64,000 nucleotides of DNA from assembly GCA_002726495.1 (NCBI GenBank), contig PBTH01000005.1, forward strand, positions 13,243 through 77,242. The letters are read 5' to 3'. This DNA is from Methanobacteriota archaeon. Lineage in GTDB: Archaea; Thermoplasmatota; Poseidoniia; Poseidoniales; Poseidoniaceae. The notes under the pieces were generated by a model, which searched no databases, was not told the DNA's origin, and worked only from the letters and a program-made list of their open reading frames with translations. Below are positions 1 to 64,000 of the stretch, in pieces (the stretch's first letter is position 1; each line of letters opens with the position of its first letter). The position numbers and the translations under genes are program-made.

Positions 1-864
1 AACGACCAAGGCGGTACCGATGACGCCGTTGCTACGGTGATTGTTAATGGCGCCCCCGTGATCAATCTTAGCATGCCGCCGTCGGTTCGTGCAGGAGATA
101 CAGCCCTCTTTGATGCATCACAGTCCTACGACCCTGAAGGTGGACTGCTGACATTCTCATGGGATTTCGACCCTAAGGTTGACACCAATGGTGATGGAGA
201 CCCAGAAAATGACCTTGATGCCCTCACGCCCGAAGTTTTGCTGCCCACTGAAAAGTCGGGTATGATTTCCGGCATTCTTCGTATTGATGACAATGATGGG
301 GCATTCTCAACTGAAGCGTTTGAACTTAACATCACAACCCGGACCTTCAAAGTCGTCTGGGTGACTGAAAAGATACAGATCTCATGGGATGAATATCTTG
401 AGCAAGGACAGTCGTGGGAAGGAAACATGACTCCGGGGGACAATGGTCGAATCATTGCGTTCGATGCCGTCCTTGAACTTGACGAAGAGGACGTGCCTCC
501 TCACGACAACTTCACATTGTTTGTTCATATCGTTGATGATAATTTCCGAGACAATGCACAAACTGAAGGAAATTACACCAACAATCAACCTGTGCGAGCA
601 GAAATAACACTTGGAGACATGAATGCTCCGGGCGAAGAAGGCCTCTTTGTTGCAGACTCCGAAGAGGAATTGGTTCGTCTTCTGCTCAATGATGAAGGCA
701 ATAGCAGCGGGCAAGGAATTTGGCTGTGGTCTGTAGCCGCAAAACAAGCGGAACCTGATTCGTTCATTGGTGAATTTGACCCCGACCCCGGCAACGATTG
801 GGTTCTGACGGTTGAAATTACGGTTTCAAGACCATCCTTGACCGAAGTGGCAACCAGTGAGTGA
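1..864 (+). CDS. C-terminal part of a secreted PKD-domain surface protein (5' end lies outside the window)
   Basis: Frame 1 is open from base 1 (NDQGGTDDAVATVIVNG...), so the ORF-track start at 37 is only an internal GTG. There is a PKD-like segment VRAGDTALFDASQSYDPEGGLLTFSWDFD followed by an acidic DTNGDGDPEND stretch. Confidence 0.6.
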   Translation, partial: NDQGGTDDAVATVIVNGAPVINLSMPPSVRAGDTALFDASQSYDPEGGLLTFSWDFDPKVDTNGDGDPENDLDALTPEVLLPTEKSGMISGILRIDDNDGAFSTEAFELNITTRTFKVVWVTEKIQISWDEYLEQGQSWEGNMTPGDNGRIIAFDAVLELDEEDVPPHDNFTLFVHIVDDNFRDNAQTEGNYTNNQPVRAEITLGDMNAPGEEGLFVADSEEELVRLLLNDEGNSSGQGIWLWSVAAKQAEPDSFIGEFDPDPGNDWVLTVEITVSRPSLTEVATSE

Positions 865-902
865 AAGAGAAAGGTGTATGAAGAGGGGCGCCTTGGAGAG
901 GA

Positions 903-1265
903 ATGGTCACCATGGTGGATACGGTAGAAATCAGTCGCGTTTCAATCCGAAATACAGTATCAGTTGATCTTTCCGTATGGATGAAACACCCAGATGATTG
1001 GGATTTCAGGCCGGCTTTATTTTACTCAAACAATACACTTTCAGTACGCTGTGCTAACCAAGGTCATGAACTCGCTTCTGTAGAATTGGACGATGAGCAG
1101 GATGAAACGCTTCAACGCGACCGAGCCGCAGAACTTCGGGTGAAGTTCCAAGTTCACGGAATGCACGGGCGCCTGAAGAACATCCACCCCATCATCGCCG
1201 ACGGTAAAGCGAAAAAATTAGCCACCGCTAATTGGAAAACGACTCAAACTGTTTCGTTTGAATGA
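903..1265 (+). CDS. hypothetical protein
   Basis: 120-codon ORF that fits tightly between its neighbours on the same strand. I recognise no motif. Confidence 0.4.
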   Translation: MVTMVDTVEISRVSIRNTVSVDLSVWMKHPDDWDFRPALFYSNNTLSVRCANQGHELASVELDDEQDETLQRDRAAELRVKFQVHGMHGRLKNIHPIIADGKAKKLATANWKTTQTVSFE

Positions 1266-1301
1266 GTCCCAACGAATCTTTCATAACGGTTCAATGAGAT
1301 T

Positions 1302-1598
1302 TTGCCGTTTATGAAACAGAAAACAGGTATTGGCAGTCAAAAACGAGCAAGATTCAATCGCTTGTGCAAGGAAGTTCGTCACTTTGTTTCAGCCAATCCT
1401 GGGTGTTCCGCCCAAGCAATTGTCGCCAACCTAAACCACGATCAAAGAATGAGAAACCATGGACTTACTCCAAGAAAAGTTGGCTTTTTTATCACCCGCC
1501 ATCTCACCGCATCACTCACCTGGTGGCAAGACCATCGTGCTGGACGGCGAGTGTATGGGCTGATCGGCGATGAACGTTCAAAAAACACACCTGAATGA
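1302..1598 (+). CDS. hypothetical small basic protein (possible winged-helix fold)
   Basis: 98-codon ORF rich in Lys and Arg, co-oriented with its neighbours. There is no diagnostic motif. The overlapping 1364-1573 ORF is an alternative frame and less likely. Confidence 0.4.
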   Translation: MPFMKQKTGIGSQKRARFNRLCKEVRHFVSANPGCSAQAIVANLNHDQRMRNHGLTPRKVGFFITRHLTASLTWWQDHRAGRRVYGLIGDERSKNTPE

Positions 1599-1641
1599 AG
1601 ACAAAACGTGGGTTTGACTCATGTAGGGTCTGCGCTTCAGC

Positions 1642-2310
1642 ATGGATATGGAGGGTCAAATTGCAGCATATTTCGACCTCGACGGAACCCTTCTCAATGC
1701 GTCAAGTGAAAAGACCCTAACCGCCCATCTCGCTAAGCGTCGTCCGTGGCGCATCCCATGGGGGGCAGTCGCTTGGACAACGGGGTTTCTTACCAATTTA
1801 TTACGAGGCCGTTCAGTCTATGATGCTGCCCGAAACCGAGGGCACCTCTCATTGGCTTCTTGGGATGTATTGGAAACATATTCACAACACCTTGCAGAAC
1901 ATGTTTTACGGCCTCAGGTATCTCAGCAAGCATGGGAGCGATTAAATTGGCATCGAGAACAAGGTCACCGATTGATTTTGGTTACGGCGACAGTAGCTCC
2001 CATGGCCGAAGCGATGGCAAAAGTCCTGGATATGGATGAAGTGTACGGTTGTGGGCCAAGTGAGCGGTCGGGCCGGCTATCGGGATCAGAACGAGGGTGG
2101 AGCGTGCCTCGTAGAAAAGGCAAGGTTCCAGTTGTGCAACAAGATGCCCTCCAGCATGGGCATGACCTCGGGCAATGTTACGGGTATGGAAATACCCATG
2201 CCGACTCTTGGTTTATGGCCTTGTGCGGGCACGCAGTGGCCGTTAATCCTGAAGGGTCCTTGAGGAAACATGCCGAGAATCAGCAATGGGAAATTGTTGA
2301 ATGGCGTTGA
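1642..2310 (+). CDS. HAD-superfamily hydrolase, subfamily IB (SerB-like phosphatase family)
   Basis: HAD motif I YFDLDGTLL (DxDGT), LILVTATVAPMAEAMA, and the C-terminal YGYGNTHADSWFM at the position of the acidic motif IV. Confidence 0.7.
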   Translation: MDMEGQIAAYFDLDGTLLNASSEKTLTAHLAKRRPWRIPWGAVAWTTGFLTNLLRGRSVYDAARNRGHLSLASWDVLETYSQHLAEHVLRPQVSQQAWERLNWHREQGHRLILVTATVAPMAEAMAKVLDMDEVYGCGPSERSGRLSGSERGWSVPRRKGKVPVVQQDALQHGHDLGQCYGYGNTHADSWFMALCGHAVAVNPEGSLRKHAENQQWEIVEWR

Positions 2311-3314
2311 GACTTCATATATTGTCAATTGCAATCCTTGTCATGGATTACGAGGAAGAAGAAGTCGGGGAAATTGAAGCAAGCACACACATCCAATATT
2401 CACGAAGAGAATTGCTCTTGAACGAGATGTTGGAGGCCACCGAAGCATCACGGCGTGCAGCACGTTTGGTTCATAACATCGTAGAAAACAACCCAGAAAA
2501 GATGTTTGTTGACAAGGATGGCAAGATTGTCATCAACGGAAGCCTTGCAACATACAGAGTTGATATGAATGGTTTTCACAACAAAATGAACAATCCATTT
2601 GATTACAGTTCCTTTGACCAAGTAGAAGTTCACCCAAAAGGAATCCTGTCCGAGAAATTTCAAACCGCTTGTGTCCAGGTGCAAATGCATGCCTCCATGC
2701 CTGCTTATGACCTCCTAGGGGCCTATTTATTGGGCTTGATGAACGATGAGCATACTTGGTTGGAAGAGAACATGACTCCGCTTCGAAGGGCTTTATACTC
2801 AATGTATGGTTTGAGAATGAGTCCGCTTACCAAGTCTCTTTCTGAACACCTTTATCTTCAACATAAAGGCCAGTTTGATACCAAAAACGACCGCTTAACT
2901 TTCAACGGTACCAATGGTTGGAAATGGCGGCTGTCCTTTGGCAACCCCCTCGCACGAGGCTTCAAGATTGAATATCAAAAGCCACGTCAAGACTGGTGGA
3001 ATCATATGTTTGATGACCACTCTGTTGAAACTACAGACCACTACACAATGTCCCATTTCTTCGACATTGTAGAGCATTTGGCCCAATCTCCCGCTTTGCT
3101 TCGGCAAGCGGCTGAATGGAACACAGACCCAATTTTTGTTCGTAAAGTTGCATCCGATTATCCACCTCTTGCACGAGACCTTATTTCACGAATTGAAGCC
3201 GAAGATTACGACCCATCTGAGATTTACTCCTTTTACGATGAACCCATTGATTCCAATGACGCCATTCAGATTTCATTTTTGGACGACCAAATAAGAAGCA
3301 TGATTCTTGCTTAA
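2301..3314 (+). CDS. hypothetical protein; shares a module with the 807-aa orphan at 23010-25397
   Basis: 337-codon ORF with an ATG start overlapping the HAD stop by 10 nt. No known domain is recognised. The segment RLVHNIVENNPEKMFVDKDGKIVINGSLATYRV...CVQVQMHASMPAYDLLGAYLLGLMND aligns by eye with 24129-24464. Confidence 0.55.
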   Translation: MALRLHILSIAILVMDYEEEEVGEIEASTHIQYSRRELLLNEMLEATEASRRAARLVHNIVENNPEKMFVDKDGKIVINGSLATYRVDMNGFHNKMNNPFDYSSFDQVEVHPKGILSEKFQTACVQVQMHASMPAYDLLGAYLLGLMNDEHTWLEENMTPLRRALYSMYGLRMSPLTKSLSEHLYLQHKGQFDTKNDRLTFNGTNGWKWRLSFGNPLARGFKIEYQKPRQDWWNHMFDDHSVETTDHYTMSHFFDIVEHLAQSPALLRQAAEWNTDPIFVRKVASDYPPLARDLISRIEAEDYDPSEIYSFYDEPIDSNDAIQISFLDDQIRSMILA

Positions 3315-3330
3315 GCTGATTGGTGTTGAA

Positions 3331-3407
3331 TGGCGGCCCCACCGCGATTCGAACACGGGTTCGAGGCTCCGCAAGCCTCTGTGATATCCAAGCTACACTA
3401 TAGGGCC
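3331..3407 (-). tRNA. tRNA-Arg (anticodon GCG) with genomically encoded CCA
   Basis: The reverse complement folds as a cloverleaf. Acceptor stem GGCCCTA/TGGGGCC; D arm GTGT...TCAC with GG in the loop; anticodon stem GAGGC/GCCTC with loop TTGCGGA (anticodon GCG); 4-nt variable loop; T arm CCGTG-TTCGAAT-CGCGG; discriminator G; CCA encoded at 3331-3333. Confidence 0.85.
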
Positions 3408-3501
3408 ATTTTGGGCGACCAGCCGCCCCAATATAAGCGCGAGGGTGATGTTTGCCCCGGCTCGCACAAGGGTTCATTGAATTGAGCCTCTTGGGGCAAG
3501 C

Positions 3502-3933
3502 ATGGCGGTAGTGATAGAACGACCCGTAGAATTCCCCATGGTCGATTTAGCAAACATCGCCTATTACCCACGGATATACGATTTAGCGCACCGCGTGTTT
3601 GAAGCGTCTTGGCTGGAGATGTGTGGTGTTGATTACCCGACCGTCTTGGGCCAGATCAACGTTGGATTTCCAGTTGTGAACATCACCTCTGAATTCAAAG
3701 CCCCCATGCGTTATGGGGACATGATCTCTGCCCACATTTCAATTTCCCATCTCGGAACATCGTCACTTGTTTGGGAGTACCGATTCTTCAATCAGCACGG
3801 GGATTTGGTTTGGACATCATCGCAAACGACAGTTTGTGTTGACATGACTACGCTTCAATCACGGACGATTCCGGACGATTTGAGAGAAGGACTTCTCGCA
3901 CATATGGAAGGGGGCGTTGAAGGTGGAAAGTAA
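3502..3933 (+). CDS. hotdog-fold acyl-CoA thioesterase (4-hydroxybenzoyl-CoA thioesterase / YbgC-like)
   Basis: About 140 aa with VDLANIAYYPRIYDLAHRVFE, GFPVVNITSEFKAPMRYGD and SSLVWEYRFFNQHGDLVW. This layout is typical of 4HBT-type thioesterases. Confidence 0.7.
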   Translation: MAVVIERPVEFPMVDLANIAYYPRIYDLAHRVFEASWLEMCGVDYPTVLGQINVGFPVVNITSEFKAPMRYGDMISAHISISHLGTSSLVWEYRFFNQHGDLVWTSSQTTVCVDMTTLQSRTIPDDLREGLLAHMEGGVEGGK

Positions 3934-4492
3934 TGAAATTCGTCCGGATTCCAAAGGCCCGAAGAACGTAGCAATTTTGTTGTTCATTAGCGCACTTATC
4001 TTGGCCGGTTTTGCCTACCAAGATTGGATGCAGCACCAAGGTGGACTTACAGATTCTCAAGTCGACACCTTCCTCGCAACACCAAACAACCAAGGCGGCG
4101 AGCCGACAACGGTTGATGATTTTCGCAATTTTGAGGACGCAGTTCAATCAAATAAGGGCTACTTGATCCGATCGATTGGCCTGGCTATCACCACAGTTAG
4201 TCTCTTGATCGGAGCACCCCTACTGCATCGTTTGAACATCAAGGGCGCCTACCTCTGTGTTGCTGGAGCAGCGATAGGTCTGTGTTCTGGCGTGTTTGGA
4301 AGTTTTCAGATCAATCAATCAGCACAAATGCATCTCGGCGACGCCATGATGCTAACCTACGAGATATGGGTCTATCTTTGCGGCACTATCATGTCACTTT
4401 GCCTCGCAGTCGCCGCCTTACCGCTTCTCAATACGAGGGCTCGTTTGGCTTTGTCACCAGAAGTAAAGTTGATTCAAGAAGAATCAGAATAA
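3917..4492 (+). CDS. hypothetical integral membrane protein
   Basis: Several hydrophobic helices (VAILLFISALILAGFAY, IGLAITTVSLLIGAPLL, YLCVAGAAIGLCSGVFG, LCGTIMSLCLAVAALPLL). The start is TTG 3917 or GTG 3923 and overlaps the thioesterase stop. Confidence 0.5.
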   Translation: MKVESNEIRPDSKGPKNVAILLFISALILAGFAYQDWMQHQGGLTDSQVDTFLATPNNQGGEPTTVDDFRNFEDAVQSNKGYLIRSIGLAITTVSLLIGAPLLHRLNIKGAYLCVAGAAIGLCSGVFGSFQINQSAQMHLGDAMMLTYEIWVYLCGTIMSLCLAVAALPLLNTRARLALSPEVKLIQEESE

Positions 4493-4941
4493 TCTTCATC
4501 CTTTGGCTGAGGCCATTTTTTTGATAGGGCTTTACGCAAATCGTCGTCCATGGTCGCGTTCCACCAATCACTTCCTTGCCATATCGCATATTTGCCTCGT
4601 ATGCCACGAAGGTCGGCTCCCTTGAATTTACAATTTTTAAAATTGGAGAGGTTCATTCTCGCCTTTCTAAGATCGGCCCCTCTAAAGTCAGAGTTGTCAA
4701 ACGATGATTTCATCAAATCAACCTCAACCATGGATGCTCGTCTGAAGTCGCAGTGGGTGAAGTCACCTTCGGTTAGGTCAGCACGATCAAGAATTGCTCT
4801 TCGGAAGTTGGAACTGGTGTGACGTCCTTTACGAACCAGCTCTCCTGTTTTGTTTTGAAACGACCAGTCAAGGATTACGGACTCTTCTGCTGTGGATTCG
4901 TCGTCGCGGGGGTCTCCAGTTCCACCTCCCGACATGACCAT
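4474..4941 (-). CDS. pentapeptide-repeat protein
   Basis: Consecutive A(D/N)LXX pentapeptides: ILDRADLTEGDFTHCDFRRASMVEVDLMKSSFDNSDFRGADLRKARMNLSNFKNCKFKGADLRG. Confidence 0.75.
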   Translation of the reverse strand: MVMSGGGTGDPRDDESTAEESVILDWSFQNKTGELVRKGRHTSSNFRRAILDRADLTEGDFTHCDFRRASMVEVDLMKSSFDNSDFRGADLRKARMNLSNFKNCKFKGADLRGIRGKYAIWQGSDWWNATMDDDLRKALSKKWPQPKDEDYSDSS

Positions 4942-4950
4942 GCTAGCACC

Positions 4951-5439
4951 TCAAGCGCCGGAGCGCTTGTCCAGATGTGCTTGGCCTTCGGGTGTAAGGA
5001 TTGCGAATCGATTTTTATCCTCCTTGCCGTTTGGTACGACCAAGAAATTTTTCTCTTTCAAACGGTTGAGGTAAAGTGAGAGGTTGCCGGGAGATTCAAT
5101 ACCTGCATCGCTGAACAATTGGTTGACGACACGGGGGGGGCTGTCACTAATGCCTTCAACATCCCGAAGATAGTGTATGGCGCCGAGAACTTGGTCCGGT
5201 TTTCGTGACAATGCACAGTTATTCAGTAAGGCGCGGAAGGCTGACCCACGCTCGGGTAAACCAGCGTCTCGAGCGGCATTCACGGCAGCTTCAAGCGCGT
5301 ATTCTCTCGCCTCACGGATTCGCTCCAGAAGCATGGTCCAAGTGTGGTCGGCCTTGGTAGCCGCCAATTGTTCGTCAATTTGGATTGTGGCTCCCTCAAG
5401 ATTAATTTCAATGTCGCCTGCTTGAACTGTAAGTCGCAA
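4951..5439 (-). CDS. hypothetical protein with possible C-terminal winged-helix DNA-binding domain
   Basis: TTG start preceded by GGAGAG. The C-terminal GNLSLYLNRLKEKNFLVVPNGKEDKNRFAILTPEGQAHL looks like a MarR/ArsR-type wing. It lies directly upstream of the pentapeptide gene on the same strand. Confidence 0.45.
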   Translation of the reverse strand: MRLTVQAGDIEINLEGATIQIDEQLAATKADHTWTMLLERIREAREYALEAAVNAARDAGLPERGSAFRALLNNCALSRKPDQVLGAIHYLRDVEGISDSPPRVVNQLFSDAGIESPGNLSLYLNRLKEKNFLVVPNGKEDKNRFAILTPEGQAHLDKRSGA

Positions 5440-5587
5440 AATAATCTCTCCTTCTCAATGAAAGGGAAACTCAATCATTCATAACCTTATGTTGTGAAAA
5501 ATGATACATTTTCCGCGAAATTTAGAGGGTTCGTCCATGCAAAACAAACATAACAGGTAATGTGTAGCAACCCATGAGGCCATTAAA

Positions 5588-8500
5588 ATGAAATCCCGCA
5601 AAATTTTGGGAATTGTGCTTATGCTGATGTTGGTCGGGCCAGCCTGGTCGGTTATGTTTGCCAGTGCTCAAACAACGACCCTTTCTGTATTTTCAACCGG
5701 TACAGCCCAAGAAACAATAACAATGAGTGGCGGCACACATGCCTCTCTTGGGTTTGATCTAGAACGAAATACTACCATCCAAGACGCATTTTTCTTCTTA
5801 TCTCCAGACTCCGGAACGACTCAATCTCCAGGTAACCTGTGGTTGGACCTTGACCAAAATGGAATCAACGAATGGGAATTCAACCAGACTAATTATGGTG
5901 GTTTTGGCCTCCAGACAATGTTTGCAGATGGAAACAATTCAACTTCAACTTTAATCAGTCCAAATAGCGTGGTTCAAATGAGCACCAATTCATCCGACTT
6001 CCTCCTCCCTTATGGTGCGGCCCTAAGCGACGCCCGAATTACGGTGGAATTTGAGCCTACTTTTTCGGGAGGATTTTACCAGATGGGGCCTGTGATCGAT
6101 GTAGCAATAGGTGATATTGAGAACAACAGCCTTTCAGACGCAGTCATTCTTTCTTCGTCAAATGCGACCACAGGTGTTGGAACAGCGTTCAGCGTTATGG
6201 GTCTCGACAATACAACAGGGATTACAAACACATCGTGGACGCCGACATGCACCAACGCAACCCGTCTCATGGTCGATGATTTGAACGGGGATTCGTTCCA
6301 AGATGTAGTCACATACGCTCCTACTGATAACGTTCTGTGCACGCACCTTTACAACGGAACCTCCGGGAGTTTCTCGGCTCAAGTCAATTTCACCCTCCCT
6401 TCAACGGTCATAGACTTGGATATCGGCGATACGGCAGATGATGGATACGCCGATTTGATTACCATTCGGTCAGGCGGAGTTGTTGATATTGCGGAATACA
6501 ATGCCAAGAGCGGAGGTTATGCTTCAGTCAGTTCACTTACAATTTATCAACAGTCAGGAGGCACTACAACCGCCACATTATCGGCAATGTACCTGGCCCG
6601 TTTTAACGGGGAATTGAACCCCTACAAACTTGTTGTCGTGGACAATACCGGCCAATGCATCCAAATCGAATATTTCCAAAGCACCAGCGTTTACGCTGAA
6701 TTGGCCAGTCGATTTAGCGGCTTGGGAACGGATTCTATTTATGGAGACATTGACAGTGACGGAGACCTTGATTTCATCGCAACTCGGGGGTCAGGTCACC
6801 GGTCAATCGAAAATAGAATCACTTCATGGGACAGCGACAATCATCAAGGGCTCCTCGACCTTACCAATGCTTCAATTGTTGACCATAATTATGACATGGA
6901 CAGTTCACTCTTCCTCCCACAATTAGCCGTATCGGATGGTAACCCAAGTACCATTGAAGGTAATTTCACAACATATAATTTTGATACCACCGGCAACAAC
7001 CAAGGCAGAGTTCTCTTCAACACCGAAGTAATCATTGAACCTTGGACCATGCCAAAATCAATTGATTTTGGAGATTTTGACGGCGATGGTATTCGGGAAC
7101 ATGTTATTGTGGCAGGAGAAGGGTCTCAACATGGTGTTTTCATCGGAGGGTGGCACGAGATCGGATACGATGTTGATCACAATTCAGTTATGGATTACAC
7201 CGCATCAGGATACGCCGGTAATGGCTCCAATGGTCTGCCGCCACTTGAGATTCTCGATCCTGTCAACAATCTAAGTTCAGACTTGGGCATGATGAGTTAC
7301 AGTTGGGATTGGACAGTGGACGGATACGGGATTCAGATGTCTCCAGTTAACTTTTCTTTAGGTTCACTCGGTAACGGGACTTTCCACTTTTCTGAACTCA
7401 ACATCACCTACAATGCTGATTTTCAAGTAAATTTCAATCCTCATCCTGCTGGGAATTTAACCAATGTCCTCAACCAACAGATGACGGGTGGCTCGGGAAC
7501 ACTCTTTGTGCCTCTGGTATTTTCATCAACCCAAAATGGCAGCTTCTTAATTTCAAATCCAACGGTGACGTACATCCAGGGGGCTCCAAACATTGCATTA
7601 CCCCCTACGCCGGTCTTGCAGGTGGCTCAACTCAACAGTACTGTTGCTGAAATTATATGGCAAAATCAATCGGACTTTGGTGACGACTTGCTCGAGTTCA
7701 TTGTGTATCGAGTGGGGGCGAATCAATCGTTGGATCTGATGAATATTTATTCCAATTCGATGCTCAACGGCACGATGGATTCCAATTTCCTTCCAGGCGA
7801 GACCTATACCTATTACGTCCGTAGCATTCACGCATTTGGAGTGACGAGTAACCTCTCAGCCCCGCTTTCAATATACATACCGTATCCTCCTCCACAATCC
7901 TACATCCCGAACATAACGGCCGGCGACCATCCCGGCGACGGTGGCGGCGTTTTGGATGTGTCTTGGTCATCAGGGCATGCGTCAATAACTCATCATAACG
8001 TCTATGTTTCAAGCACGAACTTTACATCGATTGCTGAACTCAATGCATCAATCGTCGTACCATCTTCTGTACTTATGGCAAATATCAGCGTTGATGATGA
8101 AGGTCAGCCGCTGACCGATGGGATTGCATATTATGTCGCCGTTGTTGGCGTTGACCAATACGGCAATGCATCACAGCAGGTGATTGCAAACGGTCCATTT
8201 TACACAAGGAACGATACGGCGTTGGTGACAACACTCGATGTATCCTATGTTGGGTTCACAGAAGATACGGCGCTATCGCAAGTGTTGCTGAAAGAGGACG
8301 GCTCTTTGCATGTTACTGCGCATCTTCATCACGATGGCGTGGCAGTCGATGGAGCGGAATTGTCGCTCAATATTTTTGGAGAAAATGATAATTATACCCT
8401 TTTCGAAACTACAAATGACTCAGGAATTGCAGTCTTCACGGTAGCCGATCTAAGCACATTGGGGCCGATTGAGGCTCTTGGTTCAATGTCGCTATCGGTC

Positions 8501-9892
8501 GCTTATGCTGGCAGCCAAGGTGGAGTCATCGTCCGTCCACTCACTCCAGCATACAATCAAACCGATGCGTTTGGAACGGTAGCAGTAAATTTCACAACCG
8601 TTGAACCGATTTCACTGGCGGAAGACGGCTCATTCACAACAACCCTATTGGTTGATGCTCAGAATGCAGACCAGCAGAATTTGCTGGCTAACATGTTGGT
8701 TGGATGGGATGTCAAATCTGAAGATGGCGCCGATGTTTCCAACGGTACGGGTTCGGTTCAGGGTAACGAGATGGTGTTGTCTGGCGTTGGCTCATACGGT
8801 GGAACGTTGTACATTCAACTTGATCCCTCAATGCCATATTACTACACTGAAGGGATGTCGTTAACGCTGTTGTTTGAGGACGCCCCCGCTGTTGACCAAA
8901 ATCAAAACAATTCTTCAACGACGAACGACACATCTACCTTCCCCGCCACCATACTTCCAGGAACCGTTGACTGTGGAACAGCCACATATTCATGGTCAGA
9001 TAACGGAACCGATGAATCAATCATTTGTGTCATTACCAATCCAAATCCATTCGGCGTGCAAGTAGGGTTTGACTGGAAATCTATTCCATCAACGCTACCT
9101 CCAATTTCATTCGAGACCTTCAATAATCCCGACTCCATGCCTGCAAATGGTATTCTTGAGGTTGAATTTACTCCAGTCCGCAATGGGCCTTCTGACGGCC
9201 TATTTCCTGGAATGCAAGGCGTGGGATACGTGCTTCAACTCACATGTTTGGACGACGAAACGAGTCGGTGCGCAAACATGACCACGCCTTCCGCCAGTTC
9301 CGAAGGCGAGATTCAGTGGACGCTCGGCGAGAAACCCTTGAACGCCACAGACAATACAGGCTCAACCAATAGCGGAGAAGACGGGAGCTCAAGTTCTACA
9401 ACTCCTGTTTTGGTCGGAATTGGAATTGTATTGTTTGTCGCAGCAGCGATCGGAGGAGCCATCTTCATGCGCTCTCGTTTTGAAGATGATTTCGATGATG
9501 AGGACGACGAAGATTACTATGCTGAAGCCATGGATGAGCCCGACGCCCGCTCCGAGAAGAAACGCTTCAATCTTGCCGAATCAAAATCTCTCGACTCACT
9601 CAAGGCAGAAGGTAAGGAGCTCCACGAAGATGCACCGGAAGGACTTGAATCCCAGATGCTTGGTAGCAGTGCTGATGCCTTCCAATTCGGAGCAACTGCT
9701 GAAGATGCGATCCCAGAAGTGAATGCAGAGGAAGACGATGCCCAAGATTCCGAAGAAGAGTGGGCTGAAGAAGCCGAAGAGGACGACGGTATCTCTGTAG
9801 ACGAAGATGGTACAGAATGGTGGGAAGATGAAGAAGGCGTCTGGTGGTACCGTGAAGAAGGTTGGGAAGACTGGGCTGTTTGGGAAGATTGA
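5588..9892 (+). CDS. large secreted, membrane-anchored surface protein (FG-GAP/VCBS-like and FN3-like repeats, acidic Trp-rich cytoplasmic tail)
   Basis: Signal peptide MKSRKILGIVLMLMLVGPAWSVMFASA. FG-GAP/VCBS-like Ca-binding loops DDLNGDSFQDVV, GDTADDGYADLI, GDIDSDGDLDFIA and FGDFDGDGIREHV. FN3-like modules around 7600-8200. Many N-x-S/T sequons. One TM helix VLVGIGIVLFVAAAIGGAIFM, then an acidic tail of about 145 aa. Confidence 0.8.
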   Translation: MKSRKILGIVLMLMLVGPAWSVMFASAQTTTLSVFSTGTAQETITMSGGTHASLGFDLERNTTIQDAFFFLSPDSGTTQSPGNLWLDLDQNGINEWEFNQTNYGGFGLQTMFADGNNSTSTLISPNSVVQMSTNSSDFLLPYGAALSDARITVEFEPTFSGGFYQMGPVIDVAIGDIENNSLSDAVILSSSNATTGVGTAFSVMGLDNTTGITNTSWTPTCTNATRLMVDDLNGDSFQDVVTYAPTDNVLCTHLYNGTSGSFSAQVNFTLPSTVIDLDIGDTADDGYADLITIRSGGVVDIAEYNAKSGGYASVSSLTIYQQSGGTTTATLSAMYLARFNGELNPYKLVVVDNTGQCIQIEYFQSTSVYAELASRFSGLGTDSIYGDIDSDGDLDFIATRGSGHRSIENRITSWDSDNHQGLLDLTNASIVDHNYDMDSSLFLPQLAVSDGNPSTIEGNFTTYNFDTTGNNQGRVLFNTEVIIEPWTMPKSIDFGDFDGDGIREHVIVAGEGSQHGVFIGGWHEIGYDVDHNSVMDYTASGYAGNGSNGLPPLEILDPVNNLSSDLGMMSYSWDWTVDGYGIQMSPVNFSLGSLGNGTFHFSELNITYNADFQVNFNPHPAGNLTNVLNQQMTGGSGTLFVPLVFSSTQNGSFLISNPTVTYIQGAPNIALPPTPVLQVAQLNSTVAEIIWQNQSDFGDDLLEFIVYRVGANQSLDLMNIYSNSMLNGTMDSNFLPGETYTYYVRSIHAFGVTSNLSAPLSIYIPYPPPQSYIPNITAGDHPGDGGGVLDVSWSSGHASITHHNVYVSSTNFTSIAELNASIVVPSSVLMANISVDDEGQPLTDGIAYYVAVVGVDQYGNASQQVIANGPFYTRNDTALVTTLDVSYVGFTEDTALSQVLLKEDGSLHVTAHLHHDGVAVDGAELSLNIFGENDNYTLFETTNDSGIAVFTVADLSTLGPIEALGSMSLSVAYAGSQGGVIVRPLTPAYNQTDAFGTVAVNFTTVEPISLAEDGSFTTTLLVDAQNADQQNLLANMLVGWDVKSEDGADVSNGTGSVQGNEMVLSGVGSYGGTLYIQLDPSMPYYYTEGMSLTLLFEDAPAVDQNQNNSSTTNDTSTFPATILPGTVDCGTATYSWSDNGTDESIICVITNPNPFGVQVGFDWKSIPSTLPPISFETFNNPDSMPANGILEVEFTPVRNGPSDGLFPGMQGVGYVLQLTCLDDETSRCANMTTPSASSEGEIQWTLGEKPLNATDNTGSTNSGEDGSSSSTTPVLVGIGIVLFVAAAIGGAIFMRSRFEDDFDDEDDEDYYAEAMDEPDARSEKKRFNLAESKSLDSLKAEGKELHEDAPEGLESQMLGSSADAFQFGATAEDAIPEVNAEEDDAQDSEEEWAEEAEEDDGISVDEDGTEWWEDEEGVWWYREEGWEDWAVWED

Positions 9893-9949
9893 TTCAGCCG
9901 TGAGTCTTTTCATGGACTGACGGTTGGCCCATAACTGGAGCGAATACAC

Positions 9950-10708
9950 ATGGATGCGAATCTTCAACCCTATGCGCTGGTCCTGCATCAAGATGCAGAC
10001 CCTCGTACTGGAGGCGTCGCTATCTGCGGTTTTACAACAGCAGGAATGGTTGGTGTTATCGCAACCTCGCATATCATCAAGGAGTTGAAACTCAAGCAAT
10101 TGGGCACGGTAATGCATGCTGACTTCCCCGCAGTTGCTCTTATTCACAATGAAGTCCCCAAGCATCCAGTGCGCGTTTACCAAGGCGAGGGAGTGGGCAT
10201 CTTCACCTCCGAAATACAGTTCGGGAACGAGACCGATATTCCCTTTGCAACGACCGTCCTTGAGTGGTTTACAAAGGGCGGCTTTGACCGCCTCATTATT
10301 GTTGACGGACTGGTTCGCCCCGAGAAGGAATTGAGCCAAGGTGAACTGTTTGGCGTAGGGTCAATTCAAGCCTCTCGTGAGCGGCTTAAGGGCTTGGATA
10401 TTGAACCGATTCAACAAGGAATTGTAGCCGGGATTACTGGATTTTTATTGGGCGAAGGCGACCGTTTGGGAATTGACATCACGGCGCTTCTATCCGAGGC
10501 CAATCCGATGTACCCGGATGCTCGGGCCGCTGCTATCGCAGTCGAAGCGATCAGCGATTTAACGGGCATAGAAATCCCACTGACCGACTTGTTGGAAAAT
10601 GCACGGGCCATTGAAGACAATGTCCGAAACATCATTGAGAATGCATCTCAAATGCTTCCTGCACCAGAGGCCAATAATGTCACCGACATCGACCCATCGT
10701 TTGGCTGA
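9950..10708 (+). CDS. PAC2-family proteasome assembly chaperone (PbaA/PbaB-like)
   Basis: About 250 aa with GFTTAGMVGVIATSHIIKELKL, DFPAVALIHNEVPKHPVRVY and MYPDARAAAIAVEAISDLTGIEIPLTDLLENA. This is the typical PAC2 (PF09754-like) layout. Confidence 0.65.
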   Translation: MDANLQPYALVLHQDADPRTGGVAICGFTTAGMVGVIATSHIIKELKLKQLGTVMHADFPAVALIHNEVPKHPVRVYQGEGVGIFTSEIQFGNETDIPFATTVLEWFTKGGFDRLIIVDGLVRPEKELSQGELFGVGSIQASRERLKGLDIEPIQQGIVAGITGFLLGEGDRLGIDITALLSEANPMYPDARAAAIAVEAISDLTGIEIPLTDLLENARAIEDNVRNIIENASQMLPAPEANNVTDIDPSFG

Positions 10709-10751
10709 TGAGTTGAGCTTGATTCGCGCCAAATACTTGGAAGATAGATGC

Positions 10752-12098
10752 TTATTGCCCAACCAGCAAGCGCACGCACTCTAGAACCGCTTCAAGCGGA
10801 GCGTCTGTTACAAAGAATGGGTCAATATCGGGGACTCGGGCCGCACAATGACCCTTTTCTTTGAGGGTTGAAAACAGCACTTCCATCTTTGGAGCGTGTG
10901 AGACGCCCGCCATATTGGGAACATCGTCAATGTGCAACAAAAGATGCTCTCGGCTCATCAAGTCAGCAGCATCAGCAATGTAACGTACACTTCTTCGCAG
11001 TTCACGCTGGGAGTATTCTTGGTCTGCTTCGTCCCACTGGAGTCCAGCCTTTGTTGCCTGCTTAATTTCCTCCGTTGAGGGCGAACATAGGTCAAGCGCC
11101 CGCTCTTCAGTCATACGGCCAGCGATCTCTTTACTCCACAAAGGGCCAACCCACATTGGGCCGCTTCCCCTCTCAACCTCTTCAGGAGTCGGGTGTTGTA
11201 CAAATCGGTAACCACCTCGGGGCTCACGAATACGCCATCCCATCATGTCCATGACAGTGGATGCCCGTTCCTTGCTACGGCTTACCTTGACGCTTACACG
11301 AACATGATGGCCATCAAAGAGCGCTAACACGGGTTCAATGAACCGGTCATGGCGGGCCGAAGTCGTCGCAACTTGGCCAAGCAAAACTCGTACTGCATCA
11401 TCATGCGCATAGGTGTCAACGATTCCTTTTGCACCGTATCGTCGTTGTTGAGATGATGCGCTCGACCCAGTTAGTGCGGCGGTATCGGTGGCTGTAACCT
11501 CAAGGAACCCTATTCTTGCAAGGCCTTGTATCGCGGAATCCAGAAAATTCACAGGAGAACCGAAGGGGTCGAGGTCCACCCATTGGTAAGCGGCTTCCAT
11601 CAATGCGATACGGGCGTCATTTTGCATCACGAAGATTCCGTTTTCCATTTGCCCTTCAGGTATCCGTTCATATCGGTCATCTTCAAGAGCATGTCCTACC
11701 GTTACCTCTGGAGGGAAAGACCGATGGGAATGTTTCAACCAATCCAGAGCAAAAGCGTCAAGGTCATTCGCTGCAATTCGAAGCCGAGGTTGAACTTGGG
11801 CGGGGAGCTCATTTCTCCACCGGCGTACGCGCACACCGGTTGCACAAAGGGCGTCAAGGGCGCGAAGGTCGTGGCCAGGTTTCACCAACCAGTCGTGCTC
11901 CAAGGCATCAGCAAGGAGCATTACCGAACGTGTTCTGGCTGGAGCCATTGCGGGATTGAGGAATCCAGGGCCCGTACGTTTTGCTGGACCTCTTGGCATG
12001 TGAGTCGGGCGTTCTTGGTCTTCGCGCAGGTGGACGAGTGTCTTTCCTTCAAGCCAAAGATGGCCGGGGGAATTTGACCCTTGGGATTCTCCGACCAT
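10752..12098 (-). CDS. trm1: tRNA (guanine(26)-N2)-dimethyltransferase Trm1
   Basis: FLNPAMAPARTRSV, DALCATGVRVRRW, NDLDAFAL and the hallmark DLDPFGSPVNFLDSA. ATG 12098 is preferred over the TTG at 12143 of the ORF track. Confidence 0.85.
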   Translation of the reverse strand: MVGESQGSNSPGHLWLEGKTLVHLREDQERPTHMPRGPAKRTGPGFLNPAMAPARTRSVMLLADALEHDWLVKPGHDLRALDALCATGVRVRRWRNELPAQVQPRLRIAANDLDAFALDWLKHSHRSFPPEVTVGHALEDDRYERIPEGQMENGIFVMQNDARIALMEAAYQWVDLDPFGSPVNFLDSAIQGLARIGFLEVTATDTAALTGSSASSQQRRYGAKGIVDTYAHDDAVRVLLGQVATTSARHDRFIEPVLALFDGHHVRVSVKVSRSKERASTVMDMMGWRIREPRGGYRFVQHPTPEEVERGSGPMWVGPLWSKEIAGRMTEERALDLCSPSTEEIKQATKAGLQWDEADQEYSQRELRRSVRYIADAADLMSREHLLLHIDDVPNMAGVSHAPKMEVLFSTLKEKGHCAARVPDIDPFFVTDAPLEAVLECVRLLVGQ

Positions 12099-12146
12099 AA
12101 ATAGGCCAAGAGCCTCTCCCTCAAGACCGCACCGACGCGACAAGCA

Positions 12147-13259
12147 TCAGTAATGAGAGAATTCTACGCCGTCGATGGCGTGAGTAACGATGTGACCGTT
12201 ATCGGTTACAGAACCGACGATTGCAGTGCCGGGGAGCCGTTGAGAAATCCAATCCGAGATGCTTTGAGCGTGTCCTTTGTCCACCGCAATGACCATTCCC
12301 ATTCCCATGTTGAACGTCCGATACATCTCTCGAGTTTCCACGCCCCCCGCTTCTTGAAGCCACTTGAATTCAGGGAGTACAGGTAAGGGGGAATCAATGG
12401 ACCACCCAAGCGTGTCATGGAGGCGAAGAAGATTGGACAATCCCCCGCCGGTTACATGGCAGATAGCGTGAATATCTGAAATTGAAAAGTTTGAGCCGTT
12501 GCGAGCTTCATTGAGCAAATCAACCACCGGGTCACAATAGATCCGAGTTGGATTGAGAACCACTTCACCCATGGTCGGTTCGCCGTCAGTCCAACGAATG
12601 AACGTCCTGTGCGGGTGAGCACTGTCAAATGGAGCAGGTGAACGATAATCAACACCAACATGCTCAACAATCCGACGAACCAACGAGTAACCGTTTGAGT
12701 GGATTCCCGATGAAGGAAGACCGATCAAGACGTCGCCTTCTTTCAGATGTTCACCAGTGATGGCTTCTCCTTTGGGCAACCATCCTAGGGCTGTACCGGA
12801 CATGTCCAATTCCGTGACGATGCCAGGCAATGAGGCAGTTTCCCCCCCCGCTAAGGTTACTCTTGCTTGTCGGCAGGCTTCTGCAAGCGAAGCACCAAGA
12901 GCAGCATGAATGGCCGGATCTGGTTTTGGGACGGCGACATAGTCGACAAAGGCGATCGGTTCGGCTCCAACACAAAGCAGGTCATTTACATTCATCGCCA
13001 TACAGTCAATGCCTACGCCACCCCATTGTTCGAGCATCGTGGCTATTTGCAATTTACTCCCGACGCCATCTGTAGCCATCGCCAAAAGATTGTCCCCAAA
13101 TTCAATGAGTCCACCAAATCCGCCGGGGAGGTCAACTGGAGCTCCAGGTGACCCCGGTTTGCGAACGCTCTTGCTTAACGCCCCGATAAGAGAAGCAACT
13201 GCTGACCCTTCAAGGTCGATATCAACCCCAGCACTTGCGTAGTCCATGGGCTCGTCCAT
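12147..13259 (-). CDS. purM: phosphoribosylformylglycinamidine cyclo-ligase (AIR synthetase)
   Basis: YASAGVDIDLEG, GGFGGLIEF, LAMATDGVGSKLQIA and SSGIHSNGYSLVRR. ATG 13259 (MDEPMDYASAGVD) is preferred over TTG 13301. Confidence 0.9.
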   Translation of the reverse strand: MDEPMDYASAGVDIDLEGSAVASLIGALSKSVRKPGSPGAPVDLPGGFGGLIEFGDNLLAMATDGVGSKLQIATMLEQWGGVGIDCMAMNVNDLLCVGAEPIAFVDYVAVPKPDPAIHAALGASLAEACRQARVTLAGGETASLPGIVTELDMSGTALGWLPKGEAITGEHLKEGDVLIGLPSSGIHSNGYSLVRRIVEHVGVDYRSPAPFDSAHPHRTFIRWTDGEPTMGEVVLNPTRIYCDPVVDLLNEARNGSNFSISDIHAICHVTGGGLSNLLRLHDTLGWSIDSPLPVLPEFKWLQEAGGVETREMYRTFNMGMGMVIAVDKGHAQSISDWISQRLPGTAIVGSVTDNGHIVTHAIDGVEFSHY

Positions 13260-13313
13260 GGATGTACCACAGGTTCTCGGCTCAAGAAGAAACCGCTTCA
13301 ATTTCTTGATTGA

Positions 13314-14336
13314 TTATTGCAATGACGTTGACAGAAGCGGCAAAGAAACATCCAATCGGTGGTCAATTCCACTGTGCGTCCCCACGAATTCTTCGTAGGT
13401 ATGTGGAATGGACAACGATTCAAGTCGGTTAGCAAGTCGTCGGGTGCCGTAGTGGATATGATACTGGTCTTGGCCACCACAATCAATGAAACAAAGTGCC
13501 ATATTTGACAACGCTTGGTGATGCTGTTCGATCATCTCGAGTGGGTCATGATTCATCCAGCGCTGCCATGCCTCCTTGTCAAGAACGCAGGTGTGAATAT
13601 CAACGGGCAATTCCACTCCTAAATCAAGAGAAGCACTTACCGGGCGCGGGTCGTATGATGCTGCAAGGGCGCACATCATCATCGTGTGGAAGTCAGATGA
13701 ACGCATGGAAGAGGCTGCTGCAAGCCGCTTAAGATATGCTTCTGCCGATCCATCCGCAGCGATGTGGGATACGGTTTCGCCCCAAGTTCCACCGTACATC
13801 AGCTCGAAACCGACATCCCCTGAATGCGAAGCGATGGCGGACCATACATCGGGGCGAAGCATTCCGTTGACCATCGCGCCGTAGCCACCGGATGATTTTC
13901 CAACCAATCCAAAACGGTTGTTGGTTGAGTATCTTTGAGCGATTTCAGGACAGAGGCCTTCTGCGAGCCATGTAGACCACTTACCAAGGACGGGCGAATC
14001 CACAAACTGATTTCCTCCTAGAGAAGTGAATGTATCTGGCATAACCAGAATCACTGGCATCATCTCTCCCGTAGAAACCAATCGTTCATGGCGTTGAGGG
14101 AGGGTTTCTCCGAAGGCCTTCCACCCTGCTCTTTGTGGGCCGCTTGATGTGAAGGGAGCAAGATAGATGACAACGGGAAGTTTTCCTCCACGTTCTAAAA
14201 TTTCCAATCCCTCGGGCGCAAGGTGGACAAGAACTTCTCGCTCTGTTGGGTCTCCGAGACGATTTTCAAGCAAGTTGGAATCAAAGGACCATCGTTCAAC
14301 GCGACCACGAACTGGTGTGAATTGGTGTGCTGGCAT
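13314..14336 (-). CDS. alpha/beta-fold esterase (putative esterase / esterase D-like family)
   Basis: Nucleophile elbow LVGKSSGGYGA (GxSxG), an acidic residue and His near the C-terminus (GTHSGIDH), and PVVIYLAPFTSSG. The ORF-track start at 14504 would overlap mcm, so ATG 14336 (MPAHQFTP) is chosen. Confidence 0.6.
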   Translation of the reverse strand: MPAHQFTPVRGRVERWSFDSNLLENRLGDPTEREVLVHLAPEGLEILERGGKLPVVIYLAPFTSSGPQRAGWKAFGETLPQRHERLVSTGEMMPVILVMPDTFTSLGGNQFVDSPVLGKWSTWLAEGLCPEIAQRYSTNNRFGLVGKSSGGYGAMVNGMLRPDVWSAIASHSGDVGFELMYGGTWGETVSHIAADGSAEAYLKRLAAASSMRSSDFHTMMMCALAASYDPRPVSASLDLGVELPVDIHTCVLDKEAWQRWMNHDPLEMIEQHHQALSNMALCFIDCGGQDQYHIHYGTRRLANRLESLSIPHTYEEFVGTHSGIDHRLDVSLPLLSTSLQ

Positions 14337-14525
14337 GGTAGCGGGTAGATGTCGTGATTCATGTGTTCTGCGGTGCTGGGGTCTTTCCAATGGACGCCGT
14401 TTTGCTAAAGAAAAAGAGGCCAGCAACCCCCCATTCCTCCAGTGGAAACAAAGGGGTGGTCTTCCATTTGGGAATTCATTATAGAGTGTGGGCAACCGAG
14501 TCAAGTATCTACGGGTGGGAAAGAG

Positions 14526-16658
14526 ATGGCCTCAATTCAAGAATTTGATTTACCGGCGCGTTGGACATCTTTGATTCAAGACAACTTCTCAGAAGCGGTG
14601 CATAATCTTGCACACATGTGGCCCGACGAGCAATCACTGGCTGTATCTTATCGCATCATTGAAGGATACGACCACGAATTTGCCCAAGATTTACTCGCCA
14701 ACCCCGAGCACCATTTTTTGGCCGCCAATCACGCATTGAGGCAATTTTTACTCGATGCTGGCCACGGCAACATTCTGCCGTTTGTTAGAATTGAGCACCT
14801 GCCAAGCGACCAAACACGAACCGTCTCACAACTTCGTGCCGACGACATCGGACAAATGGTTGCTCTTGACGCTGTTACGACCAAAATTTCTGGAGTTCGT
14901 CCACGATTGTATTCCGCAGTCTTTGAATGCGTTGCATGCGGCCACCATACGGAAATCAATCAGCCGAACGAACAAGAATTGATCGAACCTTTGCAATGTT
15001 CCCAAATCGACGGCGGGGGCGGCCTACAAAAGCGTCAGACTCGATTTCAGTTGCAACAGAAAGCTTCCCATCTGATCAATTCACAATTCATTGAGTTACA
15101 GGAACTTCCAGAACAAATGAAAGGTGGAATTCAACCCGAACGAATCATCTGCATCGGCGAGCAGGATTTGGCTGGTAAATTAAATCCAGGAGACCGAGTC
15201 AAAGCCAACGGCGTTCTCTTTATTCGCTCTCAACGCAAAGGAGGCAAAGACACACCGGTGTTTGATATTTTCCTACGAATCCATTCCCTTGAACGTCAAA
15301 ACATTCCTTTGGAAGAGATCATTATCACGGAAGAAGAAGAACTTGAAATCCGTAATATAGCGCGTCAACCGGACGTAAAGGAACTGTTAACGCGCAGCAT
15401 TGCCCCATCGATTTTTGGCATGGAGTACATCAAACGTTCACTCATGTTGCAATTGTTCGGAGGGGTTGCCCAACTGAATCCAGATGGAACCCGAAACCGC
15501 GGGGACATCCACATCTTGCTCATGGGAGACCCCGGTGTTGCGAAATCACAACTTCTCAATTACATGGCGTCCATTTCTCCAAGAGGTAGATTCACGTCGG
15601 GTCAATCGGCGTCCGCCGCTGGTTTGACAGCAGCTGCGGTTCAAGACGCAACGGCGGACGGACGGTGGACCTTGGAAGCAGGGGCCCTTGTCCTTGCAGA
15701 CCTTGGGCTTGCAGCAATTGACGAATTCGATAAGATGAACACCGCCGACCGTTCGAGCATGCACGAAGCCATGGAACAACAACGCATTTCAATCTCTAAA
15801 GCAGGGATCAATGCAAGTTTGAGGACCCGTTGTGCAATTCTTGCAGCTGCAAATCCAAAGGCAGGGCGCTTTGAGCCCGTGAGCGACCTTCCTTTCACGG
15901 CGCAAATTGACCTTGCCCCACCGTTGGTTTCTCGGTTTGACATTATTTGGTTGATTACCGATACGCCAGATGGCGATAACGACCAAAAGATTGCGCAGCA
16001 CATTATTGCAAACCGAATGAAAGGCAGCAGTGAGTTGTTGGTCCATGAAGGCTCCTTGCCCGACCCTTCAAGACCTACTGCGTCGTCCAAAACCTCCACC
16101 AAAAAGAAGGGCGGAACATACGATATTCTCTCACGAGAAATTCTGCGAAAGTATGTTGCTTACTCAAAACGGAACATCCATCCAAAACTAACAGAAAAAG
16201 CAAGAGAGGCCATCGTGGGATACTATGTTGAAACTCGAAAGTCCGGTGGCGAATCATCAGACAGCGTCGCCATAACTGCACGTTCTCTTGAAGCCCTTTC
16301 GCGTCTTTCCGAAGCCAGTGCGCGCATCCGTCTTTCCGACGAAGCAACGATTGAAGATGCAGAAATGGCCATTCAACTCACTAAATTATGGCGTCACGAT
16401 TTGATGGGAGAGCACTATGATGAAACAACCATGCAATCTGGGAAGAAGGGAACGGTTCGCAACCAAGAAAAAATCATTCTTGACCTTGTATCAACGCTCC
16501 AAAACGAGTCGGGCAGTTCAGCCAACCTTCTCGATGTGTTGACCGAAGCAGAGCGAAACGATATCAGCCGTGGAAAGGCGGAAGATATCATTGACAAACT
16601 TTGCAGAGAAGGGCGAATGATGCGCCCTTCTGGATACGAGACCCTGCAAGTTGTTTGA
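14526..16658 (+). CDS. mcm: minichromosome maintenance (MCM) replicative helicase
   Basis: Walker A LLMGDPGVAKSQLL, Walker B LAAIDEFDKM, arginine finger VSRFDIIW, the N-terminal Zn motif region FECVACGHH...LQCS, and a C-terminal winged helix. The start is taken at ATG 14526 (MASIQEF). Confidence 0.9.
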   Translation: MASIQEFDLPARWTSLIQDNFSEAVHNLAHMWPDEQSLAVSYRIIEGYDHEFAQDLLANPEHHFLAANHALRQFLLDAGHGNILPFVRIEHLPSDQTRTVSQLRADDIGQMVALDAVTTKISGVRPRLYSAVFECVACGHHTEINQPNEQELIEPLQCSQIDGGGGLQKRQTRFQLQQKASHLINSQFIELQELPEQMKGGIQPERIICIGEQDLAGKLNPGDRVKANGVLFIRSQRKGGKDTPVFDIFLRIHSLERQNIPLEEIIITEEEELEIRNIARQPDVKELLTRSIAPSIFGMEYIKRSLMLQLFGGVAQLNPDGTRNRGDIHILLMGDPGVAKSQLLNYMASISPRGRFTSGQSASAAGLTAAAVQDATADGRWTLEAGALVLADLGLAAIDEFDKMNTADRSSMHEAMEQQRISISKAGINASLRTRCAILAAANPKAGRFEPVSDLPFTAQIDLAPPLVSRFDIIWLITDTPDGDNDQKIAQHIIANRMKGSSELLVHEGSLPDPSRPTASSKTSTKKKGGTYDILSREILRKYVAYSKRNIHPKLTEKAREAIVGYYVETRKSGGESSDSVAITARSLEALSRLSEASARIRLSDEATIEDAEMAIQLTKLWRHDLMGEHYDETTMQSGKKGTVRNQEKIILDLVSTLQNESGSSANLLDVLTEAERNDISRGKAEDIIDKLCREGRMMRPSGYETLQVV

Positions 16659-16705
16659 TTCCAAATGAGGGTGGTGCTCATGAAGGTTGAGCCCTTCGCA
16701 GGTTC

Positions 16706-18724
16706 ATGGCCGGTGAACCCGAAGGCGATGTGAGTCGCTCAGACCTGTTGGACCCCGTCCAAATAGGCTTCATGTGCGGCTTGGAGGTTCACCAACAATT
16801 GGCTACGGGAAAGCTCCACTCTCGTCAAACCGGAGAATTGTACGATGTTACTGCTGAAACGGTCCCTGATGATTGGCCTCGCTTCGCTCGTAAACTTCGG
16901 GCATCTCGTGGGGAAGGGGGTGCCATAGACATCGCAGCTCGTTTTGAAGCAAAGCGCAATCGTTCCTTCATTTATGCACAATCTCCTAATTCAGGGCTGA
17001 TTGAACTTGACGAGCAACCTCCGGTTGAATTGGACCGAGACGCAGTTGACATCTCTCTAACGGTTGCAGCATTGTTGGGAGCCCATCCAGTTTCAATGAT
17101 ACAAACGATGCGCAAAACCGTCGTTGATGGCTCAAACACAAGTGGATTTCAGAGAACATCGTTGATCTCCACAGGAGGACTGTTGGAAACCAAGGAAGGC
17201 CAAGTGGGCGTAGAGGTCTTGTGTTTAGAAGAGGACAGTGCCCGAAAACTGGATACAATCGATGTTCAAGGTGGTCAACAGGTGTTGTACAATTTGGACC
17301 GATTGGGACTTCCTCTTATCGAGATTGCTACATCCCCTGACGTCCAAACCCCCGAACATGCAAAGTCCACTGCCATTGCCTTGGGGCGTATTTTGCGCCA
17401 AACCCGCCGTGTTCGTCGCGGCCTTGGTAGCATTCGCCAAGACCTAAACGTCTCTATCGGGGCGGGCGACCGGGTTGAAATCAAAGGATGTCAAGATTTG
17501 GATTGGATCCCCCGCATTATCCGATTGGAAATGGCCCGTCAATTGCACTTTTACCGCCTCGCCAACGATTTGAGAGCGAGTTTGGACCTACCAGCGCTTC
17601 CACCTCACAGAAACGACGACGATGTTGAGGTTGAACAGCGTGTTTCTGAACGCGTTGAACAACATTTACCATGGGCCATTCACGATGTCTCGGAGGCGTT
17701 TGCACACTGTGAATCGGCGATGATCAACAAAGGTCTTGAAGCCGGCTCGTCAATGATGGCTCTCCCACTTCCAGGATTGAAAGGAAAACTGGGAACAAAA
17801 ACAGCCGATCACAACGGCGCTCAACTTCCTCGGCTGGGGCGCGAACTCGCCGGGGCGTCAAAACTAGCGGGGGTCAAAGGTATCTTTCACGCCGACGAAC
17901 TTCCTGCCTACGGCATCTCTGAGGATGAAGTTTCCAAAGTCCGAGCCTCATTGGCGCTGAATGATGAGGATGGATTTGTGTTGTGCTGCGCCCCGGTTTG
18001 GCAGGCCGAACTTGCTCTTGAGGCCGCTTTAAGCCGCGCACGTCTTGCTTGGCATCGCATTCCTCAAGAGGTCCGGAATGTGGTTGTCAAGAAAGGTTCT
18101 CCAGAAGACGGTACGACCGCTCCAATGCGCCCCCTTCCTGGTCACTCGAGAATGTACCCTGAAACAGATGTACCTCCTCAACAGGTCATGCCTTCGCACT
18201 GGCAAGAGATATCCGACAATTTGCCGATGTCAGATTCGGAACGTGCCGAGAGACTTCGTGGTTTGGATATCTCAGACGACCAAGCCTCTCAGTTGCTTGC
18301 TCGCGAGTTGGATGATGTGTTTTGGAACCATAAGTCAAACCTTCCCGAAAAAGGGTGGGCGTCCCTGTTGTTGGTTCACGATGAAGAACATCCCATGATG
18401 TTGGTTCACGTTCTTTCACTTCGCGAAGACGGTCTTCTTTCACGTGAAAACATGGACCGTGTGATCGAGGCCCATGCTGGCCAAAATCCAGCAAAAGAGA
18501 CACTTGCTGCTTACTGCGAGGCGCACGAACTTGCCCCTGGCGACGTCAGTGGCCTTGCAGATGTGATCGATAAGATCATTGCCGAACGTCTTGATTTTGT
18601 CAAGGAGCGAGGAATGGGTGCGATGGGCCCTTTGATGGGGATTGTCATGCAAGCAGCAGGAGGCGCAGATGGCAAAGAGGTCAGCGCACTCCTCCGTGCA
18701 GCAATTCAGTCGGTCACGGAGTGA
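16706..18724 (+). CDS. gatE: glutamyl-tRNA(Gln) amidotransferase subunit E
   Basis: N-terminal GFMCGLEVHQQL, LCLEEDSARK, VEIKGCQDL, an AspRS-like insertion and a GatB/YqeY-like tail (GMGAMGPLMGIVM). The length of about 670 aa fits archaeal GatE. Confidence 0.85.
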   Translation: MAGEPEGDVSRSDLLDPVQIGFMCGLEVHQQLATGKLHSRQTGELYDVTAETVPDDWPRFARKLRASRGEGGAIDIAARFEAKRNRSFIYAQSPNSGLIELDEQPPVELDRDAVDISLTVAALLGAHPVSMIQTMRKTVVDGSNTSGFQRTSLISTGGLLETKEGQVGVEVLCLEEDSARKLDTIDVQGGQQVLYNLDRLGLPLIEIATSPDVQTPEHAKSTAIALGRILRQTRRVRRGLGSIRQDLNVSIGAGDRVEIKGCQDLDWIPRIIRLEMARQLHFYRLANDLRASLDLPALPPHRNDDDVEVEQRVSERVEQHLPWAIHDVSEAFAHCESAMINKGLEAGSSMMALPLPGLKGKLGTKTADHNGAQLPRLGRELAGASKLAGVKGIFHADELPAYGISEDEVSKVRASLALNDEDGFVLCCAPVWQAELALEAALSRARLAWHRIPQEVRNVVVKKGSPEDGTTAPMRPLPGHSRMYPETDVPPQQVMPSHWQEISDNLPMSDSERAERLRGLDISDDQASQLLARELDDVFWNHKSNLPEKGWASLLLVHDEEHPMMLVHVLSLREDGLLSRENMDRVIEAHAGQNPAKETLAAYCEAHELAPGDVSGLADVIDKIIAERLDFVKERGMGAMGPLMGIVMQAAGGADGKEVSALLRAAIQSVTE

Positions 18725-18728
18725 TTGC

Positions 18729-20417
18729 ATGATAAGGCGGATGGCCATTATCTGCATGCTTTTTACCCTATGTGCTGCAGCTTTCCCAGTTCAAGCAACA
18801 TCTGAAGACTCTTGGCAACTCGATTGGGAAGTTGACCTTGGCGAAGGTTATATCTCCACGAAACCGGTCATCGCCAATGAAACCGTATTTGTTCGGTCAT
18901 CTGGATTTTGGACTGGAGATGAACGACCCCAAGTCTTTGCGTTTTCTTTGGAGGGGGAGCAACGATGGAATCGAACGAGTGCAACGACCGTTCAACATGA
19001 TATGAGTCCCTTGATACTCATTACAAATGGAACGGGCCCGTGCGGCTCTTGGCCAGAACTCCTTGTCGTGGGCTGGGCTGATGGAACGGTAGAGGCGTTG
19101 AATCCTGAGAATGGGACTTTGGTTTGGAATCAGTCTTCATATGTTCAGGGCTGGGGGATTACGGGAGCTCTTGCAGTTGACGGGGATCACCTTGTCGTTC
19201 CTACACGAAATGGATTGATGCGAATTTGTTTGTCGGACGGCACAATTGACTTTGATGTCGAATTGGACCTTGGTTGGCGAAATGGAGTATTGGTCACTGA
19301 CGGTGGCTTCTACATCGGCGATGAGGCGGGCACATTGTGGCACGTTAACCGCGAAGGCAATGCCTCTTCATTTGCTTCATTAGAAGGCTCAATACGCCAC
19401 CCACCCCTTCTCACGAATGCAGGCATCTTGGTTCATGTCCAACACCCAACCTCAAGTGCTATTTACGCGATTAATCTTTCAAATGAAACACCTATTTTGC
19501 TCCACGAGAGCGGCCCTTCTCCAGCGATTCCTTCCATGAAGGGCGATTATGTTGTGACAGGAGACAGTTCTTTTCTCTCCACCTTTGAATGCCAACAGCA
19601 TTGCACGCTTCGCTCGCAATATTCCACGACTACTAACGGAGAACTTGTTTGGGTAGAAATGAACCGGATTTGGTATTCGGTGAATCTGCCCACTGGCCAT
19701 TGGTCGATGGCGAGCTTAAATCAAACTGGAGCGATTACCAATTCCACCAAATTCTCAACCCCTCATGACGGTTATGGCACCGCCGCTCCTGCCTTTGATG
19801 AACAACGAATGGTTATGGGCAATGATGCTGGGATTTTGATGATGTTCACATTGGGCCAAGAATCGCTTCTTGACTCAGAACCGGTCATCTCAGAACCGTA
19901 CGATTGGACTCCGGCTTTTGGGGCCTTTATTCTCATCTGTTTCTTGTTTGTGGGGGCTTATTCAACCTCGCTACAGCGGATAGATTGGGCATGGAAAATC
20001 GTTGTTTTGACGATGCTCATTTCCATGCTTTTGCTGATGCCGGACCTTTCATCTTCATGGTCTCAGACCGTTTCAGAACAAACGGCGAGTGAGAAATCCG
20101 ACCAGTGGAATAACACATGGCCCGAAGCATGGGCGGGCACGCAGATCGTGGTCATTGAAATCGATGGTGAGCAAGAGACCGTTGGCGGTCTTTTGGGCCA
20201 CGAGACCGCGCTTGATTTGACACTCGCAGCGGCCCAAGAAGCCTCGTGGGAAGTTGAGGTTGAGTCAACGGAACTTGGAACATTCGTGGTTTCAATCAAC
20301 GGTGAAGAAGGCTCAGGATGGGAGTATTTCCTCGATGGAGAACGTGCTGGGCAGTCTTCAGACCTCCAACCCGTTTCAGAATCCACAGTCCTTGAATGGC
20401 GGCTTGTTCGTCGGTAG
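18729..20417 (+). CDS. exported PQQ-like beta-propeller protein with two TM helices and a C-terminal DUF4430-like domain
   Basis: Signal peptide MIRRMAIICMLFTLCAAAFPVQA. BamB/PQQ-like repeats (VFVRSSGFW, GTVEALNPENGTLVWN, GLMRICLSDGT, GTLWHVNREG). TM helices near 19900-20040. The C-terminus GTFVVSINGEEGSGWEYFLDGERAG...VLEWRLV matches the DUF4430 pattern. Confidence 0.65.
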   Translation: MIRRMAIICMLFTLCAAAFPVQATSEDSWQLDWEVDLGEGYISTKPVIANETVFVRSSGFWTGDERPQVFAFSLEGEQRWNRTSATTVQHDMSPLILITNGTGPCGSWPELLVVGWADGTVEALNPENGTLVWNQSSYVQGWGITGALAVDGDHLVVPTRNGLMRICLSDGTIDFDVELDLGWRNGVLVTDGGFYIGDEAGTLWHVNREGNASSFASLEGSIRHPPLLTNAGILVHVQHPTSSAIYAINLSNETPILLHESGPSPAIPSMKGDYVVTGDSSFLSTFECQQHCTLRSQYSTTTNGELVWVEMNRIWYSVNLPTGHWSMASLNQTGAITNSTKFSTPHDGYGTAAPAFDEQRMVMGNDAGILMMFTLGQESLLDSEPVISEPYDWTPAFGAFILICFLFVGAYSTSLQRIDWAWKIVVLTMLISMLLLMPDLSSSWSQTVSEQTASEKSDQWNNTWPEAWAGTQIVVIEIDGEQETVGGLLGHETALDLTLAAAQEASWEVEVESTELGTFVVSINGEEGSGWEYFLDGERAGQSSDLQPVSESTVLEWRLVRR

Positions 20418-20448
20418 GCTCAAGGAGGTACGCCCTTTCGGAGGGTTA

Positions 20449-21108
20449 ATGTTCCAAGCTTTTGGTGTCCACGGGCCCGAACTGACTCCGTTTGCGGACA
20501 TGGTCATCGACCTGCTTCTAGCAGGCATCGCCTTTGCACTTCTCATCAGTGCGCCACGCACTTCAAAGTACGATGTTGCACTTCTTGCAACGTTTGTCGT
20601 TTCTGTAACTGCATTGAGGGTGCTCCTTCAACCCGTTCCAAACGTTCAGCCAGTGACCGTTGCGGCATTGCTTGTCGGCGCTCAACTCGGAGCCCGGAGG
20701 GGTGTTGCCTTTGCCGTGTTGGTCACCCTTCTCTCCAATGCTCTGATCGGAGACGGTTGGTGGACCTTGTTCCAGGCCATTGGCTGGGGTGCAGTAGCAG
20801 TCTTCGGCTCTCTAATCAACTTTGGAACTGTTGAACGATTCCATTCAGGGCGGCTTTATTTGGCCGCTGCAGGTTCTGCGTTCTTATTCGATTTCATCGC
20901 GTCTCTTTCAATCTACACGCCTGGAATGACGCTCGGCGAGTTCGCAGTGTATCTTGCTCACGGTCTGCCGTTCGATGTTCTGCATGCTTTGGGCAATCTT
21001 ACCTTCGCAGTATGGTTTGGACATTTTGTATTCCGTACACTTGAGGCCATAGAATCTCCCGAGCAATTAGAACAAGCGGTGGTAGAAGACAATGTCGTCA
21101 ATGGATGA
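20449..21108 (+). CDS. polytopic membrane protein, possibly an ECF-transporter S-component-like substrate-capture protein
   Basis: ATG 20449 preceded by GGAGG. There are 5-6 hydrophobic helices, and LRVLLQPVPNVQPVTVAALLVGAQLGARRG resembles the helix-1/2 region of S components. Adjacency to a DUF4430 protein is a known pairing in bacteria. Confidence 0.4.
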   Translation: MFQAFGVHGPELTPFADMVIDLLLAGIAFALLISAPRTSKYDVALLATFVVSVTALRVLLQPVPNVQPVTVAALLVGAQLGARRGVAFAVLVTLLSNALIGDGWWTLFQAIGWGAVAVFGSLINFGTVERFHSGRLYLAAAGSAFLFDFIASLSIYTPGMTLGEFAVYLAHGLPFDVLHALGNLTFAVWFGHFVFRTLEAIESPEQLEQAVVEDNVVNG

Positions 21109-21460
21109 GGCCCCTTCAATGGCGCTTATCGTTCGCGCCGACCTTAACCTTTCAGCAGGGAAAACGGCCGTACAATGCGCCCACGCCGCAGTGCAATGCG
21201 CTCTAGAAGCTCGCCGAAAACACGCACGACTCATGGAGCGATGGAGAAGGACGGGGGCCAGAAAAATATGCCTCGTAGCTGAGAATTTAGCGTCCCTTCA
21301 TCGTCTTGCGAGTGAGGCTCAAAACGCCAATTTACCCTATCACTTGGTTCAAGATGCTGGTCATACCGAGGTGGCGCCAGGGACCATCACGGTCCTTGGA
21401 ATCGGGCCAGCGCCACGAAGGTCGCTGGATTTGATTACCGAAGATTTGTCAACACTTTGA
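21092..21460 (+). CDS. pth2: peptidyl-tRNA hydrolase, archaeal PTH2 type (copy 1)
   Basis: LIVRADLNLSAGKTAVQCAHAAV, GARKICLVAENLASL, YHLVQDAGHTEVAPGTITVLGIGPAP and the C-terminal DLITEDLSTL. This covers the full PTH2 domain. Confidence 0.85.
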   Translation: MSSMDEAPSMALIVRADLNLSAGKTAVQCAHAAVQCALEARRKHARLMERWRRTGARKICLVAENLASLHRLASEAQNANLPYHLVQDAGHTEVAPGTITVLGIGPAPRRSLDLITEDLSTL

Positions 21461-21469
21461 GGTGAAGAT

Positions 21470-21886
21470 GTGGGTTTTCGTTCATTCATTCATCATCTAA
21501 CGGCGCCAAGATCCAAGGCGAGGCCTGTTCGGGGCAATGTCAAACTTGTGTGCATTGTCAACCAATCTTTGAAAATGGGAAAAGGAAAGGTCGCTGCCCA
21601 AGTGGGCCATGCTTCGGTTGAATCGTTTCTGCGTACGGGCAGAACACACCCACATTTTTTGGAGGCTTGGCTTTCAAGCGGGCAAAAGAAAATATGTCTA
21701 AAGGCAAAGGACGATGTTGCCTTTGAAGAACTGATTGCTTGCGCTCAAGAAGCCAACATCCCCTTCCACATGGTTCGAGATGCAGGGCATACTCAAATTC
21801 CGAGTGGCTCGAAAACAGTTCTCGCTTTGGGCCCCTATCTTGAGGATGAACTTGACGCCATTACTGGGGAACTGAAGTTATTGTGA
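21470..21886 (+). CDS. pth2: peptidyl-tRNA hydrolase, archaeal PTH2 type (copy 2, divergent tandem paralogue)
   Basis: GTG start. LVCIVNQSLKMGKGKVAAQVGHASV, GQKKICLKAKDDVAF, FHMVRDAGHTQIPSGSKTVLALGP and AITGELKLL are collinear with copy 1. Confidence 0.8.
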   Translation: MGFRSFIHHLTAPRSKARPVRGNVKLVCIVNQSLKMGKGKVAAQVGHASVESFLRTGRTHPHFLEAWLSSGQKKICLKAKDDVAFEELIACAQEANIPFHMVRDAGHTQIPSGSKTVLALGPYLEDELDAITGELKLL

Positions 21887-22977
21887 GCCTCCAAGGCATT
21901 CATGAAGGATGGCGCAGAGCCACCTCCATGCGCGAACATCCATCCGAACGTATTGATTTCCGTTCAGATACAGTAACGCAACCTACCAAGGCCATGAGAG
22001 ATGCAATGATGAGCGCTCCTGTTGGCGACGATGTTCTGGGTGACGACCCTACTGTTATTGCTTTACAAGAGCGTATGGCAACCATGTTTGACAAAGAAGC
22101 AGCCCTTTTCGTTCCATCCGGGACCATGTCAAACGCCATTGCCCTCAGGACCCACACGGTCCCTGGCGATGAGATCGTTTGTGACAAAACAGCTCACATT
22201 TATCGGTATGAGGGCGGCGGATATGCAGCATTATGCGGGGCTTCCATCGCGCTTGTTGACGGTGAAAAAAGCCTCATGACGCCCGAGCAGGTCAAACGGG
22301 CCATCCGCAAAGCCGAAGGTTCTGGAAGCCACTACCCCAATGGCAGTCTTGTATGCGTGGAAAATACAACCAATTTGGGAGGGGGTTCGTGTTACGATCA
22401 AGCAACCTTTGACCAAATTGCAATCCTTGCTAAAGCCAACGATTGTAAAACCCATATTGACGGCGCTCGGATTTTCAACGCTGCGATTGCGACAGGGGTT
22501 GACGTTGCTACCATGTGCAAACATTACGACTCTGTATCCGTGTGCCTTTCAAAGGGATTAGGCGCTCCTGTCGGCTCGGTATTGATTGGGTCTTCATCGT
22601 TTATTGCTCGTGCCCATCGGTGGAGGAAGTTGTTTGGTGGAGGTTGGAGGCAAGCAGGAATGTTAGCAGCTGCCGGCATGCATGCACTTGACCATCATGT
22701 GGAGCGGTTGGCGGAAGACCATCAGCGCGCGACAACGATTGCAAAGGCCCTTGACGGCATGAACGCCTTTTCCGTGGACATGAGTACCGTTCAGACAAAT
22801 ATGGTCTATGTGGAATGCACCAAACCTGCAATCGAGATTGCGTCCGAATTGCAGAAGAATGGAGTTGATGTATTCGATATCTCCCCAACTCACATTCGCA
22901 TTGTGGTTCATCTCCACATCACAGACGATGATGTCAATGCCTTTATCGCTCTCTGCAAGCAACTTTTTGACAGTTGA
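21883..22977 (+). CDS. ltaE: low-specificity L-threonine aldolase
   Basis: IDFRSDTVTQPTKAMRDAM, VGDDVLGDDPTV, VPSGTMSNAIAL and the PLP-lysine region SVCLSKGLGAPVGS. The GTGA overlap with pth2 copy 2 sets the start; ATG 21928 is an alternative. Confidence 0.85.
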   Translation: MSLQGIHEGWRRATSMREHPSERIDFRSDTVTQPTKAMRDAMMSAPVGDDVLGDDPTVIALQERMATMFDKEAALFVPSGTMSNAIALRTHTVPGDEIVCDKTAHIYRYEGGGYAALCGASIALVDGEKSLMTPEQVKRAIRKAEGSGSHYPNGSLVCVENTTNLGGGSCYDQATFDQIAILAKANDCKTHIDGARIFNAAIATGVDVATMCKHYDSVSVCLSKGLGAPVGSVLIGSSSFIARAHRWRKLFGGGWRQAGMLAAAGMHALDHHVERLAEDHQRATTIAKALDGMNAFSVDMSTVQTNMVYVECTKPAIEIASELQKNGVDVFDISPTHIRIVVHLHITDDDVNAFIALCKQLFDS

Positions 22978-23009
22978 GCCTTCATAATAGGTCGGCGTTA
23001 TTTCGTTGT

Positions 23010-25397
23010 ATGGAATTCCATTCATCAAATACGGAATGCAAATTTAATCCTGACTCAAACGAGATCGACATTGTTTGTGATTTATGCCAATCAATGATTG
23101 ACTTTGACCCCAAAACGGGTTGGTCTGCACCGCTCAATACCATTGAGCATGAGCGAGCAATAGCCCTGTTTGGCGGCCCCTCAGTCCCTGCTTCTTCGCG
23201 CTGGAAACGTTTGGCGAGTTCACTCGGAGAAACCGAACACGCGGGCTGGGCCCGACTGAGTTCGGATTGGGATGACCCGATCAAAACCCTCCCTTGCAGC
23301 GAGAGTGAGTTTGAGAGTTTACACCAATCCATCGTTCAAGGTTTTGCACTTACCAGTCAACAGCAGCGCTGGATGGCAAAAGGGATTGAGTTCTTCAATG
23401 GCTCTTTTTTCAGAATAATGGATGGGCGCCAGTATCTTGACGATGTTGAGCTTCCTTCTGTTGTCAGTTTGCGTTCTCTTTTTCCAGTTCTTGCAAGTAA
23501 AGATGTTCGCCGAGGGTGGGATCTTCCAGGCCTCATCGTAGGTCTTTCGTGCACAACTCCAATTTTGAATACCAATGGCGAAGGTGGCAATTTAAACGAC
23601 ATCTTGCGAGGCATAGAAACTGCAGATTCCAATTCACGCGTTATGATGGCGATGCTATCTTGGCTTTCAACCCGTGTCAAGATTGACCGTCTAAATGGCG
23701 ATGAAACCTCACCGCGTTCTGGCTATGTGTCGTGGGCGTACGATGTTCGTAGCGAGGTTCTAAGGCGCGGGGGGAGAATCGATAGAGCTAAACTTTCAGA
23801 AGCATTCTCAAATCATCCAGCTGGGTTGTTTGATTGTTATCAAGTTCCATGGATGCAGGAGTGGGACCGTTCGACAGAACACCACCTCCCCGCAAGGACA
23901 CTTGACTGGCCCCTTAGGGTTTCAGAAAAACACATCTCGTTTCGAGTCCGGAACAAATCGGGCAGAACTCGATTGGTTCAAGTCCCCCGGCAACCGGATC
24001 TTTGGGCGATTCTCATCTCCCTTTCCCTTTCCCCACTTAATTCCGAAGCGGGCAAGACGCTCCTGGGCCTCCAACACAATTGGAATATTGCCTACATCAA
24101 GAAGGACACTCCATCCCAGAACATGATTCGCTCATTGGAATTTTGCCATGAGATTCTAAACGGCCTCAGTGATCGTGTGTTCGTCAAGAATGCGGAGGTC
24201 TTGGTGTTTGGAAAACTGGGACATTGCTATGAGATCAAAGTGACTCATGGCCAACACGGCGCCCCATACCTCATCTCTCATTTCCGTGATTTTGGTCGTG
24301 GACAAAAACATCCGATTTGCATCCATAATGGTCAGTATCATTCCACTGTACCCCTTGGAGACACGCTAGGTTCAGTTATCCTTTCAATGTACAATGATAC
24401 TACGGCAACGCTGAACATCGGCAGTCTCAATGAGGTATTGATTTCCAATCCACCGTTTGGATTCCCTCGCCGCCCTGTAAACGAGGAATGGATCGCAGCC
24501 CTCAATCAAGATGCGCTCAAGGAATTGACATTTCATCAACATCACTGGGTCAGTCATCCTTGGTATGAAGTGCGGCCAAAAACACGCGAAGAGATCCCTG
24601 AAGCTCACCCCGGTCTTCGTGGGTTGCTAGCCCGTCAATTCAGGGGCCAGCAGCGTATTGAGAAACGTGATTATGAGTGGAATAAACGCTTCCAGGAGCA
24701 TTTCGAGGAAACAGGAGAATTTCCTTACGAAGAGGTTGTGTCGCGGTGGGCGAATCAAGTGCCTCCTTACATCAATAATCCACATTCATTCGTTGGAGGG
24801 CGTCCACACCTGCGCGCCCAGCAATACGGCCGGTGGGGCAGAATGGCCATGAGGTACCGCCACATTGCGATGCCCCGTAACAGAGACGATGTCCATGATG
24901 TGGGTGATATGCGTGACGGAGAACGCCGATGGTGCGAAGTTTATGCGCGTGTTTGGGAGGTACTGGTTTCACAACCACTCGGCTCAGATGTACAGATACC
25001 AACCGATTTAGGCGAAGCGCTTGAATTTAGCGATGTTGATTTGCAGGTGACCTTACGCAACACCATTGAGCGCAGATTTGTCACTGCAATCTCTCAATTG
25101 CTCGGATACGTTCGGGACGGCGAACAACAACACTCCGTTGTTTTCATTCGTAGGGACCATCCAAGGCCGAATGCACGCCTTCGCTTGACCGACCTTCTTG
25201 CCGAGACCCAACGGCGTCAAAATGTCAGAGGAGCCCCTCCACGGTGGTGGAATTATGTCGACGCTCGTCGCGCACCGGATGCAGTAGAATGGCATCCGTG
25301 GCAATTCCATGAGGATTTGAGAGACACGCCCCGTCAACAAGCCAGACAGCCGCGTTTGGACGATGACTTCAACGGACTTGGCGAATTGTTCGGTTGA
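23010..25397 (+). CDS. large orphan protein (about 795 aa), no recognised domain; possible N-terminal Cys-pair zinc ribbon
   Basis: Long uninterrupted ORF on the same strand as ltaE. The N-terminus has ECKF...IVCDLCQ, the C-terminal third is rich in Arg and Trp, and the central module is paralogous to 2451-2964. ATG 23010 is preferred over TTG 22974. Confidence 0.6.
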   Translation: MEFHSSNTECKFNPDSNEIDIVCDLCQSMIDFDPKTGWSAPLNTIEHERAIALFGGPSVPASSRWKRLASSLGETEHAGWARLSSDWDDPIKTLPCSESEFESLHQSIVQGFALTSQQQRWMAKGIEFFNGSFFRIMDGRQYLDDVELPSVVSLRSLFPVLASKDVRRGWDLPGLIVGLSCTTPILNTNGEGGNLNDILRGIETADSNSRVMMAMLSWLSTRVKIDRLNGDETSPRSGYVSWAYDVRSEVLRRGGRIDRAKLSEAFSNHPAGLFDCYQVPWMQEWDRSTEHHLPARTLDWPLRVSEKHISFRVRNKSGRTRLVQVPRQPDLWAILISLSLSPLNSEAGKTLLGLQHNWNIAYIKKDTPSQNMIRSLEFCHEILNGLSDRVFVKNAEVLVFGKLGHCYEIKVTHGQHGAPYLISHFRDFGRGQKHPICIHNGQYHSTVPLGDTLGSVILSMYNDTTATLNIGSLNEVLISNPPFGFPRRPVNEEWIAALNQDALKELTFHQHHWVSHPWYEVRPKTREEIPEAHPGLRGLLARQFRGQQRIEKRDYEWNKRFQEHFEETGEFPYEEVVSRWANQVPPYINNPHSFVGGRPHLRAQQYGRWGRMAMRYRHIAMPRNRDDVHDVGDMRDGERRWCEVYARVWEVLVSQPLGSDVQIPTDLGEALEFSDVDLQVTLRNTIERRFVTAISQLLGYVRDGEQQHSVVFIRRDHPRPNARLRLTDLLAETQRRQNVRGAPPRWWNYVDARRAPDAVEWHPWQFHEDLRDTPRQQARQPRLDDDFNGLGELFG

Positions 25398-26304
25398 GAC
25401 GGTTGTTGTGAACAAGAGCAGATACGGCCAGTAAGGCAATCACAGCCATCGGAGAAAGGAATGGGAGGCTATCATCTCCTTCTGATTCGTTGGATTCAGC
25501 AGGTTCATCAGGTTCTTCAGGGATTGGTATGATTTCGTAGATGAGGTGGATTTGGAGGTCGTTACCGTCGTGCGGCTCGGGAAGGGCGATCGTCGTATTT
25601 CCTTGCAATTCATCTCCCAATGCAATGATGTCACGAACAATGTGCGGATAGGTGCCAAGTCCGTTTGAACCTTCATCAAATTCCGCATGCCCTTCAACAA
25701 CCCACGCCGTAACATTAAGTGTTGAATTCTCAAGGTGCATTGCATCAATGTCAAGACTCCAAGTCACGATGCCTGACTGATCGTTGGTAGTCGAGGTCGG
25801 TGTCCAACTGAAGCTTGTTGTACCTTCGCCAAGTTGAAGGTCGTTAGAGGCAATGTTGGAGAATTCACTTTCCAACGAAGCCTCATCAGTAACGCTCCCG
25901 ATCTTTTTCATGGTACCGTTGAAGACAACGGCTGGAGGGGCGTTGCCCCCATACTTCGAGTTCCATCGCGCATCAATGTATTCAGAACCAAAAGGGTCTT
26001 GAGTTTCACCAATCGCTCTATGGACGTGGTATTGTTGAATATTTCCGCCGTTGGCCAGTACATCGTCCAATGCGTGTTCGACATCCACACAATTTTCACA
26101 CCACGTTGCGGTGTATACTTCAACAACGGCCGGAAGATCAGACAAATTTGTTGTGGAAACCGAGGTATTGTTTGCTTCGGCCCACTGTCCTCCAAACATC
26201 ATCCCATTGTTGAGCGGTTCAGCAGGCAATGCTGGTGCTACAGGGGCAAATAAGGCGAACAACATCAGCGTGGCTAACACCGGCATTACAGGGCGCATGA
26301 ACAC
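25369..26304 (-). CDS. exported, C-terminally anchored thioredoxin-fold protein (DUF1223-like CxxC)
   Basis: Signal peptide MFMRPVMPVLATLMLFALFAPVAPALPA. VVEVYTATWCENCVDVEHAL...QYHVHRAI...DPFGSEYIDARW...PPAVVFNGT parallels the DUF1223 pattern (VELFTSQGCSSCP...HVDYW...TPQ.VVNG). An acidic linker and the TM helix MAVIALLAVSALV follow. Confidence 0.55.
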   Translation of the reverse strand: MFMRPVMPVLATLMLFALFAPVAPALPAEPLNNGMMFGGQWAEANNTSVSTTNLSDLPAVVEVYTATWCENCVDVEHALDDVLANGGNIQQYHVHRAIGETQDPFGSEYIDARWNSKYGGNAPPAVVFNGTMKKIGSVTDEASLESEFSNIASNDLQLGEGTTSFSWTPTSTTNDQSGIVTWSLDIDAMHLENSTLNVTAWVVEGHAEFDEGSNGLGTYPHIVRDIIALGDELQGNTTIALPEPHDGNDLQIHLIYEIIPIPEEPDEPAESNESEGDDSLPFLSPMAVIALLAVSALVHNNRLNRTIRQVR

Positions 26305-26343
26305 CCCACCGGGAAGGCGGATATGAAACCGCCTTCTCTTTGC

Positions 26344-27504
26344 TTACTCTTCTGCACCATCTTCTACACCCTCATCCTTGGATGAGGAATCGAAGTCGGT
26401 TTCTTCAAGAGCTGAGAACATCTGTTGAGCTTCTGGTAGTTGACCGGTGGTGGCCTTGTGTTCGATGTCTTTCAAGCGATTTGTCAAGCCTGCTGGTGAA
26501 AGTCCGACTGCTCCAGCAACGCGTCCCAGGTTGCCATGGTTCAAACCAATCAAACACAGTGCGGCATACATGGCACATCCTGCAATAAAGGGGATGGCGA
26601 CGTTTGTCAGTGGCCCTTCAGCAGTTGGCTCTTCAAGGTCATTCATGATGTTCCAGAACACGGTATTGACGAGTTTCAACTCTTCCTCGTTGAGTTTTTC
26701 AGCAAGAGCGCGGTCAAGGTTCTCAGCGGCGATATCAAGTTTGTCAGCTCGCAATGCAGCTCGTGTGATGCCTTTTGGAGCTGCGACCCATTTTTGTCGT
26801 AGGCGGGCTTTGTAGGACTTCATGATGGTGGATTTGGCGTTCTTGAATTGTTGTTCAGTTATGTTGTACTGAGCCATCACCACTTGGGGGTTAAATGCAG
26901 GTGTGCGGAGCCACTCATGAGAGATGACTGCGATGGCCAATGCAATGATTTGCAGGTTGTCTTGATGTGTTTCCCCTCGCAATTCACGCTTCTTACGAGT
27001 GATGGATGTCTTGGGGCAGCTGAGTTTGGCCTGTTCACCGGGAGTCAATGTTCGACGGACTGCTTCTTGCTCAGGTGACAACTTTCGGCAAGCAGCGTCA
27101 ACAAGATGAGTGGTTGCTCGTGCCAAATTGTCTCCAAACATTCGGGCAAGGGTCAATTTGACCTCGCGACACATAGGGTCTTTCTCACGCTGACTGGAAC
27201 GGTCAGCACGACCCAAGCGAATAAACAAAGCACGCTGGGCTGATGTAAGGCGTCTGCCAGCGTGGTCGGTTCGGTCACCAAAGGGATTCATTCGACCGCC
27301 TTGGGCTGCATTTGGGTTGTTGGCGAAAACATCCAATGCTTCCTGTGTGCGCTCTTCACCCATGCTGATGGAGCTGTTGGTGTCTGCATCATTGGTATAG
27401 TTGTCAATTGCAAGGCCGCATGCCTGGCAAGTCATCTCTGCTCGGGCATCATCAACATCAAATTCAGTTCCGCCGCAATCTTCGCATTCATGTTTGTATT
27501 CCAT
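26344..27504 (-). CDS. tfb: transcription initiation factor B (TFB/TFIIB-like), divergent and extended
   Basis: N-terminal Zn ribbon CEDCGGTEFDVDDARAEMTCQACG. B-reader/linker-like RRLTSAQRALFIRLGRADRSSQ. Two cyclin-like repeats (LARATTHLVDAACRK; IAGCAMYAALCLIGLNHGNLGRVAGAVGLSPAGLTNRLKDI). It also has internal insertions and an acidic tail. Confidence 0.7.
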   Translation of the reverse strand: MEYKHECEDCGGTEFDVDDARAEMTCQACGLAIDNYTNDADTNSSISMGEERTQEALDVFANNPNAAQGGRMNPFGDRTDHAGRRLTSAQRALFIRLGRADRSSQREKDPMCREVKLTLARMFGDNLARATTHLVDAACRKLSPEQEAVRRTLTPGEQAKLSCPKTSITRKKRELRGETHQDNLQIIALAIAVISHEWLRTPAFNPQVVMAQYNITEQQFKNAKSTIMKSYKARLRQKWVAAPKGITRAALRADKLDIAAENLDRALAEKLNEEELKLVNTVFWNIMNDLEEPTAEGPLTNVAIPFIAGCAMYAALCLIGLNHGNLGRVAGAVGLSPAGLTNRLKDIEHKATTGQLPEAQQMFSALEETDFDSSSKDEGVEDGAEE

Positions 27505-27540
27505 TTTTGTTCACTTCCTCTTATACAGTCTCGTTACAGG

Positions 27541-27547
27541 TTATAAA
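27541..27547 (-). promoter_or_regulatory. candidate TATA box for the tfb-like gene
   Basis: The coding-strand sequence upstream of ATG 27504 reads GACCTTTATAACCTGTAACGAGACTGTATAAGAGGAAGTGAACAAAAATG. TTTATAA lies about 37-44 nt upstream, and GAGG provides a Shine-Dalgarno-like element. This is pattern-based only. Confidence 0.3.
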
Positions 27548-27618
27548 GGTCGGGATTTTCTCCGCCCTCCAAAGTCACCTTTCTATTCAAGACATATTCT
27601 TATTATCATACACACTAT

Positions 27619-27819
27619 TTAAAGGTAACGCTTAATTGCCCACTTGCCACGAAACGATAAAAGCCGATATTCACCAGAGATTACGACTTTTGTCCCCCCT
27701 TTTACCACATATCTCCTGGCCAGATCATGTCCGTGAGAGTACGCCATCAAGGTCGCCGTATTAAACATGAACGCTTCTAATTCAAGCAAACCACTGTTTT
27801 CGCCTGTGGTCGTTTTCAC
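27619..27819 (-). CDS. questionable small ORF (66 aa) in the tfb / addB-like intergenic gap
   Basis: It is the only ORF in an otherwise unassigned 366-bp gap. No motif is recognised, and the region could equally be non-coding. Confidence 0.2.
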   Translation of the reverse strand: MKTTTGENSGLLELEAFMFNTATLMAYSHGHDLARRYVVKGGTKVVISGEYRLLSFRGKWAIKRYL

Positions 27820-27870
27820 ACACCACCTTCAATAAGGGTCGCCGTTTTCTTCAAAGCGGGGGTTGAAAAA

Positions 27871-30800
27871 TTGTCGGATTCAAGAATAAGTTCCGAATTT
27901 ATCCCCGCTGGTCGCGGCCTTCCGTCATGGGCTTTGGAGGCTCTTTGCGCTAAGGACTCAGCGACAGTTATGGTCATTCATCCAACGGAACAACATCGTA
28001 AAGACACCCTCGAATCTCTTCATCAACGAGGAAGTTCTCCGAACCCCCAACTTCATGTCACACTCAATCAACTTCTGCGTTTACTGCACGTTGATTTTCG
28101 TTTGCCCGTTCTTTTGGATGACGAAGCCTCATCATTTATGGGGATTCATAAGCGATGTGCTGTTGCAGCTGAACAACATAAATTCCCTCTGCTTCATACC
28201 GGTGCAAACGGCAATTGGACTATGAAAAAAACACAACGCCTGCAGCACTTGCATGGCCACTTAAGTTCCCTCCTCAATCCGTTTGATTGGGAGAACAACC
28301 CAGGAATTGATGCTTACGAGAAGATTCTTCGTTCGTTTGAACGGGAGCATGGAGGTACGCTTCCAGTCCTCCTTCCGCGGCATGTCCTTGGGGCTCTTGA
28401 CGGTTCAGATACAGTACCGTTTCACTTCTCTCATCTCGACGGTATTCTCCTTCTTGATCACGCTCCAGATTTCACAGAACTTGAGCGCGCTATTCTCATT
28501 TCACTCTCACGCTTCATACCGGTCCATCAATTGATTAATCCGGGTTCATTTCGCCTTGGCCATCATGGAGCATTTCTCGTCGATGAGTATCCTTGTGACC
28601 AAGAGTCACTTCCGAGTTGGGTGCCGCAACATACAGTTTGGACACCAAGCGATGATTCATGGAGGTCGCCTATTGGGTTTGAACACGATACCAACTTTAC
28701 GCGTATAGCAATTGATGACCGAGTCCAAACCGTGAACGCTGCACTTGAATTCATCGATCAATATCGTCGTCAATCTTCGGGAAGAGTCCTCATCATTGAC
28801 GGCGCTGCCAGAGACCGAGCACACCTTTGGTCTCAATCACTTGCGACATTGGGCATCCAATGGAATGCAGCGTCGGATTCCCTGAATGGGCAGCCTCTGT
28901 TTCACGCTCTTTTGCAAGCAGCTCGCTTGTCTCAAGGAATGAGTGCATGGGGGCTCAACGCTCTTTACTCAATGATGGATTCTACATCTTTACCTCTTGC
29001 AGAAGACATGTATCCGGATTTGTTGCATCCAACAGAGGAATCATGGCGGCCAAGACCGCATCAGGACGTCCTGCAAGGTATGGCTCAGCAATTTCACGTA
29101 CTTGGTGGCCCTGGCGCCATTTCACGATGGGTTGGTGCGCTTTCTCGTGCAAAACCTTCTGCTACCGACCGAAATCCTAGGGAGCGCGAGCAAGCACTTG
29201 AAGAAACGCAATGGTGGATTTCATGCCTGCTCCATTCGTGGAAACCATTGCTCATGGGCGAGGACATTCACATGTTGAAGTACGATGTATTTGGATGCAG
29301 TTCTGGAGCTGAACTCCCCCTCCCTCCTTCTCCCGATAACGGGACTTCATGGCTCATACAATTTGTAAAATGGCTTGACTTCGATGAACTATCACATCGA
29401 AAGGCCCCCTTTGATCGAAGTTTGGGGACATTCCACACCCTTTTGGAATCCATTCAAAGAATTCAATCTACAATGAAACAAGAGGGGGTATCGTCGTCCT
29501 TTGATGGTACTGAATTTATTGAATTGCTCACCTATATTGGGCAGATCACGACGCTTTCAAGCACGCACATCAAGACATCAGGGATTGAAGTATTGACTCC
29601 AAAAGAAGCGATAGGACTTGAAGCAGATTTGATTATTTTAGCAGGACTTGATGTTGACGCATGGGTGATGAAATCTTCAGTTGTTCCATGGTTGGATGCA
29701 AAGGCTCAACTCGAGCTTGGCATGTTTCAAACAGATTTACTCATACGTCAGGGGCGTCATCACATCAAGCATTTACTCAATGCCGCGCCTCTGGTGGTCA
29801 TGTTTGATTCTACACATGAAGATGGAGGCGGGCCAAGCGCCCCCTTTGGAGAATGGTTGGCCGATGTACGGCGTTCAGGCGAATGGGATGCGATGCGCTC
29901 ACCCCCTCCATTCATACCAACTTCAACCTATCAAGGTGAATCTCCCTCAAGGCGTTGGGAATGGAAATCAAGAGAACTCGGGCAAGGCAGTTGGCTTTGC
30001 CCTAGAACCTCATGGGTTGCGGATGAAGACGATAAGCGTCGCACCATTCGTCATGGGCCCTTTCCTCGCGATGCGCGTCAACAATTAGGTATGGACCTCA
30101 AACATTCCATTCAGCCCCGAACAACAAGCAATCATTCAGCAGCGCTGATCAACTCCTTTGAGGCATCAATTCAGAACGACCGTAAGCAGCGAGAACCCTC
30201 GCTGAAAGCAATTGAAGCAGGCACTTCGCTTTCTTGGGAGCATCGTTCACATCTTCTCCACATTGACACCTTGAATCTCAGGCCCACTCATTCTTCGTCA
30301 AAAGCCCCTGGCTCCACGGCAGCCCAATGGCCTCACCTTGGCCACAGGGAAGAAAAGGTCGTTTCTCTGAGTGTTGACCCGCGACCACTCCCCGCATATT
30401 CCAACGAAGCTCTCTCCATGAATCACCGGTTTGGCATGATCGATGCCTCGCTTAACCGAGGTGTTTGGTCACCAAGTCGTCTTGAGAAGTGGCTTCAGTG
30501 CCCCAGAGGCGCATGGGTCACCCAATTTCTGCATGCACAGAACGAGGATGAAGGTATTTCAGAAGATGTAGATTTCAGAATTCGCGGTATACTTGCACAT
30601 GAAGTCGCGGGGGCTCTTCTTACCGGCCATGGTGTGTCGGTGAGTGGGCCTGACTTGGAACGAATCGAACCTCTTCATCAAGGCCCGATGGGGGATCTTG
30701 CCGCAGGGTGGGATACGATATTGGCCTATCTCAATGAGCATGTACAATGGCTTGGACGCCATAATGCGGTATCTGTCCACCGAACCCGAGACCTCATTGA

Positions 30801-31605
30801 TGCAACCCCTGCACAATGGAATGAATACCAAGAATCGGGTGAGCCGATTTCACCAAGAGGGCGCCTGTTCCGAATGTATGAATCTGACCTCACACTGGAA
30901 CATGCAGCGCCGATAGCATGCGAGTGGAAAGCACTCCTTGGGAAAAAGAGCGTCACCATCGATGCGTCAGATGACAACGACCAACCCTCATCGTTCGAGA
31001 TGTTTGGTTATGCAGACCGAGTTGATGTTGTTGTTCTCAACGAAGAACAGCAACGGATCCTCACAGAAGCAGGGTTGCTTGATGTTTCATCCGAAGCCCC
31101 AAAACCAGCTCCGTTGGATGGAACTCCATATGCAGCAAAGCGACTGGTCATCATTCGCGACCTGAAAACAGTCCGAGGCCCGGCTATCAAAAAGCGAGGG
31201 CTACGTCATTTACGTTGCCTGTTTGAAGAATTACAACTTGCATTGTATGCAAGGGCATGGGAGATCACTCACCCAGGAGACCGAGTGATCGGTGTCGGTG
31301 CTACTGAAATCGGAGAGTTAACAACTCATTATGTCGAACTGGATGATGACATTGCCTCCATTAGTGAAGAATTACAAGTGGGCGTCACCACCCGACACCT
31401 TCCACTTCATTTCCCAAGTGTTGAAGCAAAAGGTCAGTACCGTTCATCGTTCCGAACATGGATGTATGAGCGACTCAAAACCGCTCAACGCGGCATTAGT
31501 GCAGCGAATGACGGCCAAGTCAACCCGACGCCGGGAACACATTGCAACTATTGTGTCGTGCGTCAATCTTGCTCGGTATCATCGTTTTCAGGAGGGTCCT
31601 ATTGA
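27871..31605 (+). CDS. AddB-like subunit of a helicase-nuclease complex: no P-loop, C-terminal Cas4/AddB-type 4-Cys PD-(D/E)XK nuclease
   Basis: C-terminal nuclease motifs occur in canonical order: SPSRLEKWLQCPRGAWVTQFL (first Cys), RGILAHEVAGALL, GYADRVDVV, LVIIRDLKT (D-x-K), ELQLALYARAW (QxxxY) and CNYCVVRQSC (CxxCx5C). I see no GxxxxGK(T/S) motif anywhere. TTG start preceded by GGGGGT. The stop overlaps the next gene's ATG. Confidence 0.75.
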   Translation: MSDSRISSEFIPAGRGLPSWALEALCAKDSATVMVIHPTEQHRKDTLESLHQRGSSPNPQLHVTLNQLLRLLHVDFRLPVLLDDEASSFMGIHKRCAVAAEQHKFPLLHTGANGNWTMKKTQRLQHLHGHLSSLLNPFDWENNPGIDAYEKILRSFEREHGGTLPVLLPRHVLGALDGSDTVPFHFSHLDGILLLDHAPDFTELERAILISLSRFIPVHQLINPGSFRLGHHGAFLVDEYPCDQESLPSWVPQHTVWTPSDDSWRSPIGFEHDTNFTRIAIDDRVQTVNAALEFIDQYRRQSSGRVLIIDGAARDRAHLWSQSLATLGIQWNAASDSLNGQPLFHALLQAARLSQGMSAWGLNALYSMMDSTSLPLAEDMYPDLLHPTEESWRPRPHQDVLQGMAQQFHVLGGPGAISRWVGALSRAKPSATDRNPREREQALEETQWWISCLLHSWKPLLMGEDIHMLKYDVFGCSSGAELPLPPSPDNGTSWLIQFVKWLDFDELSHRKAPFDRSLGTFHTLLESIQRIQSTMKQEGVSSSFDGTEFIELLTYIGQITTLSSTHIKTSGIEVLTPKEAIGLEADLIILAGLDVDAWVMKSSVVPWLDAKAQLELGMFQTDLLIRQGRHHIKHLLNAAPLVVMFDSTHEDGGGPSAPFGEWLADVRRSGEWDAMRSPPPFIPTSTYQGESPSRRWEWKSRELGQGSWLCPRTSWVADEDDKRRTIRHGPFPRDARQQLGMDLKHSIQPRTTSNHSAALINSFEASIQNDRKQREPSLKAIEAGTSLSWEHRSHLLHIDTLNLRPTHSSSKAPGSTAAQWPHLGHREEKVVSLSVDPRPLPAYSNEALSMNHRFGMIDASLNRGVWSPSRLEKWLQCPRGAWVTQFLHAQNEDEGISEDVDFRIRGILAHEVAGALLTGHGVSVSGPDLERIEPLHQGPMGDLAAGWDTILAYLNEHVQWLGRHNAVSVHRTRDLIDATPAQWNEYQESGEPISPRGRLFRMYESDLTLEHAAPIACEWKALLGKKSVTIDASDDNDQPSSFEMFGYADRVDVVVLNEEQQRILTEAGLLDVSSEAPKPAPLDGTPYAAKRLVIIRDLKTVRGPAIKKRGLRHLRCLFEELQLALYARAWEITHPGDRVIGVGATEIGELTTHYVELDDDIASISEELQVGVTTRHLPLHFPSVEAKGQYRSSFRTWMYERLKTAQRGISAANDGQVNPTPGTHCNYCVVRQSCSVSSFSGGSY

Positions 31606-34600
31606 TGGTTGATTTCAACAACAGCCAACGCCTTGGCTTGGATTTGGATAAGCACATCGCACTGGATGCCGGCGCAGGTACGGGGAAGACCACTGTTATG
31701 GCGGAACGCTATGTTCAGCACTTGTTAGCCACTGAACAACGTGCGACTCATTTGACGCCTCCAGGGCCTCGTGTGCCTTTGGTTGGTCACGGCTCTTTGC
31801 GTGCTCCCAAAAGGGAGCGAACCGATGTAGAGGCATGGACTGGGCTGCTGCCCTCAGAAGTTGTCGCGATTACATTTACTCGTAAGGCAGCTGCAGAACT
31901 CAAAGCAAGAATACGAAACCGTCTTGCTCAAAGCAGAGCACACCCTCCAAAAGAAGATGACATCGATGGTATATTTGACCCGAGGGTCCGTGAGGATGCA
32001 GATGTTGAAATGCTTCTGTCAAGTATTGACGAAGCACCGATTTCAACAATTGATGCCTTCCTTCATCGCCTGGTTCGCCCGTATATCGACCTCGTAACGC
32101 TCTATCCAGCCAGCGATCAAGTTCCTGAAGAGCGGGCTCCCTTGATGATGCGCGATACCATGCACGCTCTTTGGCGTATTCGCTCAACAGATGACGCCTC
32201 GGATGCGGGAGTTTTGAACCATCAACATGAATTCATACAATCTCGCAATCGTCTTGTGACTCGGTTGGGCGGACAAGAACCCGCAGAGGTCGTTATCAAC
32301 GGTTTGTTGAATACATCCCTTTTCGTTGAACAATCACATCGTTCCATGATTCAGCGTGCTCAAGATTTGGGATTCTCTTGGAACGGCAGAGGGCCTGCGC
32401 CTGTTACGCTGCTTTTGGACATGATTGCAGAACCCATTGCAGACGACCTCCCGAGTTTCATGAACCGGTTTGCCCCTCTGTTGCAATCATGGATTGGACT
32501 GTTTTTGCCTCATCTCTCAAGATGCACTGAGCCTGTAGAGAATGAATTGGGCACATCATTAACCCGTTTCAACCACCTTGCTCGGCTGGTGAGCACTGGC
32601 ATTCCAGAACGACCGGCTGACCAGTTGGTTTGGATGTGGAAAGCGATGATCGGCCTCGCAGGTTCGTCAGGGCTCAAAGCAAAACCTTGCGGTTATTTCC
32701 CACGTAACAACCTCCCTTCAACAGAAAAATGGCCTGGTGGGTTGCTTTCCAAAACAGGCGTAAAAGGCATGAACGGTGGAGACCGTGACGACCTTTTTGC
32801 GCAAAGCGTGTATCTGCAAAGCGAAATGAAGAGGGAACTGCATTCACCAGTTGGAGTTCTCATTCGTCTTTTGGCGGAATCAGCGTTTTTACTCAATCCG
32901 GGCGATGGGTACGATGGCATGCCGTTGGACTCTCCCCTTCGCTTGACCCCCTTGCCACCAACAATTGGCCCTACGCCTGTTGAAGGAGGTACGTATGTAT
33001 CAGGCGATCTGCAAATGGAGATCTTGAGTGACCTCATCACGGTTCACAAAGGCTGTCATCAAATTCTCGCAAGAAGAAAATCATTGGAAGGGATGCATGA
33101 CTTTGACGATATTCAGAGGTTTGCAGCAGACCTGCTTCTTGCTAGATGCCCGGATACATGCCGCCATCTCTACCCTCCCGAAGTCATTGACATCTTGGAT
33201 GGTTTAGGTGATGAACCATGGAGTGACGACCATATTTCTAGAGCGATTACGTTGTTGAACGACCAACCGTCACTTCAAGCAGACCTTCATCGCAGGTTTG
33301 CGATTTTGGGGGAACTTCGGCGCCAATTCCGAGCGTTTATCATCGACGAATATCAAGATACAAACCCATCCCATTACCGTCTTCTCGCCCGTCTATGGGG
33401 CCGTAGAGCGCGACACAGTGACGACCCTCCACGGCCTCTTGGTGCTTGGGACCCAACGGTCTGCATCGTCGGGGATATGAAGCAAAGCATCTACAGATTC
33501 CGACAAGCGGAAGTCTCGGTAATGCGACGTGCAGTTGCAATGATTCGAAACTGTAACGTCGTTGAAGAAAATGAAACAAGCCTCAATCATCTGCGCAGTA
33601 GTGGAGAAGGAAGAGACCCACGGCCTGTAGGGGCTGGTGGTGAGACGGGCTCTTACAGCAATGAACACGAGGTGAGAGAATCTGCGCCTCATAGTTATGT
33701 TCCCTATGCTTGGGAGGACGGCCAAACGACTTCAACCATAACCGGTGAACGCCTTGAACGAAGGCAACAAGGCCACATAGATTTGACTTCAAATCACCGC
33801 ACTCGCCCGAATTTAATGGAGACGATGAACGACATTTTTGATGAAGTATTTGCGCCTCACCACCATGCTTTACCAGGAGATTGGCATGCTGAATCACAAC
33901 GCCTCCATCCAGCCCGAGTCACCGAAGATCCCGGCGTATTGGAATGGCTTTTACCCATTCAAGGAGCCTTACAAAACGCCTCGTTTGACCTCGATGTCCC
34001 CTTGAATACATTTGAAAATCCAAATGCGACGAGCGTTCAACTGGAGCACGAGCTTCTTTCACATCGTCTCCACTCCTTGCTCAACTCTGAGAATTCCCGA
34101 GTTTGGAATCCAGATGAAGGAGATTGGCATAATGTTGAGGAGACGGGTGTTGAAATCCGACCTGAGGATGTTATGATTCTCATCAATTCACGACGGCATC
34201 TTCCTGATCTTCTTGAACGGCTGAGGGCGCGTAATATTCCCGTTATGGCCGATAGGCAGGGATTGTTGCTCATGCAACCGGTCATACAACCGCTGATGGC
34301 TGTATTGGAACTCATGGCTCATCCATATTCCACAAAGGCAGGAATTGAACTTGCTCGCTCGGCAGTGATTGGGATGAGTGAAACTCAAGTTCATTCAGCG
34401 TTCAGTCAACTGGATGATGAGCGATCAACATGGCAGGTTCTTCTTGAACACGCACCAAATGAAGCGATTGCCTCACTTCTCGCCCACCTGCATCAACTCG
34501 CTTCTTGGGGGGCCATTTACGATGTCATAGATGCAATTCTTGACCATTCTGATTTGCTGGTTGCCTTTTGCAGCGATGCAGAGCGGCAACATGCAGAGGC

Positions 34601-36545
34601 ATGGCTCGGTATGATTCACAGCATCGGTAAAGATACTGGGCATTCAATCACAGCCATCTACCGCCGGCTCCAAGATTTGATTGGGCTTGAAAAGAAAGGC
34701 CCTCAAGCCATCAGCAAGCCAACCAAAGACGCCGTGCAAATCATGACCATCCATGGTGCAAAAGGACTTCAGGCACCTGTTGTCATCGTCTCAGGTATCT
34801 TTACAGCAGGTATGGCAGATGTCACAACATCGATCAAAGACAATGTGTTGGTTACGCCTCAAGTGGTCTCGGGGAGGATTCAACCTTGGCTTGCCCACGA
34901 CCGCCCTTCAGATGGTTTGTGGGCCTTTGCGAGTCAAATGAATACCGCTCAAGATAAGGCTGAACTAAGAAGGAAATTCTATGTCGCACTCACTCGTGTT
35001 AAAGACCGCTTGATCATCACCGGTTCACCGACCAAGAAATCCATGTTTGACAATGAAACCGGAGCGCTTTCCCTTACACTGCAACCCGACCCAAGGACGA
35101 TGGGACGAATGTGGGTTGAAGGGTTACGTCGGGCTGCCTGGGCCGCGGGTGGCGCCGGCTCACCGTGGCTACTTCCCGGTGATATTGAGGACGCAGACCT
35201 TGGAGTCTACAAGCCCTCTAAAGCTAGCCTCAACATCAATCCAAGTGAACTGCTGACCAACAGCGCACTTGGTGAACATGGTGTTTCCGGAATTCGCCTC
35301 TATCATCACCCCGATTGTTTCTCAGAAGTGACACCGCCCTCCCCTCAACAGCGCCTTAGGATGTTGGAAACCCATCTCGCCTCCGCTGAGGTTGTTGAGG
35401 ACGGAATGAACGCCCCTCTCCAGCCGCTATGTGAATCGATCAAAGGGGCTGCTCACCATTTGGACGCCACGAATACCTGCCCTCGTCGGTATTGGCTTGA
35501 ACACATCAAAGGTTGGACTTCTGAACCCTTTTCACTCCCCTTGGAAGAGAAGGGATCTATCAAGAAACGATGGCCATTGCCTACAGAATTTGGCTTAATG
35601 ATGCACCGGGTCGTTGAAATTGGACTTCGCAATCCCTTGCAATTTGGAGGCAAAACCCCAGCGTTGAGTCCAGATTGGCATCACTCCAACGAAGGAGAGC
35701 TGGCCTCTGAAACAACCGTAGGCAGGGTCATGGCTGAATTCGGTTATGGGGAAACACAATCCAAAGACAGCATTGAATTCAATTGGAGAGAGCGCCTGCT
35801 CCATCTGAGTTCACTCATCGACAAGGGGCTTCTTGGAAGATGGGTTGGAGGAGAGCATCACCACGGGTTCTCTGTTGAAGCAGTACGCACGGAACTTCCG
35901 TTCATCCACTCTCATCCTGTTCCTTTGGATTCATTCACTCGTTCGCGTTTTACCCCAAGAGGTCCCGTGGAGACTGTTCAAATCGAGCGTGTTGATATGA
36001 ACTTTAACGGGCGAGCAGATCTCGTTTTGGCTCTTGCAGACGAACAACAACGCGGGTACCTCCAAGTTGTAGATTTGAAAACAAAGGGCTGCATGGCCCC
36101 ATTCAATCAACGCGAACCTGAAAATGGACATGCCTTGCAAGCGATTGGCCCTGAGACAACAGACCCCCTCCCTCAATCCGAAGAAGAAGCCCAGATTCTT
36201 CACGAACACCGCCTTCAACTCACCCTCTATTCGGTCGCACTTGAAGCGGTTGAACTTCTCAAACCAGAGGAAGAACGTCGCCAAATTCTCCCCCCAGCCT
36301 TGTTGTTGGGTGCGAACGGCCGGATTGTCCAAATGACCAGAGAAGAATTTGAGCAAGCCAAGAGTGACCTCAACGCTCATCTGCATTGGCGGACCATGAT
36401 GCATCTTACAGACGGAGTAGATGAACCAAAACGTTTGGAATCAGGGTCCTCAGCCTGTGAAGGTTGTCCGTATTACAAAGGAGACGTTCGCAGATGCGGT
36501 CCAATAGGGGAATCATTGGGTTTCATTACGGCCGATGAGGCTTGA
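31605..36545 (+). CDS. AddA/RecB-like SF1 (UvrD-family) helicase fused to a C-terminal 4-Cys PD-(D/E)XK nuclease
   Basis: SF1 motifs: I LDAGAGTGKTT, Ia VVAITFTRKAAAEL, II FIIDEYQDTN, III VGDMKQSIYRFRQA, IV LTSNHRTRPNL, V MTIHGAKGLQAPVVIV, VI FYVALTRVKDRLIITG. Nuclease motifs: NTCPRRYWLEHI, GLMMHRVVEIGL, GRADLVL, LQVVDLKTKG, LQLTLYSVAL and CEGCPYYKGDVRRC. The ATG at 31605 overlaps the TGA of the upstream gene (TGATG). Confidence 0.85.
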   Translation: MVDFNNSQRLGLDLDKHIALDAGAGTGKTTVMAERYVQHLLATEQRATHLTPPGPRVPLVGHGSLRAPKRERTDVEAWTGLLPSEVVAITFTRKAAAELKARIRNRLAQSRAHPPKEDDIDGIFDPRVREDADVEMLLSSIDEAPISTIDAFLHRLVRPYIDLVTLYPASDQVPEERAPLMMRDTMHALWRIRSTDDASDAGVLNHQHEFIQSRNRLVTRLGGQEPAEVVINGLLNTSLFVEQSHRSMIQRAQDLGFSWNGRGPAPVTLLLDMIAEPIADDLPSFMNRFAPLLQSWIGLFLPHLSRCTEPVENELGTSLTRFNHLARLVSTGIPERPADQLVWMWKAMIGLAGSSGLKAKPCGYFPRNNLPSTEKWPGGLLSKTGVKGMNGGDRDDLFAQSVYLQSEMKRELHSPVGVLIRLLAESAFLLNPGDGYDGMPLDSPLRLTPLPPTIGPTPVEGGTYVSGDLQMEILSDLITVHKGCHQILARRKSLEGMHDFDDIQRFAADLLLARCPDTCRHLYPPEVIDILDGLGDEPWSDDHISRAITLLNDQPSLQADLHRRFAILGELRRQFRAFIIDEYQDTNPSHYRLLARLWGRRARHSDDPPRPLGAWDPTVCIVGDMKQSIYRFRQAEVSVMRRAVAMIRNCNVVEENETSLNHLRSSGEGRDPRPVGAGGETGSYSNEHEVRESAPHSYVPYAWEDGQTTSTITGERLERRQQGHIDLTSNHRTRPNLMETMNDIFDEVFAPHHHALPGDWHAESQRLHPARVTEDPGVLEWLLPIQGALQNASFDLDVPLNTFENPNATSVQLEHELLSHRLHSLLNSENSRVWNPDEGDWHNVEETGVEIRPEDVMILINSRRHLPDLLERLRARNIPVMADRQGLLLMQPVIQPLMAVLELMAHPYSTKAGIELARSAVIGMSETQVHSAFSQLDDERSTWQVLLEHAPNEAIASLLAHLHQLASWGAIYDVIDAILDHSDLLVAFCSDAERQHAEAWLGMIHSIGKDTGHSITAIYRRLQDLIGLEKKGPQAISKPTKDAVQIMTIHGAKGLQAPVVIVSGIFTAGMADVTTSIKDNVLVTPQVVSGRIQPWLAHDRPSDGLWAFASQMNTAQDKAELRRKFYVALTRVKDRLIITGSPTKKSMFDNETGALSLTLQPDPRTMGRMWVEGLRRAAWAAGGAGSPWLLPGDIEDADLGVYKPSKASLNINPSELLTNSALGEHGVSGIRLYHHPDCFSEVTPPSPQQRLRMLETHLASAEVVEDGMNAPLQPLCESIKGAAHHLDATNTCPRRYWLEHIKGWTSEPFSLPLEEKGSIKKRWPLPTEFGLMMHRVVEIGLRNPLQFGGKTPALSPDWHHSNEGELASETTVGRVMAEFGYGETQSKDSIEFNWRERLLHLSSLIDKGLLGRWVGGEHHHGFSVEAVRTELPFIHSHPVPLDSFTRSRFTPRGPVETVQIERVDMNFNGRADLVLALADEQQRGYLQVVDLKTKGCMAPFNQREPENGHALQAIGPETTDPLPQSEEEAQILHEHRLQLTLYSVALEAVELLKPEEERRQILPPALLLGANGRIVQMTREEFEQAKSDLNAHLHWRTMMHLTDGVDEPKRLESGSSACEGCPYYKGDVRRCGPIGESLGFITADEA

Positions 36546-37152
36546 TGGCAGACAATACAAGCGTACCGTTCCACCCCTCTTTCGCCCCTGTTTGGATGGC
36601 CTTGACATCTTCAAAACCAGCGTCTTCTAGACCTTTTACCCAAGTGTCAATTGAGAGTGTAGTCATGTGAACATTGAGTGATTGCGGCCAATCATGACTT
36701 TCTGGATTCTCCTTGTAATGGTCCATACCGATGACCATTTTCCCTCCAGACTTCATCCAATTATCGTGTATGTTGCGCAAGAAATCTATTGGTTGTTTAA
36801 GGTAATACAAACATTCCATGCTATGAATGAGGTCAACGGGTTGTTCGGGGCTCCATTCGGGGAGTTGTCCAATGCAATAAGTGCCATTTGGGTCAATTTC
36901 CCTCGCCCTTTCAACCATCGCCACAGCGCCATCAATTCCCAAGGCGTTGTTGCACAATGGGTGTTCAGCGAACTTGCGAACCACCCACCCGTTTCCACAT
37001 CCGATGTCAATTGCGGAAAACGGTTTGTCAACACCTTCCAGAAGGAGGTTTAGCATGACATCCACGCTGGGCGCATGACCGCGCTCCATACCCGCATCCT
37101 TGCCCTTTTCAGCCCATTCGTGGAACACTTCGGTCGCTTTACGTTGGTCCAT
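36526..37152 (-). CDS. class I SAM-dependent methyltransferase
   Basis: Motif I AIDIGCGNGWVVRKF, post-I LGIDGAVAMV, and DLIHSMECLYYL plus GGKMVIGMDHY. ATG 37152 is preferred because the ORF-track start at 37230 would overlap the divergent pip gene. Confidence 0.7.
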   Translation of the reverse strand: MDQRKATEVFHEWAEKGKDAGMERGHAPSVDVMLNLLLEGVDKPFSAIDIGCGNGWVVRKFAEHPLCNNALGIDGAVAMVERAREIDPNGTYCIGQLPEWSPEQPVDLIHSMECLYYLKQPIDFLRNIHDNWMKSGGKMVIGMDHYKENPESHDWPQSLNVHMTTLSIDTWVKGLEDAGFEDVKAIQTGAKEGWNGTLVLSAIKPHRP

Positions 37153-37228
37153 GCCGATGTCTAGAAGAGCCTGTCTTTGAATGTACGCATGACGAAAAGA
37201 ACATTCAATGCCTTGCATTCGGAAGTTC

Positions 37229-38191
37229 ATGCTTGATACAGTGACGACCCTTGACGATGTCCTTTATGCCCCTTGTGAGCCTTACCAAACAGGAACGCTT
37301 TCTGTAAGTGATGTCCACACAATTGCTTGGGAGACAAGCGGTAATGCAAGTGGCATTCCAGTTGTTGTAATTCATGGAGGGCCAGGTGGGGGCGGCCAAC
37401 CTTCGTACCGACAATATTTCGATCCAGATGCATACAACATCGTCCAGTTTGACCAGCGAGGATGTGGCCAATCAACCCCTCATGCTGAATTGGAGGACAA
37501 TACGACTCAAGCACTGGTCGGTGATATTGAAACCCTTAGGACGCATCTAGGTATTGAGTCGTGGCATGTCTTTGGGGGTTCTTGGGGCTCGACACTCTCT
37601 CTTGTTTACGCTCAAGAACACCCATCAAGAGTTCTTAGTTTGATTCTCAGGGGCATTTTCATGTGCAGAAAAAGCGAACTTCGTTGGTTCTATCAAGACG
37701 GGGCAAGCCACATCTTCCCCGACGCCTTCGCGCCGTACAGAGAACACATCCCTCTTGCGGAACAAGACGACCTCATCAAAGCATATTATCGCCGCTTGAC
37801 AAGCCAAGATGCCGAGGTTCGTAGAGCGGCAGCGAAGGAATGGACGCGTTGGGAAATGGCCACCAGTCGGCTGTTCCCCGACCCGAGTTATCTTGAAAAA
37901 GCAGAGGACCTTGATTTTGCAGTTGCCTTTGCACGAATTGAATGCCATTATTTCATCAATGCAATTTTCTTGGAGGAAGCCCATATCTTGAACCATACTG
38001 AGGCAATCCAATCCATTCCAACGGTCATCGTTCAAGGGCGCTATGATGTTGTTTGCCCAGCGCGCAGTGCATGGGAATTGCACCAAGCATTGCCCAACAG
38101 CAAACTCACGATCGTCCCCGACGCAGGCCATTCAATGGGCGAAGTTAGCATCGCTCGAGAATTGGTTGCAGCAACCGATGCCCTGCGTTAA
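37229..38191 (+). CDS. pip: proline iminopeptidase (prolyl aminopeptidase, S33)
   Basis: LYAPCEPYQTGTL, IPVVVIHGGPGGG, VQFDQRGCGQSTP, the nucleophile elbow FGGSWGSTL and the catalytic His in DAGHSM. ATG 37208 is an alternative start. Confidence 0.85.
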   Translation: MLDTVTTLDDVLYAPCEPYQTGTLSVSDVHTIAWETSGNASGIPVVVIHGGPGGGGQPSYRQYFDPDAYNIVQFDQRGCGQSTPHAELEDNTTQALVGDIETLRTHLGIESWHVFGGSWGSTLSLVYAQEHPSRVLSLILRGIFMCRKSELRWFYQDGASHIFPDAFAPYREHIPLAEQDDLIKAYYRRLTSQDAEVRRAAAKEWTRWEMATSRLFPDPSYLEKAEDLDFAVAFARIECHYFINAIFLEEAHILNHTEAIQSIPTVIVQGRYDVVCPARSAWELHQALPNSKLTIVPDAGHSMGEVSIARELVAATDALR

Positions 38192-38292
38192 AGCAAATTC
38201 CTCTAAGCCCGTATTTTTGGACCCGTACAAGCGTCGGCTTGATAGGGAGGAGTGGACTCGGTGAGTATGGAGGCTTGCCTCCGGGTGAGAAG

Positions 38293-39060
38293 ATGACCGA
38301 AGGAACCATCACGCCAGAAGTAGAAATTCAACAGTTGCAAGACGCACTTGCAACCGAAACAGACCGCCTACAGAAATTGTTTGCTGCATACGAGACCCAA
38401 GAGAAAGACTTGGTTGATGCAAAAGCAGAAATTGAAGTTCTTGAAAAGGAAATTATTGATCGTGAAATTGAAAAGGAATCCTTGGAGTCAATCATCTCCC
38501 AAAAGGAAGTTCGTGTTCGTGAACTTGAGATGAAAGCGACAAAGGCATCCAAGCGAGTGGAGCACTTGGAACCAGAACTTGACAAGATGGAAGAAAAATA
38601 CTCTCGTGAGAAAGACCGTTTGGGTAAGGTTTTCGGTATTGCGGAAGAACTTGACAACGATCTGAGACTTGCGGTCACGGAGATGAGATCCCGAGACGAT
38701 TGGTATGTTGCTCACATGCAAATTTTTGAGGACCTCAACAAAGCAATCAAAGAACGTTATGAGATGATTGAGCGTGCTGTGGAAACAGAACGCAAATCTC
38801 AACACATGTCCCGTGCATTTACTGAGCGCATGGATGAAATGGTTCAAGCTCGTTCAGAAGAGATGGCTGCTGAAGAAGCAGAAGCGGAAGCAGCTACCGA
38901 AGCAACAGCGTCCATTGAAGTTGTTGAAGCCGCTGAAGAAGCCGCTGAAGAAGCCGCTGAAGAAGCGGAAGAGGCTACTGAGGACGCCGAAGAAGAATCC
39001 ACCGATGAAGCACCTGCCTCTTCTTGGGCCGATGGCGAAGACCCTTGGTCTGGACAGTAG
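38293..39060 (+). CDS. coiled-coil protein with acidic Ala/Glu-rich C-terminus
   Basis: Heptad-like Glu/Lys/Leu-rich sequence throughout (EIQQLQDALATETDRLQKLFAAYETQEKDLVDAKAEIEVLEKEI...). The tail is AAEEAAEEAAEEAEEATEDAEEE...SSWADGEDPWSGQ. Confidence 0.6.
   Translation: MTEGTITPEVEIQQLQDALATETDRLQKLFAAYETQEKDLVDAKAEIEVLEKEIIDREIEKESLESIISQKEVRVRELEMKATKASKRVEHLEPELDKMEEKYSREKDRLGKVFGIAEELDNDLRLAVTEMRSRDDWYVAHMQIFEDLNKAIKERYEMIERAVETERKSQHMSRAFTERMDEMVQARSEEMAAEEAEAEAATEATASIEVVEAAEEAAEEAAEEAEEATEDAEEESTDEAPASSWADGEDPWSGQ
38929..38964 (+). repeat. perfect 3 x 12-bp tandem repeat (GCCGCTGAAGAA) inside the coiled-coil gene
   Basis: Read directly from the sequence: gccgctgaagaa occurs three times head to tail and encodes (AAEE)3. 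Confidence 0.9.
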
Positions 39061-39070
39061 GTGTTGAACG

Positions 39071-39931
39071 ATGGCTGGTTTGGCCCACGGAGGCCACGCC
39101 CCTGTATTCATGATGACAGCAATGGGTGTTAGCGCACTCTTTGTTGGTGCACTGATAGACCCTGTACTCGGATTGGTCCCACTCTTTGGGATTTCATGTT
39201 TGATGATGGCAGCTTTTCTTGTCAATTTTTGGAGAGACCCCGACCGCGCAATCCCTCGGGAACAGGGCATCCTCGTATCTCCAGCAGATGGCCATGTCAT
39301 GTTCGTGCGTCGTGAACGGGCTACAGGGCGCCGACCATCAAAAGTAGAGATGGAGCAACAAGAAATTAATTCTGATGCCCTCACAGGAGATTGGTTTCCC
39401 GAACCGCTTGCTGAGCCATTATCATTTGCAACCGAGCAGCGTTATGAGCCTGTTGCCAAAGGAGAAGAAGGCTCGTTTGATGTGCTCAGAGTTGCCGTTT
39501 TCATGTCTCCTCTTGATGTTCATGTTAATCGAGCACCGGAGAAAGGAGTTTTGGAGCGTCTCGAACATCGTGCCGGAAAAGGAATGAAACGGGGACCTTT
39601 CGCTCCTGCATACAAAAAAGAGAGTCAATACAATGAACGAGTTCGTTCCGTATATCGTTTGGGCGACGACACATTGATTGAATTAACGCAGATTTCTGGA
39701 GCATTGGCTCGTACGATTGTTCCATGGATTGGGAAAGGAACGGAAGTTCGTAGAGGGCAACGTATTGGAATGATACGCCTCGGTTCAAGAGTTGATGTTA
39801 GAGTACCTGCACATCGCTATACATGCGATTTGATTTCCGCTGAATCAAATGACCCAGCCTTCCCTAAAGGCGCCTTTGTTCAAGCCGGTTCAACCGTAAT
39901 GTTTCGCAGCAATGGAGATGAAGAAGAATGA
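39071..39931 (+). CDS. psd: phosphatidylserine (archaetidylserine) decarboxylase proenzyme, with an internal insertion
   Basis: N-terminal TM helices, FWRDPDRAIP, VSPADGHVMFV, FMSPLDVHVNRAP, GQRIGMIRLGSRVDV (the self-cleavage-type G-S site). There is an extra acidic segment of about 70 aa between the first two motifs. Confidence 0.75.
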   Translation: MAGLAHGGHAPVFMMTAMGVSALFVGALIDPVLGLVPLFGISCLMMAAFLVNFWRDPDRAIPREQGILVSPADGHVMFVRRERATGRRPSKVEMEQQEINSDALTGDWFPEPLAEPLSFATEQRYEPVAKGEEGSFDVLRVAVFMSPLDVHVNRAPEKGVLERLEHRAGKGMKRGPFAPAYKKESQYNERVRSVYRLGDDTLIELTQISGALARTIVPWIGKGTEVRRGQRIGMIRLGSRVDVRVPAHRYTCDLISAESNDPAFPKGAFVQAGSTVMFRSNGDEEE

Positions 39932-41001
39932 GCCAATTAAAACGAAGTATACCTGCCATCATGATCTTCCTCATTTGCAGTATGCCAATTATCTATTATC
40001 AACTCGGCAGTTTAGTCTACACGCAAGCAGCAGCAAGCAATCTTGAGTGTTCGGACCATGCGCCGTACAATACGCCCGACGATTTTACCCCGCACTTATG
40101 GGACGAAGGATTGGATGAAGGTATCATGGAAAAGAATGAGACCATTGCTTCGGACATGGAGTCGTACTGGTTTGACAGTTGGGACAATGCTTCAATCGAT
40201 GTTCCCAATGAACCCATCACGCTTGCTGCATGGGTGATGGAACATAACGATTCTCGGCCTTGGGTCATTCTCGTCCATGGGATCCGTTCTTGTAAAGCGA
40301 ATCATGAAGTTTTGATTCCAGCAGCTATGCTGCATCAAGCGGATTTCAACGTGATTCTCTTTGACCTCAGAGACCATGGAGACAGTACCGTTGAGGACGG
40401 GCTTGTTTCCGCGGGGCAGCGCGAATATCGGGATGTGCTTGCAGTTTGGTCATGGTTGCAAGATGAAAAAGACGTACCTGCATCATCGATTGGCATCATG
40501 GGAATTTCCTTGGGTGCAGGAACGACCGCTATTGCTTTTGACCAAGAACCTGAGATCCAAGCGGTCTTCTTGGATTCACCGTTTTCATCAATGGACCGTA
40601 TTATTTCCGAAGAATTGGAATTTGGGGGTTTTCCGAGTTTTCTAAAGGATGCTGCAGTGTTCGCTGGCAAGATTCAAAGCGGCGATAATCTCGTTAAATT
40701 TGAACCCCTTTCTGGAGCAGAAAATATCGGTAACCGTTCGATGTTTATCACTCAATCCAATGACGATTACCGCATCAAAATCCATCATGGAAATTCAATG
40801 TGTGAAGGAGCCAAGGCGAATGTGAAGGAAGGAGGTTTCGTTGAGTGTTGGTTTGATCATTCCTCAGTTTCCCATCATGATGGCGAAGAACCGGGTGTTC
40901 TTTCTCACGTGACCTTGATGTTGACCCAAACCGAGACCTACCGTGGACATTTGGTTTCGTTCTTTGAACAAAGTTTGACTGAACCGGCTGCGGTGGTTTG
41001 A
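39928..41001 (+). CDS. membrane-anchored alpha/beta hydrolase (S9/dienelactone-hydrolase-like)
   Basis: ATGA overlap with psd. N-terminal TM helix IPAIMIFLICSMPIIYY, the HG region WVILVHGIRS, the nucleophile elbow IMGISLGAG, and an Asp and His further downstream. Confidence 0.7.
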   Translation: MSQLKRSIPAIMIFLICSMPIIYYQLGSLVYTQAAASNLECSDHAPYNTPDDFTPHLWDEGLDEGIMEKNETIASDMESYWFDSWDNASIDVPNEPITLAAWVMEHNDSRPWVILVHGIRSCKANHEVLIPAAMLHQADFNVILFDLRDHGDSTVEDGLVSAGQREYRDVLAVWSWLQDEKDVPASSIGIMGISLGAGTTAIAFDQEPEIQAVFLDSPFSSMDRIISEELEFGGFPSFLKDAAVFAGKIQSGDNLVKFEPLSGAENIGNRSMFITQSNDDYRIKIHHGNSMCEGAKANVKEGGFVECWFDHSSVSHHDGEEPGVLSHVTLMLTQTETYRGHLVSFFEQSLTEPAAVV

Positions 41002-41035
41002 AACCTCAAGTGCCGACCGCAGAGCAGGGGAGCAC

Positions 41036-42202
41036 ATGTCAGGCCAGTCCAATTTACATCTCCTTGGGCAGGGTAAAAAGGGCTTGAGGATTCATGATTT
41101 GGTCAAGGCTCCAGCGAATACCCCATGGGCAAAGGCACGGCAACAATCGTGGGATGCAAGTGAACCAGCAACGGTTTACACCACTCCAGAAGCCTTGCCT
41201 GATGGAACTCCATGCACTGCTGCAACGGTAATTCTACGAACAAAAGGATGCCATTGGTGGTGGTCTTCGGGATGTACTTTTTGCGGTTACTTTAACGACA
41301 CCAGAGACGATGTCACCAACGACGATCTTCATGCACAATGGGCGTATGCCAAGGAGAAACTCGACAACTTTGACGGGCATGCCATGGTTAAGGTCTACAC
41401 TTCAGGCTCATTGCTTGAGGATCGCGAGATACCTGTGGAATTCCAAGAAACCGTGTTGCGGGATTGTGCAGAATTGGAAAAAGAATTGATTGTCGAGAGT
41501 CGCTGTGAACAATTGACGGTCCCCAAACTTGAATGGGCCACTTCAATCAATCCATCGTTCACTGTAGCCATTGGTCTCGAAGCCTATGATGATGAAGTAC
41601 TTCGTTTTCATGTGAACAAAGGATTTTCGACGTCTTCATGGGACCGGGCCGTAACCAATCTTGAGGCCTTCAATCTAAGGGTTAAGACCTATTTGATGTT
41701 CAAACCCCCGTTCATGAGCGAAGCAGACGCTCTTGATCACAGTGTGAAGTGGATTGAGGCAGTTGCCCATCGTTCGGATGAGATTTCTGTAAATCCGATG
41801 AACATTCAGCGCGGCACAGTGATCGACCGATTGCATCGTCACAATGAATACCGCCCACCTTGGCTATGGTCGCTGGTTGAAATGATTAAGAGAGCGCACC
41901 CATTTATTTATCCAAAAGGCGGAATGAATGGAGATGAAGGACAGGTTTCCCGCCTCATCGTTCACCCCACTGCAGGCGGGAAAATTAGAGGCTCTCACAA
42001 TTGTGGTTCATGCGATGGAGAGGTTGTTGCAGCCATCGAGCGTTACGCAGTCTCAGGAAGTCTTCTGGAGTTTGAAGGCCTGGAATGTAAATGTAAGGAG
42101 AAATGGGAGACTGAACTGATGTTGGAGCGCCAACTTCCGCTTCCGTTGGGATTATCCAAGCCCCGGAGAGCCCCACTCCTTGAAACATTGAGGTCACCCT
42201 GA
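41036..42202 (+). CDS. radical SAM protein of the TIGR01210 family (archaeosine-pathway RaSEA-like)
   Basis: Cys cluster in ILRTKGCHWWWSSGCTFCGYFND (Cx7Cx2C, the non-canonical spacing typical of this family). The core resembles Elp3/MiaB (VKVYTSGS, AIGLEAYDDEVL). C-terminal Cys pairs CGSCDG and CKCK. Confidence 0.55.
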   Translation: MSGQSNLHLLGQGKKGLRIHDLVKAPANTPWAKARQQSWDASEPATVYTTPEALPDGTPCTAATVILRTKGCHWWWSSGCTFCGYFNDTRDDVTNDDLHAQWAYAKEKLDNFDGHAMVKVYTSGSLLEDREIPVEFQETVLRDCAELEKELIVESRCEQLTVPKLEWATSINPSFTVAIGLEAYDDEVLRFHVNKGFSTSSWDRAVTNLEAFNLRVKTYLMFKPPFMSEADALDHSVKWIEAVAHRSDEISVNPMNIQRGTVIDRLHRHNEYRPPWLWSLVEMIKRAHPFIYPKGGMNGDEGQVSRLIVHPTAGGKIRGSHNCGSCDGEVVAAIERYAVSGSLLEFEGLECKCKEKWETELMLERQLPLPLGLSKPRRAPLLETLRSP

Positions 42203-42303
42203 ACCGTTGGGGCTTTAGGTACCTTATTTTCGTCACCTCAGTTGGTGAACGTTTATGACCGCCGGACAAGTCGGAGGAATGACCCCTATGGGGTCAATTT
42301 GAG

Positions 42304-42585
42304 GTGAGGCCCGTGTCAAATTCCACAACTCTTCCAGATACAACCGTCGGAACAGGAGAACCAACATCAAGCCGTGTGATTCTCACATTGCTCTCCGTTG
42401 GCCTTTTGGGGCTTTATTCCTTGTTTGCAAATGTCTTTGGGTGGGATAACCTCCCACTTCTTGGAGAAATCGTACCTTTGGTTCAAAATTTAGGTGGCAG
42501 TGGAATCTGGTACTATCTCATTGGATTCTTGGTTGGAGTTGGTGCGATTGTCGCTACGCTTGTGGGCGAGGTACTCGCTGAATGA
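42304..42585 (+). CDS. small membrane protein
   Basis: 93 codons with two predicted helices (VILTLLSVGLLGLYSLFANVF; IWYYLIGFLVGVGAIVATLVG). It lies immediately upstream of the EF-hand membrane protein gene. GTG start. Confidence 0.4.
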   Translation: MRPVSNSTTLPDTTVGTGEPTSSRVILTLLSVGLLGLYSLFANVFGWDNLPLLGEIVPLVQNLGGSGIWYYLIGFLVGVGAIVATLVGEVLAE

Positions 42586-42599
42586 TGGAGGTGTGATGC

Positions 42600-44594
42600 A
42601 TGGAGACAATTTTTATTACTGGAACAATTCTTATCGCCACCCTTTATTTCCTCTCTCAATCCCTTGCACGAGGTATTGGCGATATGGGCGGCGCTCTTCG
42701 CCAAATCGGACTGTTTATTCTCAAGAAGAATCCACCGGGTCTTGTTGATATTTTTGATGACAAAGATGGAAGTGGCTCCCGAACTTGGATGAATTTCGGT
42801 ATGCTCTGGCTCGTGTTTGCAGGGATCCTTGGTTTCCTAAGTGCTTGGCACAATTACGATCCAACCGCTCTTGATTCCCTTGCAAGCATTGGTTGGTCTT
42901 ACGATGATGGCTCCTCTCTTCGAGAAGCGACCATGACTGTACTTGGACTTGCTCTTATCTACGGATTGGTGGGCGGCGGCCTTGTGGCTGCTTCTCGTAA
43001 CGGTGATGGCCGACTTGCGAGTGAAGGTAACGCATCCATGGTAGCCTTGCTTCTGACCGTTGTTTTCATCCTAAGTGCTCTCCTACCATTCATTTTCGGC
43101 TTTGCGAATATCGATACCGACTCCACTGTCATCTCCACACTCTTGATGAGTTTGGAAACATTGGCCGTTGGATTGCTCCTCGTCCCTGTACTCATCAACG
43201 TCTTGCTGACCGTGTCCACACGCGGCGAGCAGGACCTCTCAACAAGCTCATGGTTCCTCATCATGGCACTCGTCGCTAAAATCATCTCAATGGTTTACAT
43301 TTTCTTTGGAGAACTTGCCTCGGATACACAAACAGTATGGCTTGGAGAGCGTGTTTCAAACGGATGGGTTCCACTCGCTTTGATGTTCTCAGTTGGATAT
43401 TATACCGTGCCGATGGTTTCCAAGCAACCGATTTGGTCGGGCTCCATGAGGTCGGCAAGCATGTTGTTGTTGTTCGTAACACTGCCACCGTTCTTCATGA
43501 CCTCTGCCGAGGGAACCAATGCACTGGTTAACCTCGGAGCCATCCTTCTTACCCTGGGGATGCTCCCCATCTTTGCGGCTTCGATTAACATCATGATGAC
43601 CGCAAATGGCGGGCTTGATTCAGTTGTCAAAAACCCAGGAGCTATGGCAGGATTGTTCGCCTTCATCATGCTCCCCTTCTTTGCGATTGGTGGCTATTTC
43701 ACATCAATGGATATTTTCGTAGGAACCGGCGATTTGGGGGCTATGGCTCACACCGTAAACATGGGGATGATGTTTACCGTTGGAGGATTGCTTATCCTCT
43801 CGGCAGTGTTCACAAATTACCCGATGGCCATCAGTAAACCACTGGCTGCTCCATCAACGGCCAACCTTGCTGTTTGGATGGTTCTTGTTGGCGGCGTCAC
43901 CTCAACCGTGACCTTCTTGGTTGGAGATTTCACAACCAATGCCATTACAAATTCCGGAATTGAAGATGCAATAGTGCCTTCGGGAGGATTTTTCCTTACT
44001 GGGGCAGCCATCTTCTATCTTCTTGGAATCGGAACCATTCTTGCGACACTTGTTCTGATTCGTACGGGCATTGCCCCATCTGGACGTTCAGTCGTTACTG
44101 AAACCGTTTCAGATGTTAGCACCTACACGCTTGTTGCAGGGTCTTCTACCACCATTCGCACCCTCATCGGACGCGGGGTCGGCGTCGATACAGAATTGGT
44201 TGCCAGCCAAAGTGAAGAGCAGGAAGGAGGTACGACCATCATCGCTGTTGAATCGTCACTTCACAACGATGAGATTACAGAATTCCCCCCTCAACCTCCT
44301 ACTGAAGCAATGATTCAATTGGTCCAGTACCTCACCGATAGCGGACAATCGGTTTTTGACCTCTTCCGCTCCATGGACCTGGATGCATCAGGGAAGGTAG
44401 ACAGTGAGGAATTCCTTGCTGCACTAAGCTCCACAGAAATCGCCGCTCTCACTTCGGTAGAAGCAGATGAACTGATGGAAAGTATGGACCTTGATGGAGA
44501 CGGTGAATTGAACCTTCCAGAACTTGATATCGCCATCGCTCAAATCAAGCGAGACTACGACATTGTACCAGCGGCTGGCTCTGAGGAAGAATGA
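42600..44594 (+). CDS. polytopic membrane protein (12 or more helices) with a C-terminal EF-hand pair
   Basis: Hydrophobic helices fill the first 480 aa or so. The C-terminal soluble domain has two canonical 12-residue Ca-binding loops, DLDASGKVDSEE (44376-44411) and DLDGDGELNLPE (44487-44522). Confidence 0.7.
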   Translation: METIFITGTILIATLYFLSQSLARGIGDMGGALRQIGLFILKKNPPGLVDIFDDKDGSGSRTWMNFGMLWLVFAGILGFLSAWHNYDPTALDSLASIGWSYDDGSSLREATMTVLGLALIYGLVGGGLVAASRNGDGRLASEGNASMVALLLTVVFILSALLPFIFGFANIDTDSTVISTLLMSLETLAVGLLLVPVLINVLLTVSTRGEQDLSTSSWFLIMALVAKIISMVYIFFGELASDTQTVWLGERVSNGWVPLALMFSVGYYTVPMVSKQPIWSGSMRSASMLLLFVTLPPFFMTSAEGTNALVNLGAILLTLGMLPIFAASINIMMTANGGLDSVVKNPGAMAGLFAFIMLPFFAIGGYFTSMDIFVGTGDLGAMAHTVNMGMMFTVGGLLILSAVFTNYPMAISKPLAAPSTANLAVWMVLVGGVTSTVTFLVGDFTTNAITNSGIEDAIVPSGGFFLTGAAIFYLLGIGTILATLVLIRTGIAPSGRSVVTETVSDVSTYTLVAGSSTTIRTLIGRGVGVDTELVASQSEEQEGGTTIIAVESSLHNDEITEFPPQPPTEAMIQLVQYLTDSGQSVFDLFRSMDLDASGKVDSEEFLAALSSTEIAALTSVEADELMESMDLDGDGELNLPELDIAIAQIKRDYDIVPAAGSEEE

Positions 44595-44609
44595 GGGCCG
44601 TTTTCGGGC

Positions 44610-45899
44610 GTGACAACATTGCGCATCGGGCTCGTTGGCAAACCCAATGTTGGTAAATCCACATTTTTCAGTGCCGCAACGCTTGCTCAAGTTGATATTG
44701 CGAACTATCCCTTTTGTACCATTGATCCAAACATTGGGGTTGCTTTCGTAGAAGCACGCCTCGCTTGCCCATGTAAGGAATTACGAGCGAAATTAGAGCA
44801 TGAGGGTCGCCTTGAGCCAACTTCACCAGACGACCCGCGACAGGGAAGTCTTTGTCAGCCACGCACGGGTTCGTGTGTGGCGCACCGTCGTTTTGTACCC
44901 GTTGCTATGGTCGATGTGGCGGGATTGGTTCCAGGCGCAAGTGAAGGGCGGGGGCGAGGCAACGCCTTCCTTTCCGATCTCGCAAATTCAGATGTATTGA
45001 TTCAGGTTGTTGATGCTGCAGGAACAACCGATTTGGAAGGTCAATTTCTGGGAAATGCTTCCTCAAAAGAAGACGCACTTGCCTCGATGAAAGATGAAAT
45101 CGCATTCTTGGAAGATGAGCTTGATGCATGGATTGCTGGTATTCTTCATGATGGATGGGTTCGTGGAGTACGCCGTGTTCAAGCAGAAGGGGAAAAAGGA
45201 TTGGTTTCGTTCATTCAAGAACGATTGAGTGGCTTAGGAGCAACGCATCAACTTGTACAGCAGTCCATGTTGCAATTCAATCAAGAACAACAACCTGAAG
45301 GGCAACCTTGGGATTGGGACATCAACATCCTCAACACGCTCGCCTCCACTCTGCGCCGAGGATTGTTCCCTGTCGCATACGCTGCAAACAAGTGGGACAT
45401 TGCTCCAAGCGGAGTGATCGATGAACTCTCATTGTACTCAATTGAACCCTGTATGGCTGATGTTGAATTGGCCTTGCGCAGAGCGGCCAATGCTGACATC
45501 ATTTCCTATCACCCCGGCGAATCCACATTTTCAATTAACGATGCTGCCAAATTGAATGAGGCCCAAACCAAAGCACTCACTCACATGCTTGAGCGAATTA
45601 AATCGGCCAATGGTACGGGTGTAGCTCGGTTGCTTGACCGAGTCTTGTTCGATATGTTGGAGCGTATTGTCGTCTACCCAGTACAGGACGAAACACATTG
45701 GGTTGACGGAGAGGGAAAAGTTCTCCCCGACGCTTTTGTTGTTGCCTCAGGCATCCAAGCAAAGGCCTTGGCATATCATGTGCACAGTGATTTGGGAGAT
45801 GGTTTCATTCGCGGCGTGGATGGAAAGACCCGTAGAGTTGTCGGGGCTGACCATGAGCTGGCTGACGGTGACGTTCTCAAAATCCACGCCAAATCGTGA
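44610..45899 (+). CDS. OBG/YchF-class P-loop GTPase with C-terminal TGS-like domain
   Basis: GTG start. G1 IGLVGKPNVGKST, YPFCTIDPNIG (G2 region), G3 VDVAGLVPGASEG, a NKWD-type G4 (AANKWD), and the C-terminal LADGDVLKIHAK. Confidence 0.8.
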   Translation: MTTLRIGLVGKPNVGKSTFFSAATLAQVDIANYPFCTIDPNIGVAFVEARLACPCKELRAKLEHEGRLEPTSPDDPRQGSLCQPRTGSCVAHRRFVPVAMVDVAGLVPGASEGRGRGNAFLSDLANSDVLIQVVDAAGTTDLEGQFLGNASSKEDALASMKDEIAFLEDELDAWIAGILHDGWVRGVRRVQAEGEKGLVSFIQERLSGLGATHQLVQQSMLQFNQEQQPEGQPWDWDINILNTLASTLRRGLFPVAYAANKWDIAPSGVIDELSLYSIEPCMADVELALRRAANADIISYHPGESTFSINDAAKLNEAQTKALTHMLERIKSANGTGVARLLDRVLFDMLERIVVYPVQDETHWVDGEGKVLPDAFVVASGIQAKALAYHVHSDLGDGFIRGVDGKTRRVVGADHELADGDVLKIHAKS

Positions 45900-45900
45900 A

Positions 45901-46287
45901 TCAATGGCCTTCAGGACGGTCGTATTCAGGGGTCAACCGTGCCATATCTGCCGAGTATTGACCGCCACGGTAGATGAAAATCACCGGTGCTAGAAGTGTA
46001 AGTACAATCAACAGGCCAAGGAAGAAGAGGCCCCAAGGTTTGACATCAGAAAGTGCGAACCCCCAAAGAGCCCACAGGAATGGAATGTAGAGAAAGATAC
46101 TGTATCGTCGTGCTATGGTAGAAAAACGGGCATTCAAAATTTCTTTGTTGAAGAGGATCGGCACTTCCTCCTTAGTAACCAATCCCTGCTCCAATCCACA
46201 ACGAGCACAGACTTGGGTTCGTGGCCCATTTCCATGAATGAAAAATTCACGGGGGTAGGTGCTTCCACAGAGTCGGCATGTTGGCAT
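45901..46287 (-). CDS. small protein with an N-terminal zinc ribbon and two TM helices
   Basis: CRLCGS...CARCG Cys pairs at the N-terminus, followed by YSIFLYIPFLWALWGFAL and LFFLGLLIVLTLLAPVIFIY. Confidence 0.5.
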   Translation of the reverse strand: MPTCRLCGSTYPREFFIHGNGPRTQVCARCGLEQGLVTKEEVPILFNKEILNARFSTIARRYSIFLYIPFLWALWGFALSDVKPWGLFFLGLLIVLTLLAPVIFIYRGGQYSADMARLTPEYDRPEGH

Positions 46288-46323
46288 GGTGTTCCCTCAT
46301 GTTGTCCAATGTCAAGGGATTCT

Positions 46324-48564
46324 TCAACCATCCGATGAAATCCGAAGGAATTCTTGGATGAGTGTACTTCCTTCGGGTGAACCGATTGATTCGGGATGGA
46401 ATTGGGTTCCGTGGATTGGATAAGACGGATGTTCAAGCCCCATCACCAAGGATGAATCGACTTCTCGAGCGTTGACAACGAGTGCATGGTCCGAAAGTTC
46501 GTTCACAATCAGAGAATTGTATCGCGTGTATGTTCCAGGGGACTGCGAACCACGGAAGACGCCTGTATTTTCATGTTCAATACGAACCGGAACGCCATGA
46601 ACTGGGCCATGAGGGGAAGGAATCACTTCCATGCCATCGGCAAGTGCCAGTGCTTGATGGCCCAAACAAACTCCTAGAACCGGTACAGCAAGTTGTCCTG
46701 CCAGTGCATGGTGGGCAAACGCCATTGTCAACGGGACGTCCTCGGGAGTGCCCGGGCCAGGTCCAAGAACGATGTGTGTTGGTTGAAGCCTGTCCATGAG
46801 GTCAAACAGCGCAGATGGGTCGGCCAACAGATCTGCCTTTTTCCCTCGCCCAGAAAGAACGGTAACGTCATGCCCACATTGAGCAATTACATCAGCAACA
46901 TTGAGGGAAAATGAGTCCAAGTTGTCGACGAAGAGAACCCCACACGCGCTTCCTGTTTCGATGCATTGTTGAAGAGTTTGTATCGTGGCCCCTCTCGAAG
47001 AAACAGGCATCTGCTCCCGATGGGCAATCGGATGAATTTCAAGTTCGCCGCGTGGGACATTACCCTCATTATCCTCCATCCATCCAGTGGCGATTCGGAG
47101 TGCAGCACCTTTCCAAGCGGCTTCAGAAACTTCCTTTTTTGCATTTGAGGCGATGGTTATGCCACCTCCCGCCCCAATACTCCCTCTCCAGCCTGTTGAG
47201 GTTTTGTGAGCCTCGAGAGTTCGTATCAAGATGTTCCAAGAAGACGCACCACTGTGGACATCAACCCAACCGGCCGAACCTGTCCAAAACGAACGTGGAT
47301 ACTGCTCCAATTCATCGATGACGGCACATACCATCGTTCGTGGGCAACCTGTGATGGACCCGCCAGGGAACATGGATTGAAATGCGGTTTTCCCATTCTG
47401 TTCGGGGCGGAATTGGCCGGTAATGTGGCTAACGAGGTGCTGGACATTGGAGTACACTTCAACATCAAATCGACTGATTCCCACCGAGCCTACCTTGCAG
47501 ACCGCCGAGAGGTCGTTTCGCATGAGGTCGGCCAACATTCGGTGCTCCGCCCGTTCTTTTTCGTCGTTGATCATTGCATTTCTTAGGTCGGCGGCTTCCT
47601 CAGGGGACGTCCCTTGCAAGCATGTTCCTTTGATTGGCGAAGACCGTATGGTGTTTTCATCACAATCGAGTAAGGATTCAGGTGACGAACTTGCGATGGC
47701 AAACCCGAGGTCTGTAGCTTCGAGATAAACTGCATATGGTGATGGGTTGATCTGGGTTAAATGCTTGAAGACCTCAAACGGATGGCCAATCGGTCCCTTC
47801 CAATGTTTTCCAACATTCACCTGGTACACCTGTCCTGCAACAATCCCTTCTTTTACGCGTTCAATGTTGGCTATGTGCGCCTCATCGGAGTGAGTTGTAG
47901 ATTCATCCATTCTTGGAGGGTCGTAAGGTCTTAGATCCATTGCTGGAGCGAGCAACGCATCTTTTGCGAGATTGGACCAAGAGGAATCAACGCCAAAGAT
48001 ACGGAGTTCGTCACTGCTTCGTTCGTGCAAAACACCGCCTTCGACCAGCCACATGATGCTCAATAGCGCTCCATCTTTTGGGGGGTGTTGTAGCAGAAGT
48101 GGTTGTGTCCACTGCATCATATCGTACGCCATTGCTCCGGACCAAAACGGCCTTTTTGGCATGCCTTCGCAGGCAGGTAGGGAGAATTCTTCAACAGGGG
48201 TAATCGTTTGCAATTTATCCAGTAGGTCTTCCACATCAGATGCGATGAGGGTTACGCTGTGGTACCAACTTCCGTGTTTCCATTCTTCAACTTCTGCTCT
48301 CAAGTCACATTTATTTTCAATCAAGGCAAGGTCGCCTGAAATTGGTGAATGAGGCGAAGCGGCCGGCATCGCTTCCCGAGAAGGTTGCCGAACCACTGCG
48401 CGCATTTTGGAGGGCGCAGCCAACATGGACCATTTTGCAAGGTGCGACTCAGGACCGCCTGAAATCAACATTATTCGGTCTGGCGAACCGTGTCGAAATG
48501 CCGTATTGCCGATTAAATCCTGATGGCTTAATCGGGTAGAAATCTCGGTTAGATTCACCGACAT
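46324..48564 (-). CDS. pabB: aminodeoxychorismate synthase, fused component I (N-terminal) and glutamine amidotransferase (C-terminal)
   Basis: Chorismate-binding domain: NPSPYAVYLE, SSSPESLL, SSPIKGT (Lys as in PabB, where TrpE has Ala), EHRMLADLMRNDL and FPGGSITGCPR. GATase-1 domain: GVLFVDNLDSFS, GVCLGHQALA and HGTQFHPES. ATG 48564 is chosen to avoid overlapping the upstream gene. Confidence 0.8.
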   Translation of the reverse strand: MSVNLTEISTRLSHQDLIGNTAFRHGSPDRIMLISGGPESHLAKWSMLAAPSKMRAVVRQPSREAMPAASPHSPISGDLALIENKCDLRAEVEEWKHGSWYHSVTLIASDVEDLLDKLQTITPVEEFSLPACEGMPKRPFWSGAMAYDMMQWTQPLLLQHPPKDGALLSIMWLVEGGVLHERSSDELRIFGVDSSWSNLAKDALLAPAMDLRPYDPPRMDESTTHSDEAHIANIERVKEGIVAGQVYQVNVGKHWKGPIGHPFEVFKHLTQINPSPYAVYLEATDLGFAIASSSPESLLDCDENTIRSSPIKGTCLQGTSPEEAADLRNAMINDEKERAEHRMLADLMRNDLSAVCKVGSVGISRFDVEVYSNVQHLVSHITGQFRPEQNGKTAFQSMFPGGSITGCPRTMVCAVIDELEQYPRSFWTGSAGWVDVHSGASSWNILIRTLEAHKTSTGWRGSIGAGGGITIASNAKKEVSEAAWKGAALRIATGWMEDNEGNVPRGELEIHPIAHREQMPVSSRGATIQTLQQCIETGSACGVLFVDNLDSFSLNVADVIAQCGHDVTVLSGRGKKADLLADPSALFDLMDRLQPTHIVLGPGPGTPEDVPLTMAFAHHALAGQLAVPVLGVCLGHQALALADGMEVIPSPHGPVHGVPVRIEHENTGVFRGSQSPGTYTRYNSLIVNELSDHALVVNAREVDSSLVMGLEHPSYPIHGTQFHPESIGSPEGSTLIQEFLRISSDG

Positions 48565-48577
48565 GCTATCGCCCCAT

Positions 48578-49300
48578 CTAGGACCAGGTGGCCTCTTGGG
48601 TAAAATGTTGGTTGATAATTTTTTGACATCGTTTGGATAAGACAGTGGTTTCACCGATGGTTTCACCATCAATTGAGGCGATTCTGCACACCCCAAGGCC
48701 CGAACCAACCACGAGCAATTCATGGCAGCGGGCAACAAGCCGTTCGTTCAATCTCCCTCTAACAACAGGCAGTCCAGCATCGGGTAGTTGAGCCTCTAAA
48801 ATCGACGCAGTGATCCCATCAACCCCCCCATCTTCCTGTGTTGGCAGCCACACCGTACCGTCTTCATCAAGCAATATTGGTGTGCCGCGGTCGCTGTCGA
48901 TAAGGGCATGTTCGTGAACAAAAAGAGCGACGTCACAACCAGCCTTTTCCGCCATGATTCGAGCATCCGTGTAAGGCGCCCAATCACCATGCTTGCATCC
49001 GTTGGTTTTCGTATTCCAACGAGGCGCAACGATTGATATTGCATCCACCTCTTCATTACGTATGCCAAACGGACGGTGTTGCACGCCCCATCCTGAAGCG
49101 CTTGAATAGGAAATACGCACGAGTTGGTCGTCCTCTTCAGCAGCTCTTACTTCTGGGAACGATTCAGGAAGCGATATTCGCAGGCGTTTTGCGTGGGCCT
49201 TCATGCGTTCAAGATGAGCGGGGCGGTCGGCTATTTGTCCACTGCTGTTGACAATAGCTGTCGTGAATACCTCATCGCGAGGACCCGTAATCTGAGTCAT
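48578..49300 (-). CDS. pabC: class IV aminotransferase-fold protein, probably aminodeoxychorismate lyase
   Basis: About 240 aa, with GVDGITASILE and LVVGSGLGVCRIASIDGE resembling the fold-type IV C-terminal region. It lies 13 nt upstream of the pabB-pabA fusion on the same strand. I did not locate the catalytic Lys with confidence. Confidence 0.5.
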   Translation of the reverse strand: MTQITGPRDEVFTTAIVNSSGQIADRPAHLERMKAHAKRLRISLPESFPEVRAAEEDDQLVRISYSSASGWGVQHRPFGIRNEEVDAISIVAPRWNTKTNGCKHGDWAPYTDARIMAEKAGCDVALFVHEHALIDSDRGTPILLDEDGTVWLPTQEDGGVDGITASILEAQLPDAGLPVVRGRLNERLVARCHELLVVGSGLGVCRIASIDGETIGETTVLSKRCQKIINQHFTQEATWS

Positions 49301-49309
49301 GCATTCTCC

Positions 49310-52300
49310 TCACAGCAGGTCATCAAGGAACGATGTATCAATTTGCGGAGAAGGAGGCGCGCTTGACTCACCAAGCAATGCATCAAATGTATCACTGGAA
49401 ACTTGTTGCGGACGCAACACCGGTTGCGGTGCCTGGTATACCTCTCTTCCATAATTGCCGGTTTGGATTTGTTCTGCAGCGGCATAGATGTCAGTTGCTT
49501 GTTGTTGTGAGACACCTTGAGGAGGCGCTGGAGGCGCTTCTGCCGGCGTACTTCCCCAGCCTTGGTCTTGAATGCCCCACGTGGCTTCTTGCAGCTCCCA
49601 ATTCTTTGAGCGACGGTTGCTGTTTCCTCTCGAGCGAACAACGAGTACAAGCAAGAGAAGTACGATGATGAGCATTCCCGCTGCAATCAAGTTGGGTCCA
49701 GTGAGGAGGGATTCAAGTGATAATTGACCCGCATCTTCTCCTCCATCATCGGTTGTCCCGTCCTTGCCGAAGGCATTGAGTTTGAACGCAGAGACCGTTT
49801 CCTTACTCACACTTTCATCGTAAGGTGTGACTGCTACATACCACGCAGTGCTGTTGTCGAGTTCCTCGAAGAGTTTTGGAGTAATCAAGAAGGAGTTGGA
49901 AGCCTTGACATCTCCAATCATTGTAGCATCAGCGATGTCCTCAAACGATTCGTCAGAAATGTAGACTTGGTAGCCACGTACTTGCGCATCGGTGGAGTGT
50001 TCCCATTCTACCAATATGCTGGTTTCTTCGTTCCATGAGGCGGTGATTCCTTCGATATCGGGCAGATAACTGCCCAAATCAGTAACTCCATCATCAATTG
50101 ACTGCCCCTTAATCACCACGAGGTTGGTGGTGTGTGCATTGCCTGAAGTATCGACTGCTACTACAGCGACCCATATGTCTTGACCAGCAATGACTGGGGT
50201 ATCGCCTTCTACCACCTCAATGGTGAGTGGAAGTGTAGGGTTGCGTCCTAATTTAGCAATGCTTGAGAGTGCTTGCCCATTTTGACTGGTTCCATCAAAT
50301 TCAAAGGTCGCTGCGTAGACATCGTAGTGTGCAATATCATCCGCTGTTGACAATTCAAAGTCCAAGAGAACTGCGCTTCCATCGTCGTTTGGCCGGTCGG
50401 TTAATTCGATATCATTCAAGCGGTCAGGTGGCGTGTTGTCGTTGACGTTATCGATTGGAGTCACCGTGGCTTGTGTTAGGTCAGTGAGGTGAACGTTCCC
50501 TTTCAAATCATGAACGGTTACTGCAACATAGAGTTCAATTCCAGGTTGTATCAGTTGAGGCGTTGAGGAAGAGAGGCCCGTTGTCTCGCCGTTGGTTCCG
50601 TACAAGGCGGTTGAAATAGTGAGTTCAATCGGGTTGGTTCTTTCATCGATCCATTGCTTGTTGAAGGTGAAGCAACCGCAGACATCAGGGTTTGTTCCAA
50701 AAGTAGCGTATGCAATGGCCAAGTCACTAACAGGTTGATCTGCAACCCATACGGTGTATGAGGCAAAGTCGTCCGCACCAGACGGCGTCCAAACAACATC
50801 TATCGCTGTTCCGTCATCGTTTGCGTGGTCGAAGGCCAAGAGGGATGTGATTCGCTCTGGAGCAGTTCCTGAACCGATGATGTTCTGGAAGGGAGTGACG
50901 GTGACAAGTCGAACCTCATCGATGTTTCCGTTCAGCCACACATCGTAGGCAACGACACCTACGGAATAGATTTGGCCGTCAATAAGCGGTACGCCGTCCA
51001 ACGATGTGATGGTTGCTTCGGTGTCTTCACAGGAATTGATGACAGCTGCTTGGGAAAAACCATTAACGGTTCCGATAGAAACCGACTCCTCTGCACTGTT
51101 CCCGCCTTGCTTCATGAAGACGGTGTAGAACGCGCAATCCTCAGCCAAACTTTGGTTCCAATACACCGAGACACGCCCTCCTTCATCATCAGGTATGTCG
51201 GCGGCTCCAGTTCCTTCAATTGGATCTGGGGCTTGGTTATCGTTGAGTTCGCCGGTCGGAACGACCGGGCCAACGATGGTGACATCGGAGAGATTTTCCT
51301 GTCCGGCTTCATCAACACACGTGAATCCAAGCCACACTGGTAGACCCGGCGTGAGTGAAATAATGCTTTGATTTCCATTGTTCGGAAGGTAGGATTCTTT
51401 GGGTGATAGACCCAAGGCATCGGTCATGATGGAGGTTGAAACATAGACATTGGTTTGCGCAAGGTCAATTGCAGTACATCGTGCCCATTCAAGTTCAAGG
51501 TCACCGTCTTCTCCGTTGCTTCCCATGGCACTCGCGGTTGCCCAAAGGGGCGCACTTGGCACTTCATCAGAAGGTGAGGCTGGGCCAAATGGTGCTGATA
51601 CTTCGCCCCATCGACCATCCGTGTATTCTACAACGACGACTGCGTAGTAGTCGGCCCCGTCTATGAGAGGCTGGCCGTTGGCAGTTTCAATGTCGGCACT
51701 GAGGCGACTGTGTAGAGAAACGGTTTTGTCAGGTGTTTGCCCCATCAATGCCAGTTCGTCTGGAAGGGTTGACCAAGGTCCCTCATTAAGGAACACCAGG
51801 TACCGAGCAAAGTCTTCATCGTGAACCAAAGACCAAGACGCAGTCAATGTGCTTCCACCGTCATCTGGACGGTCTTCAAGACCTTCCATGTCAACAGGGG
51901 TGTCTGTGCGAATGTAATCGTAGGTAATTCTTGCTTCCATAGAACCGTTTGAGGGAGAGTACAGACGAAGTTGGACATGGCGAGTGTTGTCGTAGAGCAG
52001 ACCATTGTCAACAGCCATTTGAAGCGTTGAGCCCAGATTTGGGTCTTGACTGATATCGAGCGTAGCATCGTATTTGAGAGAAACCGATTTCGCCCATATT
52101 GCCGCTCCATTTGCGGGGGAAGTGAATACCAAAGGCACCGTTTGGAACAGCAGTCCGTGAGCACCCGCAGTCCCCTGTGTTCCATCGAGAGCGTAAGGGC
52201 CAGTTGGATCGACCAGCGTTATGTCCACGCCAGGATGGGTCATCGTTGTAATGTTCGTTCCTCCGCTGTTTGTGAGGGCTCGAACAGTCAATGGGTGTGC

Positions 52301-55300
52301 CCTTCTCATCGTGTAATCCTCAACTTCAGTGTATTGGCCGTTGGTTTGCCAACCGACTAAACCTTCGGGGGTCGTTACCCAGACATGCGTTCCTGTAACG
52401 ATGCCGTCGGTGATGTCACCTTGGTTGAATGATGTGAGGCGAGCATGCCCCGTCGTTCGAGATTCGCTCAGCGTAGCGGATGTACTGCCGAATGCGATAA
52501 GTTCGTCGCCGTTGCTCATCATTCCATCAACAGGCCATGTTGGTGTTTGATAGGATGCTAAACCGTCTTCGAAGGTTGTACTTGAGGCGTTCCAATGCGT
52601 CATTGGCCCGACATCCGACGCGATGTGCAGGCCCCACCAATCGTTGGTGAGGGCAGTAACGGTATTGGAAGGAAGTTGGTCAAATCTGTGTGTTGAAATG
52701 ACTTGCATGGTTCCCGAATCGATCATTGTGACTCCAGGCCGGTCAGCCCCACGACCATCGTGACTCAAGACGAGAACAGGGCTTGCTCCGGGTGTGTTCG
52801 CTGGGATGACAGTAAGGCCCCATGTTGATGTGGCCATGAGCCCGTCTGAAGTGTCCATGAGAGTGGATGTTTCTGTGATTTCATCCCAAATAATCAATCC
52901 AGAAGGCGTAGCAAAGTATGCTTTGGTCCCGATGACCAAAACATCTTCGATAACATTGTTCTGAAGGCCGCTGCTGGTTGTTATGGAATCCATCCAATCC
53001 GAAGTGGAGTAATTAAATCGGCCAATACCTCCATTGGTTCCGATGTACATGATGTTGCTTGAAGCGTCAAATCCGTTAACGATGTTTGACGGTAAGCCAG
53101 CGATAAGACGGCCGACGTCAAATTGTTGGTTGTTGAGGTCAAATGTTTGTACACCAGGAGGGCTCCCTCCTTCACCGGCCAATCCGATGATGAGGTGATT
53201 GTTGTAAAGCTTCATTTGGTCAAATTTAGTATGGAGTGCTCCATTGATTGGCATTAGATTCTTGTTGAGGACATCGAGCTTCATCAGACCGCTGGGCGTT
53301 GTGGCAATGAAGAGGTCGTCTCCTTGAAGATGGAAATCAGTACCTCTGGAATTTGAACCCATGGTCCATCCATATTCCCATTCAACATCGCCATTCGGCT
53401 GGAAGGTTCCTTGTAGAAGTCCAGCCCCGCTGCTCGCTCCGTTTCCACCCTGCCCGATTCCGCCGGTTGCGGCCCAAATATGAGTGGAATTACCAGTCAT
53501 TGCTGTGATTTGACCGCTTACAAGTCCGGGAAGGTCAACCACTTTTTGCATGCCGAGGGTTGACAAGGTGGACACGTGGCTGTAACCCGATGAACCACCT
53601 GCTTGCCCCATCATCCATCCAGTTGAGCCTCCAAGCCACTGGAATGAGGTTACGGATGAGCCTCCGCCTTGGACATTCGCTTGTGTCGTTGTTGCTCCGT
53701 TGGAAGACATGATTGAGTACCCGCCACCAATGATGTTGGAGCCTGAATTTCCGAGTCCATGGCCGACGATCAGTTGTCCGTTTGCATGAGCGAGAGAATC
53801 GTACCAAATTCGGTCACTGGGGAGATTGTGACTTGCCGTTGTTAAACTTGTGAGGAAGGAATTGGATGAGAAACTGTATTTTGAGATGGGTTGATTGTCG
53901 TTGTAGTAACCGATGTAAAGCGTATCGGAAGTGTCACAAGTGACAGAAGCGGGAGCGGTTCCATCCAATTGTGAACGGTCAAATCCTGAAAGTGCAGTTT
54001 GGTTTTGAAGGTCCAATCGAGCAATACCGCCGTTGTTGTTGAACATGGCGATGTTCAATGCACCACCGCACATTTCCATGGAAATCGGGTATCCATTGGG
54101 GATGTTGGTATAGGAATCGGCTGGGTAGGAGGACCACGAACCTGTGCCGTCACGGTGCGAGATAATCCCTTCAGCAAATCCACCCCATCCTTGGAAGCGA
54201 GCACCGCCAACGACGAGATTGGAACCGTCGGTCCACAATTCATAGAATATTGTACCTGCATTGGTGGGCAGCCCGTTACCAGCGGTCCACTTTGCAGCCC
54301 ATTGGTTGGATGTTTCGTTGTAGCGGTGGATTCCATCTTCAGCAGCAAAGAGAACGTGACCATCGTATTCTACAATGCCGCGAATTGGCAGTTCGTAGGT
54401 GTCCCATGAACCAATCCGCGTGCCGTTGGGGGCATGGAGATCAAGCCTGAGTTCGCCCCATGCAACCCAGGTGTTTCCTGAGCTTGTGCGATAGGAAGTT
54501 ACGCGGTCAATTGAGCCGGTTGGAAGGATGTTGTTTGCGAACGAACTGTTTGTGGTATTCCACATTGCAATACCCCCGGAACCATCGGCATTCCACCATT
54601 GCCCTGAAACGACACTGGTCATGAGGATGTCTCCAACCAGATTCATTCCAGCGATATCTCCTCCGTTTTGCCCAACCTGTGCGCCAATGTCCAGGTCGCC
54701 TACATTGGTCAAGTTGAACACATCAAGACGGCTTACTTCGTCGCTGGCAGTTCCAGAATGATAATACATGATGTTGTTGTGAATAATCATGCCGTAAGGG
54801 TCACCGTTTGCACTGTAGAGGCTGCTTGATTTCTCAATATCGTATGCTTCACCGCCCGTGGTGACGTTGATGAGTTGGAACCCATCATTGCCGCCGACCC
54901 AGAGTAAATTTTGTCGGATGTCTGCTACAAGTCCGGTGACATCGTCATTGCCTCCATCGAGAACACCGTTGTCTTCATTGAACGGTACTAGCCATTCGTT
55001 GGAGGTGATGTTGTAGCGCAACACGCCCAAACCATCGGTTCCGATGTAAGCGATATCCCCCATTGTTTCTACAAGGGCATTGCCCGTTTGGGTTCCTTGA
55101 CCCCAGTTGTAATCATGTTGGAAGTTGGACTTGGTGATGAGTCCCACTCCACTGGTGGTTCCACCATAGACGTAGGTGTTGTCGTATCCGACGCTGTAGG
55201 TGGCCCAGTTGGGCATCCCGTCGTACACATTTTGACAATCTACGACTGCTAGCGTTGACAACGTGTATTTGCATACACCAATGTTGGTGCCCGCGTAGAG

Positions 55301-57610
55301 TGAGCCGCCATCGATGGTAAAGTCAAAGAATTGAGAGGGGCGCGTCACCCAACTGCTTCCTTGGCCAAAGTTTGTTATTTGGGCACCGTCCCATTTTCGC
55401 GCACCTTGTTGTGTTCCGATGTAAAGATTTGAACCGTCGCTTTCAAGGGCGTAAATTTCGCTGCTAGGCAGTGGGGCGTTTCTTCCGCTTGCAAGAATTG
55501 GAGAAAGGATTTCCCCGGTAGAGATGTCTTTACGAACTACGCCGTATCCCTGAAGGCCAAGATGGAGAATATTCCCCACCATAGCAACGCCAGCATAATC
55601 AACGCCGTTAATGCCAGTAGAGCCCCAAGGTGTCAACCAAGAATCGTTGGCAATATCGTAGCGTAGAACTCCTTTATCTTCGCTGGCCACATACGCCTTT
55701 CCACCGTTGAGTACAGCATCTCCAAGCAGAGAGGTTGGTATTCCGTTGGTCGTGTCGTATTGGATACAAACTCCACTTGAACGGTTGATGATCGAGAAGC
55801 CACCATCTTCCAGACTGATAATGACATGGCTTCCATCAACATCTATGCTCAATATTTCTGAACTGATGTCCCAGCAATTGGTCGATGACCATGAGGCAAC
55901 TTGAGTTCCGTTGCTTGCAAGTTGGGAGATATCTGCACTTCTGTAGGCTACGAACAGATCGGTGCCGTCGGTTTCCATTGCAGAAATCTCCGTCATCGCA
56001 TAACCGATTGGGGTGAGCCATTCCGAATTGCCAACATCGTATTTGCTGATGATTGAAGCCCCTTGGTATTCCCCTGCGATGTAAAGAATGCCGTTGACTT
56101 CTACAATGTGCAACATCTCGTCCGTTGCGGGGCCGCTTGCAAGGCTGATATTCCCTTGAAGCAGCGGCGTTTGATTCGGAGTGAGGTGGGCCAATGTGCC
56201 CCATCCATCGGTTATGAGCAAGCCGGTTTGGCTTGGTGATGCGGGCCCGACGTTGGGCCAAACCATCATTTTTTGGCCGTCTTGGCTAAGGCCAAAGTCC
56301 GACAGTGAGTACGATGTTGCGAAGACTCCGTTTGTGGTGTTGTAAACATGGAGTGAACCTCCGTTGAGAATGAAGAGGTTGTCGTCAACCCTGGCAAGGC
56401 CGGCAATTTCGTCGCTATCAAGCCAGTTTGACGCAGACCATGTTGAAAGCCAGAATCCTGCAACGTAATCGAAACGAGCGAGGCCGTTATCGGATGAGCC
56501 AAGAAGAAGTTGATTTCCGGAAACCGCCATCGTGGTGACATCATCAGAGTGAAGTGTATTCCCGGTGTTCCACGATGATAACGGCGAGTTGGTTGCGAGG
56601 TCGTACCTCAACACTCCGGCGCCATCAAAGGCAGTGTAGAGGATGCCGTTAACTTCGAGCATGGTCGTGGCCGAATCCGGCACGATTTGTCCTGAGATCG
56701 TTTGGACGCTGTTCCATCCAGCGCCGTCCCACTTAGAGACGCCTTCTGAGTTGGCACCGTAGTAGTCTCCTGAGGTTGTGGGTAAGAAGGCATCAAATGA
56801 TTGAGTTGGCTCTTGCATTGCCATGATTGCACTTGAATTGCTCAAGGAGAGCGCATGCATTGTTCCGTCATTTGCAAGAAGATGGATGGTGTTGTATTGC
56901 AAGTCGATGCCCATTGAATGAATTCCCTCATGCTCTTCAAAACTGATCATGTCAATGACAGTAGGGTCTGAGTTGGCGTCAAGCATGAGCAGGTCGTTGT
57001 TTGCAGCGACATACATGAGTCCTAGATCAGGGTGAATGGCGTAATCGTTGATGAAAACCGTGGCAATGCTTAGGGAAACGGCTGGGTCCACTGGGGCAAG
57101 CGATTGAATGATCATCTCGGTGATTTCAGCGTCGGACGGAAGCGTCCAGCCCGCATTGGAGTTGCTGTTTGGGTTCAAACGCCCCTCATACACGGCACCG
57201 TTGTCAAACTGGTTTGATTCACCCAACACACCATAACCAGACCAATCAAACAGGTTCGTTCCCATTCCCTCAATAGCGAGAAGTGGCTCCTCGATGACCA
57301 TCCCGTCAGCTCCACTGACGCGAACTTCAAGCGTGACGTTTGATAATTCAGCACCGGGTGCAAAACTCAGATTCCAATCTGCGGTTGCTTGAGCTCCTGT
57401 TGTTTGATTGGCTCCAGTAGCGTCCAATGTTACCCATCCTGTGTCGTTGCTACCTTCAAGAGGCCATGTGACTCCACTTGGTTCAGCGTGAGCCGAAACC
57501 GTTGGAAGCGTCAGCAATGGTGCCATTGACATGAGCACCATCAGGAGCACCATTGACAAGGCGCGGCTGGTCGCACGGGCATCATTTCCAGCCCCCCGGG
57601 TAGGATTCAT
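49310..57610 (-). CDS. giant secreted, membrane-anchored surface protein (about 2766 aa): multi-propeller region plus six FN3-like modules
   Basis: Signal peptide (MNPTRGAGNDARATSRALSMVLLMVLMSMAPLLTLPTVSA). More than 15 Reg_prop-like beta-propeller blades (GAGVLRYDLATNS, DNGLARFDYVAGFW, DKGVLRYDIANDSW, DGLGVLRYNITSNEW, GGIGRFNYSTSDW...). Six FN3-like modules lie at about 49790-51900. TM helix LIAAGMLIIVLLLLVLVV and a tail of about 110 aa. The sequence is very rich in sequons. Start taken at ATG 57610. Confidence 0.85.
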   Translation of the reverse strand: MNPTRGAGNDARATSRALSMVLLMVLMSMAPLLTLPTVSAHAEPSGVTWPLEGSNDTGWVTLDATGANQTTGAQATADWNLSFAPGAELSNVTLEVRVSGADGMVIEEPLLAIEGMGTNLFDWSGYGVLGESNQFDNGAVYEGRLNPNSNSNAGWTLPSDAEITEMIIQSLAPVDPAVSLSIATVFINDYAIHPDLGLMYVAANNDLLMLDANSDPTVIDMISFEEHEGIHSMGIDLQYNTIHLLANDGTMHALSLSNSSAIMAMQEPTQSFDAFLPTTSGDYYGANSEGVSKWDGAGWNSVQTISGQIVPDSATTMLEVNGILYTAFDGAGVLRYDLATNSPLSSWNTGNTLHSDDVTTMAVSGNQLLLGSSDNGLARFDYVAGFWLSTWSASNWLDSDEIAGLARVDDNLFILNGGSLHVYNTTNGVFATSYSLSDFGLSQDGQKMMVWPNVGPASPSQTGLLITDGWGTLAHLTPNQTPLLQGNISLASGPATDEMLHIVEVNGILYIAGEYQGASIISKYDVGNSEWLTPIGYAMTEISAMETDGTDLFVAYRSADISQLASNGTQVASWSSTNCWDISSEILSIDVDGSHVIISLEDGGFSIINRSSGVCIQYDTTNGIPTSLLGDAVLNGGKAYVASEDKGVLRYDIANDSWLTPWGSTGINGVDYAGVAMVGNILHLGLQGYGVVRKDISTGEILSPILASGRNAPLPSSEIYALESDGSNLYIGTQQGARKWDGAQITNFGQGSSWVTRPSQFFDFTIDGGSLYAGTNIGVCKYTLSTLAVVDCQNVYDGMPNWATYSVGYDNTYVYGGTTSGVGLITKSNFQHDYNWGQGTQTGNALVETMGDIAYIGTDGLGVLRYNITSNEWLVPFNEDNGVLDGGNDDVTGLVADIRQNLLWVGGNDGFQLINVTTGGEAYDIEKSSSLYSANGDPYGMIIHNNIMYYHSGTASDEVSRLDVFNLTNVGDLDIGAQVGQNGGDIAGMNLVGDILMTSVVSGQWWNADGSGGIAMWNTTNSSFANNILPTGSIDRVTSYRTSSGNTWVAWGELRLDLHAPNGTRIGSWDTYELPIRGIVEYDGHVLFAAEDGIHRYNETSNQWAAKWTAGNGLPTNAGTIFYELWTDGSNLVVGGARFQGWGGFAEGIISHRDGTGSWSSYPADSYTNIPNGYPISMEMCGGALNIAMFNNNGGIARLDLQNQTALSGFDRSQLDGTAPASVTCDTSDTLYIGYYNDNQPISKYSFSSNSFLTSLTTASHNLPSDRIWYDSLAHANGQLIVGHGLGNSGSNIIGGGYSIMSSNGATTTQANVQGGGSSVTSFQWLGGSTGWMMGQAGGSSGYSHVSTLSTLGMQKVVDLPGLVSGQITAMTGNSTHIWAATGGIGQGGNGASSGAGLLQGTFQPNGDVEWEYGWTMGSNSRGTDFHLQGDDLFIATTPSGLMKLDVLNKNLMPINGALHTKFDQMKLYNNHLIIGLAGEGGSPPGVQTFDLNNQQFDVGRLIAGLPSNIVNGFDASSNIMYIGTNGGIGRFNYSTSDWMDSITTSSGLQNNVIEDVLVIGTKAYFATPSGLIIWDEITETSTLMDTSDGLMATSTWGLTVIPANTPGASPVLVLSHDGRGADRPGVTMIDSGTMQVISTHRFDQLPSNTVTALTNDWWGLHIASDVGPMTHWNASSTTFEDGLASYQTPTWPVDGMMSNGDELIAFGSTSATLSESRTTGHARLTSFNQGDITDGIVTGTHVWVTTPEGLVGWQTNGQYTEVEDYTMRRAHPLTVRALTNSGGTNITTMTHPGVDITLVDPTGPYALDGTQGTAGAHGLLFQTVPLVFTSPANGAAIWAKSVSLKYDATLDISQDPNLGSTLQMAVDNGLLYDNTRHVQLRLYSPSNGSMEARITYDYIRTDTPVDMEGLEDRPDDGGSTLTASWSLVHDEDFARYLVFLNEGPWSTLPDELALMGQTPDKTVSLHSRLSADIETANGQPLIDGADYYAVVVVEYTDGRWGEVSAPFGPASPSDEVPSAPLWATASAMGSNGEDGDLELEWARCTAIDLAQTNVYVSTSIMTDALGLSPKESYLPNNGNQSIISLTPGLPVWLGFTCVDEAGQENLSDVTIVGPVVPTGELNDNQAPDPIEGTGAADIPDDEGGRVSVYWNQSLAEDCAFYTVFMKQGGNSAEESVSIGTVNGFSQAAVINSCEDTEATITSLDGVPLIDGQIYSVGVVAYDVWLNGNIDEVRLVTVTPFQNIIGSGTAPERITSLLAFDHANDDGTAIDVVWTPSGADDFASYTVWVADQPVSDLAIAYATFGTNPDVCGCFTFNKQWIDERTNPIELTISTALYGTNGETTGLSSSTPQLIQPGIELYVAVTVHDLKGNVHLTDLTQATVTPIDNVNDNTPPDRLNDIELTDRPNDDGSAVLLDFELSTADDIAHYDVYAATFEFDGTSQNGQALSSIAKLGRNPTLPLTIEVVEGDTPVIAGQDIWVAVVAVDTSGNAHTTNLVVIKGQSIDDGVTDLGSYLPDIEGITASWNEETSILVEWEHSTDAQVRGYQVYISDESFEDIADATMIGDVKASNSFLITPKLFEELDNSTAWYVAVTPYDESVSKETVSAFKLNAFGKDGTTDDGGEDAGQLSLESLLTGPNLIAAGMLIIVLLLLVLVVRSRGNSNRRSKNWELQEATWGIQDQGWGSTPAEAPPAPPQGVSQQQATDIYAAAEQIQTGNYGREVYQAPQPVLRPQQVSSDTFDALLGESSAPPSPQIDTSFLDDLL

Positions 57611-57812
57611 GGAGCACACCGGACTTTCAGGGTATTTGAAAGGGGCTCCTTCTTGTCTAAACAAGAATTCATTGTATTTCTCTAAAATTATTGAAAAATT
57701 GCCTAAATATTCAGTTCGAAGTCACCGTTGAGGTGGTGAAAAACGCCTTTGACCACCGAGGACTCACACAACACTCAAACCATAAGTGTCTGCCGTTGGA
57801 TAAGTGGTCAAT

Positions 57813-60134
57813 ATGGAACGAGAAGCCAAAGAGCGATTGCTCCGAAAAGAAGCGCTGGAATACCATGAGGCTGAACCGCGCGGCAAAATCAAGGTCGTCC
57901 CAACCAAACCTCATGCTACAGCTCACGAATTGAGCCTTGCTTACTCCCCAGGTGTGGCCTATCCATGTTTGGAAATTGAAAAGCGCCCCGAAGACGCCTA
58001 CAAGTACACCTCAAAAGGCAATCTTGTTGCCGTTATTTCCAATGGAACGGCCGTTCTTGGCCTTGGTAATATCGGACCTCTTGCAAGCAAGCCCGTGATG
58101 GAAGGAAAAGGCCTTCTTCTGAAAACCTTCGCCGGCATTGATGTTTTTGACATTGAAGTGGATACCGAAGACCCAGAAGAATTCATCAGTACCGTCGTCA
58201 ATATTTCCAAAACCTTTGGAGGAATCAATCTTGAGGACATCAAGGCGCCTGAGTGCTTTGAGATCGAGCGACGCATCGCCGAAGCAACCGATGTTCCAGT
58301 CATGCACGATGATCAACATGGGACGGCAATCATTTCCGCAGCAGCCCTCCTCAATGCAGCAGAACTGCAAGAAAAACCTCTCAATAGCCTGAAGGTTGTT
58401 GTTATCGGAGCGGGAGCGTCGGCTCTTGCATGTGCCAACCACTACGTTGCTATCGGGGTGAGCAGGGAGAACATCACGCTCGTTGACAGTCAAGGCATCG
58501 TTACGAAGAAGCGATTGGATGCTGGAGAGTTAAACGAATACAAAGCTCCATTTGCCCATGAACGCCCTGCCGGTGACCTAAGTGATGCGATGATTGGTGC
58601 AGACGTCATGCTGGGTCTGTCCAGAGGCGGTTTGGTTAGCAAGGATATGGTCAAGAGCATGGCAGATAAACCAATTATTTTTGCGCTAGCGAACCCAACT
58701 CCCGAAATCCTTCCCGAAGAGATTCTTGCTGTACGCCAGGATGCCATTATTGCTACTGGACGCTCGGATTATGCGAATCAAGTGAACAATGTTCTTGGAT
58801 TCCCATACATTTTCCGTGGCGCATTGGATGTTCGTGCACGAGACATCACTCAAAACATGAAGATGGCGGCAACACGTGCACTTGCTGAACTGGCAAAGGA
58901 ACCTGTACCCGATTATATTTCAGCAGCTTATGATGGCGTCGTCATGCAATACGGGCCCGAATACATCATCCCGAAACCGTTTGACCGACGTGTCTTGATA
59001 TGGGAGGCTGCTGCAGTGGCCCAAGCGGCCGTAGATGAAGGGATTGCAGGAGTCGCAGCAGCGGACTTTGACGTCACTCGCTACAAAGAGGAACTTGAAT
59101 CTCGGCTTGGGGAATCCTACTCAGTCATGCGACAAGTCATCAATCAAGTCAAAGGAAGAGGCAAGAGAATTGTATTCCCTGAAGGTGACAATGAAGCTGT
59201 GCTTCGCGCAGCGGCACAACTAGCGGAACAGCGCATATGTTTCCCGATTTTACTTGGACCAATCGACCGTATTGACCGAATGGTTGGTGAATTGGGACTC
59301 CACTTTGAATACGAACGATACGATCCAAGGTACGATGAACGCCGGAAGGCTGAGTATGCAGACGCCTTCTTTGCGAAACGTCAGCGAAAGGGCACCACCT
59401 GGCCTGATGCTGCACGTTTGTTGAAGAGTCGGCCGTATTTTGCTAGCCAGATGGTTGAGTTTGGTCATGCCGATGGATTCGTTGGCGGTGTGAGTCGGAA
59501 TTACGCCGATGTTTTGCGTCCAACGCTTCAACTGATTGGGAAATCAGAGAACAGCCATTGTATCATCGGATGTTACATGATGAACATCAAAGGGCGAACG
59601 ATCTTCCTCGCCGATGCAACCGTCAATGTTTATCCAGACAGTAGAACGCTGGCAGAGATTGCTGTTCAGACCGCCAAAGTTGCCCGAAGATTTGGCGTAA
59701 TTCCACGCGTAGGCATGCTTTCGTTCTCTAATTTTGGCTCTACTCGGGCTCAGAGAAGTGAACGCATTGAGGAGGCGGTTAAAATCGCAAGAGAACTTGA
59801 CCCGTCTTTGGTTATAGAAGGGCCAATGCAAGGTGATACTGCACTGAATCCAACCGTTCAAGCGGAATATCCGTTTATGGAATTGAAGGGCCCAGCAAAT
59901 GTGCTCGTACTGCCTAATCTCGCGGCAGCAAACATAGCGTACAAGTTACTGGAGGAGCTCGGTGATGCAGAAATGACAGGACCTATTCTCGAAGGCATGG
60001 CTCGACCTGTACAACTCGTCGCCCGTCAAGATGGGGTTCGGCATATTGTCAACATGGCAACGATTTGTGCTGCTGATGCAATCCGCAGTGAATCTTATTG
60101 GGATACATTATCTGATGTATCCTTAGACGGCTGA
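57813..60134 (+). CDS. maeB: NADP-dependent malic enzyme, MaeB type (malic enzyme core plus C-terminal phosphotransacetylase-like domain)
   Basis: EALEYHE, ELSLAYSPGVA, AVISNGTAVLGLGNIG, the NAD(P) fold VVVIGAGASALA, and FALANPTPE. A PTA-like domain of about 330 aa follows (RIVFPEGDNEAVLRAA...). ATG 57813 is preferred over GTG 57804. Confidence 0.9.
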   Translation: MEREAKERLLRKEALEYHEAEPRGKIKVVPTKPHATAHELSLAYSPGVAYPCLEIEKRPEDAYKYTSKGNLVAVISNGTAVLGLGNIGPLASKPVMEGKGLLLKTFAGIDVFDIEVDTEDPEEFISTVVNISKTFGGINLEDIKAPECFEIERRIAEATDVPVMHDDQHGTAIISAAALLNAAELQEKPLNSLKVVVIGAGASALACANHYVAIGVSRENITLVDSQGIVTKKRLDAGELNEYKAPFAHERPAGDLSDAMIGADVMLGLSRGGLVSKDMVKSMADKPIIFALANPTPEILPEEILAVRQDAIIATGRSDYANQVNNVLGFPYIFRGALDVRARDITQNMKMAATRALAELAKEPVPDYISAAYDGVVMQYGPEYIIPKPFDRRVLIWEAAAVAQAAVDEGIAGVAAADFDVTRYKEELESRLGESYSVMRQVINQVKGRGKRIVFPEGDNEAVLRAAAQLAEQRICFPILLGPIDRIDRMVGELGLHFEYERYDPRYDERRKAEYADAFFAKRQRKGTTWPDAARLLKSRPYFASQMVEFGHADGFVGGVSRNYADVLRPTLQLIGKSENSHCIIGCYMMNIKGRTIFLADATVNVYPDSRTLAEIAVQTAKVARRFGVIPRVGMLSFSNFGSTRAQRSERIEEAVKIARELDPSLVIEGPMQGDTALNPTVQAEYPFMELKGPANVLVLPNLAAANIAYKLLEELGDAEMTGPILEGMARPVQLVARQDGVRHIVNMATICAADAIRSESYWDTLSDVSLDG

Positions 60135-60967
60135 ACTGAATCATACCGTAGAATGGGTCGCTTCGGTCGCCAGAAGGCACCGGTGAAAAATCCGACGCAC
60201 AATCCTCCAAAAAAGAGATTGAACCACCCATCGATAGCATAAGCGCCCATGCCCCGAGCGATGGGTATAGCAAAAGACGGAACGATGCCCAGAACGGTTG
60301 TCCATAACAGTTCAGACCGAACGTTTGCCCATGTGTCAGCGGACGATGGTACACGTTTGGCTGGTTGAGAGCGAATCGGTGTTAGAACAAAACGAGCAAA
60401 TACATCTGGGAGGGCGCGTTGTGCTGGCACTGTGCCCTTGAGAAACACGCTCGTATTGCGAGGGTGAACGGCCATAAGAGCCGACTGAGATGCAGCAGGC
60501 CCGATGAGTTCGTTAGGACGGGGGCGGCCATCCATCATTGCACCCCGATTGTTTGAGGTCGGGCCGTCCACAAGGCGTTCATTTCCACCTGCTTGCAGTT
60601 CAATTGCGTTTTGTTGTTGCGCAAGGTACCATTCTGCTTCGGATGGAAGGCGGATTTCCCATTCCCCATCTTGTGCTTCACAGAATTCTTTGAATTCATT
60701 GCATTCCATAACCGACTGTGCGACTTCTTCAAGGTCCTTTTCAGTCAAATCATCAACCGGCAATTTTGCTTTTCCGGAAGGAACCGGGAGGTCAAGAATG
60801 CTTGCAATTTGTTCGTGATTGAGATAGGTGTTCATGGTGTAATAGGTGGGCAAGCATGCTTCGTAAGCAGGCCGTTGGCTCGAATACATCCAACCTCCTT
60901 TGTTGGAGCCGAGAACGATGATACCCGGGCTGACTTTGACAAAGTCGAGCGTTGCGAGACGGACCAT
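60095..60967 (-). CDS. FGE/SUMF1-like (formylglycine-generating-enzyme fold) domain protein with C-terminal TM helices
   Basis: FVKVSPGIIVLGS...RPAYEACLPTYYTMNTYLNHEQ and the signature-like IRLPSEAEWYLAQ (compare RLPTEAEWEYAAR). C-terminal helices LLWTTVLGIVPSFAIPIA and WFNLFFGGLCVGFFTGAF. ATG 60967 chosen. Confidence 0.5.
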   Translation of the reverse strand: MVRLATLDFVKVSPGIIVLGSNKGGWMYSSQRPAYEACLPTYYTMNTYLNHEQIASILDLPVPSGKAKLPVDDLTEKDLEEVAQSVMECNEFKEFCEAQDGEWEIRLPSEAEWYLAQQQNAIELQAGGNERLVDGPTSNNRGAMMDGRPRPNELIGPAASQSALMAVHPRNTSVFLKGTVPAQRALPDVFARFVLTPIRSQPAKRVPSSADTWANVRSELLWTTVLGIVPSFAIPIARGMGAYAIDGWFNLFFGGLCVGFFTGAFWRPKRPILRYDSVQPSKDTSDNVSQ

Positions 60968-60972
60968 GTTGT

Positions 60973-61668
60973 TCACTTCGCAAGGGTCCCTTCCATTCGC
61001 TTGTACCATGCGATTCCAGCAGCATGGTCGGTCAATTGATTAAATTGAGGAAAGGGAGATATGGAGCGCATGTATCCGAACGCAGCGAAATCCACCAAAT
61101 CTGGACTTGAGCCACCAAAGAAATCCTTCCCGTCGTGCGACGTTGTAAATTCTGTCAGCAAGTCGTGCCAGAGTTGTTTTGGTTTTCGTCCATCCTTCTT
61201 GACTCGCTTTTTGGCAATAATTCCCCACATGATCGGAAATCCTGCCCAAGCATAGAGTCGCTTTGAAATAAAACCGAATTTTTCAATTTTTGAAATCCTG
61301 GTGGTTGTTTTTAGAGCAGAACCAAGAGAGCCGTAAAGAATCGGAACGGTGGCTTTCGACATATGTGTGTCCACCCACTCCAACCACTGGTGTTGGCGCT
61401 CAGCATCGCCCATCGCAGCCATTTTCCCGTTGTTGTAGGCGGCGTCAATGTGTTTGAGAAGCGGTGTTGAATCAACGAAGTGCTTTCCTTCTTCATCTGT
61501 AAAGACCGGAACCTTTCCCCAATCATCAGCAAATGCCACGGATTTTTTGATCTTCATTCCATTGACAGGAACGTAATCAACGCCCATCCCGAGGTGCTCA
61601 ATCAGCCCTCGAACTTTCCAACAAAATGGGCAGGTGTAGAGCATGTGCAACGTTGGAGTTTGACCCAT
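60973..61668 (-). CDS. glutaredoxin-2 / GST N-terminal-domain family protein (PGES2-like)
   Basis: Redox motif LYTCPFCWKVRGLIEHLG (CPFC), GKVPVFTDEEGKHFVDSTPLLKHI (the cis-Pro and GSH-site pattern), and an alpha-helical GST-C-like part. TTG 61698 is an alternative start. Confidence 0.6.
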   Translation of the reverse strand: MGQTPTLHMLYTCPFCWKVRGLIEHLGMGVDYVPVNGMKIKKSVAFADDWGKVPVFTDEEGKHFVDSTPLLKHIDAAYNNGKMAAMGDAERQHQWLEWVDTHMSKATVPILYGSLGSALKTTTRISKIEKFGFISKRLYAWAGFPIMWGIIAKKRVKKDGRKPKQLWHDLLTEFTTSHDGKDFFGGSSPDLVDFAAFGYMRSISPFPQFNQLTDHAAGIAWYKRMEGTLAK

Positions 61669-61694
61669 GTGTGAGGGCGAGAGCCGGACCTTAT

Positions 61695-62036
61695 TCAATT
61701 CTCGTCTTCCGATTCATCCTCAGGCTTCCATCCAGCCTTCCAGAAGTCAAGGTTGTCCAACCAAGATAACCATTCCTTATCGGTACATGTGAGGAGGCGA
61801 AATGCCCTGCTTTCCAAACCTTCTCGGTTTGAGGGATTCAGCATCCCCTGTTCTACCGCATCTCTCCATTCAACTTGCATTTGGCGAATCTGTCGCCGAG
61901 CTTCCTCGGGCTGGTCAAAATTCATTTCACACGTATCTCTCAATTCACCGATCCAAGTACGTGTGTCTTTGAGGAGTGGGTCATTGCTCACAGAACGAGC
62001 CGACTGCCGTTTTTTACCAAAAGGCCACCACCCCAT
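61695..62036 (-). CDS. hypothetical protein with acidic Trp-containing C-terminus
   Basis: 113-codon ORF heading the three-gene minus-strand cassette. No motif is recognised. It ends DNLDFWKAGWKPEDESEDEN. Confidence 0.4.
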   Translation of the reverse strand: MGWWPFGKKRQSARSVSNDPLLKDTRTWIGELRDTCEMNFDQPEEARRQIRQMQVEWRDAVEQGMLNPSNREGLESRAFRLLTCTDKEWLSWLDNLDFWKAGWKPEDESEDEN

Positions 62037-62116
62037 GAGCCCCCACCTGTGCTTTTGCTTAATTGAAGTCTTGCCTTTTCGGGGAGGTTGAAGAACTCAA
62101 CCGTAGAGGGTTGGTT

Positions 62117-62551
62117 ATGGGCCGAATTACGGTACACCTCCATGGTAAAACCAAAGATAGAGCGATGGCAGCTATGTTTGAAACTTATGCCAAACGGCTT
62201 GAACAGCGTTCCATTCGATGTCTTATGCATCCAAATAAGATGGATGGAGCGGCCTATGTCGAGGTCCTGCTCCAACTCAAAGGAGAGGTCATATTGATGG
62301 ATGAAGGCGGTGTTTTGGAGGATTCGGTTTTGTTTTCAAAACGCGTGGAACGGTGGATGCTTTCGACGGGAGACATTCATCTTGCAATAGGGCCGGCAGA
62401 AGGCTGGCCAAACGACGATAGAATCGCATCATTGGCTCGTATCTCCTTGTCTCCAATGACCTTTCCACATGAGCTTGCCTCAGTCATCCTGGTCGAGCAA
62501 CTTTACCGTTCAACAGAGATATCTCGTGGTTCGCAATATCACAAAGCATGA
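62117..62551 (+). CDS. rlmH: 23S rRNA (pseudouridine-N3)-methyltransferase RlmH (SPOUT)
   Basis: LMDEGG...S, IHLAIGPAEGW and LSLSPMTFPHELASVILVEQLYRSTEISRGSQYHK, which is the characteristic RlmH C-terminus. Start taken at ATG 62117 (MGRITVHL). Confidence 0.8.
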   Translation: MGRITVHLHGKTKDRAMAAMFETYAKRLEQRSIRCLMHPNKMDGAAYVEVLLQLKGEVILMDEGGVLEDSVLFSKRVERWMLSTGDIHLAIGPAEGWPNDDRIASLARISLSPMTFPHELASVILVEQLYRSTEISRGSQYHKA

Positions 62552-62588
62552 TATTCCACCGTTGATTGAACTCGTTTGAGGAGAAGAA

Positions 62589-63350
62589 ATGATCATTGAT
62601 GCAGAGGTCGGAAAAGACCTCATTTTCATATCCATGGCGGTCGTTTCCGTTTCGCTTCTTGTCGGCAGCCGCCATCAACCCTTTCCAGAAATATCTCGTC
62701 GTTTTGGTTGGTTATTGGGGAGCATTACTGCATTGTGCGTACTTGGAGAATCAGCCCCTCGCCCTATGGAAATGACAGTTCTCTTGTTCGTTGTTCTCGC
62801 AATGGGATCTTACGGCGTTCTTGTCGGAGTGCACCACATGGTCCGAACTCGCCGAGATGTATTCATCGCCCCAATGTCGGGTTTCTTGTTTTGCATCGGA
62901 GCAGGGGGCTTGATGGTGCTGACCTGGCCTGACCTCAATCAACTGGAACAATGGTCCGGATTTTTGGCACTTGTTGTGCTCGGCGGCGGGCAGACATGGA
63001 TGGTATTCCGTGGCCTTCTCATCGGGCGTCTCCCGCTTGCATGGAGCCAAGCAGGAATGGTTGCTTTACAGCGGGGGCAATTGGAAGGTCCACAAGGAGC
63101 AATTGCGTGCTTTGAGAAAGGTTGGGATGCTGATGAGGAACATCTCAATCCCATGGCTTACATTGCACTTGCTTCGATTCATCGGTTTAATGGCGATGCA
63201 GAACAAGCCGAAAGATGGCAGGAGTCGTTTGATGACGCAGGGGGCCGACCTTCAGTTGCTGAAGCTTGGATTTTGGCATTGAACGAGGCCCTTAGGTCGA
63301 TGGGAGGTTCGGAAGAACTGTTCCCAAGCGCTTTGGATGACTCGGAATAG
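62589..63350 (+). CDS. membrane protein with a soluble TPR-like C-terminal region
   Basis: Five hydrophobic helices, followed by GAIACFEKGWDADEEHLNPMAYIALASIHRFNGDAEQAERWQESF, which looks like one or two TPR-like helical hairpins. Confidence 0.5.
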   Translation: MIIDAEVGKDLIFISMAVVSVSLLVGSRHQPFPEISRRFGWLLGSITALCVLGESAPRPMEMTVLLFVVLAMGSYGVLVGVHHMVRTRRDVFIAPMSGFLFCIGAGGLMVLTWPDLNQLEQWSGFLALVVLGGGQTWMVFRGLLIGRLPLAWSQAGMVALQRGQLEGPQGAIACFEKGWDADEEHLNPMAYIALASIHRFNGDAEQAERWQESFDDAGGRPSVAEAWILALNEALRSMGGSEELFPSALDDSE

Positions 63351-63428
63351 GAGTTTCATTTCCACTTTCCCTCCAAATGAGGCTCAAAGGAAACGAGGAC
63401 TTATATCCTTCAAGGTCGATATATTATC

Positions 63429-63719
63429 ATGGAAGAGCAAATCCGACCCAATGATGACTGGCCACTTGGTACCATCCTCTGGTTCGCCGTGTTGGTCTGG
63501 TTTTCATCCAGTCTGCTCTCACAAACAGCGTATCTTGCGATATATGGGCTGCCCTACGACGCAACAGCCTTACTCAAGACCCTCGGTCCAGTTTACTATT
63601 TCGTACTTGTTTTGGAACTGGTCATATGGGTCGGCCTTTTCTCAGTCGGGGGGTATCGTTTTTACAAATCCCGTCAAACACGGAACTCAATCCAGAGAAT
63701 TTCTGTTGCAGGTCAATGA
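63429..63719 (+). CDS. small two-helix membrane protein
   Basis: 96 codons with helices GTILWFAVLVWFSSSLL and YYFVLVLELVIWVGLFSVGGY. The overlapping 63337-63777 ORF is an alternative frame and less convincing. Confidence 0.4.
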   Translation: MEEQIRPNDDWPLGTILWFAVLVWFSSSLLSQTAYLAIYGLPYDATALLKTLGPVYYFVLVLELVIWVGLFSVGGYRFYKSRQTRNSIQRISVAGQ

Positions 63720-63807
63720 AGGCGGACACTTGATTCCTGCTCAAAAACGGCATTCTTGCATTGGAACTCTCCGATGAATCTAAAGGGCGTCAAATTAAGG
63801 AACACCC

Positions 63808-64000
63808 GTGAGTATACACCAAGACGAACCGTTGTTTACAGGACTTCCAATGGATTTGGATGCTCTGGAACCAGGTGAAGAATTGCCGTATCCACTCCCG
63901 GCCGATGCTAAAATCGTGACCATTGATGAGGCGCGAGCCTCACTCAAAGAGGCCAGCAATGTCCTCATGGTTTTGCAAGCAATGAGTGATGAAGCCCACG
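63808..64000 (+). CDS. 5' part of an unidentified gene running off the window
   Basis: The frame is open from GTG 63808 to the window end (VSIHQDEPLFTGLPMDLDALEPGEELPYPLPADAKIVTIDEARASLKEA...). It is not in the ORF track because there is no stop codon. Confidence 0.25.
   Translation, partial: MSIHQDEPLFTGLPMDLDALEPGEELPYPLPADAKIVTIDEARASLKEASNVLMVLQAMSDEAH

Follow-up and report, generated by a model that had tools for sequence, protein, structure and literature searches.

The window analysed here, i.e., the whole 64,000-nucleotide stretch of DNA, comes from a Poseidonia-like Marine Group II (MGII) archaeon and carries two very long, adjacent ORFs. ORF1 (27871..31605, + strand) starts with TTG, comprises 1244 codons, and was assigned as an AddB-like subunit. 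ORF2 (31605..36545, + strand) starts with ATG at 31605, comprises 1646 codons, and was assigned as an AddA-like subunit. The junction forms a translational coupling signal (31590..31607, + strand), in which AGGAGG (31590–31595) is followed by a TGATG stop/start overlap (31603–31607); the TGA of ORF1 (31603–31605) shares one base with the ATG of ORF2 (31605–31607). Both ORFs and their overlap were found as described in the original prediction of two long, translationally coupled genes, with matching coordinates.

The residues E9, P18, and W20 of ORF1 and F4 and N5 of ORF2 are invariant among homologues, which supports these starts over M34 in ORF1 and TTG 31542 in ORF2. Among 78 related ORF1–ORF2 junctions, 75 had a stop/start overlap of either 1 nt (TGATG/TAATG) or 4 nt (ATGA/TTGA/GTGA), and a GGAGG-like motif was present 5′ of the ORF2 start in most. 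Together with the order of a B-like gene followed by an A-like gene, these features imply co-translation of the two subunits in a fixed proportion. Scans for sigma-70 promoters and for terminators gave results at chance level and carry no information for an archaeon.

Helicase and scaffold regions

All seven SF1/UvrD helicase motifs that had been assigned to the second gene were located in the ORF2 translation at the predicted places. Walker A (motif I, AGAGTGKTT; 31668..31694, + strand) contains K28 and T29, and Walker B (motif II, IIDEYQDTN; 33339..33365, + strand) contains D581 and E582, each conserved in 42/42 ORF2 homologues; Q584, R633, R732, G1054, and R1131 were also invariant in this set. 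The three domains sought by Pfam analysis were all detected, namely UvrD-helicase (E value, 2e-33), UvrD_C (1.5e-15), and PDDEXK_1 (1.2e-10). The best curated model for ORF2 was NCBIfam addA_Gpos (146 bits), and the best match among PDB sequences was AddA (3u44_A; 8e-18). The scores against the curated AddA families TIGR02785 and TIGR02784 (146 and 128 bits) were below the cut-offs (708 and 861). More than 1000 homologues of ORF2 were recovered in the protein search, and a cluster representative 100% identical to ORF2 exists; an exact search of the assembly index with ORF2 returned no entry. AddA models also gave the best score for each of the eight closest non-family proteins that were scanned. 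Judged from its sequence, ORF2 is predicted to be a complete and active SF1A helicase of the UvrD/AddA type with a C-terminal RecB-family nuclease, i.e., it has the N-terminal SF1A helicase, intact ATPase motifs, and C-terminal nuclease of an AddAB A subunit.

ORF1 gave far fewer sequence matches. Pfam analysis identified only PDDEXK_1 (4.8e-11), the nuclease profile expected there, and no AddB signal was detected beyond NCBIfam addB_alphas (E value, 0.004); the score against the curated AddB families (TIGR02773 and TIGR02786) was 15 bits compared to a cut-off of 487. A search of PDB sequences with ORF1 returned no match, and its family profile returned only a marginal match to Cas4 (4r5q; E value, 0.0075) in the CPRxxW region. 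Two relatives outside the family were marginal (E values, 1.4e-4 and 6e-3) in a profile search that scored 8000 word-sharing candidates and therefore provides weak negative evidence.

The AF2 model of ORF1 (pLDDT, 80.2) was compared with known structures by Foldseek. The top match was AddB (4cei_B), aligned over the full length (E value, 2.8e-17; TM, 0.50/0.52), and this AddB chain B ranked ahead of AdnA, which was second, UvrD, and RecC. The structural alignment with AddB has 11–12% identity, and a TM of approximately 0.5 is modest for a multi-domain protein. The likeness to AddB came out by fold comparison only and not by PDB sequence or profile search. The fold match for ORF1 and the curated and PDB-sequence matches for ORF2 uphold the AddB/AddA reading of the original prediction, on firmer ground than sequence could give by itself.

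The claim that the first gene lacks a P-loop was also borne out: no GxGK[ST] motif was present in ORF1, or at the N-terminal site in any of 46/46 homologues. The corresponding degenerate Walker A site is MVIHPTEQHRKDTL (27970..28011, + strand; family consensus LVIHPxExxRxxTL). A putative motif II relic, IPVHQLINPGSFRLGHHG (28516..28569, + strand), aligns with IIDEYQDTNPSHYRL of ORF2 and has lost the acidic D-E pair; the alignment comes from hhalign of the two family profiles, a weak match with a probability of 10%. Residues H219, G225, R228, G230, and G233 are invariant at this relic. The loss of Walker A and of the acidic pair suggests that ORF1 is a dead motor, as are AddB and RecC. On the basis of the model, ORF1 is regarded as an AddB-like protein in which an SF1 helicase-like scaffold without motor function precedes a C-terminal RecB-family nuclease. 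It has the helicase-like fold with degenerate motifs and the catalytically intact C-terminal nuclease of an AddAB B subunit; the nucleotide-binding Walker A of the B. subtilis type, which is not universal in the family, is absent.

Nuclease domains and cysteine sets

The ORF1 nuclease domain (30466..31602, + strand) was delimited by Pfam PDDEXK_1 and by residues conserved in 44–46 of 46 homologues. Its catalytic residues D1049 (31015–31017), D1097 (31159–31161), and K1099 (31165–31167) and the QLALY motif (31234–31248), all on the + strand, are kept throughout (D1049, D1097, K1099, Q1122, and Y1126, 46/46). The domain is bracketed by C877 (30499–30501), conserved in 46/46 homologues, and by C1225 (31543–31545; 45/46), C1228 (31552–31554; 45/46), and C1234 (31570–31572; 44/46) on the same strand. 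This is the 1+3 cysteine “iron staple” pattern of AddAB.

The ORF2 nuclease domain (35457..36542, + strand) was defined by its AF2 model (pLDDT, 84.8), Foldseek, and residue conservation. It contains D1472 (36018–36020), D1490 (36072–36074), K1492 (36078–36080), and QLTLY (36216–36230) on the + strand, with D1472, D1490, K1492, Q1538, and Y1542 conserved in 42/42 homologues. Its cysteines, likewise on the + strand, are C1292 (35478–35480; 40/42), C1618 (36456–36458; 41/42), C1621 (36465–36467; 40/42), and C1631 (36495–36497; 36/42). The motif D…D-x-K…QxxxY is therefore kept by both nucleases in every homologue, and the 1+3 cysteine sets across both subunits are 86–100% conserved, as would be required by the predicted presence of a complete nuclease with four cysteines on each subunit.

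Foldseek analysis of the ORF2 nuclease model listed AdnA (6.7e-8), AddB (2.7e-6), and Dna2 (4e-6), followed by ACE1/Cas4, and the modelled domain is thus closest to the Fe-S-bearing nucleases of AdnA, AddB, Dna2, and the Cas4 family. By analogy, the metal predicted at each cysteine set is most likely a 4Fe-4S cluster, but a four-cysteine site in a RecB-type nuclease fold is also able to hold Zn or 2Fe-2S (PMC3466216; PMC4176176). The possibility that the two nucleases are recent duplicates was rejected, as BLASTP between the domains showed motif-level similarity only. Several AddA-like proteins near ORF2 carry the same four-cysteine pattern. The predicted double Fe-S composition that had been proposed to differ from textbook AddAB does so, at the level of the cysteine sets, in comparison with B. 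subtilis, but AddA-type nucleases with four cysteines also occur outside this pair.

Conservation and genomic neighbourhood

A scan of GTDB genomes confirmed 372 matching stretches, and the loci were compared for the best 79 of these 372 and for three more distant loci. The best 79 were all of the Poseidoniales type, including the 2012 MG-II genome CM001443.1. The order ORF1–ORF2 was kept in these and in the three distant loci wherever both genes were present. Most loci shared a housekeeping block consisting of a beta-eliminating lyase, an unknown 807-aa protein, an unknown 311-aa protein, a Zn-ribbon gene, ORF1, ORF2, a methyltransferase, and a hydrolase, and homologues at 28–32% identity retained the pair together with part of this block. 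The archaeal surroundings named in the original prediction were found in part: MCM, GatE, and phosphatidylserine decarboxylase are encoded in the window, but the “TFB-like” neighbour gave no more than a weak match to a TFIIB-type zinc ribbon, with scores under the curated cut-offs.

The GC content and codon usage of the pair (27.9–36.5 kb) match those of the flanks and are flat across the borders. When ORF2 residues 447–1646 were used in a representative search, the scores dropped from 349 bits within the family to 113 bits beyond it, and no close bacterial donor was identifiable. The conserved order and synteny, the native composition, and the lack of a close bacterial donor in that search argue for an old, vertically inherited core pair and against an island or a chimera. 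The suggestion of a horizontally acquired, remodelled AddAB is plausible, but the transfer would be old and no donor can be named.

The reading of the locus as an artefact, either a mis-assembled or mis-binned bacterial fragment or a decaying, functionless relic, can draw on a domain content typical of bacteria and on one related contig labelled Verrucomicrobiales (L022). That contig, however, bears the same Poseidoniales block, and both border junctions recur in dozens of independent assemblies, with the gene order repeated in the 79 best Poseidoniales loci of the 372. Both frames are intact, and the catalytic residues are invariant down to 28–44% identity. An artefact or relic is refuted by the recurrent loci, the shared gene order, and these invariant residues, and is hardly credible for this pair, as the original prediction had also held for a mis-binned fragment.

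Comparison with known systems and proposed function

Among characterized enzymes, B. subtilis AddAB (PDB 3U44 and 4CEI) comes closest to the pair, by structure for ORF1 and by sequence for ORF2. The gene order, with the B-type gene directly upstream of a co-oriented A-type gene, is the same, as is the common design of one active SF1A motor with a nuclease in the A subunit. AddB shares with ORF1 a helicase-shaped dead motor, an active RecB-family nuclease, and the 1+3 cysteine staple. ORF2 is approximately 400 aa longer than AddA, with the extra residues spread over four regions, and its nuclease also has four cysteines, whereas only AddB does in B. subtilis (PMC3378879). The Walker A site kept in B. 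subtilis AddB, where it is tied to Chi recognition, is lost in ORF1 (PMC3321194), so any Chi-type control would have to work differently or be absent.

Mycobacterial AdnAB (PDB 6PPJ and 9NP6) is likewise a two-subunit motor-nuclease with nucleases on both subunits. In structural similarity it ranked second for ORF1 and first for the ORF2 nuclease domain, and its motor-dead-like subunit AdnA bears an Fe-S cluster, as is predicted for ORF1. However, both Walker motifs (A and B) and nucleotide binding are retained in AdnA (PMC3321194; PMC13000450), and both AdnAB subunits have these motifs, whereas ORF1 has no Walker A and has lost the motif II D-E pair. The papers cited describe an Fe-S cluster of AdnAB in AdnA only, in contrast to the cysteine sets on both subunits here.

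E. coli RecB resembles ORF2 in combining an SF1A helicase and a nuclease, and RecC resembles ORF1 as a helicase-like scaffold without a nucleotide site. The nuclease-like domain of RecC is inactive, whereas ORF1 keeps all nuclease catalytic residues. No SF1B RecD-like third gene or further helicase gene flanks the pair, unlike in RecBCD, for which no Fe-S cluster has been described (PMC3321194).

A second archaeal example was found in Halogeometricum (GCA_031624495.1; locus L084), where a B-like gene (1121 aa) adjoins an A-like gene (1248 aa). As in ORF1, the 1+3 cysteines are present and Walker A is missing in its B-like subunit, but its A subunit lacks the cysteine set of ORF2. The haloarchaeal proteins form a more canonical pair, recognised by AddA/AddB models (374 and 69 bits), in a neighbourhood that looks mobile, with a transposase and ParA-like and BrxC/BrxD-like genes. 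Divergence is much greater in the Poseidoniales pair, which has a fixed place within a housekeeping block.

Taken together, these data suggest, with a probability of roughly three in four, that ORF1 and ORF2 form an AddAB-type helicase-nuclease heterodimer and that this enzyme belongs to the vertically inherited core of Poseidoniales (Marine Group II). By the sequence scores, the pair would be a highly diverged version of AddAB lying outside the curated AddA and AddB families.

A primary role against viruses and plasmids, by digesting linear foreign DNA inward from the ends or in a UvrD–Cas4-like manner, was also considered. Phage DNA is a known substrate of RecBCD and AddAB, the haloarchaeal pair adjoins a BrxC/BrxD-like ATPase and a transposase, and ORF2 gives generic matches to Gabija GajB helicase models (63 bits). 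Fusions of a UvrD-type SF1 helicase and a Cas4-like Fe-S nuclease of PF12705, the combination seen in ORF2, have been reported from defence neighbourhoods of both bacteria and mesophilic archaea (Hudaiberdiev et al., 2017; PMC5704561). These fusions are described as single proteins, stand-alone or in restriction-modification or Dcm/Vsr contexts (PMC5704561), whereas ORF2 lies in a housekeeping context and has a dead-helicase partner that looks obligate. ORF1 had no PADLOC match, and the matches of ORF2 (≤63 bits) were weaker than those to AddA and confined to the generic helicase core, with none specific to a system; GajA, Mod/Res, and Dcm/Vsr partners were absent among the neighbours. The adjoining methyltransferase is of the small-molecule type and not a DNA methylase. 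Moreover, the composition and codon usage are native, and the surroundings (MCM, GatE, lyase, hydrolase, and phosphatidylserine decarboxylase) are fixed order-wide and do not form a variable island. A primarily defensive pair is unlikely, and in view of the conserved housekeeping synteny a core DNA-end-processing enzyme is preferred to the stand-alone anti-foreign-DNA module offered as an option in the original prediction.

Processing of flaps or stalled forks during replication, in the manner of Dna2, is still less probable than a defence role. It would fit the ORF2 nuclease model, for which the match to Dna2 (4e-6) is almost as strong as that to AddB (2.7e-6), and the position of MCM 11 kb upstream of the pair, a linkage kept in the 1.93 Mb contig of a distant relative. 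However, this linkage is loose, with unrelated genes in between, and Dna2 consists of one polypeptide whose helicase is SF1B (5′→3′), whereas ORF2 is of the SF1A UvrD/AddA type. Two subunits with a dead-helicase partner correspond to the design of AddAB, AdnAB, and RecBCD.

For such an AddAB-type heterodimer, we infer by analogy that the subunits form a complex, and likewise the strand polarity, the metal content, any Chi-like regulation, and the passing of the product to RadA. The ORF1–ORF2 complex would bind a double-stranded DNA end, as expected from homology with B. subtilis AddAB. The single SF1A motor in ORF2 would hydrolyse ATP and move 3′→5′ on one strand, thereby unwinding the duplex, and the translocated strand would enter the C-terminal nuclease of ORF2 itself. 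The displaced 5′ strand would pass along the motor-dead ORF1 scaffold to the ORF1 nuclease, while the 1+3 cysteines of each subunit would staple the nuclease fold, most likely around 4Fe-4S. Resection would leave an end with a 3′ tail for the recombinase, which in this archaeal host, unlike in B. subtilis, would be RadA. Degradation of linear foreign DNA is a likely side activity, as with RecBCD and AddAB.

Poseidoniales are the most abundant archaea of the surface ocean, and double-strand-break resection in archaea is, according to textbooks, performed by Mre11-Rad50-HerA-NurA. In this ecologically dominant, uncultured order, an AddAB-type machine is fixed throughout. No published description of the pair was found for Poseidoniales or MGII in connection with AddAB, RecB, or DNA repair. 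Existing annotations call the B subunit nothing more specific than “hypothetical protein” or “PD-(D/E)XK nuclease family protein”, and the pair would therefore escape genome-based inventories of repair pathways. The view that AddAB-type machines are strictly bacterial does not hold, given the AddB-AddA pair in a haloarchaeon and an earlier suggestion of AddAB transfer into archaea (Cromie, 2009, as cited in PMC2887965). The surprise is limited by this suggestion, by the haloarchaeal pair, and by the four-cysteine AddA-like proteins elsewhere.

The pair provides a naturally occurring example of a bacterial-type end processor obliged to work with RadA. Its cysteine staples on both nucleases and its B subunit without a nucleotide site make it useful for probing the roles of these two features. 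As a tentative and rather doubtful extension, the remodelled, two-Fe-S AddAB-type machine might be the main or only means of long-range end resection in Poseidoniales, feeding RadA in place of HerA-NurA. If so, a bacterial-type repair module would have displaced an archaeal/eukaryotic-type one across an entire order, and break repair in these archaea would be tied to iron supply and oxidative stress.

Organization and inheritance of the gene pair

ORF1, encoding the AddB-like subunit (27871-31605, + strand; 1244 aa, TTG start), and ORF2, encoding the AddA-like subunit (31605-36545, + strand; 1646 aa), share one base, the A of the ORF1 stop codon (TGA, 31603-31605) doubling as the first base of the ORF2 ATG at 31605. 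The original prediction of two long coupled genes was thus correct in coordinates, codon counts and overlap, and all motifs that it quoted were present at the coordinates given. An AGGAGG motif lies upstream of the junction (31590-31595). In homologue alignments, both proteins showed conserved residues already within their first ten positions, indicating that the annotated starts are correct and ruling out M34 (ORF1) and an upstream TTG at 31542 (ORF2) as alternatives. Among 78 junctions of related loci, 75 had a stop/start overlap of 1 or 4 nt, and the majority had a GGAGG-like motif upstream.

The genome is that of a Marine Group II (MG-II, Poseidoniales) archaeon. The window also encodes MCM, GatE and phosphatidylserine decarboxylase, as claimed, together with a PAC2-family protein and a Trm1-type tRNA methyltransferase. 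When one genome per GTDB species was scanned, 372 matching stretches were confirmed, of which the best 79 were all from Poseidoniales MAGs, including CM001443.1, the first MG-II genome; the nearest relatives among these 79 were MAGs labelled Poseidonia or Poseidoniaceae (70-78% ORF1 identity). The 79 loci shared a block in the order beta-eliminating lyase, 807-aa gene, 311-aa gene, Zn-ribbon gene, ORF1 and ORF2, followed by a methyltransferase, an alpha/beta hydrolase and a coiled-coil gene, and this order was retained nearly wherever the contig extended. Loci whose ORF1 homologues diverge most (28-29% identity) retained the lyase, ORF1 and ORF2, and a 1.93 Mb contig of a distant relative kept the block from Trm1 and MCM to phosphatidylserine decarboxylase. 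A further locus, from an even more distant family member (L083:6510-14677, ENA ERZ26167216), had an ORF2 homologue of 32% identity in a pair with a 4-nt overlap. Behind this pair lie genes for peptidase M20, phosphatidylserine decarboxylase and an Obg-like GTPase, and the contig measures 3.0 Mb, compared with approximately 1.9-2.1 Mb for the near-complete Poseidoniales records in this analysis. A contig labelled Verrucomicrobiales bacterium (locus L022, NZEQ01000040.1), carrying the lyase, the unknown 807-aa and 311-aa genes, the Zn-ribbon gene and ORF1 (49% identity), is probably mis-binned in its MAG.

GC content was flat over the window, and the codon usage of ORF1 and ORF2 correlated with the rest as well as that of the flanking genes did. 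The recurrent gene order, conserved junctions, flat GC and native codon usage excluded both a chimeric contig and a recent island, in agreement with the earlier argument against a mis-binned bacterial fragment, and the pair is core and vertically inherited. An exhaustive HMMER search with ORF2 residues 447-1646 against 1.84 billion representatives found no close bacterial relative; together with synteny and composition, this suggests that the pair was either acquired long ago or diverged over a long time in the group's ancestor. The horizontal acquisition originally proposed is plausible and would be old.

The Zn-ribbon gene (26344-27504, - strand), initially called TFB-like, bears at its N-terminus a TFIIB-type zinc ribbon that scores weakly (23 bits, cut-off 29), beyond which nothing was recognised; the gene may serve the pair as a dedicated regulator. 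It is fast-evolving (24-75% identity) and lies divergently beside ORF1 in 61 of the 79 loci. The conserved 807-aa (22974-25397, + strand) and 311-aa (25369-26304, - strand) genes, which precede the pair within the block of most Poseidoniales loci, had no Pfam, NCBIfam or PADLOC match. Elsewhere in the window are a 2784-aa ORF (49310-57664, - strand) with no Pfam match and a 1434-aa protein with FG-GAP repeats (5588-9892, + strand), probably a surface protein.

Architecture of the two subunits

Pfam analysis of ORF2 confirmed UvrD-helicase (2e-33), UvrD_C (1.5e-15) and PDDEXK_1 (1.2e-10), and its SF1A motif residues were invariant across 42 homologues. The AddA reading was supported by the best curated models (addA_Gpos, 146 bits; recB, 129; addA_alphas, 128), all scoring far under their respective cut-offs, and by the best PDB sequence match, AddA (3u44_A, 8e-18). 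More than 1000 homologues were found; the best 120 had 44-100% identity and were nearly all full-length (~1630-1660 aa; four shorter), those named being 'UvrD-helicase domain-containing protein [Candidatus Poseidoniales archaeon]' or, at JGI, 'exoDNAse V beta subunit'. In the HMMER search, full-length family members extended down to 349 bits (32-33% identity), beyond which near-full-length proteins (900-1350 aa) scored at most 113 bits and matched in the helicase part alone. AddA models scored best for all eight outgroup proteins scanned, and ORF2 is approximately 400 aa longer than outgroup AddA-like proteins, the surplus being distributed over four regions.

ORF1 is almost an orphan by sequence. 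Pfam detected PDDEXK_1 alone (C-terminal, 4.8e-11); a sequence search against PDB gave no match, NCBIfam addB_alphas reached E 0.004, and profile searches gave a marginal Cas4 match near the first cysteine (E 0.0075) and, in a large protein collection, no convincing match beyond its own family. The homologues formed 79 clusters, all of 1127-1312 aa and from Poseidoniales, with 'hypothetical protein' or 'PD-(D/E)XK nuclease family protein' as their names. Residues 45-1244 were modelled with AlphaFold2 on a 46-sequence alignment; the model was confident (mean pLDDT 80.2, pTM 0.61), and Foldseek against PDB ranked four B. subtilis AddB chains first (best 4cei_B, E 2.8e-17, TM 0.50/0.52, full-length alignment), followed by AdnA (1.2e-12), UvrD-type helicases (~1e-9) and RecC (~1e-7). 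At the Walker A position the sequence is (L/I)V(I)HP(T/N)E..R..TL, with GK[ST] in 0 of 46 homologues, consistent with the P-loop reported missing. In a weak profile-profile alignment, 'PIHQLxNPGSFRL' aligned with ORF2 motif II 'IIDEYQDTNPSHFRL', the acidic pair being lost, while the nuclease residues D1049, D1097-x-K1099 and Q1122xxxY1126 were kept in 46/46 sequences. The AddB-like fold, absent Walker A, lost acidic pair and kept nuclease residues indicate that ORF1, as modelled, combines a dead motor of helicase shape with a nuclease at the C-terminus, the AddB design.

Cysteine sets of the nucleases

The four cysteines expected around each nuclease were conserved in ORF1 (C877, 46/46; C1225, 45/46; C1228, 45/46; C1234, 44/46) and in ORF2 (C1292, 40/42; C1618, 41/42; C1621, 40/42; C1631, 36/42). 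Foldseek placed the ORF2 C-terminal domain model (pLDDT 84.8) closest to the metal-cluster nucleases AdnA (6.7e-8), AddB (2.7e-6) and Dna2 (4e-6), with matches also to the Cas4-family protein ACE1 and Cas4; AddA matched more weakly, and RecB was not among the significant matches. Since the Fe-S nuclease of B. subtilis AddAB is located in AddB (PMC3378879) and the AdnAB cluster was described in AdnA (PMC13000450), the double set distinguishes the pair from every characterised enzyme of this class. The original claim of a composition unlike textbook AddAB held to that extent; the same four cysteines occur at aligned positions in several AddA-like outgroup proteins (P0278, P0285, P0299, P0315, P0326 and P0423), some with the JGI label 'helicase/nuclease subunit A', so a four-cysteine AddA-type nuclease is not unique in sequence space. 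UvrD-Cas4-like fusions have already been described (PMC5704561). Such a nuclease fold can accommodate 4Fe-4S, 2Fe-2S or Zn (PMC4176176; PMC3466216), and both cysteine sets are putative sites for any of these.

Predicted function and relation to known systems

The architecture, dual intact nucleases, single live motor and fixed co-translation fit an AddAB-type heterodimer, which would unwind and resect double-stranded DNA ends. RecBCD and AddAB degrade foreign linear DNA, and this is likely a secondary activity of the pair by analogy. In its host the pair may either stand in for or add to the canonical Mre11-Rad50-HerA-NurA pathway of archaea. A defence-only module is disfavoured: PADLOC gave no match for ORF1 and only generic helicase matches for ORF2, the neighbours are housekeeping genes, and the class I SAM methyltransferase convergent with ORF2 (36526-37230, - strand; 20-nt overlap with the ORF2 3' end; position conserved in 67/79 loci) resembles trans-aconitate/BioC-like enzymes of the small-molecule type rather than a DNA methylase.

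The pair is closest in fold to AddAB and predicted to work alike, but it fails the curated AddA/AddB sequence models, its A subunit has an extra cysteine staple, and ORF1 lacks the Walker A of B. subtilis AddB. Complete loss of the nucleotide site is shared with RecC (PMC3321194), the design otherwise being that of AddB. AddAB-type enzymes had been regarded as bacterial; however, Halogeometricum sp. (GCA_031624495.1, JAMQOP010000005.1; L084:4635-11747) carries two adjacent genes, an AddB-like one of 1121 aa (addB_alphas 2.4e-19; 1+3 cysteines; Walker A absent) and, immediately after it, an AddA-like one of 1248 aa (addA_Gpos 374 bits, no cysteine set), so such pairs are not confined to bacteria. 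Unlike the Poseidoniales pair, it is recognised by the AddA and AddB models; its neighbourhood (BrxC/BrxD-like ATPase, ParA-like gene, IS240-type transposase) looks mobile. Cromie 2009, cited in PMC2887965, had already suggested that addAB was transferred into archaea. The Poseidoniales pair, of which no description was found in the literature searched, is real and unannotated.
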